Shown: positions 1 to 64,000 of the stretch, piece by piece
How the letters are laid out: each line of letters opens with the position of its first letter
Position numbering within the stretch: the first letter of the stretch is position 1
Source: Mobula birostris
Lineage: Eukaryota
Reading direction: 5' to 3'
Assembly (NCBI RefSeq): GCF_030028105.1
Contig: NC_092378.1
Span: 108,055,731-108,119,730 of the forward strand
Length of the DNA: 64,000 nt
Notes under the pieces: model-generated
The model's database searches: none
Told to the model about the DNA's origin: nothing
The model's input: the letters and a program-made list of their open reading frames with translations, nothing else
Program-made: the position numbers and the translations under genes

Positions 1-1335
1 TGGTATGATGGATACCTTTTTGAACCAGGTGGGAGCCTCCAATGGTAGCAGTGAGATTTTGAAGATGTCCTTGAACACTCCTGCCAGTTGGTTGATAGTG
101 TTTCAGTGCCCTACATGCTACACTATTAGGGGCTGCCACTTTTATTGAGGGTTCACCTTCCTGTAAAATGCTCTGATGTTAGCATCTGAGACAGGGTCAC
201 CATATGCTGCAGAGATTCACACAGGTGTAGTTTTATTTTCCATTTCAGAGTGCCTAATGGCATTTAGGAATGAAGCATCTTGGCCATTCTGATGTTAGGT
301 TTTGACTTGTAGGAAGTAATGGCCTGCAAACCCTGCCAGAACTGAAGATTTCATCTCAAACTTCAGTTGGAATATTTTTTTTCACTCTTAAAAAGGCCTT
401 CCATAGGTCATACCTGGACTTGCTGTATAGTTCTGGATTGCCGGTCTTGAGTGCCACAGATCTAGCCCTCAGCAGGCTACAATTTTGGTTCATCCGTGCC
501 TTTAGGTTTGTGTATGTCTGATATATTTGTACGGGGTCTTTCTTTTGTATGTTAAATTTTAAATGGCTTCTTTGTTATGTTATAATCGGGAATGCTTGTT
601 TGTTATGTTAAACAATGAGAAAGCTTTGCGCTAGCAGCTTGCTGTGGGTTATGGGGTGATAAGAGGATGTTACGAACCAATTGGGATAGTTGTTATGACT
701 TTGGTATATCTGGAAGATTTGTATGCGCGGGGTTTGAGGGAGAAGGCGGGAGAGCGAGACAGAGGACCGACCAGGTGCTGTGATGTCCGCTAATGGGGTC
801 GGACCCCGAGGAGGGCGTTCGGCGAGGAGACGGACTCGTGTGCAGCGTCTGGTCGACCACCGTTGTTGGTCCCAGGCGACCGGTCGAGGTAGTCCGAGGG
901 GTCGCAGGGTGAAGAAGGTGGTTCTTGACCTCCAACTGTTTCGTGCACAAAGAGATTGAACTTTGATAAGTGTGGCACCTTTTTATATTTTATTCTCTAT
1001 TAATTATATAGTTCCAGTAATAGCTATAAACTGTAAATCATTTAATCGTATCTGGTGTATTGTCTGTTATTTGGACGGGGTGGGGTACATCACACAGCAT
1101 CCACACAAACTAATTACCCAGTTTGGCAGGGCCAAGGGTTGTTTCCCTAGACGACAGCGAGCCGAGTGACCCTGACGGTGCCCAGGGGGGCTACGTATTC
1201 TTGAAATGACGCACTCATCCACACAGGTCTCGATGAAGTCAGAGACCACTGTAATATTTGAAGATGAATCCCTGAATATTGTCTAATCCACTAACTCAAA
1301 GCAGTCTTGTAAGTGCTCCTTTGCCTCCCTTGATG
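1..1335 (-). mobile_element. Degenerate Rex1/Babar-type LINE ORF2 fragment, split by a solo LTR at 528-1195
   Basis: Minus strand near 15-95 reads QLAGVFKDIFKISLLPLEAPTWFKK, matching the Rex1-type QLAGVFxDIFNxSL...VPxCFK motif. LINE sequence resumes after 1196. Confidence 0.7.
528..1195. mobile_element. Solo LTR (Gypsy/ERV-like), 668 bp
   Basis: Starts TGTA and ends TACG (inferred TACA to TACG change). Flanked by 4-bp direct repeat TATT (524-527, 1196-1199). CpG-rich relative to flanks. Interrupts a continuous Rex1 fragment. Confidence 0.8.
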
Positions 1336-1339
1336 TCTT

Positions 1340-1805
1340 TAGATCAATGAGCAACATGTGGGGATCAACCAAGTACAGTGCCCACACCAAGGTGAAGCTG
1401 TACCAGAGCTGTGTGCGGTCCACACACCTTTACAGATCAGAATGCTGGCGCATGATAGAGAATGACCTTGCCGAGCTGTTGTGATTCCACACCGTGAGCC
1501 TTCAGAAGATTCTTCGTATTTTCTGGCCAGGAAAGATCTCCAACCATGCTCTTACTCCTTCAGTGTCGTCAAGAGGACACAACCACAATCATCATGAGGA
1601 AACGTTGGAGATGGATTGGGCACATGATGAGAAGAGATGCCAACTCCATCATTGGACGCCTGTCGAGCAGAGGAGAAACAGGAGACCAAAGAGAACTTGG
1701 CACCGTACTATAGAGGCAGAAATGAAGATGCTGAATCACACCTGGGGCCCAATTGAGAACATAGCCAAGGGCAGACAGAGATGGAGATTTTGTATTGTGG
1801 CTTGT
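1340..1805 (+). mobile_element. RTE-clade LINE 3' fragment
   Basis: Reads KVKLYQSCVRS.HLYRSECW and SLQKILRIFWPGKISN...RRPKRTWHRTIEAE...RQRWR, a typical RTE C-terminus. Same family as 34545-35000. Confidence 0.75.
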
Positions 1806-2144
1806 GCGTGGCCATGGTGTTTCCATGTAACTGCAGGTTTGTTGGGTAGTTGGGAATAAATGCAAAGAATGCCCCTGCTGTTTCAAACATGTCGCTGGGT
1901 ATTGTAAACCGGCATGAGATGTCCTGTTTCAAAGTGGCAGCTTCCGTTCGTTGACTGGGCAGAGGTGGCTGCCATTGAGGCAAGGTTGGCCCTGCCTGTG
2001 TAACGTTGCAGGACGGACTTCTGGCATCAGTATAAAGCAGCCTTTTGTGGACTTGCCTGATTCCTGTCATGGGAGTGACACTCATCTTGGATCCTCTGCT
2101 GAGTTTTTCACTCTGCCAATATTACAGTGGACTATATAGTAAAA

Positions 2145-2667
2145 CAGTGTGCAAAAGTCTTGGGCACTTGTAAATATAGCTAGGGTGCCTAAGACTTGCA
2201 CAGTATTGTATTTGTCAATGTGGAGCAGAGAGCAAGTTTGTTAATCTGGCGGAAGCAAAGGATGTTTGGAATGGTGGGTGGAGTGCTGCAGGAAGGGTAT
2301 AGGACAGGTGGCAGCGAAGGAGTACCAGGGTAGTGTGTGGGTGCGTGTAGACACACCCAGCTCTGAGACACTAGGCAAGGTCATTTGATTCCAAACAATT
2401 GGTTTATTGAATGTCTCTATGGTGCTTCCAACTCCTTCCCCTCTCTTTTCCCCCTTTCCCAGCTATGATTCCCCTCTCCTTTTCTGTTCCAACTCTCGGT
2501 CTACAATAGACACCCATATCAGAATCAGGTTTATCATCACTCACAGATGTCATGAAATTTGTTTTGTGGTAGCAGTACAGTGCAGTACATAAATAACTAC
2601 AGTACTGTGCAAAGGTCCGAGGTACCCTAAGCTATATATACGTACCTAAGACTTTTGTACAGTACTG
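2145..2667. mobile_element. Composite Tc1/mariner-type non-autonomous element; each end is a ~65-bp mini-palindrome
   Basis: Tc1-type TIR CAGTACTGTGCAAAAGTC-like occurs four times, two in 2145-2208 and two in 2600-2667. TA follows 2208 and flanks 2600-2667. Confidence 0.7.
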
Positions 2668-3501
2668 TATGTATAATCTTTATATAGCGTTCATTTTGGT
2701 TGATTGCTGCAACAAAATTTGTAGAACTTGACACAATCTCAAACGAGACAGGAATATTACAAGACAGTTATACTGATCTAGTGAAGATAAATTGAAATCT
2801 ATCCTAACTATTGTTATGAGTTTCTCCTACTTAATAACAAACCCCTTGCAGTGGGGAACACAGCAATAAAAATTTGAAGCAATGATTGATTGTTGTTTTG
2901 CAGAGTCACTTTAACTTGGGATAACTATGCTAAGGTTTAAATTTGACAGGGTTAAGAAAATAAAATGAAACTTGAGTCTGTCATTGAATTGAAAAGCAGT
3001 CATAGATTGTAATTGTGGCAATGTGCACTCAAATGCTAAGGTATAGGTTATCGTGTTGAATTGTTGATGACCAGATTCTGAGGTGATATAAATCTAAGCT
3101 TGGAATTAACTAAAATTTGCCTGATGGAATGGAATTGGCAAATAAATATGGGTAGGATTTTTAAAGTGAACTTTTCCTGACTAATGCAGATAAAATAACA
3201 TTTATAATTTTGGTAGGCAAATAGTACAATTCAATGCATCTGCTTGTTCTCCTTCAGGCCTGCAGGATGTTGTCACTGTTTGATCTTTGGCATGTGCAGT
3301 TTTGGTTGATCTGTCAAGGTGGTATTTGCAGACATGAGCACTCAACAGGCTTCAAGAAACTAAACTTCCTATACTAATAAATTCTGTCTCCACTCTTTCT
3401 ATTATTAATGTATAACTTGCAGCTGCAAAGACATCCCAGACTGGTAATGCACTTTGTACACTCCTGCAGTTCCTCTTTGGTTTTTCATCTATACGGTTGT
3501 A

Positions 3502-4003
3502 CACTCAATGGCCACTTTCATGTGGCAGCAATTCAGTGTATAAAAGCATGCAGACACGGTCAAGAGGTTCATTTGTTCAGACCAGATATCAGAATAGGGA
3601 AGAAGCGACACTACTGTGGAATGATAGTTGGTGCCAGATGGTGTGGTCTGAATATCGCACGAACTGCTTATCTCCTGGGATCTTTGCACACGACAGTTGC
3701 TAGAGTTTGCAGAGAATAGTGCGAAAGGCAAAGAAAAATCCAGTGAGCACCGGTTCGGTGGGTGAGAATGCCTCATTAGTGAGAGAGGTCAGAGGACAAT
3801 GGCCTGGCTGGCTCATGCTGACAGGAAGGTTGACTGTAACTCAAATAGCCATGTGTTACAACAGCGATGGGTAGCTGAGTATCTCCAAATGCACAATGTG
3901 GCAAACCTTGAAGCGAAAAGGGCTACAGACAGACCACAAACACGCACTCAGTGGCCACTTTTTATTTGGTGCAGGACGTACCTAATAAAGTGGCCACTGA
4001 GTG
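3502..4003 (+). mobile_element. Tc1-like transposon, internally deleted
   Basis: TIRs CACTCAaTGGCCACTTT and AAAGTGGCCACTGAGTG with TA on both sides. Transposase N-terminal HTH remnant GMIVGARWCGLNIARTAYLLGSLHTTVARVCRE in ORF 3408-3719. Confidence 0.9.
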
Positions 4004-4214
4004 TACTTTCTGTGCAGAGCCTCCAAAGAGTTGTTTTGCAAAGTGTGAGTGGTTTTACCACTATCTTTCCCTGGGGAGCAATTAAGCTGTGATCAAACAT
4101 CACTGCTAGTCTATATCCTGTCCCCTTAGTAGTTCCCATGTAGTCCTTGTGGATTAATTCTTGCAGAGTTTCAGTCCAGTGTGCCACTTGTTTCTACCCC
4201 CCCCCCCCAAATAA

Positions 4215-4690
4215 TATACAAAAACTTGAGAACATGCAGCAACGGGCACGGGGTCAGCTTCTATCCCATTGTTATAAGATTCTTGACCAGACCTTTTGTA
4301 TGTTAATAAGCTCTTGACCTCATGATCTACCTCGCTATGGCCTTTGTGTGTCAATGCCTACCTGCACTCCACTTTCTCTGTAACTGTGGTACTTTGTTCC
4401 CAATTCTGTTACTGTATTGCCTTTCCCTTGTGTGACCTCAGTGTACTTGTATTTTGAAATGATCTGTATGGATGGCATGCAGAGAAAGTTTTTTTTTGCT
4501 GTAACTTGATGCATGTAGTAATAAATAAACCAATTCTGAATTCCAGCAGAACTAATCCTAAGTCTGTCAAAGGTTATGTTGAAAAGGCAGGAGAATGGGG
4601 TTGAGAGGGGACAATGAAACAACCGTGATAAATGGCAAAGCAGACTTGTTGGGCCGAATGCCCTGTTTCTACTCCTATGTCTAATGATGT
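4215..4690 (+). mobile_element. Degenerate LINE 3' ends: Rex1-type tail (~4215-4545) and CR1 3' end (~4560-4690)
   Basis: First part ends AATAAAccaattctgaattc. Second part has GGAGAATGGGGTTGAG...GGGCCGAATG...ACTCCTATGTCT, as in the CR1 3' ends at 22200-22307. Confidence 0.55.
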
Positions 4691-6599
4691 TAATTAATGT
4701 AAAATTTCCAGTATTGTGAAATCTGGTTGTTGAGGTGCTTTTCAAATATCTCATTTTCCATTCCCAGTCTCTGGCTTGGGAGATGTGAGTATACATTCTG
4801 TTGCTGATGAACTGGATGCCAGCTAGTGATCCAAGAATGTTTCAACTCCTACTTTCCTTAGAGTGAACACTTGTGCAAATCTTAGACTAAGAGCTCACTC
4901 TACTCCCATACAATCACACACACACAGACACCACCACCACCCTACAGCAAAACAAATGCGACAAAATGCTTTTACTTTTACTATTAAACAATCTCCTTTT
5001 TTTTTAAACATCTGTTGATATCGGTGAGAGTATTAGTGTTTCAGAGACTATTACCTGGCCATTGTCTACACCAATCCAGCACACCGTATCTGGGGTTTTT
5101 ATATAAAAAAAAACTTTGCTGACATTTGAAGGACTTTCAACTGATATTTTACAGCCAACCTATTCTACAAATATTAACATTATTGTGCCTGAAGTCTTGT
5201 GCTATTTACTCTTGGGGTCATTTTAGTTACCTATTGGGTGGTGTATTCTGGGCCAATTAATTTTTATTTGGTTTTGACTGTAGATGAGTTGCTGGGGCCC
5301 AGTGTTTTCCTCTTTATTTCGCAGGTGAGTTTTCAATTTGATGTTTATTCCTGGGGTGCAGGGCCACAATATAATTTTCTGGTTTGGAATCACTTTATGA
5401 AACAATTCTGATTCTTGACAATATTGCAATCTTTCTGCTCCAATGAAGATAACCAACTTTGCCATCTTATTGCTCTGACTTTGGTATGGTTGAAATACAT
5501 TGTACTGTAAAAAGAAATATTAACTTTCTGAAATTGATGTTCATAACAAAATTCATCTGAAGCATTTATCAATAGGCATTATGAAATTATTCTGGTTACT
5601 GAAAATGGACTGACTGTTCAATCCATTTTCTGCTTCATCAATTTTTGTAAAATTCTGTAATATTAACTTGAAATTCCTGATTTGTGTTATTTGATCCTGT
5701 ACACCACAAGAAAAATTGAAAATGTTTGCATTTTGTTGTTTGCAAGATCTGAGACAAGCTGTTAGTGTCTCTACAATTTTTACTTAATGATGGTTGATCA
5801 TTCAGCTGTTGTACTTTTACACCAATTTTGTTGCAAAAAAAAATTTAATTGTGAGTGATAAAGTGCCCCTTGCACTACAGCTTGTTTTGTACATACTGGT
5901 ATCTGTACTGCATCTTTAAAATTAGTGAAAGGCTCCCTTTAATTTTCTCCCTCTGCTCAGTCTGGATGAAAGTGGGTTTGTATCAAAACCTTCAGGCGAT
6001 CTGTCTCATTAAGCGTTTTTGTCTATGCAGCATATTCCATTGCCCTTTTCCAGTCTCTGTGCATATTGGTCATTGTAACTGCCTTTTGGATCAGATGCCA
6101 AATCCCTATAATGTTGTCTTCAGGCAGACAAAGAACTAGTCATGAGTTTGTTGGAGTGCATTAGAATTGAGTTATTGGCAAAAGCTCAGGGAATGGCAGG
6201 AACAAGTGACGGCGAGTATTGGCACTGTTTCCACACAATATGTCTGTTTGAGTTTAATGATTAGGAAGTATTAATTGTGATTTTTTTTTTAAAGTTCACC
6301 CATGAAGTCACCTGTTTGTCCTCTTTTGACCATTGTCAAGCCGGATAAGGGAAACACTGCTGTATTTGGGGCAGAGACTGGGTTCTGTGAAACAGCAGCC
6401 TTCCTCTGGCCTTGAGGATATTGCACTTCTTCAAAGCCCTGGCATGAAATCTTTGAAATATGCAATTGCCGATGAGTATGCCTGGTTTGGGGCATTGGAC
6501 TTGAATATTTACATCTGATTGCTGCAAACTGCTGAAAGTGGCAGTATTTCATGCAGCTTTGGAGGGAAATGTGTGCCACAAAATGTGATTCCAAAATGC

Positions 6600-7297
6600 A
6601 TTTGTTCAACCCTATCTCACATTGTTAATTGCCATTTAGAACCTAACCCTCTGGTTGCTCTTTATGGCACCTTGGGTGAAGTAGATATGCACTTGAGTCC
6701 GACTAAATTGCTGAACATTATCTTTTGCCCCTCTCTTGGCTAGACGGTTGGTTCTTAGGTGGAAAGATGCTGCCCCACCCTCTCACGCTCAATGGCTTAG
6801 TGGTATTATGGCCTGTTTAGACATTAAAGATTAATTATTCACTTCTTAATTGGGACATAAAGTTCCTAAGGTGTGGGGACCTTTCCTTGAATATTTTCAT
6901 AACTCTCCTTTAGGGTAAGTTTATCCTTTTGTATGCTACAATCCCTTACTTTCAGCTTTTTTTTTGTAGGTTATACGGTTTTTGTTGTGAATTACATTAT
7001 ACTTCTGGCAGTCGGCATTATACTTTCTTTCTTCCTATATATATTTACAGTTCTCTAGGGTTGAATGCTCCGATTAATTTTTTTTCTCTCTTTACACACA
7101 GAAATGGTTGGACTGGTTTTTTTTTTCAGTGGGAGATTGGGGTGGATACTAATTTTACATAATTCTTTTTTGGGTGCTTTTTTTTATTATGAATTATATA
7201 TTGGATTTGTTTGTTTCGCACTGTATAAATCTCAATTTTGTTGGGTTTTTGTTGTGTAGTTTTACTGTAGAAACGCATAAAAATTAATTAAACAAAA
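6600..7297 (+). mobile_element. L1-clade LINE ORF2 C-terminus plus 3' UTR
   Basis: Frameshifted reading EPNPLVALYG...LLARRLVLRWKDAAPPSHAQWLSGIMACL...KVWGPFLEYF, typical of fish-type L1 C-termini. Followed by a T-rich UTR and A-rich tail. Confidence 0.75.
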
Positions 7298-7599
7298 TGC
7301 ATTTGTTTGTGTTGATTCCATTTCAAAGTAGTCTAGTGTGGTGTGAGGATGCTTTATTAGTGAAGAGTTTGGTGGGTACAGTGTTATCACGACTGAATAA
7401 CACACAAAAATTCTGAAGGCTGTTTGGTGTGAAGCACTGATGTTATGTCAATACCAAGACTTGAACTTCATGTTTTAGTGAACAGCAGGAAGTTCTGATG
7501 CTGGTTAATGAGGCTGCAACTACCTGTGGATATTTCCTGCTTGTTATCTTGTGCTGTTTTGCTGCACTTGTTCTAAACGTTGACCAAAGCAAGTTGGTA

Positions 7600-7895
7600 A
7601 AACTGAAATGTGTATCATGGAGATGCAGCATTGGAAACAGGCCCATGGCCCACCAGTGCTGCCGGCCATCAGTCAGGCAGTTGCACTAATCCTAACTACA
7701 CATCCTTGCCAATTCTCCACGGATTCAACTATTTATTTACACACAAGGCAAATTATAATAGGGTATGGAGGGGGCAGTGGAGGAGAACCAGAACACCTGT
7801 GCAAGAGCCACGCAGTTACAGGGAGAATGTGCAGACTTCACATAGAAAGCACCACAGGTCAGTGTTCAATACCACCTTGGGCACTGAGGTAGTGT
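7600..7895 (-). mobile_element. V-SINE/HE1-like SINE, degenerate, with CR1-type tail
   Basis: GGAGAACCAGAACACCTG...CCACGCAGTTACAGGGAGAATGTGCAGACT is the reverse complement of the central domain seen in the other copies. Confidence 0.7.
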
Positions 7896-9894
7896 GCCAC
7901 CAAAAGATTGTGAGTGCAAAACATAGGGGTGGTGTCCTTTGCACCAGAGTACTTCAATGAAGTTTGTTCTCCACATCCTTCATTTGATTTTGTTTTTTTT
8001 GTGATCTCAGGCTCAGATCGTATGGGTAACACTAGCCAAATGAGAGTGGTAATTTAGAATGCTCAATAAATATCAACATAGCTAGTGACACTTGTGTTTC
8101 ATAAATAATGAAAGAAGGGCTTTCATTAGGAGGCCCTTTTACTGTGATGTTCAGAAACCAATTTTCCCATGTGAACCAGTGAGGACTGCTTTCGGTGAGA
8201 CATCTACCTGTTTGGTCTGCTCTTAAAATAAACTTGAAGCAAGCAGATGGCTGTCAAGGTGATATTGATCATTTTTTTATGCATTGGGTGCCTTCCAGGT
8301 TGGTAATATTTACACTCAAATTTTGCATCTCTCTGTTACACAAATGCTTTCTATTCTGAATGAGGACTTCAGTCCAGGGTCTCTGGCCAAGGAGCAGGAG
8401 GCTGAGTGAGGATTCCTGGCATCCCAGTAGACTGCAGGGTGCCATGGGCTGTCTACTCATGGTGGACAGTGTGAGTTAACCTGTTGTGCCATGCTTTGGA
8501 GGAACTCTTCCCTTGACCAGTAGTTGTATAGACTGGAGTATTCCATGTTGTGAGGCAATCATCTCAATAAATGGCTTAGTTTTCAAACGATTGCACATCT
8601 GCATGTTATTACAAGCAGACATTTCCAATCTTTATCACACATTGCCTTCCAGGTTTAGCAGCTGTCTGTACTTGTAGCAGTAAAACCTATTAGTTTTCTG
8701 ACTGGCATCCGGCAGAGCTGGAACTACTACAGCTGACCCTTGCCCAAGCTGCAGTGAGCATCATGCATGTTAATGACTTGTTTTTTAACCTGGCAGCAAC
8801 AATTTTTATGGTTTAATTCTGCAGCAGTCTTCATCTGCATTTGAGGCAACTTCGCAAACACAAATTTGCCTGTCGACTCTGATCCTTAATGCCCACACAT
8901 AGTTAAAATGTAGACTCTAGAAATTGTGCTGCCAGATAGTATATTACATGAGATTGTCTCTCAGTGTTTGGCAGCGTAGGTGTTGAGATTTTTCAGCGGC
9001 AAACGGCAGGCCACTCTGTGCTTCCCAGCCTTTGTCACCAGTGTTACAGTGAGTGGACGGTGAAGGAGAACGTAATCACCACACCCTTGCCTGAATAATT
9101 CACTTGACAGGAATGCCCATGAAGACCCCCCCCCCCCAAAAAAAATTGCTAGCCATTCAACATAGGGGAGCACAGTTCACAGAGGCAATGCCACACGGTT
9201 CCAAAATGTATATTCAATCCTGACTGTGGCACTGTCCTTGTGGAGCTCACCTGTTCTTCCTTCCTGTGACCGCGCACACTACCTGCGCACACCCCCTTCT
9301 CTCTTCTTCTCTCCCCCACCCCCCTCAATCCAGTTTCCACCGATGTCCAAGGGACATACAGGCTGGTTGCTTGTTGACTTGAAATTTCCCCTAGTATGTA
9401 GATTAGTGGTAGAATCTGGGGGTGGGTGGGGGTGTGTGGAGGAGGAGATGAGAGCATAGTTGGAGGAATTTTTTTTTAAAATGTAGGTTTAAAGAAAATG
9501 GGTGGTTCGCATGGACTCTTTTGACAAGAAGTGATGTACCTTGCTCTTCAATGACTTACTGTACTTGCTACAAATCAAAAAGCCAACACAAAATTCATGA
9601 AGTATGCCATAATCACATTGCATTATAAATCACCTCTGTGCATCCCTTAGTATAGATTAAATTCTGTCCTCGTACTCCAACATGATGTCAAAAGCCAATA
9701 ACTGCATTGGTGGCTGTGGACAAATGAAGGCAGCTTCAGATGGCCCTGAGCTTCCCTGAAGAGCTACATTTGGGTGGAGCAAGTCACTGATGATATCGGG
9801 GGCCCTTGCTGAAGTGTGTAGCCAGTAAAGGCAGCAGTCAGCATTGTAGCGATCATCTAAATTATCATGTAACATGTTTCAGTGAGGTTGTTGC

Positions 9895-10200
9895 AGACAG
9901 TAGAGTAGCCACCTTTCGACGCCAGTGAGCCAGGTTCAAACACTGGCACTGTCTTTGTGGAATTTACACCTATCTAGTATTATGTTTATTCCACTCCCCC
10001 CCCCCCCCCCCCGCCCAGTACCAGAGATTAGCAGGTTACTAGAATAATTGGTCACAGTAAATTGCCCTTGTAGTGCAACTGTTTGGAAGATTCTTGGGGG
10101 AGTTGATCTAAATAGGTGAGGGGAGGAATTGGTAGGTGAATAAGATTTCTCTGTGAAAAGGCATAGATTCAATGGGCCAAATTGCCTCTCTATATACGAT
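9895..10200 (+). mobile_element. V-SINE/HE1-like SINE, degenerate (another older copy at ~9200-9520)
   Basis: B-box-like GGTTCAAAC, then TAATTGGTCACAGTAAATTGCCC and a CR1-type tail GACTCAATGGGCCAAATTGCCT-like. Confidence 0.6.
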
Positions 10201-13200
10201 TTGGAAATGTCCAGTGAGATTCTTAATTGTTTTGCTGAGATGTTAGGGAGTGACATGGCTCTAATTGTCTGGAATGAAAATGGTTATTACAATTGAGAAA
10301 TAAATGGGTGGGATGATGGGCTAAAGTGTTTTTCAAGGTGATGAGGGAAATATGATTTAGTGAGTGAGCACCCCACAATATCTTGGTGCTTACTTTGCCA
10401 AACATTGTGAGACTTTGGAGCAGAAGCCTCCCTTTGCATAGTCACAGTCTGCACTAATACATTGAAAGATGTCACAAAGCCTTTGACGACACTAGTTTGC
10501 AATATTACAGTGCTAGTCTTACCAGTGTTAACCGCCATGAATCTGATCCTCATAGCTCAGTTTCGACTGGTCTTAATTCCAGTGGAAAATTCAGAAACTG
10601 AACACGATTGGCAGGAAGAAGCAGATTGGTTCTACACCTTGACACTGTCAATGTCTGTTTGACAGTATGGTAAGCAAGTGTAGCTAAGTTGTTTCAGTGT
10701 TTTGGGTGTAACTAATTTATTACAATGGGCCCCACTGTCTCTGATTAAGAAGTAAGAAATCAGTTGGTCCACGTATCACTCCTGATGATCTTCCAATGTT
10801 ATCATAATGCCCTTCTCTCCACCCACCCACAACACGGCCTTCATGGATTTTGTGGTATCTGATTTGGCAATATGATTCTTTGTCAGTTGATACTTCTGCT
10901 CCTGCTGTCAGTTTGCCCACGTTGTATGACGATATAGTACTCCTGGTGCCTACAGTCCCCTGGCATTAAATTAGGAAGAGAAACAAAAATAAAAATGATG
11001 TTCTTTGTGCATTGTTGCTTTAAGTAATTTTCATACCACCCCAGAATAGTTTCAGAATTTCACTGACCCCCCAGTACTTTCTATCCACCTCTAAACATGT
11101 TGCTGGGACGTTCTCAGCAGCCAGATCACAACTCCCTGCATCTGGGAATGATCATCTGTGCAGCAGATGTTTGACCAGTGTATGGAAAAGCTCTGGGGCT
11201 GCTTGAGCAGTGTAACTTCCTGTTGAACATCACTATAATGACTGTAGGGAGACTGACTACTTTAGGCTGATAGAAGAAAATTTATTTTTAATTGGATAAT
11301 CTTCGAAAGATTTTTAGCAAATTTGAATGACTTTATGAGCACACAAACGCGCCATACTTAAGATAACTGTATAGTGGTCAAAATGAATAACCAAATTGTT
11401 CAATACAGCAACAGAATTTTTGCATTCTTGTGTGATTAGCTGTTACTGGAAAGTGCAGTGCAAACTAAAATGCAAATTTTTGCTTAAATCTGAAATGGTT
11501 TGGGTAATAGTTGCAGAGCCTTGAAATATGTTAGAAATACCTCTAAAAGTAAATGTGCAAAAAAATGTATATTATTCAATGATTATACATTAAATATTTC
11601 CAGCACTACCACAGTGCTTGTGGTAAATTATACAAGCATTTGTATATCATAACTGTCATCCTCCTGTAAAACCTGGGTGGGTGTGGGATGCCTGAAGGAG
11701 AAAGGAAGTATCTGTTACAACTTGGATCTGAACGTATCCCATGGGAAAGGTTTGGAATGGAGCATAATTCATAAATGTAGACAAATTGAAACTTCCTGTA
11801 CCTGCACTCTGTTTCCTTTGTTACAGAATTGGTGGTTTAAGATTTCAGCGGTAAGGCCACCAGCGACTGAAGTAACCAAGATCATAGTCCTGAAATGTTG
11901 ATACATGACTAGGAGGTTGTCCTGATTCCTGGAAGAAAAGACAATACAGAGCAGGATGTTGGACTTTTGTAGATGGGTAAAAAGGTTGGCATGAATTTTG
12001 TGGGCTGAGGGCCTGTTTCTGTGATGTGCCTTGACAATGCCAGGCATTTGGAAGGAATCACAGCTATAGTTTTTGTTTGCTGAATTGCATGAATATTTGA
12101 GGGAAGGGAAATATAGAAAAGTGCCAAATTATAAACTTCCCAGGATATAGTTCTAATTATTTGTATTGAATTAGCCTTGTGACCCTTGTGCAAGGACCTA
12201 CCATTAAAGAAGTGAGCAGGTTACAAGTAAGATTTTAGTTTTGAGAACTACAAAGGCCAGTGCTAATTAAAGTAATGCATGTTGGAACTCTGGTCCAGCA
12301 AGTTTATGGCACATTTTGAATCTGTAGCTTGGATGTGTGTTGATTAACCAATTCGAGCTGTGGTCCAAAATTAAGTACCAGTCTGCAGCTAATTAACCTA
12401 CTGGTGCAACTTCTGCAATCTTGGCAGGTTTCCTACTTGGGAAATGTCAGGCTGCAGACAGTTCTTTGAACCCTTGTGTGAATCCGAGAGTGTCTACGCT
12501 TGAAACAAACAGTTTTCCTGCTCAGAGTAAATGATCAGTGACAATCCTGTTTGACATCAGTCCAAGTTCCAAATGCCAGGCTGAAGAGTTTCAACCTGTA
12601 CAAGAAATTAAATAGGACAGTTGAGCAACACTGCTCTATTTAAACATAACTAAATAAATAAATCTTAGTCCTAGACTTGTTCCATTCCCTGTAATCGTGC
12701 AAATAGAATTAACTATCTGATTTTGCTGTTGAAAGCTATTGCTGGATTAGTTTCCGTTCATCTGAGAACACATTACTTTTGTTGGCCTTGCAACAATGCC
12801 CAAATTACACAGAAGTGTTTTTTTGGGGGGTGGGGTGAGGATAGAGTCTTTATTATTCATAGAAAATTGGCATTATCAAATCACCATTTAAAATTTGTGT
12901 TCCCCAGCTATCGACACCTCTGCCATTCTCTGCCAACTTCTCTATTCCCCTTTGTGTGATTTCATGGCCAATCTTCCCCGAGCACTTTCTCTTTGTTTAC
13001 AGCTGCTGCTTTTCTTATCAGCTTTATTACATGGTTTGTAAATAAATGTCCAATTGTGCTTATCGAATCCACTCTTAACATTAGCAAGCTAACTGAGTCA
13101 GAATTGCTCTCAATAGACCCACACTGACTTTCCATTCTTAGGCCATTGCGTTCTGGGTTATTGTTCAAAGATTCCCTACTAAGCTTGTCATAATTATCAA

Positions 13201-15229
13201 CTTTTTCCTTGAGCAACAAATTTAACATAGCAGATGAATTTACTAGATCAGACAGTATCTGGGGGGGGGGGGGGGGAGAAACAGTCAACATTTCGGGCAG
13301 AGAAAAGGCCAGAATTGTCAGCTGTTTACTTCCCTCACTAGTTGTGACCTGACACTGCTGGGTTCCACCAACATTTTATGTGTATTGCTCAAGGTTTTCA
13401 GTAGCTACAGAATCTCGTGTCAATATTTTTTGTGTTGCCTTTTTTTGTTTGTACCAAGATCTTGAACTCTGGCCCTGTGAGGATCGGAAAATCTGTTTCC
13501 ACCTCTGTAGTTCCTGTCCTTGCAACTAATTTAGGAGTTGTCCCAACCAATCAAGTCACATCAGTCTAGCTAATTAATACTGCATCCTTTCATCTGTCTT
13601 AATCTTACTCAATGTTCTGACCACCATCTTGTTTACTGAAGAATTGGCAAAGTACTCTTCCTTGGAAAATGACCAAGATTAGTTTATATCCTTGGCCTTG
13701 ATTTTTGTCCTTGGGCAGTCTGGGATCAACAACTTTATCACAATCATTTTTCAAGGTGACTGGGAAAATCACAAATGAGGCAGGTACTGCTGATGGATTG
13801 GATGGATGGTTTAAGATTTCTGCTGTTTTTACTGGCATCTATGTGTATAGACTTGAGGTTCTGGTGTCATTCCAGAATCTGCTTCTCCAGTCTGAGTGGT
13901 GACAGGACAGGGATTCCCAGAAGTCAGTAGATGTTGCCTTTTCTCTTCAGAGAGGCTTTGAACACATCCTCAAAAGGTTTCTTTAGCTTACCTGGGAATC
14001 TCTTGCAGTGACAATAAATGTGTCAACAATGAGGTCTGTCCAATGGAGAGTAAATAGTGTCTGCATTCCTTTTGTTCTGATGTCATCTCCACATTTCTCC
14101 ACCTGTGGTAACTTGCTCCTCAATTGACAAAGCCTGACAATCCCTGCCTCCCATGGAGCCTTTTGCCCCTCATCCTGAGAATTCTTTAAACTTATCTTTA
14201 AGAGAATAAAATTATTAAATTCTTTAAACTGTCTTGTACAGGAGAGTGAGGAGATCGTCACTCAGAGTTGCAAGGAAGTAGTCAGCCCTAAGTTGCAGGA
14301 GGCGGGTAGCTGAGTGACTGTTAGGAGAAGGAATGCGACAGTGAATAGGTAGTTAGCGCAGAGCACTCATGTGGCCCTTCTCAATAATAAATATACTGGA
14401 TGAACTCCCAGGGGACTGGCACTGAGCATGAGTCCACGGCACAGAAGGAAAAGAGGGAGAAGAGGGAAGCATTAATGACGGGACTTAATAGTCAGAGGAG
14501 CGGAGAGGAGATTCTGTAAACATGAGTGGGACACACGGATGGTATGTTGCCTCCCAGGTGGCCAAGGTCAAGGTCGCCTTGGATCATGTCCTCAGCATTT
14601 TGGAGGGAAAGGGGGAGCAGCCAAATGTCTTGGTACATATTAGTACCAATGACATGGGAAGGAAAAGCAAAGAGGTCCTGAAGAGAGAGGGTTTAGAGAT
14701 GTAGGCAGAAAGCTGATAAGTAGAGCTTCCAGGGTAGTAATTTCTGGATTGCTACCTGTACCACGTGCCAAAGAGGGTAGAAACAGGATGATTTGGCAGA
14801 TTAATACGTAACTGAGAAGCCGGGCTGGGGCTTCAGGTTCTTGGATCATTGGGATCCCTTCTGGGGAAGGTGTGACCTGTGCAAAAGTGACGGATTGTAC
14901 CTGAACCTGAGCGGGACCAATATTCACGTGGGCAGGTTTGTTAGAGCTGTTGGGGAGAGTTTTAAACTAACTTAGCGGCAGGTAGGGGTGGAAACTGGAG
15001 TGAAGGGAATCAAGACAGGTCAAAGTAAAAAGCGAAGACAGTGTGCAGACAGATGATAGGACAAAATTGCAGCCAGCAGGGTGAGTATCAGTGCATTAGG
15101 GATGCAGAATCAAAAAAGATCAGAAATGCAGTACTCAGTGTTATATCTAAATGGAGAATAAGAAATAAGGTGGGTGATATTGTTGCAGTTTTACAGATTG
15201 TCGGGTGTGATGTTGTGGCCATCACCGAA

Positions 15230-15508
15230 GGTGCAGCACTTGTTCTGCTTGCTGTGAGGGTGATCAGTAGGGAGAGAAGAATGGACAAGGAAGTCACATA
15301 GGGAGCGATCCTTGTGAAAAGCAGAAAGTAGTGGGAAGGGAAAGGTGTGCTTGGTGGTGGGATCCTGTTGGAGGTGGTGGATGTTTTGGAGAATTCTGTG
15401 CTTGACACGGTGGCTGGTGGGATGGTAGGTGAGGACAAGAGGAATCCTATCCCTAATAAGGTAGCGGGAGGATTGGGTAAAAGCAGATGTGTGTGAAATG
15501 GAAGAGAT
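15230..15508 (-). mobile_element. Older Penelope-like element internal fragment
   Basis: Aligns by eye with 16390-16690, the RVPLVLTYHP region. Confidence 0.8.
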
Positions 15509-16005
15509 CCTCTGAAATTTCGGTCCTACACGCCTCCCTTGTCTATTCGTCCTTGTCCAGGCAGCATCCTAGTAAACGTCTTCTGCACCCTCGCCAAAGC
15601 CTTGACATCCTTTCTATAATGTAGCAACCAGAACTGTATGCAATACTTGAGAGTGAACGCAGCAGGTCAGGCAGCATCTCTAGGAAGAAGTACAGTTGAC
15701 GTTTTGGGCCGAGACCCTTCGTCAAGAGTAACTGAAGGAAGCGATAGTAAGAGATTTGGAAGGGGGAGATCCAAAATGATAGAAGACAGGAGGAGGAGGG
15801 ATGGAGCCAAGAGCTGGACAGTTGATTGGCAAAAGGGATATGAGAGGATCATGGGACAGGAGGCCCAGGGAGAGGGGAAGAAAAAAACCCAGAGGATGGG
15901 CAAGGAGTGTAGTCAGAGGGACAGAGGGAGAAAAAGGGGGGAGGGAGAGAGAGAGAGAATGTGTGTATATAAATAACGGATGGGGTACGAGGGGGAGGTG
16001 GGGCA

Positions 16006-16332
16006 TTAGCGGAAGTTAGAGAAGTCAATGTTCATGCCATCAGGTTGGAGGCTACCCAGACAGAATATAAGGTGTTGTTCCTCCAACCTGAGTGTGCCTT
16101 CATCTTTACAGTAGAGGAGGCCGTGGATAGACATGTCAGAATGGGAATGGGACGTGGATTTAAAATGTGTGGCCACTGGGAGATTCTGCTTTCCCTGGCG
16201 GACAGAGCGTAGGTGTTCAGCAAAATGATCTCCCAGTCTGCATCGGGTCTCGCCAATATATAGAAGGCCACATCGGGAGCACCGGATGCAGTATGTCACC
16301 CCAACCGACTCACAGGTGAAATGTCGCCTCAC
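16006..16332 (-). pseudogene. Penelope GIY-YIG endonuclease domain (C-terminal fragment)
   Basis: GVTYCIRCSRCGLLYIGETRCRLGDHFAEH...VATHF...EQHLIF.LGSLQPDGMN: GIY-YIG with the CxxC/H..H pattern of PLE endonucleases. Confidence 0.93.
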
Positions 16333-16727
16333 CTGGAAGGACTGTCTGGGGCCCTGAATGGTGGTAAGAGAGGAAGTGTAAGGGCATGTGTAGCACTTGT
16401 TCTGCTTACAAGGATAAGTGCCAAGAGGGAGATCAGTGGAGAGGGATGGGGGGGGAACGAATGGACAAGGGAGTCGCGTAAGGAGCGATCCCTGCGGAAA
16501 GCAGAGAGACGGGGGGAGGGAAAGATGTGCTTAGTGGTGGGATCCCGTTGGAGGTGGCGGCAGTCACGGAGAATAATATGTTGGACCTGGAGGCCGGTGG
16601 GGTGGTAGGTGAGGACCAGGGGAACCCTATTCCTAGTGGGGTGGCGGGAGGATGGAGTGAGAGCAGATGTGCGTGAAATGGGGGAAGATGCATTTGAAGG
16701 CAGAGTTTGCGTGAACTCTGTGTGTTG

Positions 16728-17628
16728 TGTGACGAGAATACACATAGATTAAGATGTTTGCTGTCCTGTGCTGGCACCAGTGGGATCAGCAGTTGGTCTG
16801 CCACCTGTCTTCAGGAGAAAGAGAGATAAGGAAAACAATGGAGCAGCATTTAGAGATGTTAATGAAGGGACGGGAGAGTTTAACGGAAGGAGAGCTGTCA
16901 AGATCGGCTCCCCCTTTGAACCCTGAACTGTTTGAAGTGATGGACAGGCGATACCCCAGCAGGGGGATAAAAAGGGACAGGTTCGCTAAGGCAGGACACA
17001 CACGACACCCCGAGGTAACGAGACCCTGGAAGCGGTGCGTCTCCCACAAGTCGGTGGGAAGTTTTGGACGGCTGGTCGCGGGATCAAGCCATAGACGCAC
17101 AGGGTGGAAAGGCACGATCGGCGGGAACCTGGTGTGTGTCCACCCTTGCCTGGGTGCCAGGTTCACCGCAGAGAAATGATCGTATCTGGAAACGGAGGGG
17201 TCACGGTCCGTGACCTCAGAGGACATCACAAAGGGCTCGCACGAAAGCTGACTGCGAAGAATATCAAAGGTCTGTGTGGAAGCCGTTTGAATATTCATTC
17301 GTTTTGCTCTCTCTCTCCTTCCCCCCACTGTCCATCTCCCACCGCAGTGATTACTGCGAACTGAACTGGACTAAATTGAACTGAACTTTGCGTCACTTTG
17401 AAACTGGTCATTTACCCCTAGACAACGACAGAGCTTGATTGATCCTGTTATCTTAATTCTGTGTACATGTGTGTTTATCATTGCTGAACTGTTGCATTTA
17501 TTATCCTTTTGATTAGAGTACTGTGTTGCTTGTTTCTTTAATAAAACTTTCTTAGTTCTAGTAATCCAGACTCCAACTGAGTGATCCGTTTCTGCTGGTT
17601 TGGCAACCCAGTTACGGGGTACGTAACA
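16728..17628 (+). mobile_element. Solo LTR, 901 bp, apparently young
   Basis: Termini TGTGACG and CGTAACA (6/7 inverted match). TATA-like GATAAAAG near 16966, AATAAA near 17540, CpG-rich. Splits the Penelope repeat tip. No clean TSD (GTTG vs TAAG). Confidence 0.85.
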
Positions 17629-17751
17629 TAAGCTTGAATTTCCAGCATCTGCAGAATTCCTCGTGTTTGCAATACTTGAGATGCAGCCTAACTAGAGTTC
17701 TATAAATTTGCAACATCCTGACTTTTGAACTTTGTGTGCCTCGACACACAT

Positions 17752-17818
17752 GGTCTGGTCATTTAATTTATTGCTGTTTGTGGCATCATGTAGAGCTGAA
17801 ATTTGTTTCCTACATTGT
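17752..17818 (+). mobile_element. Possible DeuSINE-domain remnant (a second at ~37230-37345)
   Basis: TCTGGTCATTT...ATTGCTGTTTGTGG...GTTTCCTACATT resembles my recollection of the Deu domain. Short and degenerate. Confidence 0.4.
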
Positions 17819-17829
17819 ATCTGTATCAG

Positions 17830-20420
17830 AATCATCGTTGAAGGGTGGTTGTAGTTGGGAGCTGAATGCCCATGGTTACACATTGTATTGGAGGGATTGG
17901 AAAATAGGCAGAGGGGTGACATGGCTCTGCTGGTAAAGGATGACATCAAATCATTAGACAGATGTGACATGGGATCAGAAAATGTTGAATCCTTGTGGGT
18001 TGAGTTGAGAAACTGCAAGGGTAAAAGGACCCTGAGGACAGTTATATACAGGCCTCCAAAAAGTAGTTGGGATGTGGACTACAGATTACAACAGGAAATA
18101 GACAAGGCGTATCAAAGGGGCAATATTATGATCATGGGAAATTTCAACATGCAGGTAGTTTGGGGAAAAATCGAGTTTGTAATGGATCTCAAGTGAGTGA
18201 ATTTGTTGAGTGCCTACAAGGTGGCTTTTTAGAGCAGTGTGTCATTGAGCCTACTAGGGGATCAGCTATACTGGATTGGGTGTTATGTAATGAACCAGAG
18301 GTGATTAGGGAGCTTAAGATAAAAGTACCCTTAGGAGGCAGTGATCACAAACTTGAAATTGAATAGGGAGAAAGTAAAGTCTGACATAGCAGTATTTCAG
18401 TGGAGTAAAGGAAATTACAGTGGTATGAGAGAGAAGTTGGCCAAAGTAAATTGGAAGGAGATGCTGGCAGGGATGACAGCAGAGCAGCAATGGCCTGAGT
18501 TTCTGGGGAAAATGAGGAAAGTACAGGATAGATACATTCCAAAAATGAAGAAATACTCAAAAAGCAAAATAGTACAACCATGGCTGACAAGGGAAGTCAA
18601 AGCTAATATAAAAGCAAAGGAGAGGACATACAACAGAGCAAAAATTAGAAGAGAGGATTGGAAAGCTTTTAAAAACTTACAGAAAGCAATTAAAAGAATC
18701 GTTAGGAAGGAAAAGTCAAAATATGAAAACAAGCTAGCAAACAATATCAGGATGGATAGAAACTTTCCAAGTATGTTTTTTAAAAAGAGAGATGAGTGGA
18801 TGTACGACTGCTAGAAAATGAGGCAGGAGAAATAATGGGACAAGGAGATTTCAAATGAACTAAATAAGTATTCTGCATCAGTCTTCGCTGTGGAAGACAT
18901 GAGCAGTATGCTAGGTTTTGAAGGGGGTGAGGGAACAGAAGTGTGTACAGTTACTATTACAAGGGAGAAGGTGCTCAAAAAGCTGAAAGACCTAAAGGTG
19001 CACAAATCACCTGGACCAGATGAACTGCAGCCTAGGGCTCTAAAAGAGGTAGCAGTAGAGGTTATGGAGGCATTAATAATGATCTTTCAAGAATCATTGG
19101 ACTCTGGCATGGTTCCAGAGGACTGGAGAATTGCAAGTGTCACTCCACTCTTTAAGAAAGGAGGGAGGCAGCAGAAAATAAATTGTAGACCAGTTAGTCT
19201 GACCTGAGTCATTGGGAAGATGTTGGAGTCAATTGTTAAGAATGAGGTTATGGACTACTTGGTGACACAGGACAAGATACGACAAAGTCAGCATGATTTC
19301 CTGAAGGGAAAATCTTGACTGACAAACCTGTTGGAATTTTTTGAGATTATAAGTAAGATAGATAAAGGGGATGCAGTGGATGTTGTACGTTTGGACTTTC
19401 AGAAGGCCTTTGACAGGATGCCACTCATGAGGCTGCTTACCAATTTAAGAGCCCATGGTATTACTGGAAAGTTACTGGCATGGTTAGAGCATTGGCTGAT
19501 TGGTAGGAGGTGGCAAGTGGGAATAAAAGGATCCTTTTCCAGTTGGCTACCAGTGACTATTGGTGTTCTGCAGGGGTTGGTGTTTGGATGCTTCTTTTTA
19601 TGCTGTATATCAATGATTTAGATGATTGATTAGATGGCTGTGTTGCCAGGTTTGCAGATGATATGAAGATTGGTGAAGAAGCAGGTAGTGTTGCGGAAAC
19701 AGAAAGGCTGCAGAAGTACTAATCTAAGTACTAATCTCCTAATGAGATTGGGCAAGAGAGCGGCAAGAAATACAGTGTTGAAAAATGCATGCGCAGACTA
19801 TTTTCTAAATGGGAGAAAATCCAAAAATCTGAGATGCAAAGAGATTTGGGAGTCCTTGTGCAGAACACCCTAAAGGTCATCTTGCAGGTAGAGTTGGTGG
19901 TGAGAAAGGCAAATGCAATGTTAGCATTCATTTCAAGATTTCTAGTATATAAGAGCAGGGATGTGATGTTGAGGCTTTATAAGGCCTTGGTGAGGCCTCG
20001 CCTTAAGTACTGTGAATAGCTCTGGGCTCTTCTAAGAAAAGATGTGCTGATTGGCAAGGGTTCAGAGGAGGTTCACAAGACTGATCCCAGGAATGAAATG
20101 GTTATTACATGAGGAAAGTTTATGGCTCTCGGCCTGCACTCACTGGAATTTAGTGGGGGGGTGGGGGTCCTCACTGAAACTTTTCGAACGTTGAAAGTCC
20201 AGGCAGTCGATGTGGAAAGGATGTTTCCCATGGTGGGGGAGTCTCATACAAGAGCGCACAGCCTCAGGTTAGAAGGGTGTCCATTTAAAACAGATGCGGG
20301 GAAATTTCTTTAGCCAGAGGGTGGTGAATTTGTTACCAAAGGCTGCTGTGGAGGCCGCGTCGATAGGTGTATTTAAGGCCGAGCTTGATAGGTTCTTGAA
20401 TGGACACAACATCAAATGTT
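17830..20420 (+). pseudogene. CR1 ORF2 (endonuclease/reverse transcriptase), disrupted
   Basis: Collinear ORF pieces 17855-18196, 18067-18366, 18341-18814, 18890-19207, 19331-19621, 19789-20019 and 20122-20313 in different frames. Confidence 0.92.
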
Positions 20421-20819
20421 ATGGGAAGTGGGGCGGGGGTTGGTTGAAGGAACAGCTTTGATTGAATGGTTGATGATTGGAGCAGACTCAATGGGTCAAA
20501 TGACCCAAATCTTTTCGTATGTCTTATGGTCTTATTGTCCCAGCTATTGATTACTTGCTTTCATATTTCTTGGTGTCTGTGCCAAATTTTATTCACAATG
20601 CTCATTTGTGGTGCTTTGGGATGGAACTGGATGTTAAAACAAGGAAACAACCATTGTTCCAACCAATTGACTTTCTGCATATGTAATTAATTCCAGACAT
20701 GTTCACCATAATCTTAACTAATGTCAAATTTGTCAATGTGTTCTCTGCTTAAATTTCCCTGACAGTTCATATAACAATCTTACACTGTTCAGGATTTTAA
20801 AAAAACACCTTGCTTTCTT

Positions 20820-21760
20820 AAGTTAAAGATTGTCATCTGACAACAGGTATCTACAACTAAACAAAACAGCATTCCTCTGGACCATGGTAAAAACCAAAAT
20901 ACATATCACATACAGCTTGTAAAACAAAGTATTACCACAAATAAGCTAATAAAATATGATTTAAAATGCATGTGAAGTGCACAGTACAGTAAATTGTAAT
21001 AGTGATGAGACCACTATGATGGTAGAGAATGTCAGAGACTGGGGGAATTAGCTGTTGGCTAGTCTGGCAGTTCTAGTTCTGATGCGCCTGTACTGTACCT
21101 ACTTTCTGATGGTAGTGAGCCAAAGAGGTTTTGGGATGGTTGCTAGGGATCTTTAATGTTTCGGACCCCTGGTATGCAATGCTCCCAGTAAATGCCACAA
21201 AGAGCAGGGAGAGCGAACCCAGTGATCCTGTTGGTAGTTTTTACTATCCTCTGCAGGGTTGTGTTGTCTGGTATCTTGCAGCTTTCATATCACAGAATAA
21301 AGCAGCCAGATAGGACACTTGATGGTGCTCCTGTAGAAAGTTGTTAGAATGGGAAGGTTGAGCCTTGCACATCTCTATCTCCTCAAACTGTAAACGCTGC
21401 TGTGCTGCCTTGACTAATGAAGAGGTGTTGTGGATCCAGGTTGGATCATCCATTATGTGCAGCTCAAGAAACTTTGTGGTCTTCACTCTCTCCACAGCAG
21501 AGCCATTAACGTGCATTGGAGAGTGGTCGACCTGTGCCTTCCTAAAGTCCACAATAATCTCTTTTGTCTTTTCCACGTTGAGACTGGGGTTATTATTATC
21601 ACACCATTTGACTGGCCTCTCTGTATGTCGACTCATTATTGCTGTTGAGGCCAGCCACTGTTGCATCATCAGTGACTTGGTGTGGTTTGGACTGGATTTG
21701 GCAGTCCAGTCCCGAGGCAGCAGCATAAACAGATGTTCTAAAAGTTCTTCTGTCAAGGTT
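20820..21760 (-). mobile_element. Rex1/Babar LINE 3' fragment
   Basis: ORF 21244-21756 contains WCDNNNPSLNVEKTKEIIVDFRK...VNGSAVERVKTTKFL...AQQRL. Confidence 0.85.
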
Positions 21761-22033
21761 TTAAACCCCTCAGCAGCAGAAATTAATATTCTTGTATCTA
21801 CTTGGTCACTTTAATTTTAATTACTGCCTTAATTTAACCAAGTGTTGCACTAGTTGAAAGATTCATTGAATGATCCAACATTTATTACTGTATTTTTATA
21901 ATTTTCATGTGATTTTCTTTTAGAGATTATTCTGTTATCTTCATGGAGTAGGCTTCAACATCAAGAATTTCAGTGGTTCTTATGGGAAATTGATGAAAGT
22001 TCTATGATGCTTTGTTTAATTTGTATTCTATGC

Positions 22034-22093
22034 ATGAATCTGGTGATGAATTGAGTGATGAATCTGGTGGTGAATTGAGTGGTGAATCTGTGG
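22034..22093 (+). repeat. 12/24-bp tandem repeat at the CR1 5' truncation
   Basis: atgaatctggtg atgaattgagtg atgaatctggtg gtgaattgagtg gtgaatctgtgg. Confidence 0.85.
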
Positions 22094-22307
22094 AATTCTC
22101 TGCCACAGGAAACAGTTGAGGTCAGTTCATTGGCTATATTTAAGAGGGAGTTAGATATGGCCCTTGTGGCTAAAGGGATCAGGGGGTATGGAGAGAAGGC
22201 AGGTACAGGGTTCTGACTTGGATGATCAGCCATGATCATACTGAATGGCGGTGCAGGCTCGAAGGGCCGAATGGCCTACTCCTGCACCTATTTTCTATGT
22301 TTCTATG
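22078..22307 (+). mobile_element. Young CR1 3' end
   Basis: Near-identical to the reverse complement of 47633-47840. Ends in CTATGTTTCTATG tail. Confidence 0.9.
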
Positions 22308-22399
22308 AATCCCATCCCTGGAACGTTCAGGGATGGCTAGTGAAGACTTCTACTCTGATCCTGAAAACATAATGGCTTCTCATCCCTGAAGATGATTTC

Positions 22400-23470
22400 G
22401 CTGCCAGGTGGGAAGAGACTTAATGTTCTGGCAGGGAAGGAGCTGGGAAGGGTACCTTGAAGTTCTGTCTCCTGACAAAATGCTTGTACATTTTGTCAGT
22501 AGGTCAGGCAGAAGAGTAATGGCCAAGCATTAGATCATGTCATTGCCCGCAGGTTGGACTGAAAGAGTTTCCAGGGCACCTTGCAGTAAAGGTATGATGA
22601 TCATTGACTGCTGGATTGATCACTATCTAATCTGTATTGCCACCTCTATTGGATTAGTCCCCAAGACATCAACAGAAACGCTTCAGTAGGTGAATTGGTG
22701 TCAGAACTCTCATGGAATCCACAAAGGTAGCTTTCCTTAGCTACCTGAAGGCAGAGGACCACAGACGACCTATGACCTGAAGAATAGACTGTGCAGGAAA
22801 CTTAGCAACTTGTGGGTTCTTCATTGCTGTTAAGGCATCTACGATATAAGTACTCACCCTAGAAAGTGAAAACTTTTAAGGCCAAGCTCAGTAGGAATGG
22901 AGACAGTCCATATCCACCATTCAATACATCAAAGACCTCTTACGTCTGTCCTTAATGTGATCAGCCTTTACGCCACCCCATACAAACCTATTTGGTGCAG
23001 CCTTGCTGCTGCTCCTGAATGAGCCAAAGTTGTATATTAACCAGAAGGTAACAAGGCCTCTGGTATCCTTGCTGATGTTCCAAAACTGAATTGGGAAAGA
23101 GCTTGAATTATGAATTCAGAATCACCTGGTCTACATATGGAAGTGGAGGACATACTGGTAGATCTCTGAGATGCCATAATCATGAAGGGAAATGGATCCA
23201 GCTGCAGTAACTAAGGAGGGATCATTCTTGGTCTTTGTTGGCCATGTCCTATTGATCAGGGGGTTCCACCCTGAATTGTGGTACTCATTCAGATCACTGA
23301 GGCACAGTGCGTGAGAAATTTACTGACAACTCCTTTAAAGTTGTGGTGAGCAGCACCAGCCACTATACACAATTTTTAATCTGACATAAAGCCTTTGATT
23401 CCATCAGTTAGAAAGACTGTGGAACATTTTTAAATTTGGCTGACTGCAAATTTGTCACCATGCTTCAGCA
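22400..23470 (+). mobile_element. Highly degenerate RTE-like LINE
   Basis: 23380-23470 reads KAFDSI...KFG...KFVTMLQQ (RTE RT region). The upstream extent is uncertain. Confidence 0.45.
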
Positions 23471-23581
23471 ACAGAATTTACACAGTGAGCCCCGTTCTCT
23501 ATGGCTGCAGAATGTCTCCATGGGAGGCCTTTGCGGGAGAGGAAAGTGTCTCGGGACAGCTGAAAGTTCTGTACCTACGTT

Positions 23582-23907
23582 ACAGAACGTAAGAATAGTA
23601 CAGCACAGTACAGGCCCTTCGGCCCACAATGTTTTGCCGACCCTCAAACCCTGCCTCCCATATAAGCCCCCACCTTAAATTCCTCCATATACCTGTCTAG
23701 TAGTCTCTTAAACTTCACTAGTGTATCTGCCTCCACCACTGACTCAGGCAGTGCATTCCACACACCAACTACTCTCTGAATAAAAAACCTTCCTCTAATA
23801 TCCCCCTTGAACTTCCCACCCCTTACCTTAAAGCCATGTCCTCTTGTATTGAGCAGTGGTGTCCTGGGGAAGAGGCGCTGGCTATCCACTCTATCTATTC
23901 CTCTTAT
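23582..23907 (-). mobile_element. CR1 3' end
   Basis: ORF 23644-23889: TRGHGFKVRGGKFKGDIRGRFFIQRVVGVWNALP...FKRLLDRYM. Confidence 0.9.
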
Positions 23908-24499
23908 TTCTAAGTCAGTAATATGGACTGATGTGTATATTCCTTCTGGGATTGTGGTGTGGTTAGATGATATTTTAAAATGGAAATCTGGTGTTTATTT
24001 TGCTAATGAAGTAGAACAGTACAAATTTTACTCATAGGATTTTGTGTTTAGCCTTTACCAGCCTTACCTCTATGGTTTAAGGTGGTGGTGCTGCACAATC
24101 TCTTTTAGTGCAGAGGACCAGACTCTCCAAGGTGTTGCTGTCGTTGTTTGTGCTCTGTTAAACATTGTAGGCATTCTATGTTGGCGACACTTGCTGGCTG
24201 CTCCTACGTTGTGTTGTTAACGCAAGTGCTGCATTTTGATGTACACATGATAAATAAATAAATCTGAATCAGACTGGTGTTGTGATTCATAGGAGTCAAT
24301 CATCTGAAATTGGGTGGACCTTAAATGAGTTTAAATTTAAGACACAAAATGTATCCTTACCTAGTCTTAATTTTGTGGGTAACATTTGAGAATTTGTATT
24401 ACTGAATACACCATATAAAATTAATATTTGGATGTCAGAGGCATTCACAAAAAATTGAACTATTTTGGCAGCTGGTAAAGCTGGACATTTTTAGCATTT

Positions 24500-25002
24500 A
24501 CTGCTGACAAGCTGCATCTCCATCCAGGATGGGAGCAGCAGTGCAATGGATTGCAAGTCCCTACAAAAGACTGTGAAAACGGCCATGAGGATCATAGGGG
24601 TCTCCCTGCCAACCATTGGGGACATGTGCTGCATACACAGGGCCCTTAGTATTATCAAGGATCCCACCCATCCATCCAACATCCCCTTTGGCATTTTACC
24701 ATCAGGCAGGAGACTCTGATGCATAAAGACAAGAATGATCAGGGTGGGAAACAGCTTCTTTCCTCAGGCCGTTAAGCTTCTGAACCCCTGTATCACATTC
24801 AGTGTGTCACAGAATAATTTGTACTGTACCTACAATATTTAATTCCTGTACTTTGTTTATCTATGTGTAATTCATTTGTATTTTAATTCTTACTTTCCTC
24901 AGTTATTTTGTCTTACGTGTACTACTGTGCCTTGTCCGGACAAACATCGTCTCACTTTTTGGTATACGTGTGTATAGTTAAATGACCATAAACTTGACTT
25001 GA
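24500..25002 (+). mobile_element. Rex1-type LINE 3' end
   Basis: KSLQKTVKTA.RIIGVSLPTI...IIKDPTHP...LPSGRR...NSFFPQAVKLLN remnants, then tail AAACTTGACTTGA. Confidence 0.8.
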
Positions 25003-25169
25003 TTAGGCCCAGCTTGCTGTTTGCAGCGGAAGAAGTCAATACTAATTTGATAGTTGGTTTTGAAAGAAGAGTAGTCAAGGAACCGGTGTATAGGGTCTGG
25101 GCTGACATATTGTGTGAGCTAGGTGTGCCAATAACATCTGTTGTGCCCTTTTATGTGGCAAAGTCAGTT

Positions 25170-26700
25170 TTGAGCTTATTGTCACATGTACAGGTACAAT
25201 GAAAAACTGAGAAGCATTACAGACACAAATGTCATATAAGCAACATAGTCAATAAAAAATTATTCATAAATTATCCACCTTGTTCTAATTGTATTTTCTC
25301 GTAAAAACAGTTCATTTTAGTGTAAGGTGGTCAGTGGTCATCGTGTTTCTTTCTAAACTGTATTGATTAAGGTTTGCTGATTGGTTTAAGAAACAAATGG
25401 TGGAAGAGAAGTAGCTTTTTCTTGAACTTGGTGGTATGGGACTTCAGGCTTCTGTGCCTCGTAACTAACAGTAACTATGAAAAGATGGCATGGCCTGGAT
25501 GGTGGGGATCTTTGATAGATGTTGCCTTCGAGAGATGCTGTCAATGTTTGAGAGGAATGTGTCTGTGGTGGACTGGGCAGAGGTATCTACTCTGCAGCTT
25601 TTTGCCTTCCTGCAAATTTGAAAAGGTACAGCAGACCACGATGCAACCGGGCGGGATTCTTTCAACAGTAATCTGTGGAAGTTTGTTATAGTGTTTGATG
25701 ATGAGCCGAACTTCCGTTTTTTTTTAAAATGGAAAGATGATGGTGCACTTTCCTTATGATTGCAGCTATGCTGAGCTCAGGCCAGATCATCTGATTATGT
25801 TAATGTCCAGGAATTGAAAGCTGCTGACTCTCCCCACTGCTGATTTTTTTTTTCCCCCAATGCAGACTGGTCCATGTTTGCCGCTACTCCCTTCCCCTTC
25901 CTGAAGTCAACAAACCACTTTATTGCTTTGCTGATGTTTAATTGAGGTTCTTATTTGTGGTACCTCTTAACCAATGCCCATACTACCTCACTCCAGTAAG
26001 CTGATTCATCGCTACCTGTGCTTCGTCAAACAGTCGTGTTGGCAAATTTGTAGCTGGCATGTATTGATGGTCAACAAGGAGGAGATGTTACCAGTCCTCA
26101 GAGGTTTGCCAACGAGTAGAGTATCCAGTTGCAGAGGATGTACAGAAGCCCCGGTCTTGAAGCTTAATACTGAGGTTAGATAAGTTGATTGTGTTGAACA
26201 CCAGACTGCATTCTATGCTCAGCAGTCTGATGTAGAAATTCCTGTTGTCCCGATGGTCCAGACCAGAGTGTAGGGCCAGGGAAATGGCATTTGCTGTTGA
26301 CCTATTGTGGTAGCAAATTAGAAGAGATCCAGCTCATTTTGAGTTTGGAGTTGATTTGTACCATGAAACCAACCTCTCAAAGCACTACATTATGTTTGAT
26401 GGCAGTGCTACAGGATGGTCATCATTAAGGCAGATCACCACTCTCTTAGGCAGATGGGGATGTGAGCTGCAGAACTCAGTAATTGAATACGTCTGTAAAT
26501 GCTGTAGCCAGCTGGTCTGTACTGGTACTGTACAGTACAGTAATCAGCCCCAGGTACCTTGCCTGGATCAGGTACCTTTTGTGAATTTGCTTTCTTGAAG
26601 GATGCCGCGACATCGGCCTCAAAGACTAAAATTACAGGGTCATCTGGAGGTACGGGGTGAGGGGGGTGGTTGTGGGGATGGGTGTGTCGTAGTTTTTCTA
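25170..26700 (-). mobile_element. Degenerate Rex1-type LINE
   Basis: Scattered motifs: IKDPHHPGHA, VDFRK (25900-25912), DVAASFKKANSQKVPDP. Confidence 0.6.
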
Positions 26701-27219
26701 TCAAATCATGTACGCTAATGACATCGAACTCCTCTGGGAGTGATAAGTTGTCACCACTTAATATTTTAAGGTGTGTTTTCTGCTGTAAAGTAGCAGAAAA
26801 GTTTCTTTTGACCTGATTTCAAATCCTCCAGTTAAGTGACAATGAAAAAATACTTTTGTGAAAAAACGCTCACACTTGGTGTTATTTTAACATGTGGTTT
26901 TTCAGCATTGTCAACTTTGCCTGCTGCAGTTAAGGGTCTCGTTAAGATCCTAATGACTTGAAACTTCAAATATGTGATCAGTATGGTAGTACACTGGCCT
27001 GGAACTTCCAGGAGGAGGGAAACCTGGTTAACACTACAAGTTGGGGGAAAAACTTGCTCCTGTACCCTGAACAATTCTTATAACTAATTTCTTCACTTGT
27101 GCACATCGCTATCCTCTAATGGAGTTCTTGCATTGACATTTAAAAGTAAACACTTGCCTCCCTAATCTTGCCTACTTAACACCATTTTGAGATGTGCCGT
27201 AAACCTCTAACGTTTTCAG

Positions 27220-27354
27220 TCACAAATGAGAAAATCTGCGGATGCTGGAAACCCAAGCACAACGCTCAAAATGCTGGAGGAACTCAGCAGTCCAGACAGC
27301 ATCTGTGGAAAAGAGTGCTGTTGACATTTCGGGCCGAGACCCTTCAGCAGCACT
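27220..27354 (-). mobile_element. Penelope terminal-repeat fragment with mutated hammerhead motif
   Basis: GAAAATCTGCGGATGCTGGAAA...GGGCCGAGACCCTTCAGCAG matches 45918-46050. Confidence 0.85.
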
Positions 27355-30018
27355 TTTCAATCATCTGCCTCTCTATCTCCCTTCTGTGGATTTGCTGTTG
27401 CCGGGTTTCCTTTAAACATTTTGCAAGCTTTTGGCCAAATACAGTCACAAATTTTCTCGCGTGTGGTTTATATTTGAGTCTGCAGATGACTGCGGCTGTG
27501 AGGCCACAAAGAAATCTTTAACCACTTCCCTTGTGGCTTTTCATTCTGTCGTCACTACACCTTTTCTTGCTCTTTTCAGGGTGCCATGGATGGCTTCTTT
27601 CTGTGTCTTTGGTCTTCTGCTGTTTCAACCCCAGCCATTTCTGCCTTGTTCAAGCAAACTAACTCTGAGATTTTTATTTTTTTTCACTGACCTAACAAGT
27701 TTAAGACGTTCACGTTACTCAAGATATTTAACTGTACATCAGCATGTGCTGAAAATGTTCACAGGGACCTGTCAGCTGATGACTACTTTGCATTTTCAGA
27801 AAATGATGCTTGCTGATATGCTAGTTGGATTTAACACCCCCCTCCCCCAGACAGATGGGGTGTCCCCAGCATTGTTCTGAACCCTTATTTTTCCACTTCT
27901 GCCCTTGGCCCTCCCTGCTACCCTTGGCTTTAAATGCCCTCTGCCTCACCATTTTGACACTTCAAAACACCACAACACTGTTTCAGACTGCTATTTTCTA
28001 GCTTTACCAGAAGATGCAACAATATGAATAGTGGAAGGAACTATGAAAGACTTAGAAAATGGTGCCAGTGCAATGCACCGCCAAGAACCTGAGAGTGGTC
28101 AATTTGATTCAATTTAAAAATGAAGGAAAGGAAGCGTCATAGTAAATAAAGGGACCAATATCTTCTTTCTCTGCAGCATTAACTAGTGACTCAATCGGTT
28201 CATATTTTGAAAGTAACAGTTTGAGAGATCTTTGGGGAGTTTTGTGAATACTTAGTACTATGAACAACATGGCTTTTAAAAAGTTGCGAACTTTCCCCAG
28301 TGGTATTAACAAAGACTTTTCCCAAATAGTTGTGCAGTGATCATGTTCCATTTCTGTGCTGCTACTGGGTGTGGGCCAAGTTTCACAAGTGTAGGCGGAG
28401 CCTTGGACATTAGTCTGAGTTCTCACCCTTTTTTCAATTGTATGAGAATTCTTTAAAGTTCTGCCCCAACAGCTTTATGGCTGTTCACCGCCTATTTCCT
28501 CCTTTCTATCTGCCTGTATCAGCTTAAGCTGAACAAAGGGCTGGCAGGCTATGAATCCTGGGCCGATGGCAATCAGTTGTGGCACCTGCATGAGCAACAG
28601 CTGGGAGAAACAGATGGTGAAACCAGATCCTCTTCACCCAGTTGAGATGGAACTCCAAATTGACAATGGCCATTGATTGAGTAGTTCATTTGTGAAGAAG
28701 TTTGAAGTTGGCATGCTTGGTGAGAGGGAGTAAAGCCCAGGCAAAATGAATTGATTGTGTAGCAGATCTGACAATTCACAAAGGTATTCTGAAGAGTTGG
28801 AGCTTCTGGAGAATTTACCCTTTATCCTGCCAGGAGTTCAAAAAATATTCATCTCCCATTTTGTTGCTTTCACTTCATTCCTCTAAGCTTTCCTGTAATT
28901 GTGGGTGGTTGAGTTAACTTCTGTCTTTTGTGCTAGAGAGCAACAGTTGTGATCAATGAAAGTTCTTATTTGCACTAGTTGACTCAGATGTCACATTGCC
29001 CAATTAGCCTGGGTTTGTGTGTGACCTTTGTCACTTGGTATTTTCAAGCCATTCATCCACAATTACTTGGCATCTAACCAGTTCTTGCCTGATATCAGCT
29101 ACATAATTCTGGCATGGTTATTGGTTAGAGGCCAGTAGTTCTTTTCGCTCCCTAAAATATGGTTACTGAGGATAGTTGTCTAGTACTGCTGACTGAGTCA
29201 TGTAGATTGGAATAAAACAAAAATCAAATTAGATAGAGCCCTTCCCTTTTTGAATTCTCAAGCCTGCTTGGTCTTTGGGAAGATTATCCATAGATGCCCT
29301 TTGGTTTGCTTTCCCTGAGGAATTGTCTAATGCAGATGTCCTGACTGAAACTGAAGCCCATTGTATTTTATTAGTCTATTCTGAATGTATAATGGCATAG
29401 GGTTGCTGTTTATTCTTGGAAAGTAAAATGATACTAAATTACAGAACATAAGCAATCCCTAGGCACTGTTCTCTAATTTTTGATTACAATAAATGCATAT
29501 GAAAACTGGCCAACGTGTTGAGAGGCCTTCATCAACTAGCTGTTGTCCGAAGTCCTGTATACAATAGTTTGGTGTCATTTGGCCAGTTTCCTTTTTAGTA
29601 AACTTTAGTACTTTAGAAATGTGTTTATTCTGTCTGCATCTTTTAGTAGACTTCCTGAATAAGTTTTTTGTCACTATGCTGATTGCAGGTATGATAACAG
29701 AGTAGCTTTTGAGTTGGTGTTAGTGATGAGTGTTCTTGTACTGCAGTGGGTAAGTGTGGATTGGAGTAGTTGCCCCCAAAGCCTTAGTTTCTGTGTCCGT
29801 CGCATAAACATGGTTTTCTTATAACAGTATGGAAAGCAACAATAACTCTCCCCAGATATCTTTTGCCTTTGAACTAATTACATTTGGTAATTGTTTTAAT
29901 GTCTAGTCAGCTCTGACCTCTATCAGTGTTTTTTTAATGCTTTTTTTATACATCTGTGGCATTTTAGTGGAATGCCACATTGTCATATGACAGATGCACG
30001 TACTGAATGTCTTCAATA

Positions 30019-31052
30019 CAGGTTGAGCACCCCTTATCCAAATTGCTTGGGGCTGAGAGTGTTTTAGATTTCAGATTTTATTTCATATCTTGGAATATTT
30101 GCATCTATGTAATGAGATGCCTTGGGGATGTGACCCAAGTCAAGACACAAAATCCATTTACGTTACATATACAGCATATGTGCAGCTTCTGTGAAGCTCA
30201 CAGTGAACAGCCTGCAGTTGGAGAGCAGTCTGATGAGATGGAGCTAGGTCCTCCATAGACTGTGGAAGCTGAATGACCAGCCCTCACCACGTCTATTACC
30301 AGGTTCCAGCACTGCGATTGGCTTCATATCCATGATAGATTTCAAACAGCCTTCTGTTCCACAGCAACAACAATGCAACTATAATTTTGTGCATGAATAA
30401 ATAATTTGTACATTGAACCATCAGAAAGGTTAGCTACCACTACCTCGGCTGCCTAGGTGGGCTGTTTGGCATGACCATCACCCCAAAGTCTGAATTTATG
30501 TGCTGCTGGTAAGCAGTCTTTTTCTTGTTCGTCACACATATGTACGGTTGCAGCTGCTCAGTGTGTTAGATTTTCATCTCCAACAATCTTGGCAAACTCA
30601 TCAATGAATTTCTCTGCTGCTTCATGATCAGATGCTTTATCACCACAAATCTTCAAAGGTTTAATGCTGTGCCTGATATTTCTGCAATTAGCCTGCTGAG
30701 TATTCACAATTACCTTCAATTTTCAGTTTGTCGTGATAGATCTTTGCTTGTTTCACTGTAAAGCAGCATATGTTCACCCTGACCCTGATGAATCCACTCT
30801 TTCAATGCACAATTGAGATTTTTTTGCTTTATGCAGTGTTTTGCTATTTTTCATTAGCATCTGTTCATTACATATGTGAGGTCACTTGGAAATGTCTGTG
30901 GTGCATAGAGACCTGTGCCTCACCTGGGTATCTTGCCAGTGCCTTGTGAAATTTTCCATTTGTGACATCATGTCAGCAACTCCAAAAAAAAAGCAAGATG
31001 GGTTCCGGAGGTTTTTGGATTTTGGAATTTCGGATAAGGGATATTCAACCTG
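30019..31052 (-). mobile_element. Tigger/pogo-family DNA transposon (Tigger4/MER46-like), internally deleted
   Basis: TIRs CAGGTTGAGCACCCCTTATCC and GGATAAGGGATATTCAACCTG with TA on both sides. Minus-strand transposase remnant RHSIKPLKICGDKASDHEAAEKFIDEFAKIVGDENLT (~30565-30675). Confidence 0.9.
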
Positions 31053-31089
31053 TAATTTAATCAATAATTCAGACCTTTGTTCCTCTTAA

Positions 31090-31330
31090 TTATTTCAAAG
31101 TGAGACAGCACTTTAACAGGTCCTTCTGGCTTAACGAACCCACATCACTCACTCAGTTGCAACCACGTGACCAATTCACCTACTGTCCTATATGCCTTTG
31201 GAATGTGGGAGGAAACCAGAGCTTCTGGAGGAAATCCATGCATTTATAGGGAGAATGTCCAAGCTCCTTGAACCCAAGTCGCTGGCACTGTAATAATGTT
31301 ACCTTGATTGCTATACTTCGCACCACCCCA
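31090..31330 (-). mobile_element. V-SINE/HE1-like SINE
   Basis: GGAATGTGGGAGGAAACCAGAGC...GGAGGAAATCCATGC...GGGAGAATGTCCAAGCTCC. Confidence 0.75.
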
Positions 31331-32599
31331 TTATTTCTTCCATTTTGGACTCTGAGGTGGCTAATGAGGTCTATATAGGAACCACTCACTAGAGGGGTAG
31401 CAGGTGGTGACTGGGCTAGGGAGTGATAGTTTGTGAGGCAAACTTCTGCCACTTGCACTGTGCCTGATGAATGGGCTCAGTTCTTGATACTGCCCTTAAT
31501 GCTCCTTCTTTACTTTGAGTGCTTATGAGAATGGTAGGGATATTGCATTACAAGGAAACTGAGCCCATCCTTGAATTTTTTTTTCTCTTTTCCCTCCTGA
31601 TGATATCCTCCAACCCGAGTTTTGAACAGAAACTCTGTTGTGGGAATCCAGTATTGGTCACTCACACATCTTTTTTACGACCTGCTGAGACCCTGGTTGC
31701 ATTCAGTATTATGGATGTTGGTCCGTGAGAGAACACTTTTGTTTTGCCAATCTTTGCAGTAAATCTGGATTGCTTTGTAAAGACATTGGCATTTTTTCCA
31801 GTGCTTTCTAGTGTTTGAAGGTAGTACAAGTTTCGGAGGTATATAGAAGGGCAGGGAAATCAAGTAGATGATGAATTTTGTGCCTTATCTTTTCCTTGTT
31901 CAATCAAAAATTGTGAATTTCTTCATCAGTATCAAACTTTGCCTAAAGGAGGCTCATCAGATTGAGAAGTCTCCATTTTCCAGTGTCTTGACAAGAAACT
32001 TTGTCATGTTGTGGAGGAAGTGGGCTGGTAGAGGGTTTTGGTTTTGAGGATGTTGAGTACAAACCCCAATCTTTTGAACTTTTGGGAAAATTTGCAGTCT
32101 CAATCTTGGTCTCCAGTAAGGTGCAAATGCAAGTGTTGTCTGTGGATTGAGGTGTGGCTGACCTCTGATCTGCAGTACAGTTGTCATAGGACAAAGAGTT
32201 TCCCATTAGTTCTAAAGATTAGCTCCACTTTTGTGAGAGGTTTGGAGGCAAAGTCCAGTATTGCAGTGAGAAAGATTAAGTGAAGTATTGAGGATGTTAA
32301 ATAGTTTTGCGTGATAGCTGTTTTCATTTATGTTGGTTGATATCCTGACTTGCATTGAGATGGAGATGAAATTCTATCGGCAAACACTTTGAGGGGATTT
32401 CTTTTCCCTCTCAACTCATGTCAAAAGATTAATGTGAGATTAAAGGAGCCACTATGTGCTGAGTGGTCTGTGCTGCTCCCTATATTTAAATTTGTCAAGA
32501 GGTGAAGATCATCTTCATTGCCATACATATATTTCTGGCTCCTGAGGAGGTGATTGAGACCAACAACTAATTGAGTTTCACTCTTCTACAGATCTAATA

Positions 32600-33447
32600 T
32601 TTGCACACATCTCGCTCAAACATTGAACTGATTCCAAAACCTATACTCACTTTCAAGTTCGCTTAAGAATTACGTTCTCTATTTATTATTGTTCTTGTCA
32701 CTTTTTTCTCTTTGTATTTGCACAATTTGTTATCTTTTGCATATTTGTTTGCCTGTCTTTGTCCAAAAGTTCAAAGTAAATCTTTAGCCAGAGAGTGATG
32801 ATTCAGTGAAATTTGTTGTCACAGACGGCTGTGGAGGCAAGTCATTGAGTATATTTAAGGCAGAGTTTGATCGATTCTTAGCCATGGCATGAAGGGGTAT
32901 GGGGAAAGAAGGCAGGAAAATTGAGGCTGAGAGGAAAATGGATCAGCCATGATGAAATGGTGAAGCAGACAGAATTGGCCAAATGGCCTAATTCTGTTTC
33001 TATATCTCGTGGTGTTATGGTGTAAAGTTGATATCAATGTACATGTATGTCACCATATACAACCCTGAGATTTATTTTCTTGTGAACATACTCAAATCTA
33101 CAGTATAATAACCATAACTGAATCAATGAAAGACTGTTCAACTTCAGTGTTCAACCAGAGAGCAGAGACGACAAAATGTAAATGCAAAAAGAAATAAAGA
33201 AGTAGTAAATACTGAGAACACGAGATGTGTCCTTGAAAGTGAGTTCATTGGTTGGAAGTGAAGTTGGGTAAGTATTCCCTTTGTTTCAAGAGCTGATGGT
33301 TGAGGGGTTGTAACTGTTTTGCACAATGTGCAGTTCATTGATTCAATTGTGTTTCTGCGTACTTACTGTGAATGCCTGCAAGAAAATAAATCTCAGGGTA
33401 GTGTATAGTGACATACGTACTTTGAAAATAAATTTACTTCGAACTTC
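32600..33447. mobile_element. Nested LINE tails: Rex1-type 3' UTR (+) containing an antisense copy that contains a CR1 3' end (32782-33020, +)
   Basis: The + copy matches 59840-60145, the - copy matches 36665-36980, and the CR1 part matches 20310-20530. Confidence 0.65.
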
Positions 33448-33583
33448 GCACTTTTGATTTTGTACTTGAGTTTTTCAGTTTGTAGCAGTTGGTCTGCTTA
33501 TGAATTTAAAAGGAACCTTGTTTATTAACATTAAAATACAAAGCAAAATGTGTTAGAATGGATAAATCATAAACAATCCGGTC

Positions 33584-33608
33584 CGTGTGTGTGTGTGTGT
33601 GTGTGTGT
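33584..33608. repeat. (GT)n microsatellite followed by a CR1 fragment (-, 33610-33825)
   Basis: Direct reading. Downstream sequence matches 44430-44650. Confidence 0.85.
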
Positions 33609-34544
33609 CCTCTCATGTTCCCCTTAGACTTTTCACCCTTAACCCATAACCTCTGTTTGTAGCTCCACCCACATTCTGAAAAAACCCTGCTTGCATATCT
33701 ATACCAGTCATAATTTTGTATACCTCTCTAAAATCTCCACTTAATCTTCTATGTTCCCAGGAATAAAGTCCTAACTTATTCAATCTTATAACTCAGGTCC
33801 TCTAGTCCTGCCAACATCCTTGTGGAATATCATTGTCATAGAATTGAATACCCTAGTACAGAGATCATTAATTTGCAAATGCAGGTAGGATTTGGAATGA
33901 TTTTATTCCATCCAAGTTGCCTTTGCTTTCTCACTAGATTTCCAACTTGTTAATAATTTCAGCTGCAAATATCAGGTGCACAAGGGAACTGTTTCACTGC
34001 TTCAATAAGTCTTTAGTGAAATGTTTGTGCTGTTGTGAGCAATATCTGAATTCTTTACACAAGCAATAATTTCTGAATCTTGTCTTTTGTTTATGGCTTG
34101 TCTTTCTAGATGGAGAAATCCAAAGTTATTTTGAATTGTACTGGGAAAGTGACCTGACATGACTCCTATACTCCCCCGACTTTTCCACAGGGAAAACAAC
34201 AGGATACCGTTTTTGTTCAGGGGCCTTCTTTGGAAGCACATTGCCGACAACCAGTTGTTAACTTTCTATAGTTAAAATGACTTTTTGCAAGAGACATTTT
34301 ACCAGAATCTATTTAACATTCTGGTAAGAGACAAACCACATTAATGGGACTGCTTGGGATAGGTTTTTCTAAACTCAATGAAATAATTTCAATTGAAAGG
34401 CACATATTAAATTGGTTAGGGCATTGTATGGGAGAAACAATTTCCATGCCTGCCAAGATTTAGTCAACACAAATGTTCACCCACATAAGTGTTTATATAA
34501 GTTTGTTTGAACAGGAAAATATTTAAATCAAATTGAGAGGTGCT

Positions 34545-35000
34545 ATAGTTAGTTATTGCCTATTATTCCACTGGCATTTAGAGCAGTAATGAAGATAATT
34601 CATTTATATCTGTCCTTGGTCATCTTCCCTATTTTGCCCAAAGAATGGTTCAGGGTCTTCATTTTGCCTCCAAGGTATGTCTTTGGTTTCCTGTGTTTCC
34701 TCCACCCTGCAGAGGTTCAGCGGAGAGCTGGCTTGTTGAAGGAGTTGGCTTCTCGTCTCATCATGTGCCCAATCCATCTCCAGTGTTTCCTCATGGTAAT
34801 TGTGGCCATGTGCTCTTGATGACACTGAAGGAGAAGGGTGTGGCTGGAGAGCTCTCTTGGGCAGAATATACAGAGGATATTATGGAAGCTCCTGGTGTGG
34901 AATGACAGCTTGGCAAGGTTGTTCTGTCAAGTGCCAGCATTATGATCTGTACAGGAGTGTGAATACACAGAGGTGCTATAGACTTGCATTTATTTTGACT
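34545..35000 (-). mobile_element. RTE-clade LINE 3' fragment
   Basis: Shares HEETLEMDWAHDE with ORF 1494-1859. (AACT)n-like tail at 34547-34556. Confidence 0.8.
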
Positions 35001-36664
35001 GGAGCTCTTCACCCATCCTAATCCAAAGAATGTGTTCCCTTTTTCTGCTAGTTCCTAAGAAAAATAATGCTTGAAGTTCTGTTGTAAATGGCTACAATAC
35101 ATGGTTTTCATTTGGTTTGCAATTGTCTTTGATGCAAGATAATTTTACACTTTACATTTTCCATCCAGATGTAGTTCATTGTAAGCTTCCCAAAACTATT
35201 CCACCTTTCTGGCTGTGCCCCTTGGGTTAGCTCTTTTTTTTACAGTTCATTACCCTAACTGGCCGAGCCACAGATTGCCAGAGTAGCTTGCTATGGACTA
35301 GTGTTGCATAGATATGATGATTGTGTTGTGACTGTGATCTTGGTCACTGAAGAGACACTGAAGCTTTATTCATCCCAGTAAGCAGGCAGGCATTTTCTGG
35401 TGTTCCTCTCGTGAACTCAAAGTAGATCAGATTTCTATGTCCTTTAAATCAGCGATAAGTGTTTCAGAGTGCAAAGTACATTTATTAAAGTACGTATATA
35501 AATATACAACCTTGACATTTGTCTCTTTTTAGGCAGCCACAGAATAAAGGAACTATTTAAAAATAGACAATCAAAACCCAATGTGCAGAGTGGGAGAAAA
35601 GAATCAATGAAAAGTCAGAAGTTCCCATGGCATTATTTACTTCAACAGTTTGAATCTGATAATGCTTCAGATATATCTACAATATATCTGCATGTTCAAA
35701 CTCCTTTGCTCAGATAAACTAATTCACAAGGATGGTCTAAAAGCTTCTGAGGGCAGGGATCCCAGACACCCGTTATTATTACTCTGAGAGCCAATTCTGA
35801 GTACACAAACATCCTAATACCAGAGAAATATGCATGCGACCATGTTTCATGTGCTAAGTGACAATACCAGTCTGCTTTGCCTGCTTCCTTGAATTCAGTC
35901 ATAATGGTGCAAAATAAGGTAACCAGTGTTGCTGGGTTTGATGCAGGCTATTTAGCTTAACACTTTTGTTTGATATTTGGCTGATGATTGTGCATGAGCA
36001 ACTTCACTTTGCAAATCATATCTGTTGAGCAGCTATGTCTCTGCTGTGGGCCAGCAGCAGCCTGTAGATAGTGCTGTTTGCAAAGCTGTCCATTTTTAGT
36101 TCAAATTGATTACTACTTGCATTTTTACCTTAATCTGGTTTGAACTAATATCTGCTATATTCACAATTCCATAACTCCTGGATCTTTAATGGTGGTAAAT
36201 AGTTTTAATACTTGGGCATAGCCTTGCAAGCTTGTGTGGGAAACTATTTAACTGAGCATCAATTAATGCCATTCATGGAGTCGGCTGTAATGAATTGAAG
36301 TAGCTGTTTTATGGAGGTTCTGATGTTGCATGAGATTAGAGCAGCAGTCTGCATTGTACCAGTTGGGCTCAGGTCAGCACCTATATCACAACTGCCAGCA
36401 AAAATAACAGCCCAGTTTTTATAGAGCTTTTAACATTGGCAAAATGTCCCAAGAAGCTTCAGTGTTATTGATCAGTATATGGCTCATTTTCAACATGAGC
36501 TATTAGATCAAAAGCTTGTTCAAATGGGTTTTACAGAGGGAGTTGAAGAGAGATCAAAAATACATTACCTCAGCATTTCTAGCATTTCAGGCTCACTTCG
36601 TGGTGCCCATTGTCACTTGGAGGTGAACAATCAGGAGATCAATGCCCCAGTTAGTTTCTTCTGT

Positions 36665-37140
36665 GTTCAAAGATTCAGGTAAATTTTATTATGAAAGTAG
36701 ATATGTCACCACACACAACCCTGAGATTCATTTTCTTGTGGGCATACTCAATAAATCTATAGAATTGTAACTATAAACAGAATCAATGTAAGACTGCCGA
36801 TTAGGGTGTTCAACCAGAGCGCAGAAGACAACAAACTATGCAAATCCAAATATAAATAAGTAATAAATATTGCAAACATGAAAGTGAGCCCATTGGTTGT
36901 GGGAACATTTCAATGATGAGGCAAGTGAAAGTTATCCTATTTGGTTCAAAAGCCTGATGGTTGAGGGATGGTAACTGCTCCTGAACCTGGTGGTGCGAGT
37001 CCTGAGGCTCTTGTAGCTCTTTCCTGATGGCACCAGTGAGAAGAGAGCTTGCTCTGGGTGGCAGAGAAACCCATGAGGGACACTGCTTTCCTATGACAGC
37101 GTTTTGTGTAGACGGGCTCAATGGTTGGAAGGACCCCGTG
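36665..37140 (-). mobile_element. Rex1-type LINE 3' end
   Basis: LPTIEPVYTKRCHRKA...LFSLVPSGKSYKSLRTRTTRFRSSY remnants plus the shared 3' UTR. Confidence 0.8.
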
Positions 37141-37705
37141 TTGCACTTGGTGGTGCAACTATCAATCATTTCCTCCTTGTTGAAAATCTTGCAATGCTAT
37201 TTTGAAGATTAGTAGGAATATTGTCTCTAATATCAATATTTATCCTCTAAGTAAAATCAGAAGTGCTATCTAGTTTTTTGTATTCCTGTTTGTGATGCAT
37301 CAACCAATTTAATTACATATATTTCATGAAATTGCTGAAACTAAGCTTCAGAAGTATTTCATCACAGGTCACTGCCAAGTATTTTAATTGTACATCAACT
37401 TAAGTTGCCTCTCCCTTTAGGGGACTAAAATAAATGAGTTACAAACTTCCGGCTTCTGAAAATCACTGGAATTTGGAATGATGGCATGAGTACAATACTG
37501 AGAACTAGAAAATGCCTGACTTACTGAATACTTACAGCATTTGCAGACAGTGAGAAAACTAGCATTCGAAAACAATGAAAACAAACACTGAAACACTTTA
37601 CTGTTGATGTCTTGCATACAGAGCAATCCCAACAAGTATTTTCATTCTTCATTTGCACAGTTTTTTTTTTGTTATTATAATTAAAGATGACCACTGGGTA
37701 GTGAA

Positions 37706-37916
37706 AGCTGACTGGTAGTGTAGTTGGATCCGTATCAGACTTGGAGGCGAGAGGTTCTGGGTTCAAATCGAGCTGGCTACTTGCATGCTTTCCATCCGTG
37801 CTGGTTTGAACGTCAAGCTAACAACTCGGCCTTGTGGAAAAAAATCACAGACAAAAATGCTAAAGAAATAGCAGTTTTGCAGCCCGATGTGCCACAAGGC
37901 ACAGAAAGGAACAACA
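37706..37916 (+). mobile_element. tRNA-head SINE with (CAA)n tail
   Basis: A-box-like TGGTAGTGTAGTTGG, B-box GGTTCAAATC, tail AACAACA. Imperfect 13-bp TSD ACTGGGTAGTGAA / ACTGAGTATTGAA (37693-37705, 37917-37929). Confidence 0.8.
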
Positions 37917-39530
37917 ACTGAGTATTGAAGTACTCTTTTTAAGGTGACGTTATGTCTAGTTTGTTTGTCTCTTTTTATTCAGCAAAAGAAAAAAATATTT
38001 CCAAATTTTAAGAGAACCATTTGTTTCCTAGGCAGTAGGAAGTCTGCTGTTAGTCCACTGCAGTTTGCCATGTGCTTTTTTTCCCCCCTAGTCAAATGCA
38101 TTTACTACGTGTCCTCCATGCTCAATATTAATACTAAATATTAATGGAACTGATAAAGTATTCAAATAATTGTGGCTGAAGTAGTGGAGATAATAATTAC
38201 TCTTTTAAGGTAAGTGTTTAGCCTCTATAACTTAATTTAAGATGTTACTTAAAGTACTGGTTTTGTTGCTTCTTTGGGCAATACTGCCTAAAGTTATCCA
38301 GAATGTATCTCAAATGGTAATGGAAAAGAAAGCACACTGATAACTGGTTCCAGTTTGGCCATGGCAATTAACACAGGCCACAGTACAGAATGCTTCTGCT
38401 CTGCATGATGATGTTGTAAAATGTGTTAGTCCTAACAGAAAGGTGCTGAGGAAGTACCTGATTTTATAATTTTAAAAAAAAGTATTTGTAAATTAACAAA
38501 TTAAGTAATCCAAATGCTGTTTTTGTGTTTAGATTGCAAACTGTTTCCCTGATTTGGTCCCAACAGTATCACTTTGTGGGCAGCAATCAGATACACTTCC
38601 CATATTTGTCCAATATTTTCCACATCTGTTACAGATGGTCATTATGTACTGGGGGAAGCAACTGGAAAGACCTGTGTTGTGGGAGTAGACTGTGATTGAT
38701 TATTTTCAAGCTTTCTAATTGGAGATGAGTGAAGTCATGTGGTAAAAAGCTTGGAACAAAAGCAGATATTGTGGTGGCCAACCAAGAACATGTGAATGTT
38801 GAACGGGAGCGAAAGTAAAACCTGGACAAACAAATGTGGCATCATTTGCACAATGTCTTCTAGGGATCTTGGCAAAATACATGTGTTTCTTGTTGTGAGA
38901 TGATCTAGAATCAGGAACCTGTTCAACAATAAGGGGTTAGTAAAGTGAATGAGATTGCTTCCTGTATCTAGAGTCTCTGGAATGTTCACTTCCTCAAAGG
39001 TTAAAGTAATCAGCTCATGAATGGCTTTGAAGTAGAGGTGCTTGATTCTTGATTGAACCAAGCCAAAAGGTGACACACTAAATTACAAGAGATGCACATG
39101 AATGTATTTAGTCTTCTATGGGTGACAGGAGAAGTGGGTTGCAAGGGTTTGGTAAGAAGCATGAATACCAGCAGTGGGCTGAATAGTCTGTCGTGCAAGA
39201 AGCTTTATTAATGCCTCTATGCAACCTCCACCTATCACTGAAAAATGTGTCACAACCCAAAATGTCAACTGTTCATTTATTGTCATAGACACTGCCGGAC
39301 CTGCTGAGTTCCTCCAGCAACTGCCTGTTGCTTCTTGCAATTTTAAAAGAATCATTGCTCATAAATAAATTGAGGTTGTTATGTTTGTGGTTCTGATCAT
39401 AAATTTCACTTTTAGTGTTTGCTGAAATCCAAGGGGATATAATCTCCGGTTTGTAATTACAACAAAAGCTGCACATAGTAAAGCTGAACCAAAAGAAGTT
39501 GGGGGCCCTCTGAGGATTAGCTATGTGTAT

Positions 39531-39580
39531 CAATGCCTATTGGCAATACCTATTCAATGCTAATGGCAATACCTATTCAA
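39531..39580. repeat. Short tandem duplication (~23-24 bp, two copies)
   Basis: caatgcctattggcaatacctatt caatgctaatggcaatacctatt caa. Confidence 0.8.
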
Positions 39581-39674
39581 GTGGGGCCCTATATAACAGC
39601 AAAGTGGGCAAACAATGTGTCCCTGTTAAGTATTAGCACTTCACAATAATCACAAACAAGTTCTCTTAATACTA

Positions 39675-40440
39675 GCAACACATGACAAACGCTGGAGGAA
39701 CTCAGCAGGCCAGTCAGCATCTATGGAAAAGAGTACAGTTGACGCTTCAGGCCAAGACCCTTCAGCAGGACTGGAGAAAAAAAGATGAGTAGAGTTTAAA
39801 AAAGGTGGGGGGAGGTGGAGGGTGAAACACAAGGTGATAGCTGGAACTGGGAGGAGGGGTGAAATAAAGAGCTGAGGTTGACTGGTGACTGAGATAAAGG
39901 GCTGGACAAGGGGAAAGCTAATAAGAGGACAGAAGGACATGGAAAACGAAAAGAGGGAGCAGTACCCGAGGGAGGCGATAAGCAGGCAAGGAGATCTGAT
40001 GAGAGGGGGGAATGGGAATGGGTAATGATGGGGGGGGGCATTACAGGTTGCTGGAAGTCTATGTTCATGCCATCAGGTTGGAGGCTACTAGACCGAATAC
40101 AAGGTGTTGCTCTTCCATCCTAAGTGTGGCCGCAGTGCGACAGTAGAGGAGGCCATGGATGAACATGTCAGAATAGGAATGGGAAGAGGAATGAAAATGG
40201 GTGGCCACTGGGAGAACCTGTTTTTTTTCTGCTGGACGGAGCATGGGTGCTCGGCGACGCGGTCTCCCAATTCCTGTCGGATCTCACCGGTATACGTGAG
40301 ACCACACTGGGAACACCGGATACAGTAGATAACCCCAGCTGACTCACAGGTGAAGTGTCGCCTCAACTGGAAGGACTGTTTGGGACCCTGAGTGGTATTG
40401 GGAGTGAGGAGGTGTAGAAGCAGTTGTAGCCCTTGTTTGT
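39675..40440 (-). mobile_element. Penelope-like element 3' fragment
   Basis: ORF 40088-40447 HFTCESAGVIYCIRCSQCGLTYTGE (GIY-YIG). Terminal repeat with mutated hammerhead at 39737-39772. Confidence 0.9.
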
Positions 40441-41481
40441 GGAACAAGTTTAGTTTGTATATAAAGGGGGAGATGGAAGATGCTTTAAGATTCTGCGAGA
40501 ATTTTTATTGTCTATGATAGTGTTTTCTAGGTTATGTAAAGGTCAATGTCTGATGCCTAAACTGCTATATCTGAGGGTGACTGTACTCGTCAATAATTAC
40601 TTTGCCTTTGTATTTTAGCAATATTTATTGTGTCTTCAGCAATAAGGATGGTACAAAGTCTTTGTTTAACGCCTCAACTGCTATTTAATTCTCTACCTCT
40701 AGTTTCTCTCAGGAAGAGTGGTTGAGTGTGGTTGTGCTTTTCCCTATTGTTGCCCAGCCTCTGGAATTAAGGCAACACTTGGCACCTCCACTGGCCAAGG
40801 ATTGTGGCACGGTGACAAAGAGGAGAGTTCTCTTTGTTGCTGTAGCCTTGGCTCCTTCCATGTTCCTGTTATTTATCGTATCCTGTGCATGGAAGCTTCA
40901 AAAAGGGAATTGCTTCATGTCGCAACTATTTCTGTGCCTCTGTTTATTTTTGTTGCTCCTTTCCTTTTTAATCTACAGAAGTTGCGTCCCCACCCACCCA
41001 CCCAAAATCTATTGATTTGCCCTTTACTTCTTCGGTTTTCTGATATCCATTGTTATCGCACTCTTTGCTACATTCAGTAGCATTTTATATGCATCATCTT
41101 TCAGCGTAATACGACCCTTAACCTCTTGTAGTAGGCCGTGGCTGGATCATTTTTCTTCATGGAGTTTATATTTCTGAATGGCAGCTTGCACTGCCTGCAA
41201 CATTGAGACAGTCTGCATCTTAATGCCTTGGCAGCTTAATTGAGCTCTTGGAAGTTAGGAGCTTTTTTTTTGCCCACCAGAAGCCAAATGAAAAAGGTGG
41301 AGTGCTCGGGGGGGGGGGGGGGTGTTTGCGGTTAGTCCACTGGCTGCTTGACCTTTTCTAACTCAGTTTGGTTATCCTTTGTCATGGGAGCCTGACTGCA
41401 GTATTCACTTCAGACTGCAAAGCTCACCTGTAGTTTGTTTTTCCTTTTAGACAGGTAAAACCAGGTCATTTTGAACAATGT

Positions 41482-41964
41482 NNNNNNNNNNNNNNNNNNN
41501 NNNNNNNNNNNNNNNNNNNNNNNNNNNNNNNNNNNNNNNNNNNNNNNNNNNNNNNNNNNNNNNNNNNNNNNNNNNNNNNNNNNNNNNNNNNNNNNNNNNN
41601 NNNNNNNNNNNNNNNNNNNNNNNNNNNNNNNNNNNNNNNNNNNNNNNNNNNNNNNNNNNNNNNNNNNNNNNNNNNNNNNNNNNNNNNNNNNNNNNNNNNN
41701 NNNNNNNNNNNNNNNNNNNNNNNNNNNNNNNNNNNNNNNNNNNNNNNNNNNNNNNNNNNNNNNNNNNNNNNNNNNNNNNNNNNNNNNNNNNNNNNNNNNN
41801 NNNNNNNNNNNNNNNNNNNNNNNNNNNNNNNNNNNNNNNNNNNNNNNNNNNNNNNNNNNNNNNNNNNNNNNNNNNNNNNNNNNNNNNNNNNNNNNNNNNN
41901 NNNNNNNNNNNNNNNNNNNNNNNNNNNNNNNNNNNNNNNNNNNNNNNNNNNNNNNNNNNNNNNN
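41482..41964. other. Assembly gap (483 N)
   Basis: Run of N. Confidence 1.
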
Positions 41965-44214
41965 CCCCCCCTTAGGATTAGCTGGAACACTCAGGCTACC
42001 TTAATCATTCCAGTACTAAACTTGAAATCAGCCTGTTTTTGGGCAAAGAAATTGTACATATTTCTTTCAAATTGTTCTGTACTACTTAAATTGACTGTGA
42101 CCAGATAGGAACTAGTGATTATGATTCTGTTCCTTGATATATCCAAGGTGCTGTCACAGCAGTACTTATGTAGGTTCAGTTCAGTAAAAGATGGGTGAAG
42201 GGTGTGTGTCTGGTGTTATTTTTTCCCCTGATCCCTCATCCACCTGGCATAATCAGTGCTCATTGGTGGTGCTGCTGAATTATTCATTTTTGAGGCTCTT
42301 ATTTCTATTTCAAGGTAGCAAGGGAGATGCTTTTTTTTTAAAGAATAGGCCAATATATTGCTGCATTAACATCAGCATTATTGGTGATGTTAATACTGGC
42401 CATAAAATATTTCAATATTTTTTCCTGTCCATCAAAACCATAAACAGTGCATTTATATTAAATTCAAGGCCAAAGTGTTCTGCCTGGGAATGAGAAATAT
42501 TGGGCTGTGTAATCGCTTCGTTCAATAAGACATTTGAACTTATGTTCACATTTTTTTTGCTTCTCTCGTTTCAGAGAATGCAGGTATTATAAGTTGTGAT
42601 GCTGCTATAAAATGAATTTTTTTGGAGGCTTAAACTCTGGCATCTTTGCAAGGTGAAGGAAGGACTTGGCTGCAGATCTGTGGCTTAAGTAAAGCGGAGT
42701 ACAAAGGATTGTTTGGTGTAATGTGTTTTGTTTCTCAGTTTATCTCGAGATTCTCAAGTCATCTAATAATAGAACAGCTGAAGATAGTTCACTGACAGGA
42801 TTGGAATGGTGTTTGTGGAGCTTACTGTAGAATCCAGTTTTAGACTTCTTTGCTACAGACTTGGATTTCAGTCTCCCATACAGTACCACACATCATTTTG
42901 ACTGATTGCCTTTCATCATTCCTCATGACAGTTATTTGGGTAACTGTTGTTTCCCTTCTACATTTTGCTTGAATCATACGCTCTACTGCCGATGGTTGGA
43001 TGTTATGGGCTTTGTCTATTTGATATTCTTCAGTAGCTGTTCTGCAGCAGACTCTATCTTCAATGGATTTGGCAGGCTTGTCCTCTTCCTCTCCCTGTCC
43101 ACCCTCTTTGCCAAGATGCAGAATAGCATTGTAGTGAGGTTTGTCAGCCAGCAACTGCTTAGCTGAGAGCCAGTGTGCCTCGTGAGTCACTCTCCCTGAA
43201 CTGGAGTCCAACAGTGAATTGCTACACCCACCAAAAGGCTGCTGACTCTGCATTAACATAATTTGCCAATTATGGCGCTTTGGAGTGAAGTGACGGTTTG
43301 TGAAGTTTTTGAAAACAAATTGCCAGGAAAAACTTTGCCTTTTTCAGCAGCTGAATTTCATACTTCTCAAGGACTTTTTCTTTTCTTGAAGATGACCAAA
43401 CTTGAGAAAGGATTAAAAATAAGGTATTTTGTGCATGTGAACCCTTGGGGCACAATGAATGAAAATGAGTGCTCCACTCTATCCAGTTGTTGTGGTCTTG
43501 ATGGCAATAGTTTCACAATGCAAGCTTATGTACTGTATTTAATGGCTGTCAGAGTTGTGCAGGCATATTCTTTATCAAGAAGTTGCCTTTTAAAAGCCAA
43601 CCAAAGATGGTGATGCTTCACACATTCAGTCTGACAAATTTCTGCTATGCTTTCTATAAATGAAGAGTGTAGACTTGCACAGATTAAGATAAATTAAATG
43701 TTTCCAGGCCACACAAGAACTAAAATTGGAATGTTGCTGGTGCTCGAAGAAAATGCATTGTTAGAAATTTTAGCACAGAAGGAAGGAGGTGGGGCAGTTT
43801 GGCTCATCACAACTGTACTTCTCTTGGAAAGTGCCATCCAAAACATTCTAGTATCCTGCCTTTTTCCCAAATACTTGCATATTTTCCCTTTAGAAGTATT
43901 TATCCTTCTCTTTTTGCAATGTCTTTGGGACAAATTACAAGTATTTCTAAAGTGTAAGATGCAGTGTGAGAATGATGTTTATCAATGGAAAGATTTTTAT
44001 GTATATTTTGGCAGGTAACAATTATCACACAGACTGACTTTTTTAAGAAAGCCTCCTCACCCATTTTACTATCTATGCTACATATCAATAAAATGCCTAT
44101 TATGAAGAGGACATTTTGATCATCTTGTGAAGAGTGTCCTCTGACCATTGAGGTGTCACATTTTATACCACGACATCAGCAGACCCATGACAGTGCATGA
44201 CCAGGGAATCATTT

Positions 44215-45470
44215 GTAGAGAAGGATAACAGAGAAACAGGCCCTTTGGCCCATTTAGCCCATGTTGAAACCACTTCAACTGCCTACTCCCATTGACCTGC
44301 ACTGGGACCATAGCCCTCCATTCCCCTACCATTCAAACTTCTCTTAAATGTTGAAATAAAGCTTGCATGCACCACTTGTCCTGGCAGCTCATTCCACACT
44401 CATGACCCTCTGAGTGAAGAAATTTCCCTCATGTTCCCCTTAAACTTTCATGCTTAACCTGTGACCTGTTTGTAGTTCCACCCAATTTCACAGTGGAAAA
44501 GGCCTGCTTGCATTGGATCTATACCCTTCATAATTTTGTATACCTCTATCAAATTTTCCCTCAATCTTCTGCGTTCCAAGGAATAAAATCCTAACCTATT
44601 CAATGTTTCCTTATAAATCAGGTCCTCCAGTCCCGGCAGCGTCCTTGTAAATTCTCTCCATACTTCAAATTTATTTGCATCTTTCCTATAGGTAGGAGAC
44701 CTAAACTGCACGCAATATTCCAAATTATGCCTCCCCAATGTCTTATACCACTTCAAGTTAACATCCCATCTCCTGCACTCAATACATTGATTTAGGAAGA
44801 TCATTCTGCCAAAGGCTTTCTTTACGATCCTGTCTACCTGTGACACCACTTTCAACAAATTATGGACCTATATTCCAAGACCCCTTTGTTCACACTCCTC
44901 AGTTCATTTTGCAAAACTTCACACTTGTCTGTGTTAAATTCCATCTGCCACTTTTCCAACTGATGTGGATCCCTCTGCAAGCTATGGTAGCCTTCCTCAT
45001 TGTCCACTGCACGCCCAATCATGGTGTGATCCACAAATCTGCTGATCCAGATCATTGCTCTTGATGACAAACAACAATGGACCCAGCACCGATTTCTGTG
45101 GCATTCAGCTGGTCACAGTCCTCCAGTCAGAGAGGCAACCATCTACTACCACCCTCTGGCTTCTCCCACAAAGCCAATTTGCTACCTCGTCCTGAATGCC
45201 AAGCAACTGAACCTTCTTGACCAGCCTCCCATGCGGGACCTTGTCAAATGCCTTGTTAAAGTTCAAGTAGACAACATCCACTCCCCTGCCTTCATCCACA
45301 TTCCTGGTAATATCCTCGAAAATCTCTATCAGATTGTTAGACATGACCTACCATGTACAAAGCCATGATGACTATCCTTAATCAGTCCATATCTATCCGA
45401 ATACTTATATCTCCAGTCCTTTAGAATAACTTGCCCACAACTGATGTCAGACTCACCAGCCTGTTAATTT
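44215..45470 (-). mobile_element. CR1 LINE RT/3' fragment with internal deletions
   Basis: VSLTSVVGKL, VDVVYLNFNKAFDKVPHGRL, EKWQMEFNTDKCEVL, LEYCVQF, YSLERRRLR. Confidence 0.9.
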
Positions 45471-45535
45471 TCTGGGAGTGGTGTACAGCTGCTGATAATG
45501 GTGAAACTTGCTGTGTAAACTTGGCTGTGCTGGAC

Positions 45536-45623
45536 ATTTCGGACGAAGGGTCTTGGCCCAAAACATCGACTATACCTCTACCTAGAGATGCTGCCTGGCC
45601 TGCGGCGTTCACCAGCAACTTTT
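45536..45623 (+). mobile_element. Penelope terminal-repeat fragment with truncated/mutated hammerhead
   Basis: GACGAAGGGTCTTGGCCCAAAACATCGACTATACC...GTTCACCAGCAACTTT. Confidence 0.85.
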
Positions 45624-46014
45624 AAGAGTGTTAGATTGAACTTTTTTTTGGTGTGCAGGATGGGAACTATATTTTAAATGGCAGTCTGTTCCCTCGAATA
45701 ATGTTGAACTATCGTACAACACTTGATGTATAAGACATTAAGGTTATTGATGGGAATGGACTTTGAAAATTTCCACTACACCACTGATTAGCAGTGAACA
45801 TTAACCGGATTGGTTCATTGAGTCTCCCCGCCCAATCACCCAAAGTGGAGTAAGTATTTGTCCAGACTGGGAGTGCAGGAACAGGGGCTGGGGAATCAAT
45901 AGCCTGGTTTATGTGCAAACAACAGGAATTCTGTAGATGCTGGAAATTCAAGCAGCACACATCAAAGTTGCTGGTGAACTCAGCAGGCCAGGCAGCATCT
46001 CTAGGAAGAGGTAC

Positions 46015-46050
46015 AGTCGACGTTTCAGGCCAAGACCCTTCATCAGGACT
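46015..46050 (-). ncRNA. Minimal type I hammerhead ribozyme motif, core intact
   Basis: AGUC-CUGAUGA-AGGGUCUUGGCCU-GAA-ACGU-C-GACU: helix I AGUC/GACU, CUGANGA and GAAA core, palindromic ACGU helix III, GUC cleavage triplet. Confidence 0.8.
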
Positions 46051-46098
46051 CCCCCTCCCCCTCCCACTTTCAAATCTCTTACTAACTCTTCCTTCAGT

Positions 46099-46136
46099 TA
46101 GTCCTGACGAAGGGTCTCGGCCTGAAACGTCGACTA
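46099..46136 (+). ncRNA. Minimal type I hammerhead ribozyme motif, core intact
   Basis: UAGUC-CUGACGA-AGGGUCUCGGCCU-GAA-ACGU-C-GACUA. Confidence 0.8.
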
Positions 46137-46252
46137 TACCTCTTCCTAGAGATGCTGCCTGGCCTGCTGCGTTCACTAGCAACTTTGATGTGTGTTGCCT
46201 GGTTTATGTGCATTGTTTTCTGAGATAACTGTTGCTACTATCACTTGTTGGT

Positions 46253-46679
46253 AAGATGGTGGCACGCTTGGATGCAATGACTTCTATGGAGCCAGCAGCC
46301 AAAGTTGTTGACTTTTTAAACATTATTTATGATGGCAAAGACCTGCTGGACATTAGAACTCAACTGGAGAGAGTTGTTATGCTCCACTGGAGTACCACAG
46401 GTGGTGTGGCATGGCAAACGTGCTGGAGTCTGTGCTGTCCTTTAGTGTCCACTAGGCAGAAGACGAGTTGTATTGTGACGAGCTGTGTTACTGCTGCAAC
46501 ATTCATGGACCGTCTTGAACCAGCCTTTTTGTTTGTGTGTGATTATATTTTAGTACTATATGTGCTTTATACTGTGCATGACATTTGGTACTGTGTTTTG
46601 CATCTTGGCTCTGGAGTAACGATATTTCATTTGACTGTGTTCATGTATGGTTGAATGACCATTAAATTTGAAATTGAAA
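46253..46679 (+). mobile_element. Non-autonomous retroelement with AAGATGG(C/T)G head and Rex1-type tail, older copy
   Basis: Starts AAGATGGTGGC. Ends TGAATGACCATTAAATTTGAAATTGAA, like the tail at 24975-25002. Confidence 0.5.
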
Positions 46680-46718
46680 GATGGTCATCAGATTGGGGAC
46701 AGTACACTGATGTGCCTG

Positions 46719-46820
46719 TGCCCTGATGAAAGGTCTTGGTCTGAAACCTTGACTGTCTACTCTTTTCCATAGATGCTGCCTGGCCTGCTGCATTCCTCCA
46801 GCATTTTGAGTGTGTTACCT
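46719..46820 (+). mobile_element. Penelope terminal-repeat fragment with degenerate hammerhead
   Basis: CTGATGAAAGGTCTTGGTCTGAAACCTTGACTG...CATAGATGCTGCCTGGCCTGCTG. Confidence 0.8.
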
Positions 46821-47632
46821 CCTAATGTGTGTCAGCTCAGAAGTGACCAGGAGCCCAACTTGCAGGAAATGAAAATTTTTAAATTGCAACAGGTTCTGGA
46901 CCTGAAATATCAACTGCTTCTCTTTCTCCAGATGCTTCGTGACCCAAACATTTCCAATATCTTTTCTTGTTATTGGTAACTTGCAAGATGAATCGGATCT
47001 GTTCCAGGGTGCACTTTCCCTGAAAGTGAGGCATGTAACTGTGCTTTACGTAGCTTCTGCACCACATAATCACTATGCACCAGTCTATGATGATCCCAGG
47101 AACCTGTTCATCACCAGTGAGGCTTGTAAGACCCTTTCCTCTTCCAGTTTTTGTGGGGAAAATATCATGGTAATACAAGTCCAAGCTGGTGTTTGGGGCA
47201 CATTTGTAGCCAAGGGATAATGTAAGGGACTCGTGGAGGATGGACAACCTAGCTTTGCAATTTAATTTGTTAAAATTGGACAAATTTAAGAGAAGTTAAT
47301 TATATTTTTAAAAAAACGCCAGGCCGGTACTGTTAACGCGAACTCTGAATAGTAAAGGCAGCCTGCAAGAGCAGTGTTTGTGTAGGCATTTTGGAGTTAC
47401 ATCATTGTAACATAATGTCTGTGCTAATGGCTTTTTTTAGGATTGGTTCTTTGGCTGCCTGCCTTTAATTGCACCGACCCCCTGGCTCCAGTGATGTCAT
47501 TAAGATAATTTGGATATCTGGAAGTTAATTTTTTTTTATATATAATTGCTCTCTGTTCAAAATAGAACTCACGATCACTGCAGAAAGAGTCGTTCATTTA
47601 CAATGAGGGCCAACTTAAAGGAAAGTGAAATG

Positions 47633-48493
47633 CATATAGAAACATAGAAAATAGGTGCAGGAGTAGGCCATTCGATATGATCATGGCTGATCATCCAAAT
47701 CAGAACCCTCTACGTGACTTCTCTCCATACCCTCTGATCCCTTTAGCCACAAAGGCCGTATCTAACTCCCTCTTAAATATAGCCAATGAACTGGCCTCAA
47801 CTGTTTCCTGTGTTAGAGAATTCCACAGATTCACCACTCTCTGTGTGAAGAAGTTTTTCCTTATCTCGGTCCTAAAAGGCTTCCCCTTTATCCTCAAGCT
47901 GTGACCCCTCATTCTGGACTTCCCCAACATCGGGAACAATCTTCCTGCATCTAGCCTGTCCAATCCCTTTAGAATTTTATACATTTCAATAAGATCCCCT
48001 CTCAATCTTCTAAATTCCAGAGAGTATAAGCCTAGTCGATCCAGTCTTTCATCATATGAAAGTCCTGCCATCCCAGGAATCAATCTGGTGAACCACCTTT
48101 GTACTCCCTCTATGGCAAGAATATCTTTCCTCAGATTAGGGGACCAAAACTTCACACAATACTCCAGGTGTGGTGTCACCAAGGCCTTGTACAACTGCAG
48201 TAGTACCTCCCTGCTGCTGTACTCAAATCCTCTTGCTATGAATGCCAGCATACCATTCGCCTTTTTCACCACCTGCTGTACCTGCATGCCCACTTTCAAT
48301 GACTGGTGTAGAATGACACCCAGGTCTCGTTGCACCTCCCCTTTTCCTAATCAGCCACCATTCAGATAATAATCTGTTTTCCTGTTTTTGCCACCAAAGT
48401 GGATAACCTCACATTTATCCACATTAAATTGCATCTGCCATGAATTTGCGCATTCGCCTAACCTATCCAAGTCACCCTGCATCCTCTTAGCAT
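47633..48493 (-). mobile_element. Young CR1 3' fragment with an uninterrupted 211-aa ORF2 C-terminus (47700-48335)
   Basis: QRDLGV...KKANGMLAFIARG...HLEYCVKFWSP...YSLEFRRLRGDLIE...RGHSL...FFTQRVVNLWNSL. Tail CTATGTTTCTAT. Confidence 0.95.
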
Positions 48494-48978
48494 CATATCA
48501 AGATAGTATTTCACGAACTTTATTGAAATGTTTGTGTGATTTTTGATAACAATGGGAATTGTCCCTGTAACATTACAAGGGACTGCTATTATTGGAGGTG
48601 CTCCACATGGCGACCATACCTGTAAGCTCAGATGTATCCTGAGGAGCTGGAGAACCCAGATTGGGACATCCCAGCAGCGGACTGGGGCTCAACTTCTCGT
48701 GATGCTAATTTATCAGGCTTGTGAATGAGGTATAACAAGTGAAAGGAAGGTAGAACAGTGGATGTAACCATTAGTGTCCTTCAATAATCTTAGAAGGACA
48801 AATCTTGGATTTTGGTGTGTCAGTTATTTAACATTGAGATATGAGTGTGTATCTACATGTGTTTCCAGTAAAGAACAGATTTGGGGAAAAGTTATTGAAT
48901 AAAAAATAACCACTTTCAAAAATGCACTCTCAATGTATACACAAGAAACTCTGATTATTGCATACATAAACACTACAA

Positions 48979-49057
48979 TAGAAGTTTCCAACCTTTTTAT
49001 GCCATGGAGCCTTACCATTAATTGAGGGGTCCATGGACCTGGGTTTGGGAACTCCTG
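48979..49057. mobile_element. hAT (Charlie-like) MITE, 79 bp
   Basis: Imperfect TIRs TAGAAGTTTCCAACC and GGTTTGGGAACTCCTG. 8-bp TSD CACTACAA / CACTACAC (48971-48978, 49058-49065). Confidence 0.8.
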
Positions 49058-49971
49058 CACTACACTGAGCCAACATGAAGTGTATTACTGTTTTAAAAAG
49101 TATGTGTGGGCTTTCAGGCAATTGAACTTTACTTTTCAAAGATTTATTATAATTTTATTAAATTTTGTAACCATGTTAAATTGGTGTCCTAAGTTCTTAG
49201 CAGAGAGTCATTCTGGCTGCAGTTAATAAGCTGAATGTGGCGTTTCAGATTAGTTCATTATGATGAATTTCTGAAGTAGTTTAGCAAATTTCAGGAATGA
49301 ACTAATTGAGGGGGGATGGGGAGGAAAAGATTAGAATGTAAGTGGCTGATCAAAACAAGACAACACGAAATGCCACAGTGAACAAATGAGCTCATTGTAG
49401 CAATGACTAAGTGTTTTGTCTCCCGTCACTCCTCCTGACTGCCCTTGTTAATCTATAATCAGAACCAGTCATCTGTACTATCAGGTCAATGTGTGTCTTA
49501 TGCACAGTCTTTTTTTTTGAGCTGGTTGTGAGATTCTTTGTGCAGCATACTGTAAGTACAGTGAGCATCTTATTCAGCATGGACATTGATTTAATACAGC
49601 AATCACAAAGCGGTTCTCTTTCACCACACTCTTGATGCATTCAGCAAATTATAGTGAATCTTCTGCTTGGAAATTCCATATAGTGGCCTGAGATTTGACA
49701 CCATTATTTTGGAGGGGTTTGCTATTCCTGTGGCAGTCCTCTAAGGGAAGTAGCCTTGAGGTTCTTGCCATTGGCACGTTGTACTCCATTCCTGCAGAAG
49801 GAAGCCCGTTTGAACTACTGCGTGCAGTATAGTACTAATGCACGTTGGTGACCTACAGTGCATGCATGATACTGGAAAAGCACTAGGTGGTTTAACCACA
49901 GCTGTAGAATGAAAGGGTAAGATGACCATGTTTCTAAATATTTTACTTCAAATGTAATGTACTTGAATTTT

Positions 49972-51260
49972 TGAACATGGAGCATAGAGTACAGCGAAGG
50001 ATCAGGCCAATTATCCCACAATATTGTGTCTGATTAATGGCATTGCCAATCGAACGCCCAACTAAACTGATTCCTTCTGCCTACATAATGTCCATATTCT
50101 TCCATTTCCTGCACATACATGTGTCTACCTAGCACCACCATCGTATTTGCCTCTCCACCACTGCCCCAGGCAGCACATTACAGGGGTGGGTGTGTGTGTG
50201 TGTGTGCTCGTGTTCCTTTGAACTTCTCCCTCTCACCTTAAATGCATGCCTTCTAGTATTAGAACTTTTCAGCCTGGCCATAAGATGCTGGCTGTGTGCT
50301 CCATCTATGGCTCCTATAATCTTATAAACCTCTATCTGATCTCCCTTCGGCCTCCGCTGTTCCAGAGGAAACAACTGCAGCCTGTCCACACCCTCTCCTC
50401 CGTGCAGCATTCCAGTGAACCTCTTCCACACCCTCTCCACAGCCTCAGTCCTTCCTGTAATGGAGCAACCACAACCGAGTGCAATACTTGATGCAGCCTA
50501 AGTAGAGTTTTATGAATTTGACTTGGAAGCCATGTGCAGATGCTATGTTCCTGTGCATTTGCCCCCCCCCCCCACCCCAAGATCAATTTAACTTCCCTCC
50601 CACACAGTCCTCCATCTTTTTCAGATAAGCACATGTATAAAAGAAGTTTCTTGAGTCCGTAATGTATCTGCCTCCACCACTATGTGTTTTGCATAACACT
50701 CGCTCTGTTTTTAAAAAAAACCTCTGACATCCCCACAATACTTTCCTCCGTTCACCGTAAAGTTGTGCCTCTCATAATCGCAATTTCTACCCTAACTGTC
50801 CACTTTATCTATGCCCCTCCTTATCATCCCATTCAAGTCACCTCCCCATTTTCTCCAAAGAGAAAAGTCCTTACTTGACGTATTCTCTTAAGATATACTC
50901 TAATTCAGACAGCAGCCTGGTAAATCCCTTCTGCACCCTCTAAAACCTACACATCCTTTCTATGATGAGCGGATCAGAAGTGAATACAGTACTCCCAAGT
51001 GTGATCTAACCAGAGTTTATAGAGCTGCAACATTATTTTGTGGCTCTTGAACTGAATCCCCTGACTATTGAAGGCTAACACAAACACCCTACCAACTTGC
51101 ATGGCAACGTTGAGGGATCTGTGGACATGGACCCCAAGTTCTGTCTGTTCTTCCCATTAAGATTTCTGCCATTAGTGCTGTATCTGCCTTCAAGTTCAAC
51201 GTCCAAAACTCCACACTTTTTCCCCATTGACCTCTGCCAATTCTCAACCTAGCTCTGCAT
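49972..51260 (-). mobile_element. Two adjacent degenerate CR1 3' fragments with a (TG)n tract near 50190-50206
   Basis: ERVWKRFTGML...LEQRRPKGDQIEVYKII...TRRHAFKV in the first copy. The second copy is at ~50560-51260. Confidence 0.75.
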
Positions 51261-51831
51261 GCTATCCGTGTCCTAACCTGTTCCAATTGGGTATGTATGT
51301 GAACTGGAGTAGGGATGGTGGTTGGCAGAGATATGGGATCTCTTAATAGTTATGCCAGGTGATGCATATAACACGTGCTAAAGCCACGCGCTCAAATGAT
51401 AATTGACCTGCTGTTGTCCTTTTTCAGATCCATTGGTGTTCTAGTTTGTAAAATCTGTTTTTGTGTATGTATTGTATAAGTTTGTTACACACAACTTGTC
51501 TCCTTCCAATGTGTGTGCTCCCTGTTATGAATAATTAGTGCTTGAATGTTTGTTTTCAACTCTGGATGCATGTTCAGTTGTTATTGGTCAGCCATGTCAT
51601 GAGCTTTCATCATTTGGCAAAGGCAGCAACTTTCAACTGTAATAACTTTCAACCAAATTGGCCAGTGCAAGCTCAGTACACATGAGCATTGAGAGGCACC
51701 TGAAACATCTTCTGTTATTCTTTTCCATAGATACTGACTGATCTGCTGAAATTCTCCAGCATGTTGTTACACCTGGGCATTGTCCAACTGTTGCCCTTTG
51801 CTGCTACATTTGTTTGTTATTCCGGATTCTG

Positions 51832-52092
51832 GGCCAGCGCGGTAGCGTAATGGTTAACACAACACTCTATAGTACCAGCAATCTGGGTTCAATTTCCACC
51901 GCTGCCTGTAAGGAGCTTGTACATTCTCCCCATGACTGCTACGGCTTCCACCCAGAGTCCAAAGTGCACTGGTTGTTAGGTTAATTGATCATTGTAAATT
52001 TTCCTGTGTTTAGGCTAGAGTTAAACATGGATTGCTGGGCGGTGGGGCTCGAAGGCCAGAAGGACCTATTCTTCACTGTATATGAATAAATT
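51832..52092 (+). mobile_element. V-SINE/HE1-like SINE
   Basis: tRNA head GGTAGCGTAATGG...GGTTCAATTTCC, central TTGTACATTCTCCCCATGAC, tail AATAAA. Confidence 0.8.
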
Positions 52093-53427
52093 TTTGCTGG
52101 TTCCTCACTCATCCTTGCTCAGTGATCCCTATTACATGCCCACAAGCCAATCCAATTACCCTTGTGTTTGGAGTACCCCAAACTGAGGAGCTGCATTCTA
52201 GAGCAATGTGTCTGGGTTCCATTATCAAAGTATTGCCAGCTTCATTGGGAGTGTTTCATAAAATTTCTAGAGCTAGTTGTACTTAATAACTGACGTTCAG
52301 TTTATAAAATTTTATCAGAGAAGATGAGCCTGAGTAATATGTTCACTATCATAGACTTGTTACTTATAATGTGTTCATATCATAGCCTTGTTACTAATTG
52401 GCAAAGTATTTGATTTCCACAGAGCCTCCCAGCTTTGTCTGTGTCTAGTGCTAATCTTCCCAGTGTGAATTTGTCATTTCTGCACGTAAAATTTTCCATC
52501 GATAATGAGTAGAGGGAAGTTAGGAATAAGTGAAGAAACTCGCCTATGCAGCTTGTAGTTCCACTGAAACAGCAAACTCTAGCAAAAACCATTGCTTTGT
52601 TATTCGTCAGTAAACTGTGTACGTGTCATCTAATTACTTCAGATAAGCAGATGAAGCTCAGCTTTTTCTGATAGTTCATTTTTATTTTGTGGTTCAGATC
52701 TCTGATTCTTTGTTATGAATTAATTGATCCATTATTCCATGACATCCTAATCGTAAACTACCCCATTAACAGATTTGATGCAGGAAACAGAAAATGTTAA
52801 AATAGTTAAATGTTCTATATTTGAGGGAAAAGTGTGGTTTATGCCTGACCTGAGTAAATAGAAAGAAGCTTAATTTATATTGGCCAGAAAAATAGTGAAG
52901 GTAATTGTTTATTTGCATGAGGTACATGTTTATTATAAAGCCAGCTCCTAAAAGGTCACAGAGCTTCACTGTTCTGTGTGAAATCCCTCTTATACAATTG
53001 CTTCAAAGTTTTTTTTCCCAGCCTAATAAGATTGACTCCACTCGAAGTGAAAAGGAATATGTAGCAGTAACTTGAACAAACTAGTGTCGCTGCTGGCAAC
53101 CAAACAGGAGGTAGTTATCCTTGTATGATTCACCCTCTGATAAATCCAATAATAGTGTTCCAAAAAGTCAAAGAAATATATTCAATCCTTTATTAGCAAC
53201 TGGCAAAGCATACAATCTTGAAGCAATGTAGTGAAGTTAAGTAATTTCAAATGCAATTCAGTAACGTTAAGCAATCAACAAAAGATGTGACACCCAGCGG
53301 TCCCCAGCTCTAAACTGTCAAGAGCAAAGCACGAATATGTATCTAAACCCTTTGCTTTTACCACGTCCCCACTCACGTGACTAGTTACCATAATAAATGC
53401 ATGAAGCACAGAATACAATGCAGATAG

Positions 53428-54106
53428 AAACGCAAACATGAGAAAATCTGCAGATGCTGGAAATTTAAGCAACACACATAAAATGTTGGTGGAACGCAGC
53501 AGGCCAGGCAGCATCTATAGGAAGAAGTACAGTTGACGTTTCGAGTCGTGAACCTTGGTCAGGACTAATGGAAAAAAAGATAGTAAGAGATTTGATGGGG
53601 AGGGGGAGACCTGAAAGGATAGGAGAAGACAGGATGGGGGAGGGATGAAGCCAAGAGCTGGGAAGTTGATTGGCAAAAGGGATACAAGGCTGGAGAAGGG
53701 GGAGTATCATGGGACGGAAGGCCTTGGAAGAAAAAAAGTGGGAGGGGAACACCAGAAGAACATGGAGAACAGGCAAGGAGTTACTGTGAGAGGGAAAAAA
53801 AAAAGAAAACAAATGAATTAGGGATGGGGTAAGAAGGGGAAGAGGGGCATTCATGGAAGTTAGAGGTCAATGTTCATGCCATCAGGTTGGAGGCTACCCA
53901 AACGGAATATAAGGTGTTGTTCCTCCAACCTGAGTGTGGCTTCATCTTGATAGTAGAGGAGGCCATGGATTGACATATCAGAATGGGAATGGGATGTGGA
54001 ATTAAAATGTGTGGCTACTGGGAGATCCTGTTTCCTCTGGCGGACAGAGCGTAGGTGTTCAGTGAAGCGGTCTCCCAATCTGCATCGGGTCTCGCCAATA
54101 TATAGG
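53428..54106 (-). mobile_element. Penelope-like element 3' fragment
   Basis: ORF 53860-54078 RFTEHLRSVRQ...LEEQHLIFRLGSLQPDGMN. Complete terminal repeat, mutated hammerhead at 53531-53566. Possible TSD TAGAAAC. Confidence 0.9.
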
Positions 54107-55518
54107 TAGAAACAGGATGCTTGGCTCTTACAGAATAGTTATTCATTGTTTTGTGCGTGGGTTATGGCATCCTAATGCAGGTTCTATGCATCATTTCTCC
54201 AAGGGCACTTACGCGGATTGGAGAGAAGTACTTCCCAGGATTTGTTGTCATGGGACACTCTTGGCAATTAAATCTTTATGCTAAATTGGGAATCCTTTAT
54301 CTAGTCTTTTTATATCCAATTTTCTAGCTCCCCTCCACATTGGTTTCTTGATTTCCTCAGTAACTTGCCTTTCCCTAGGCCCACCCTGCAGTTGCTGGTC
54401 CCTCTTCCCTCGTTACACCTCATCATCTGTCTAGGGTGAGATCCTAACCTCTCACCCGTTGTGCGGCCTATTGAAGCCATTCATCACACCCAGAAAAGAC
54501 TATGTGGCCAATGTGTGCTGTTTGCCATTGGAGTGAAAACTAGCAAAGATGAAGCAAATTATCTGCTTCTGAACTTTAATTCTTTGAACCTTGATGACTA
54601 GTTTAAATCCCAGAGACTGCAGCATGGTCGTTTCACATGCCACCGCAGCTGAGTTCACAATCAATCTTGACAATGGAAGCAAGTTTTCTTAAACGGAGAT
54701 GGTTGGCATTGAGCCTTGGAAGTGTTTTATTTTTGTTTGACTTGGGTTGAAGCTCCAGGAGAGATGTTTGGGAGGACTTTCTCCTCAGTTCTAATTTGTT
54801 AATCTTCCTAAAGAGGTCTTTCCCAAGGTCTTAAAAGTACCTTTGGATTTTGTTCTTCTAGGGTTGTGTGAGTCGGTGGAATTTTAATGACTGGGTCTTC
54901 GCCTCACTAGTTATAGAAACAGGTGATCTTGCTGTGGCTTGAGGCTAATTTGCTATTGAGTGGGGCCCATACCTCCTCCATCCATTTGTAATTCTGCCTT
55001 GTATTATTATCTCTAGATAGTCAAACTCTTTAAATTTAAACATTGATTGTGGACGAAAATTTTTATCTTGCTACTTCCCTGGTTCACTTTCGCCATCCCA
55101 CTCTGTAAAACTGCTTTCTATGTAATCTCCCTAAATTGCTTTATTCCATATTTTCTTGCAACCTAGAAGCCATTTCAGTTAATTTTGCTTACGCTGGCTC
55201 TCGGTAATCCCGTTCCTGTTGGAAATCACCCTGTAATCTATTCTGCTTCAATCATGATTCTGCTTCTTTTCTACAGACTAATTTACATTCTACCAACAAG
55301 TTCGATTCTACCACTTGTACCATTAAAGAATATTTAATTGTTTTTAGTTCTCGGGTATTCGTCCAGGGAAGCAAGATAATTTCTTATTTCAGTGACATTG
55401 TCTCAAATGCATCTTGCCTTTACCCTAAAGTGAAGGCTGTGCTGCCACACACAGTGATCTTCCACACCCGTCAGACATGGTTCCTATGGGTTATGCTTGC
55501 TTTGATCTCCCCTTCATC

Positions 55519-56182
55519 AGGAGGGGAGGAGAAGATGGCGCAATGCAGCGCGCGCGGCTGCTCCGAAATGATTTTATATTTGTAAGTAAGGGCCGTGCAC
55601 AACCCTGATTTGATGGAGACAGATGTGAGAAGCACGGAGGAACATCTGGAGGAACTTCTGAAATGCCCGCTTCGCTGCCGTTGCTACTGTGCGATTGAGA
55701 ATCTCTGGAGGGGAAGGCCCCAAATCCTTGGCTTTGCCTGTTGCAGGGGCTGGGGTCGAAGCGCTCGGCAGAGATGGTGCTCGGTGTCGGAGGGCTGGTC
55801 GGAGGCTCGAAGTTTTCGAACAGACTCGAGAGTCGACTGTTGTTGGGTGCTTCCAGAGTGCTGCATTGGCAAGTTTGCGGCGCTGGAAGCTCATGGCAGG
55901 AAGAGAGTTTCTCTTCTTTCTACTGTCTGTGTGAGATGATGGGACTTTCGAAAGACTTTGAGACTTTTTTTTACCATGCCCATAGTCTGTTCTTTATCCA
56001 ATTTATGGTATTGCTTTGCACTGTTGTAACTATATGTTATGATTATGTGGTTTTTGTCAGTTTTTTTAGTCTTGGTTTGTCTTGTTTCTGTGATATCATT
56101 CTGGAGGAACATTGCATCACTTAATGCATGCATTACTAAATGACAATAAAAGAGGACTGCGTGTCCTCATAATCTAATCTAA
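55519..56182 (+). mobile_element. Apparently young non-autonomous retroelement: AAGATGGCG head, CpG-rich body, AATAAA, (AATCT)n tail
   Basis: Sharp compositional boundaries. AAGATGGCG at 55532-55540, AATAAA at 56145-56150, tail TAATCTAATCTAA. No RT motif. Confidence 0.7.
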
Positions 56183-56309
56183 ATTCATTTTGTATTTGAA
56201 CAATGACCAGCAGATGACAATCTTTGATTTTGAATCTGGGCTTTGCCCTGACAGAAGTGCACATTATTCAACCCTGTAGCAAACCAGACATGGTGTGGTA
56301 CAATGGAAG

Positions 56310-56892
56310 CCAATAGAACTGTTACCTCTTGGTTCCAATGGCCTGGCTTCAATCCTGACTTGTATGGAGTTTGCATATTTCCCCGTGATAGCAAGATTTA
56401 TCTTTGGACACTCTGATTTCCTCCCCATTCTGAGGACATTTATTTATTGAGAGACAGAGTGGAGTAGGCTGTTCTGGCACTTTGCGGCATGCCGCCCAGC
56501 GACTCCCAACTTAACCCTAGCCTGATCAAAGGACATTTTACTTCCTTGCTTATCCTTCCAACCAGTACATCTTTGGACTGTGGGAGGAAACCAGAGCACC
56601 TGGAGGATACCCACAAGGTCACGGGGAGAAAGTACCAACTTCTAACAGGCAGTGGCGGGAATTGAACCCATGTCACTGGTACTGTAAAGCGTTCTGCTAA
56701 CCACTGTCCTGCACCATACAGGTCATTATAGGTCAGTAAGTTAATTCATGATTATAAATTGACCCTAGTGTGTGTTAGTGGGGGCAGACCTTGATGAAAA
56801 CAAGGGAGAGAATATGATGAGATTAATGTAAATGGGTCCTTGATGGCTAGCATAGACTGGTTGGGTCTCGGGGCCTGTTTTTGCATTATGTA
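56310..56892 (+). mobile_element. V-SINE/HE1-like SINE split by an antisense SINE (56440-56716)
   Basis: Host reads TGTATGGAGTTTGCATATTTCCCCGTGA...TTTCCTCCCCATTCTGAGGACAT, then insert, then AGGTCAGTAAGTTAATT. The insert contains the reverse-complement central domain and B-box. Confidence 0.75.
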
Positions 56893-57905
56893 AATTGTGG
56901 CTGAGTGACTAGCTGAAGCTCCTGGTTCTATTGCAGATGGCTCCTGCAATAATAAAATAAACCCTTTGAATAATGAGATCTTAAGGTTTATCAGTTTGCT
57001 TTCGCATGCCTCGGTGATTGTGGCATCCTTGGCATGGGTTGCAGTTATTTAAAGAATTTTTTTTCACCCTTCCCAATCCAAGGCTTTTCGATTTGCATGT
57101 TCAGTGAAACCAACGAAGCCAGGTGCCTGGATGCTTACGAAACTCAACTCAAAATAACATGCAGTGCTTTAGTGGAATAAGTCTATGCGTTATGTTGGGC
57201 ACAGGTGTTTATATTATCTGTGAAAAGGGCACAGCATTTTGTTTTTACTGCCAATTTTGATGCAAGCCTGCTTTAAAAAATGTATAATGGTGATACCTTG
57301 TAGAGTAATTGAAAACTGAGTGTAGAATTCCTTGGCTGAGATAAAGCCGCATTTAGCAATACAAATACCAGGAACAAGTGCATGGATGCCAACTAAAAAG
57401 TTCAGTGAAGGGGCCATGGAACCAAGGAAGGTTCTGAAAGGGTGACATAATCAGTCCTATTTCTTCCCCTGACCCCACGCCTTGCAATTTTCACATAGTT
57501 TTTGCACTTTCTGGTATTAGTTTTCTTCTGAAAGATGCTGTTGTATCGATTAACACCACCCTTTTGTACAGTGCATTCCACACATTCAAATGTTCTCCAC
57601 CTCACCTCACGCACATTGATAGTTACCATAAATCTGTGGTTTCTGCCAAGTGGACTTCAGCCACAAGAAACTATTCTTCCTTGTCTGTGCTTCCAAAACC
57701 TTTCTGTCAGTTTCGACACTGCAATAATTGGCAGTGAAGCTTCACTCCCCAGTGATTCAACGCCTTTTATGCATGCTTCATATGGGAGAATACCCACAGT
57801 ATCTGGTGACCCTGGATCTTTGACTCAGAGGCTGATGTTAGAGCATCCTTCAGGGCGGTGAATCCCTTGCAAGGTGTCAGGCCCCGATGGAGTACGAGGC
57901 AGGTT

Positions 57906-58101
57906 TTGTTGTTGTTCAGTCATTAAGTCGAGTCCAACTCTTCCTGATCTCGTAGACCATCGGGTTTTCATAGCAAGATATGGAAGTAGATTGCCAGGCC
58001 TTTCTTCCGTGCAGTTACTACTGCTGCCCAGGATGAGTAAAACTCAGGACCATCTGCCTTGAAATCCAGTGCTGATGCCGCTACACCACCAGCTGGCCCA
58101 A
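57906..58101 (-). mobile_element. tRNA-head SINE with BovB/Bov-A-like (RTE) tail
   Basis: Minus strand GGCCAGCTGGTGGTGTAGCGG...GAAGAAAGGCCTGGCAATCTACTTCCATATCTTGC...GAAGAGTTGGACTCGACTTAATGACTGAACAACAACAA. 10-bp TSD GAGGCAGGTT (57896-57905, 58102-58111). Confidence 0.8.
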
Positions 58102-58944
58102 GAGGCAGGTTATAGGAAACCTACGCCAGCCAACTGGCTGCAGTGATCAAGGACGTCTTCATCCCCTCACTGCTACAGTATGGGGTGCCCAAGAAGAGCA
58201 AAGTGAGGTACCTCAATTATTATAGCCAGATAGCACTCACAGCTGAGACTTGTGTAGTGTTTGGCCAAACTCGCTCGCTGTTGTACTTCACACCATTAAT
58301 ACTTTCATGCGTCCTTTATGCTTTTTAACAAACAGTCTTGTCAGTTTGTCTTTCTAACTTCAAAACATTCTGTTGCCTATTTCCTTTGTCCGTGCAATAA
58401 TTGTATCTTTGTAAAATGAGCAAGTTAACCCCACTGGAAAGCAATATCAACTAGACGTTCATTGTAACCAGACAGTGGTAGCAACACCAAAACGTTTTAA
58501 GTTTGATTTATAGAAATCTTTATTGTGTTTATGGAATTGAAGGAATGATGGGAGTTTCTCTGACCAGTTTGGGATTCTGTTTTGAGCATTGGCGTTGTGG
58601 CCTTCAATGTCAACTGTCAAAGAGGATTTGGAGATTATGGCCAGAGATGCAGATTAAACATGTTTACTGTTGACTAATCTTCTGAGAAGCACTTGGGAAC
58701 AAAAATCAGACAGGCAGCACTAATGTCTGCAGCAGAGCAGCTGCAGCCCTGAAAGCCACTGGATGACAATCAAACTGTCTTCATCCACTACCTATTGCTA
58801 TTTTCCTTCATGGCCGTGTTGTGCTTGCCAGAGGTGCAATGCTTTGGATAGCATACAGTGAATGTTTCAGAGTGAAAAAGGAAGGTTTAATATGGTAGTT
58901 CTTTTGCGGTGATTATAATTGATACCATTTTTGCTAAAAAGGAC

Positions 58945-59185
58945 AGCAACACTTTACAGGCAATCTAGGTTAAATTCCCTCCACTGCCTGTAAGATCTTT
59001 GTACATTCTTCCCATGACCATGTGAGTATCCTTCAGGTACTCCAGTTTCCTCCCACAGTCCAAAGACTAGGTTAATTGGTCATTGTAAATTGTCCTGCGG
59101 ATTAGGCTATGTACAGGGTTACATCGGGGGATTCCTGGGTGGTGCGGCTTGAAAGACCCATTCTGCGTTGTATTTCAAATAAACA
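58945..59185 (+). mobile_element. V-SINE/HE1-like SINE
   Basis: Matches 51860-52090. Confidence 0.75.
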
Positions 59186-59844
59186 GAGCTAATTGCTACC
59201 TTGGGAAAAGTTGACTATTTGGTATTGAATCAAGTCTATGTTGCTATAGGTGGCTTAGTTTGTATAATTGTGTCTGTATCTGTGCCCTAATTTAATTTGA
59301 GTGATAAGATTCTATTACACTGGCATTCACTGTTAATAGACCTGTTGCATTAAGAGGAGTTCTTCAAATCAAACAAGGGCCAGTGCCTTTCTACTGAGTA
59401 AGGAAATAGTTTGTTGAGAAACAATCAAAGGCACCTTTAGTTGTAACGTGAAGGGATTCAATCCATTCCGTCTCACTATAATTTTCCCCTTTAATCCACC
59501 CTCTGAATAGCCTAACTCCCACAATAGCCCTTACCCTCTTCCCATCAAAGCTAATGATGCACATTCTCTGTGGTATGTTTAATCTTCATAGAACTTCAAT
59601 GCCTACATCTTGCAGTCGCTAAGATTCTCATCTACAATGTTGCCTCTTCCAACCCATTTGCCTCCCAAGCCACTAAAATTTCAACTCATTTGAAGCCCTG
59701 GTACCCACATGAAGGCTGCACTAAGCCCCATGTACCTAGCTTCCCTTTCCTTGCTAGCACAGTTCCACACAGAACACTAATTTTAAAGTCCTCCATGACC
59801 TTTCATTTCAAACCTACTCTCCTCTTTTCTCTCTACTAGTAAGA

Positions 59845-60146
59845 GTCAGTGGCAAATATTGCACTCAGCTTCACTTGCACCATCATTGAAATCTTCCCAC
59901 ATCCTATAAAATCGTTTTCAAGAACTGTTCATATCTTGTTCTTAATATTTATTGCTTATTCATTTATTATTATTATTTTTATATTTGCACAGTTTGTTGC
60001 CTTTTGCACATTGGTTGAACACCCAAGCTGATGTGGTTTTTCATTGATTCTATATGGTTATTCAGTATGCCCACAAGAAATTGAATCTCAGGGATGTATA
60101 TGGTGACATATATGTACTCTGATAATAAATTTACTCTGAACTTTGA
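59845..60146 (+). mobile_element. Rex1-type LINE 3' UTR
   Basis: Matches the reverse complement of 36665-36930. Ends AATAAATTTACTCTGAACTTTGA. Confidence 0.7.
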
Positions 60147-60899
60147 GAATTCTCATTCTCCCTCTACAGTACTATATCTCTTTGACTCGCACATCTTTGC
60201 TTCCTCCAAGTTCATGCACCAGTTTGATTTCTTCCTTCCCATCTACGTACTACTAAAACTCTCATGCTCTGTCTGTCTGTTTGTCTGTTTGTGACCTCCA
60301 ATTAGTGCAAATGGTGCATTACAGCAGCACTTTATTTTGGCTAAATCCAATTAAAATGCGCTAACTTGCAGAATACAGGCAAAGTTCAGGGTTATATATT
60401 CGTATAAAATTGCTCATTCGCCAGAAATCAACAGGCTCCCTTTTAACCCGCGAGCCAGTCTGCCATCATGGAAATCGGGACACGACAGCTCGACACATGC
60501 GCATGGCCAACCTCAGCAGCGACACCTACCGAAGCAAAAGGGCAGGGCAGCTCTATTTTGAGGGGTCCACATTCTGCTAATCACCATCAGCATGTGCAGG
60601 ATTGGGACAGATCTAACTGCCACCCATCTATAAGAAATAATTAAATCTTATTGTAATGACGTCATTGGGAAGTGGCAAGGAGAGGGGGAGAACAAGAATT
60701 GGATGAGGCCAGGGCTGCATGACTCCAGGATCAAAGAGTCAGGACAAAAAAGATGAGAGAGTACAGATGAAACAGAGGAGGAGAGGCATGCACGGCTCCA
60801 GGATCAGAGACAAACAACAAATAGTAGAAGAGATGAAGAGATGGGGGATGAAAGGGCTGCATGTCTCCAGAATGACAGCGATAGGCACAAGGGTGGCAG

Positions 60900-61999
60900 A
60901 GCAACACTCACAACACGCTGGAGGAACTCAGCAGGTCGGGCAGCATCCGTGGAAATGATCAGTCAATGTTTCGGGCCAGAACCCTTCATCAGGACTGAAG
61001 AGGGAAGGGGCAGAGGCCCTATAAAGAAGGTAGGGGGAGGGTGGGAAGGAGAAGGCTGGTAGGTTCTAGGTGAAAAACCAGTAAGGGGAAAGATAAAGGG
61101 GTGGGGGAGGGGAATCAGGGAAGGGATAGGCAGGAAAAGTGAAGATGGAACAGGGGAAAGCACAATGGGTAGTAGAAGGAGGCAGAACCGTGAGGGAGGT
61201 GATAGGCAGCTGGGGGAGGGGGCATAGTGAAACAGGGATGGGGGAAGGGAGGGGGAGAGAATTACCGGAAGTTGGAGAATTCAACGTTCATGCCCAGGGG
61301 CTGGTGTCTACCCAGGCGGTATATGAGATGTTGCTCCTCCAACGTGAGCTTAGCCTCATCATGGCAATAGAGGAGGCCATGTATGGACATATCTGAATGG
61401 GAGTGGGAAGCAGAGCTGAAGTGGGTGGCTACTGGGAGATCTTGTCTGTTTTGGCAGACGGAGCGGAGGTACTCGATGAAGCGGTCCCCCAATCTGTGTC
61501 AGGTTTCACCGATGTAGAGGAGGCCGCACCGGGAGCACTGGATGCAATAGATGACCCCAACAGACTCACAAGTGAAGTGTTGCCTCACCTGGAAGGACTG
61601 TTTGGGGCCCTGAATGGTAGCAAGAGAGGTGGGGTAGGGACAGGTGTAGCACTTACGCTTACATGGATAAGTGCCGGGTGGGAGATCCGTGGGGAGGGAC
61701 GTGTGGCACCAGGGAGTCGCGATGGACCGATCCCTGCGGAAAGTGGAGGGGGAAAGATGTGCTTAGTGGTGGGGTCCTGTTGAAGGTGGCGGAAGTTGTG
61801 GAGGATAATGTGCTGGATCCGGAGGCTGGTGGGGTGGTAGGTAAGGATAAGGGGAACTCTGTTCCTGTTGTGGTTGCGGGAGGATGGGGTGAGGGCCGAA
61901 GTGCAGGAAATGGAGGAGATGAGGGTGAGGGCATCATTGATGACGGCAGAAGGGAAACCATGATCCTTAAAGAAAGAGGACATTTGAGATGTCCTGGAT
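60900..61999 (-). mobile_element. Penelope-like element, second subfamily (different 3' UTR)
   Basis: MSSFFKDHGFP...RVPLILTYHP (61585-62028), GIY-YIG remnant (61262-61492), hammerhead variant at 60961-60996. Confidence 0.92.
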
Positions 62000-62289
62000 G
62001 GCAGATAAGCCAGAAATGATGTCATCAAAAGTGTCCTTCGTTAAATGAGGAGCTATATTTGCTTTGCTATGAGTCGTTCTTCTTTAATAAACTGAGGTTT
62101 CCAAAGCAAAGTGATACCAATAGCATTCAGGAAAATTTAATGTTCATTCTGGTCACATCAGACTGCGCTACCCTTCTCTCAAAGGGTGCTCCAACGGGTC
62201 ACCCCGTTGTCTAGTAAATAGCTAAATACTTTAATGCAAGATGCATTTTAAAATATAAAGTTTGCTCTTGTTCTTTTAAAGTAACAAGT

Positions 62290-62856
62290 AGAATTCGAGC
62301 AACACGCATAAAAGTTCCTGGTGAATGCAGCAGGCCAGGCAGCATGGAAGAGGTACAGTCGACGTTTCGGGCTGAGACCCTTCGTCAGGACTAACTGAAG
62401 GAAGAGCTAGTAAGAGATTTGAAAGTGGGAGGGGGAGGGAGAGATCCAAAATGATAGGAGAAGACAGGAGGGGGAGGGATGGAGCCAAGAGCTGGACAGG
62501 TGATTGGCAAAAGGGATATGAGGGGATCATGGGACAGGAGGCCCAGAGAGAAGGAAAAGGGGGAGGGGGGGAAACCCCAGAGGATGGGCAAGGGGTATAG
62601 TCAGAGGGACAGAGGGAGAAAAAGGAGAGAGAGAGAAAGAATGTCTGTATATAAATAAAAAACGGATGGGGTACGAGGGGGAGGCGGGGCATTAGCGGAA
62701 GTTAGAGAAGTCAATGTTCATGCCATCAGGTTGGAGGCTACCCAGACGGAATATAAGGTGTTATTCCTCCAACCTGAGTGTGGCTTCATCTTTACAATAG
62801 AGGAGGCCATGGATAGACATATCAGAATGGGAATGGGACGTGGAATTAAAATGTGT
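62290..62856 (-). mobile_element. Penelope-like element 3' fragment, same subfamily as 15653
   Basis: Closely matches 15653-16170. 21-bp duplication at the truncation point (62817-62837, 62857-62877). Confidence 0.92.
62357..62392 (-). ncRNA. Minimal type I hammerhead ribozyme motif, core intact
   Basis: AGUC-CUGACGA-AGGGUCUCAGCCC-GAA-ACGU-C-GACU. Confidence 0.8.
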
Positions 62857-63067
62857 GACATATCAGAATGGGAATGGATTTTAATTTACACATTACGACA
62901 ACTCAAGCACAGTTAAATGCTTTTATTAGTAAGAATATAATTTCCTTTTTAAAAGTATTTACAAATGTACTATAAATGTTAATATAAACTATGCCAAGTC
63001 ATTGAAAGGCACTTGATAAATTCTTCATTTCTTCACTGAAGTTGCTCACAGTGTGTCCTTTCAGTCT

Positions 63068-64000
63068 TTAAATTTTGTTCTTCACAGAGGCATCTGGTAA
63101 AGCCTCTTCACCACTCTCGTCACCTTGACTCGATGCACATAACGTCGGAGAAGCTCACCAGCTGCTGCTTTTCAAAGTAAACACTCTCCAATGAATTGGG
63201 TAGTGGATTTTGAGTAGAGTGGTACTGTTCAGTACCTGTACGATCATATCTCAGAACCTGCGATCCATCCTCAACACAGGTGTATGGGCTGCCATTCTCT
63301 ATTCCCAAAAATTGATGAAGGTCTGGGAGAACACAGATTATCTTCTGCACCATCATGAACACCAACCAACCTGGAACTCTCATGGTGTTGATTTCCAGCA
63401 CTCAGGAGTGATATTGCTGAGTCTGACTGCAGAAACTGGAGTTGTTGCTGCTATTTATTGGGGGAAGGTAAATTGTGTGACATAGTTACACATCAACAAT
63501 GGTTGACAACTAGATGAATCAAATGACTAAATATGGGCAGATATACTGTTAATGTCCTAATATGATGAAGCCATCATTACAACAACCATATTTGAGCACA
63601 GTGTTTATCATCCCCTCAATAAATAGCAGCAACAACTCCAGTCAGACTCAGCAATATCACTCCTGAGTGCTGGAAATCAACACCATGAGAGTTCCAGGTT
63701 GGTTGGTGTTCATGATGGTGCAGAAGATAATCTGTGTTCTCCCAGACCTTCATCAATTTTTTGGAATAGAGAATGGCAGCCCATACACCTGTGTCGAGGA
63801 TGGATCGCAGGTTCTGAGATATGATCGTACAGGTACTGAACGGTACCACTCCACTCAAAATCCACTACCCAATTCATTGGAGAGTGTTTACTTTGAAAAG
63901 CAGCAGCTGGTGAGCTTCTCCGATGTTATGTGCATCGAGTCAAGGTGACGAGAGTGGTGAAGAGGCTTTACCAGATGCCTCTGTGAAGAACAAAATTTAA
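63068..64000. repeat. Long inverted repeat: arms ~63068-63465 and ~63611-64000 (right arm runs off the window), spacer ~145 bp
   Basis: ORFs 63120-63401(-) and 63667-63948(+) differ at 2 of 93 aa. By eye about 5 substitutions plus a 9-bp indel over ~390 bp. Confidence 0.97.

Follow-up and report, generated by a model that had tools for sequence, protein, structure and literature searches.

In the published scheme of insertion by Penelope-like elements (PLEs), a copy is accompanied by an inverted, 5′-truncated copy, a tail of 30-40 bp is often present at one end only, and the target-site duplication (TSD) is short and variable (PMC8557442). Insertions of Pen2a_Av and Pen2_Av have a 31-bp tail, TSDs of 8-10 bp and joints with microhomology, and head-to-head is their commonest arrangement (PMC3846280). 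The formation of such inverted structures is described as undefined in PMC8557442, while the Discussion of PMC3846280 proposes self-priming for head-to-head inversions; the same paper describes microhomology deletions in PLEs. An Anolis PLE protein, Poseidon_Ac (PAc), nicks and extends both strands in vitro and starts at two sites flanking the tail; the enzyme needed RNA reaching about 55 nt past these starts (the RNA required took in the first 172 nt of the ORF, and the starts lie at 111-118), and the parts of that study compared here offer no explanation of inverted joints (PMC11167929). Metazoan PLEs also carry minimal type I hammerhead motifs, for which no cleavage was reported as single motifs and low cleavage as dimers, and opposite-strand pairs of these motifs, 100-700 bp apart, are known in Schistosoma (PMC4209133). 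The word "shark" occurs 0 times in the main text of that paper, and cartilaginous fish lie outside the sections of it that were compared. In Anolis the PLE motif needed protein in order to cleave, and insertion could proceed without the motif (PMC11167929). A literature search, with subscription papers and supplements largely outside its reach, found no paper on mini-palindromes of rays or sharks or on twin priming by PLEs, which is weak evidence that none exists.

The locus described here lies in a 64,000-nt stretch of Mobula birostris DNA (NC_092378.1, positions 108,055,731 to 108,119,730; hereafter the window). It very probably consists of two 5′-truncated PLE ends placed head to head in a true 16-bp TSD, the likely product of one integration event and likely immobile. 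The element is a real, well-bounded and ordinary PLE stump whose architecture has already been published. Its parts are listed in Table 1.

Table 1. Parts of the palindromic PLE insertion, in window coordinates.
Feature	Position	Strand	Remarks
Left TSD copy, 16 bp	45902..45917	.	Exact match to right copy; empty site in organism C
PLE tail, 31-36 nt	45918..45953 (45918-45948/53)	-	Present on left arm only
Arm 1, pLTR end, sense on - strand	45954..46050	-	5′-truncated exactly at start of hammerhead helix I
Minimal type I hammerhead, arm 1	46015..46050	-	Core nucleotides retained, helix III loop-less, G10.1·U11.1; cleavage predicted between 46019 and 46018
Head-to-head junction, 2-nt microhomology common to both arms	46049..46050	.	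Arms overlap here; contigs have loose ends on either side (before 46049, behind 46050)
Spacer, native 3′ UTR of parent PLE	46051..46099	+	About 90% match to family copies
Arm 2, pLTR end, sense on + strand, without tail	46100..46196	+	Likely begun at the proximal reverse-transcription start
Minimal type I hammerhead, arm 2	46100..46135	+	As for arm 1; cleavage predicted after 46131
Right TSD copy, 16 bp	46197..46212	.	Exact match to left copy

The inverted arms align over 45949-46050 and 46100-46201 with 93% identity and a 49-nt gap; counted inside the insert, each is 97 nt long and 91 of the 97 positions are identical. Two of the six differences are CpG transitions and none is compensatory, and by their sequence they look like neutral decay. 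In element orientation, arm 1 runs from the first base of helix I to the end of the 31-36-nt tail, while arm 2 has its start 51 nt before helix I and no tail at its end. The same tail is carried by window copies at 17632-17667, 27229 and 53435. The tail of arm 1 likely marks the distal start of reverse transcription, and the tail-less end of arm 2 likely marks the proximal one. The preliminary description had seen only two inverted terminal repeats around a 49-bp pyrimidine-rich spacer. The inverted arms and the gap were found as described, but the left arm has the unmatched tail, and the spacer proved to be no special part: it is 3′ UTR sequence of the family itself, matching at about 90% what precedes the hammerhead in the copies at 62292-62443 and 15652-15768. 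In three runs, loose ends before 46049 run on as native body sequence.

As in described PLE insertions, the hammerhead lies within the pLTR, an inverted 5′-truncated copy adjoins at the 5′ end, and the tail, within the usual 30-40 bp, is found at one end only. The closest match is with insertions of Pen2a_Av and Pen2_Av, which likewise join 5′-truncated pLTRs head to head, with a tail of the 31-nt class, a short TSD and a microhomology junction (PMC3846280; scheme in PMC8557442, fig. 2). Unlike those insertions, both arms here are cut back to near the pLTR end alone, giving 279 bp in total, with a TSD of 16 bp where theirs measure 8-10 bp (PMC3846280).

The two TSD copies agree at 16 of 16 positions, whereas the same search on random end pairs gave scores of 12 or more in 0 of 1478 and of 8 or more in 0.7%. 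Four public runs were aligned to 44900-47300. Both outer junctions were present in organism A (run X1, 0 differences) and in organism B (run X5), which differs from A by about 2%; organism B counts as independent support because X1 may be the window's own source. In organism C (run X9, 10-13% diverged), one 627-nt contig crosses the site: it aligns first to 45714-45877 and next to 46195-46582, which makes the site 296 bp shorter, against an expected 295 bp (insert plus one TSD). The empty site, known as aligned ranges from one contig of one relative, has the TSD target in single copy. Because organism C carries this shorter, empty site, the TSD is a true insertion scar, and the insertion, present in A and B and absent from C, is dated between the split of C and the split of A and B. 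The preliminary description had thus been right in reading a single 279-bp insertion with a perfect 16-bp TSD, and the empty site that it had suggested seeking in related species is there. The last 3 nt of the left TSD also match family sequence beyond the tail, a likely priming microhomology judging from the letters, and the right TSD agrees with the family sequence continuing from arm 2 in its first 2 nt, and in 4 of its first 5. A young, lineage-limited stump of this kind matters little as a single locus; its value is as a clean example, in which the empty site, both priming ends and the central joint can all be read within 311 bp.

The insert matches nine other places in the window, and the longer copies extend into an ORF that encodes a C-X4-C-xx-C linker as well as a GIY-YIG core. 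One of them, 15652-16707, matches both arm and spacer, and its ORF (16009-16530, - strand) has both features. The best relatives of this ORF are gene models from Hypanus, Mobula and Rhincodon, with 73-87% identity in the best matches from Hypanus and Mobula. Among eight relatives scanned, GIY-YIG was recognised in three, two of which also had RVT_1, with scores mostly near or below Pfam cut-offs. A CX2-5CxxC linker upstream of GIY-YIG is the Neptune motif, which Nematis shares (PMC8557442). The parent, whose linker has this form, may thus be classed from its sequence as a Neptune-like PLE of rays, although by motif Nematis also fits. The derivation from Penelope in the preliminary description is therefore upheld by the pLTR arms, the native spacer and the copies leading into a GIY-YIG ORF. 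Candidate TSDs, 8-18 bp long, scored 8 or more in 5 of the 10 window copies, against 0.7% of random pairs. The 26-nt family motif had 0 matches in metagenome and viral contigs; 66 metagenome loci with a 19-nt motif were put down to chance, none matching the insert over more than 28 nt.

A tailed solo pLTR (27223-27354, within 27213-27363), which stops precisely on the first base of helix I, has a 10-bp candidate TSD with one mismatch and no inverted partner. Another PLE insertion bounded by a TSD, 15635-17681 (14 bp exact, or 18 bp with one mismatch), has a 1.05-kb tail-less arm and the tail at its far end. Within it, a segment of about 920 bp (16708-17631), single-copy in the window, begins with TG and ends near CA and is possibly a solo LTR. 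Two decayed, hammerhead-bearing pLTR fragments, 45542-45632 and 46722-46816, both on the + strand, lie within 0.6 kb of the element; they start 3-6 nt inside the helix-I boundary, both have damaged cores, and neither showed a TSD. Three ray gene models named as host genes (P0003, P0005 and P0010) consist largely of PLE ORF sequence, so the ray annotation either is contaminated by the parent family or exonises it.

The structure is best explained by twin priming at one landing. The GIY-YIG endonuclease would nick both strands 16 nt apart, and each 3′ end would prime its own cDNA, one from the distal start with the tail and one from the proximal start without it. The tailed cDNA would stop at a fixed point, the start of helix I, which is probably the 5′ boundary of the RNA, the other would have gone on for 51 nt more into the 3′ UTR before stalling, and the 2-nt microhomology would serve to join both ends. 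The palindrome would thus be a by-product. Two-strand nicking and two starts, as found for PAc in vitro, fit one tailed and one tail-less arm (PMC11167929). PAc belongs to the Poseidon clade, whereas the parent here has the CX2-5CxxC linker, and priming by PAc needed no primer homology, whereas matches of 2-3 nt are seen here (PMC11167929); we infer by analogy that two-strand priming extends to a Neptune-like family. An unlikely alternative is fold-back, in which the proximally primed cDNA would enter the 3′ UTR, fold on the 2-nt microhomology, copy itself and jump to a short tail cDNA from the other nick, in keeping with the self-priming proposed in PMC3846280. Both arms share a change of C11.1 to T where C is kept in 4 of 8 other window copies and in the majority of loose ends at 46758 (runs X1 and X5), as would suit copying of one arm from the other, although the shared T may stem from the source subfamily. 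The six arm differences do not separate the two routes. Fold-back alone cannot supply the 36-nt tail absent from arm 2, it makes the helix-I boundary a landing site here when the boundary is a cDNA end in other junctions, and it fails to explain the partnerless, TSD-bounded solo copy at 27223-27354 with the same helix-I stop. With some reserve, twin priming is therefore preferred to fold-back. That the arrangement stems from misassembly, or from later deletion within a longer inverted element, is quite improbable: both outer junctions occur in the runs of two organisms, the empty site is shorter by the predicted length, and the end of arm 1 falls precisely on the recurrent boundary, a position for which random deletion would have no preference. 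Such an origin would accord with a 483-N gap in the window, with the tendency of palindromes to misassemble and with the microhomology deletions described in PLEs (PMC3846280), and none of the contigs listed spans the centre junction.

The preliminary description had left open whether the insert was a one-off integration product or a retrozyme- or MITE-like family. Among the 15 joints listed (of which there are 2302 more), at least five are further head-to-head junctions with one end within 46100-46103 and the other at a point that differs from junction to junction; the clustering is partly biased because diverged subfamilies stop aligning there. Family contigs leave the centre junction on both sides, with 133 and 496 loose ends in run X1. 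Some other junction types reach a summed contig depth of 100-250, whereas single-copy flanks have 4.6-4.9 in X1 and about 12-14 in X5, with the provisos that contig depth does not measure copy number and that repeats often give rise to joints whose sides are shorter than 30 nt. Such deep, recurrent junctions could reflect recurrent formation or amplification of whole palindromes. The many different centre junctions favour a one-off product, and with the unequal arms they make this the better of the two options. MITEs have the terminal inverted repeats of DNA transposons and a TSD of fixed length; the arms here are unequal pLTR ends and the candidate TSDs of the family vary from 8 to 18 bp, which, with the many centre junctions, leaves the MITE reading weak. 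Non-LTR retrozymes are likewise derived from PLEs, non-coding and provided with a type I hammerhead, but they form head-to-tail tandems with ribozymes on the same strand, whereas the arms here are head to head with one ribozyme per strand (bioRxiv 10.64898/2026.07.22.740005), and this reading too found no support. It is improbable, more broadly, that a non-autonomous palindromic family is remobilised as a unit by the PLE protein. Recurrence of some other junction classes at 100-250 summed depth (X1/X5) would suit such a family, and non-autonomous PLE derivatives exist (PMC8557442; bioRxiv 10.64898/2026.07.22.740005). However, the unit likely lacks a binding site, because the insert ends at the reverse-transcription starts and the Anolis RNA was needed about 55 nt beyond them (PMC11167929); this likely loss, the heterogeneous centres, the variable TSDs and the unequal arms argue for construction at each landing.

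Many arms of the family stop at one point, the start of hammerhead helix I, a signal partly biased by divergence of subfamilies upstream. What we take to be an initiator-like motif has its A at 46100, and this A falls exactly at the boundary in all six copies with upstream sequence, although each copy holds 2-7 such motifs; CCAAT lies at -100 to -115 of the boundary in 3 of 5 long copies. What we take for a splice-acceptor pattern fits as well: YAG ends two bases past the boundary in 5 of 6 copies, and a branch-like motif lies at -14 to -26 in 6 of 6, with 78-85% pyrimidines. In the spacer itself, presumed branch-point-like motifs have their A at 46081 and 46085, and the spacer also holds a pyrimidine tract, a CAG (46095-97) and a TAG (46099-46101). 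This stretch, 46078-46101, is unpaired in the loop of the predicted hairpin, and it may represent a 3′ splice site, open to exonisation should a host transcript from the + strand include it. A single predicted Mobula gene model, P0017, holds the pLTR peptide internally, which would fit use of the CAG acceptor. No GTRAG splice donor was found within about 300 nt upstream of helix I in any of five copies. In D. virilis, an intron likewise ends at the 5′ end of helix I (PMC4209133). As the cause of the boundary, a start site seems slightly the likeliest, a splice acceptor nearly as likely, and a stall of the polymerase rather unlikely. We tentatively suggest, at somewhat less than even confidence, that ray and shark mini-palindromes represent intermediates of twin priming that became frozen: of two cDNAs, one from each nick, one would have run off a fixed RNA boundary at the first base of helix I, either a transcription start or a conserved 3′ splice site, and microhomology would have joined the two. 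If so, the large number of palindromes would let junction statistics settle both the origin of PLE inversions and the start of the PLE RNA. The fixed boundary is a lead worth keeping, as a handle on the mechanism of PLE integration, and the stop at helix I, if it recurs genome-wide, would provide a direct test of twin priming against antisense self-priming.

An intact hammerhead on each strand had been claimed in the preliminary description. The core nucleotides are indeed kept in both arms, but neither motif is that of a canonical, monomer-active hammerhead: helix III is a four-base palindrome without a loop, and the base of helix II has a G·U in place of the G10.1-C11.1 pair. Apart from this G·U, the motifs resemble the minimal type I hammerheads of metazoan PLEs in the core, the missing helix III loop, the extra base before helix II and the palindromic 15.2-16.2 (PMC4209133). 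Rfam gave 0 matches at gathering thresholds in the whole window, and at E<=10 it gave five weak matches in 45400-46900, with no hammerhead family among them; the best, mir-4650 (37.7 bits against a cut-off of 80.7), was read as a hairpin look-alike. The ribozyme had further been supposed to be masked by its own hairpin. The hairpin is predicted to bury the motif, forcing the hammerhead fold at a cost of about 52 kcal/mol, but the point is moot because the minimal type is reported to be inactive as a monomer, and the second copy, being antisense, offers no dimer partner. By analogy with these reports, there is probably little ribozyme activity to mask. At the element's age, retention of the core needs no selection.

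The long hairpin foreseen for the transcript was supported by folding. Predicted energies of the insert RNA were -198 kcal/mol (+ strand) and -208 kcal/mol (- strand), with z scores of -20.6 and -18.7, and for neither strand did any of 100 shuffled controls equal this. Uninterrupted pairing extends over at most 33 bp in the + strand RNA and 70 bp in the - strand RNA, and a 1.35-kb fold gave no opening of the hairpin by pairing with the neighbouring copies at 45542 and 46722. If any host transcript were to run through the palindrome, it would give a dsRNA accessible to ADAR or Dicer, as with Penelope inversions elsewhere. In lizard, just one further LINE is massively edited, namely Penelope, and in frog editing affects palindromic repeats (PMC5625713); in transgenic flies, siRNAs map to Penelope inversions (PMC3681739). 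By this analogy, the idea of an ADAR substrate or a source of endo-siRNA is plausible and generic, with Penelope precedent. In Xenopus, self-folding Harbinger repeats of 200-280 nt similarly give dsRNA without a neighbour and are ADAR targets; they are DNA-transposon MITEs with a palindromic consensus (PMC5625713), whereas the palindrome here appears to have been made at insertion.

A selected regulatory role for this copy, as an ADAR substrate, an endo-siRNA source against the family or a ribozyme switch, is highly improbable, even with the predicted unbroken duplex and the editing and siRNA precedents in its favour. The element is young, being absent from organism C, no change in the arms is compensatory, and without selection the 14 core nucleotides would survive about 3% decay with a probability of about 0.65 per arm. 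Such palindromes appear common in the genome, so this copy alone is unlikely to matter, and nothing marks it as selected. If palindromes are as common as the contigs suggest, they could together be a main source of dsRNA for ADAR in these fishes, for which precedent exists. Run X17, guessed to be RNA and flagged as probably DNA, had no cover on the unique flanks and weighs neither way. One of its contigs has a strand-switching joint, 46101/46759, at the helix-I boundary, with a depth of 1049, the highest among the joints listed; it is possibly an abundant palindrome-bearing sequence, and the run may be DNA.

Elsewhere in the window, no host gene was recognised at curated Pfam cut-offs among 275 of 313 stop-to-stop frames of at least 62 aa or among 8 frames scanned separately, a search in which short exons are missable; the best matches among the scanned frames were LINE domains, and no relative was found for the candidate exon 63123-63401. 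The last part of the window, 63068-64000, holds an inverted duplication that is not Penelope, with at least 365 nt at 98% identity around a 203-nt centre; it runs off the window edge and is either recent or an assembly artefact.

What the first reader, a model, noticed from the sequence alone, without database searches (positions are those of the whole stretch)
46015..62392. Family of minimal, dimer-type hammerhead ribozymes carried in Penelope terminal repeats
Seen: a 36-nt motif AGUC-CUGANGA-helix II-GAA-ACGU-C-GACU occurs at ten positions: 15694-15729(-), 27319-27354(-), 39737-39772(-), 45536-45571(+), 46015-46050(-), 46099-46136(+), 46719-46754(+), 53531-53566(-), 60961-60996(-) and 62357-62392(-). 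The copies at 46015, 46099 and 62357 have a perfect core. The copy at 60961 keeps the core but has ACAU-U in place of ACGU-C. The others carry core or helix III substitutions. Established: Penelope-like elements encode minimal type I hammerheads whose helix III is a short palindrome, thought to act as dimers. Inference: at this density the genome holds very many such motifs, and intact copies in one long transcript might pair via ACGU and cleave it. The class is known; the density and any effect on host RNA here may not be described.
Basis: partly seen in the sequence, partly recalled or inferred. Interest (0 to 1): 0.75.

Follow-up and report, generated by a model that had tools for sequence, protein, structure and literature searches.

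The report
Penelope retrotransposon hammerheads, decaying ray copies
The ten short self-cutting-RNA (hammerhead) motifs are real, but they are the already described minimal hammerheads at the ends of Penelope-like jumping genes, here in truncated, decaying copies in a likely ray genome, and they are unlikely to cut the host's RNA at this locus.

Summary
Observation confirmed. All ten motifs are at the stated places. A strict descriptor finds 3 intact copies, against 1 hit in 300 shuffles. Five more decayed ends exist. All lie in the terminal repeat of a Neptune-type Penelope-like element whose endonuclease is up to 86-87% identical to stingray and devil-ray proteins. No copy keeps the RT core. 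The motif fits the published minimal hammerhead (PMC4209133).

The host-cleavage idea is not supported here. 46015(-) and 46100(+) are the two arms of one inverted insertion with a 16-bp target duplication, predicted to lock each other in a -194 kcal/mol hairpin. 62357 has no intact free partner. A lone motif folds into an inactive rod, and the double hammerhead is 7-10 kcal/mol worse than two rods. Changes cluster at CpG (28/100 vs 20/260), as in neutral decay.

Density is high: 236 ends/Mb and 47 intact/Mb here, and roughly 0.7-1.3 million ends by read depth. I found no paper giving this for rays. This scan noted the same motif before in five other shark or ray genomes. Cleavage was not tested.

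The parts
62357..62392 (-). Intact minimal type I hammerhead motif (helix I AGUC/GACU, core CUGACGA, extra A, helix II, GAA, ACGU palindrome, C17); predicted cut between 62361 and 62360. Best-formed copy.
62292..62860 (-). 5'-truncated PLE copy: endonuclease C-terminus (62695-62859), about 300-nt pyrimidine-rich 3' region, motif, conserved downstream block; ends about 5 nt past the short end point
46015..46050 (-). Motif with complete core (G10.1-U11.1 wobble); left arm of inverted insertion; predicted cut 46019/46018
46100..46135 (+). Motif with complete core (G10.1-U11.1 wobble); right arm of the same insertion; predicted cut 46131/46132
45915..46200 (.). One head-to-head inverted PLE insertion: left arm with 35-40-nt tail (45915-46050 -), 49-nt spacer of 3' region, right arm without tail (46100-46200 +); arms differ at 7 of 102 nt
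45902..45917 (+). Left copy of 16-bp target-site duplication
   Evidence: score 16; best of 298 random pairs 12
46197..46212 (+). Right copy of the 16-bp target-site duplication
60961..60996 (-). Motif with core kept but ACAU-U at helix III and cut site
60898..62040 (-). Longest PLE fragment (another subfamily): RT thumb, CX3CxxC linker, GIY-YIG endonuclease (broken frames), 3' region, motif; short end point
53432..54106 (-). PLE fragment with endonuclease end, decayed motif 53531-53566 (G8>C) and full tail; 10-bp candidate target duplication (weak score)
39668..40440 (-). PLE fragment with endonuclease part and decayed motif 39737-39772 (A6>C, A15.1>G); 8-bp candidate target duplication (weak score)
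15653..17671 (-). PLE insertion in a CR1-like LINE: inverted tail (17632-17670 +), a TG...CA-bounded insert 16728-17628, thumb/CX4CxxC linker/GIY-YIG (16009-16727), decayed motif 15694-15729; 14-18-bp target duplication
27226..27354 (-). Short solo end (motif 27319-27354, A6>C, plus tail) starting at the first base of the motif; 10-bp candidate target duplication (weak score)
45536..45633 (+). Short solo end with decayed motif 45536-45571 (U4>G, G12>A)
46719..46820 (+). Short solo end, motif 46719-46754 with core kept but helices I and III broken
13212..13415 (.).
39247..39322 (+).
   Evidence: E 9e-11
46891..46944 (+).
   Evidence: E 8e-6
51699..51766 (+).
   Evidence: E 8e-9
15257..15529 (-). 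PLE coding fragment (thumb/linker) without a terminal repeat

Best explanation
The motifs are minimal type I hammerheads in the terminal repeat of a Neptune-type Penelope-like retrotransposon family, carried along in 5'-truncated copies that are likely dead and likely decaying without selection, so any cutting would likely happen only in the RNA of active tandem elements, probably as protein-assisted dimers, and not in host RNA here. Steps. (1) Shown: each motif sits about 270-300 nt after the endonuclease stop, or alone as a 100-140-nt end piece, followed by a conserved block and an optional 35-40-nt tail. (2) Inferred from the Anolis PLE work: reverse transcription starts at two internal sites downstream of the ribozyme, so every insertion, however short, copies the ribozyme first. 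This explains the density without any role for the copies. (3) Shown: 14 of 15 ends begin 10 nt or more upstream of the predicted cut, so their templates were uncut RNA. (4) Predicted: a single motif folds into a rod in which G5-A6-N7-G8 pairs with the ACGU-C cut site, and copies in inverted insertions are buried in long duplexes. (5) Inferred: in a tandem pLTR-ORF-pLTR transcript two motifs would swap strands through ACGU, likely with help from the element's protein, and process the element RNA.
For: PLE identity: GIY-YIG plus CX4CxxC linker and CCHH residues in the window; up to 86-87% identity to Hypanus and Mobula proteins, and relatives P0006, P0011, P0012 carry RVT_1 and GIY-YIG. PLE architecture: two 3' end points about 35-40 nt apart (5 ends with tail; 6 of the 10 listed copies stop at or within about 5 nt of the short point) and inverted 5' arms with target duplications at 46 kb and 15-17 kb, as described in PMC8557442 and PMC3846280 (passages). 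No RT catalytic core in the window: tblastn covers P0005 only from residue 202. Neutral decay: 28 of 100 CpG cells changed (26 deamination-type) vs 20 of 260 non-CpG, p=3e-6. Across public DNA contigs the four CpG bases of ACGUCG show 8-12% transitions, while U16.1 and positions 1.2-1.4 have no change at 3% or more. Rod lock probability 0.92-1.0 for the three intact motifs folded alone; double hammerhead -9.5 to -14.7 vs two rods -16.4 to -23.8 kcal/mol. Literature: monomers inactive, dimers weak (PMC4209133); Anolis PLE hammerhead cuts only with PLE protein, uncut RNA is the main template, and no RNA-seq ends at the cut site (PMC11167929).
Against: No cleavage was measured. No full-length or tandem element is in the window, so activity of this family's motif is assumed from relatives. 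Covariation among the ten copies is no better than shuffles, and Rfam has no match. Energies ignore tertiary contacts and Mg2+, and in longer context the rod often gives way to other folds (lock probability 0.03-0.95). In the two RNA-guessed runs CpG changes at ACGUCG are only 3-5%, so intact motifs are over-represented there; expression of young copies or assembly bias could each explain that. One decayed end (13307+) aligns from 3 nt before the cut site. The catalytic core (46023-46050) got no rows, probably because it lay within about 30 nt of the stretch end, so it was not scored genome-wide.
Confidence: 0.88

Rival explanations
1. One reading: dispersed intact copies pair through ACGU inside long host transcripts and cleave them often enough to matter, for example by shaping intron content or RNA turnover.
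For: Intact motifs are dense: 3 in 63.5 kb = 47/Mb (95% CI 10-138), so large introns would hold several. The nested double hammerhead is formally possible, with negative free energy. All 6 coding-bearing PLE fragments lie on the - strand, opposite the strand suggested by base skew (T>A 8.6%, G>C 3.7%), as selection in an intron might give.
Against: Counting all 15 motif-bearing ends there is no strand bias (7 +, 8 -). On the + strand only 46100 is intact, and it is predicted to be locked in a 100-bp duplex. On the - strand 62357's only intact partner (46015) is 16.3 kb away and also locked. The dimer is 7-10 kcal/mol worse than two rods. No host exon was found. Published PLE min-HHRs are weak even as tandem dimers (PMC4209133), and 8 of 9 Xenopus retrozyme dimers did not cut in vitro (bioRxiv 2026.07.22.740005).
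Confidence: 0.07
2. The motif is kept in the element not for catalysis but as a structural signal (RT/endonuclease binding site, RT stop or transcript 5' boundary), and the hammerhead consensus is a relic.
For: 9 of 15 ends start inside the 36-nt motif, 5 of them at positions 1-7, which suggests a 5' boundary or RT stop at the hairpin. The downstream block is as conserved as the motif. Ribozyme mutants did not affect insertion in vitro (PMC11167929).
Against: All 11 core bases and the palindrome are kept across subfamilies whose 3' regions are only 56-63% alike (motif 69-81%), and across PLEs of distant phyla (PMC4209133). The Anolis motif does cleave, with C3/G8 rescue (PMC11167929).
Confidence: 0.2
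3. The short solo ends are an independent non-autonomous element (retrozyme or SINE-like) that spreads through its own circular RNA.
For: Many copies are 100-140-nt pieces that start at the motif. Retrozymes derived from pLTRs are reported in vertebrates, including one chondrichthyan (bioRxiv 2026.07.22.740005).
Against: No tandem arrays of the unit, which define animal retrozymes (PMC7229834). The short pieces share end points and tail with the long PLE fragments, and lengths form a 5'-truncation series. They start upstream of the cut site, not at it.
Confidence: 0.08

Closest known systems
Minimal hammerheads (min-HHR) in pLTRs of metazoan Penelope-like elements (Cervera and De la Pena 2014, PMC4209133)
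   Same: Type I topology, 4-bp helix I, one extra base between A9 and 10.1, G10.1-C11.1 pair (wobble in two copies), palindromic 15.2-16.2 with no loop III, location in the pLTR, mostly solo copies from truncated elements, some pairs close together on opposite strands.
   Different: Helix II is 3-4 bp here, against 7-8 bp in the schistosome motifs. Host is a cartilaginous fish: no shark or skate row in the two supplement files searched, and file 1 could not be searched. Local density of intact motifs (47/Mb) implies far more than the 4,000 (coelacanth) or 9,000 (Xenopus) counted there.
Neptune clade of endonuclease-bearing PLEs (PMC8557442, passages)
   Same: C-terminal GIY-YIG with CCHH, CX2-5CxxC linker before it, 5' truncation, inverted 5' copy, 30-40-bp tail at one end.
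   Different: No RT domain in the window, so clade placement rests on the linker motif, which Nematis shares, not on an RT tree.
PAc (Poseidon) element of Anolis carolinensis (Frangieh et al. 2024, PMC11167929)
   Same: Hammerhead upstream of two 3' end points that define a tail; insertions made from uncut RNA.
   Different: Different clade. In PAc the ORF starts inside the ribozyme; here the first ATG after the motif does not keep one frame across subfamilies (seen sequences), so the ORF start is unknown.
Animal non-LTR retrozymes (PMC7229834; bioRxiv 2026.07.22.740005)
   Same: Type I hammerheads needing dimers, very high copy number (126,247 in axolotl), pLTR origin proposed.
   Different: Retrozymes are 170-400-nt tandem repeats expressed as circles; here there are no tandem arrays and the motif is the minimal form attached to PLE fragments.

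Membership tests
PLE min-HHR (type I) | Catalytic core C3-U4-G5-A6-N7-G8-A9, G12-A13-A14, A15.1-U16.1, H17 | tested here: met
   Complete in 5 of 10 copies (46015, 46100, 46719, 60961, 62357); with all helices intact in 3 of 10
PLE min-HHR (type I) | Open helix I of 4-5 bp and a closing helix II | tested here: met
   Helix I 77.5% and helix II 97.5% of cells paired over ten copies
PLE min-HHR (type I) | Helix III reduced to a palindrome (15.1-16.1) with no loop | tested here: met
   ACGU in 5 of 10 copies; of the other five, three differ by a CpG-type change
PLE min-HHR (type I) | Extra nucleotide between 9 and 10.1; G10.1-C11.1 pair | tested here: met
   Extra A in 10 of 10; G-C in 6, G-U in 3, A-U in 1
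PLE min-HHR (type I) | Compensatory covariation of the helices | tested here: inconclusive
   1 two-sided change; 152-329 of 500 shuffles reach the observed values; ten decayed copies have little power
PLE min-HHR (type I) | Located in the pLTR of a PLE | tested here: met
   Five motifs follow a GIY-YIG stop by 268-301 nt; the rest share the same downstream block and tail
PLE min-HHR (type I) | Self-cleavage as a dimer after NUH | not testable with these tools
   Needs in vitro assay; only contig data were offered for RNA, which cannot show RNA ends
Rfam hammerhead models | Score at or near a hammerhead family threshold | tested here: not met
   No hammerhead match at E<=1 or E<=10 on 62320-62430; the motif lacks helix III and loop I
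EN+ PLE, Neptune clade | C-terminal GIY-YIG endonuclease with CCHH motif | tested here: met
   Residues visible in alignment; Pfam GIY-YIG weak in window fragments (E 0.015-0.1), above cut-off in relative P0006
EN+ PLE, Neptune clade | CX2-5CxxC linker between RT and endonuclease | tested here: met
   C-X4-C-X2-C at 16009-16530 frame; C-X3-C-X2-C in the 61-kb copy
EN+ PLE, Neptune clade | Telomerase-like RT grouping with Neptune | not tested
   No RT core in the window; no tree built
EN+ PLE, Neptune clade | pLTR with optional 30-40-bp tail, inverted 5' copy, target duplication | tested here: met
   Tail in 5 ends; inverted structures at 45915-46200 and 15653-17671 with duplications scoring 16 (random best 12 of 298)
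Non-LTR retrozyme | Tandem repeats of a ribozyme-bearing 170-400-nt unit | tested here: not met
   Tandem Repeats Finder lists 7 rows, none over a motif

The most novel reading that the evidence does not exclude
Ray genomes carry on the order of 100,000 or more intact minimal hammerheads, several-fold denser per megabase than published animal genomes, and when Penelope protein is expressed it folds pairs of these dispersed motifs into active dimers that cut host pre-mRNA, leaving a genome-wide depletion of intact sense-strand motifs in introns.
Probability: 0.07. Interest if true: 0.65.

Novelty: new member of a known kind. Interest (0 to 1): 0.17.

Why it matters
As it stands it is another PLE family with the hammerhead that published PLEs carry. 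Its practical value is statistical: with hundreds of thousands of copies of mixed age and orientation, a ray genome allows a well-powered test of whether PLE hammerheads cut in vivo (intact vs broken motifs, sense vs antisense in introns), which the 2014 and 2024 papers leave open. If host transcripts were cut it would be a new cost of transposon load in large genomes, but nothing at this locus points that way.

Tried and rejected
Whole-genome search: no genome is held for this window, so genome-wide counts could not be made directly. Rfam: no hammerhead hit. A 31-letter degenerate pattern found 0 matches in metagenome contigs and 0 in viral contigs, so no full-length element was fetched.

Host gene: Pfam on all 402 stop-to-stop frames of 55 aa or more gave 2 weak hits (RVT_1, DUF6451, both under cut-off). 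A splice-site scan gave one candidate exon in the inverted repeat at 63-64 kb. It found no credible relative in PDB, the 5.8-billion protein search, the 1.84-billion phmmer search (2 hits: a bacterial-type BNR-repeat protein and an unannotated repetitive protein, taken as chance) or the ESM Atlas. Transcription direction therefore rests on base skew only.

Expression: no RNA holder is listed on record. Two RNA-guessed contig runs hold the repeat but do not cover the unique flank apart from stray bins, which shows nothing either way. Loose ends at 46048-46050 cannot be read as truncation points, because the reference itself changes there. Orthology: one organism-B contig covers the flank and runs 20 nt past the target duplication into the tail (6 differences in 238), short of the tool's 31-letter bridging rule, so a shared insertion is only suggested.

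Target duplications for most solo copies scored within the random range (5-8; 12 of 298 random pairs reach 8 or more) and are not claimed. Lunse et al. (RNA Biol, dimer kinetics) is not held; I saw it only as cited in PMC6765202. Supplement file 1 of PMC4209133 and the bioRxiv supplements could not be seen and might list shark or ray motifs.
Full report
OBSERVATION. All ten motifs are at the stated coordinates and strands. In standard numbering each has helix I (AGUC/GACU), core C3-A9, one extra A, a 3-4-bp helix II, G12-A13-A14, a four-base A15.1-C15.2-G16.2-U16.1 segment and H17. Three of ten (46015 -, 46100 +, 62357 -) have all 11 core bases, all helices and a palindromic ACGU. 46719 and 60961 keep the core but not the palindrome. 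The other five have 1-2 core changes. A strict descriptor gives 3 hits in the window and 1 in total over 300 dinucleotide shuffles. A profile of the ten ends found five more decayed ends and a tail-only piece, so there are 15 motif-bearing ends in 63,517 called bases. Rfam reports no hammerhead at E<=1 on the window or E<=10 on one intact copy.

WHAT CARRIES THE MOTIF. Five motifs lie 268-301 nt downstream of a reading frame ending in a GIY-YIG endonuclease. The best frame (16009-16530 -) has a C-X4-C-X2-C linker, the GIY-YIG signature and CCHH residues. Of 15 relatives found among longer proteins, 11 are named from Hypanus sabinus or Mobula hypostoma (best 86-87% identity over 79-85% of the query) and one from whale shark; three relatives also carry an RT domain. 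The host is therefore likely a myliobatiform ray. The CX2-5CxxC linker marks Neptune and Nematis PLEs (PMC8557442, passages). tblastn with three relatives finds only thumb, linker and endonuclease in the window, never the RT core, so every copy is 5'-truncated and none is autonomous or tandem.

INSERTION ANATOMY. Downstream of each motif is a conserved block and then one of two end points about 35-40 nt apart: 5 ends carry the tail, and 6 of the 10 listed copies stop at or within about 5 nt of the short point. This matches the 30-40-bp PLE tail, which in the Anolis element marks two internal RT start sites (PMC11167929, parts 1-2 of 4 read). The copies at 46015(-) and 46100(+) are not independent. 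They are the arms of one head-to-head insertion, 45915-46200, tail on the left arm only, flanked by a 16-bp duplication (score 16; best of 298 random pairs 12), with 7 differences in 102 nt between arms. The 15653-17671 insertion has the same plan with a 14-18-bp duplication. A third, decayed pair at 13.2-13.4 kb shows no clear duplication. Inverted pLTRs with tail and duplication are the standard PLE layout (PMC3846280, passages). 14 of 15 ends begin at least 10 nt upstream of the predicted cut; one decayed end aligns from 3 nt before it. The templates were therefore mostly uncut RNA, as found in vitro for the Anolis element.

DECAY. Against the column majority, 28 of 100 cells at CpG positions differ (26 by deamination-type change) against 20 of 260 elsewhere, p=3e-6. 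Non-CpG core and non-core positions do not differ (5/90 vs 15/170, p=0.47). Helix covariation is not above shuffles. Laying public contigs on 45700-46052 (4 of the 24 runs listed) placed 53,610 and 69,530 contigs from two DNA runs and 4,679 and 4,569 from two RNA-guessed runs. The four CpG bases of ACGUCG show transitions in 9-12% (X1) and 8-10% (X5) of depth, but only 3-5% in the RNA-guessed runs; U16.1 and positions 1.2-1.4 show nothing at 3% or more. The core at 46023-46050 had no rows, probably an edge effect, so it was not scored. Between divergent subfamilies (pairs involving 60961, or 39737 with 15694 or 62357) the motif is 69-81% alike, the endonuclease end 69-79% and the 3' region 56-63%. 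This fits selection on active masters and drift in copies, but single decayed copies are a poor stand-in for masters.

DENSITY. The window gives 236 ends/Mb (95% CI 132-390) and 47 intact motifs/Mb (10-138). Peak summed contig depth divided by the median depth of the eight contigs listed per run gives about 0.7 million (X1) and 1.3 million (X5) ends. The tool warns that this sum is not a copy number, so these are order-of-magnitude figures. They agree with 236/Mb over a 3-4 Gb genome (a red stingray assembly is 3.68 Gb, bioRxiv 2025.06.08.657570, passages; this host's size is unknown). Published counts are about 4,000 and 9,000 min-HHRs in coelacanth and Xenopus (PMC4209133, parts 1-2 of 4 read) and 126,247 type I motifs in axolotl (PMC7229834, passages). 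A total near 100,000 thus has a precedent; the per-megabase density here looks higher. Searches for ribozyme/stingray/Penelope, hammerhead/Chondrichthyes, hammerhead/shark and Penelope/cartilaginous fish gave no paper describing this ray family. The 2026 retrozyme preprint includes one chondrichthyan with retrozymes (parts 1-3 of 5 read; supplements closed).

MECHANISM. Folded alone, each intact motif forms a rod in which G5-A6-N7-G8 pairs with C15.2-G16.2-U16.1-C17 (pair probabilities 0.92-1.0). With flanks the rod persists for 46015 but often gives way to other folds for 46100 and 62357 (0.03-0.67). The double hammerhead is possible but scores -9.5 to -14.7 kcal/mol against -16.4 to -23.8 for two rods; a 62357/46015 pair scores -12.1 against -20.1 (no tertiary or Mg2+ terms). 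Any transcript through 45915-46200 is predicted to form a 100-bp duplex of -194 kcal/mol (z -22.6) on either strand, burying both motifs. So on the + strand, which base skew suggests is the transcribed one (inference, no exon found), the one intact motif is locked. On the - strand 62357 has only a locked partner 16.3 kb away and a mismatched one (60961) 1.4 kb away. Published PLE min-HHRs are inactive as monomers and weak as dimers (PMC4209133), and the Anolis motif cuts only with PLE protein and left no read ends at its site (PMC11167929). The simplest account: RT starts just downstream of the ribozyme, so every insertion copies it; the copies then decay; cutting, if any, belongs to tandem element RNA. 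Cleavage itself was not tested.

COMPARISON AND VERDICT. It works like, and by the sequence features tested belongs to, the PLE min-HHR class. Catalysis and the RT-based clade call are untested, and it fails Rfam's hammerhead models and the tandem criterion of retrozymes. The scan's index lists five earlier follow-ups of the same motif in other shark or ray genomes, one citing over 150,000 motifs; these are unchecked notes and not used as support. Nothing was on record for this genome. New member of a known kind, interest 0.17.

Noticed in passing
window 63068-63432 and 63636-64000: Inverted repeat with 365-nt arms 98% complementary, running off the window end; the right arm lacks about 8 nt found in the left. 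It holds a 164-nt stretch with good splice signals and an open frame, but no relative was found in four protein searches. Could be a foldback element, a recent inverted duplication or an assembly artefact.
   Followed up: partly
window 16728-17628: About 900-nt insert bounded by TG...CA inside the inverted arm of the PLE insertion at 15653-17671; looks like a solo LTR. Described only.
   Followed up: no
whole window: Outside masked repeats (42.8 kb) the + strand has T>A by 8.6% and G>C by 3.7%, as in a long intron transcribed from the + strand, yet no exon was identified. All 6 coding-bearing PLE fragments are on the - strand, while short ends are on both.
   Followed up: partly
PLE ends across the window: 9 of 15 ends start inside the 36-nt motif, 5 at positions 1-7, suggesting the transcript 5' end or an RT stop at the start of the hammerhead rather than at its cut site.
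   Followed up: partly
window 3940-4008: 69-nt near-palindrome scoring 37.6 bits against Rfam mir-9256 (gathering score 80); probably a small inverted-repeat transposon relic.
   Followed up: no
window 17700-20400, 44450-45370, 47600-48400, 50100-51000: CR1/L2-like LINE fragments (weak RVT_1 at 19319-19618); the 15.6-17.7 kb PLE insertion interrupts one of them. Family label is from recall of the translated frames.
   Followed up: no
proteins P0003, P0005, P0010: Public ray gene models named mucin-2, divergent protein kinase domain 1C and chitinase domain-containing protein 1 isoforms contain this PLE's coding sequence, likely annotation read-through into the repeat.
   Followed up: no
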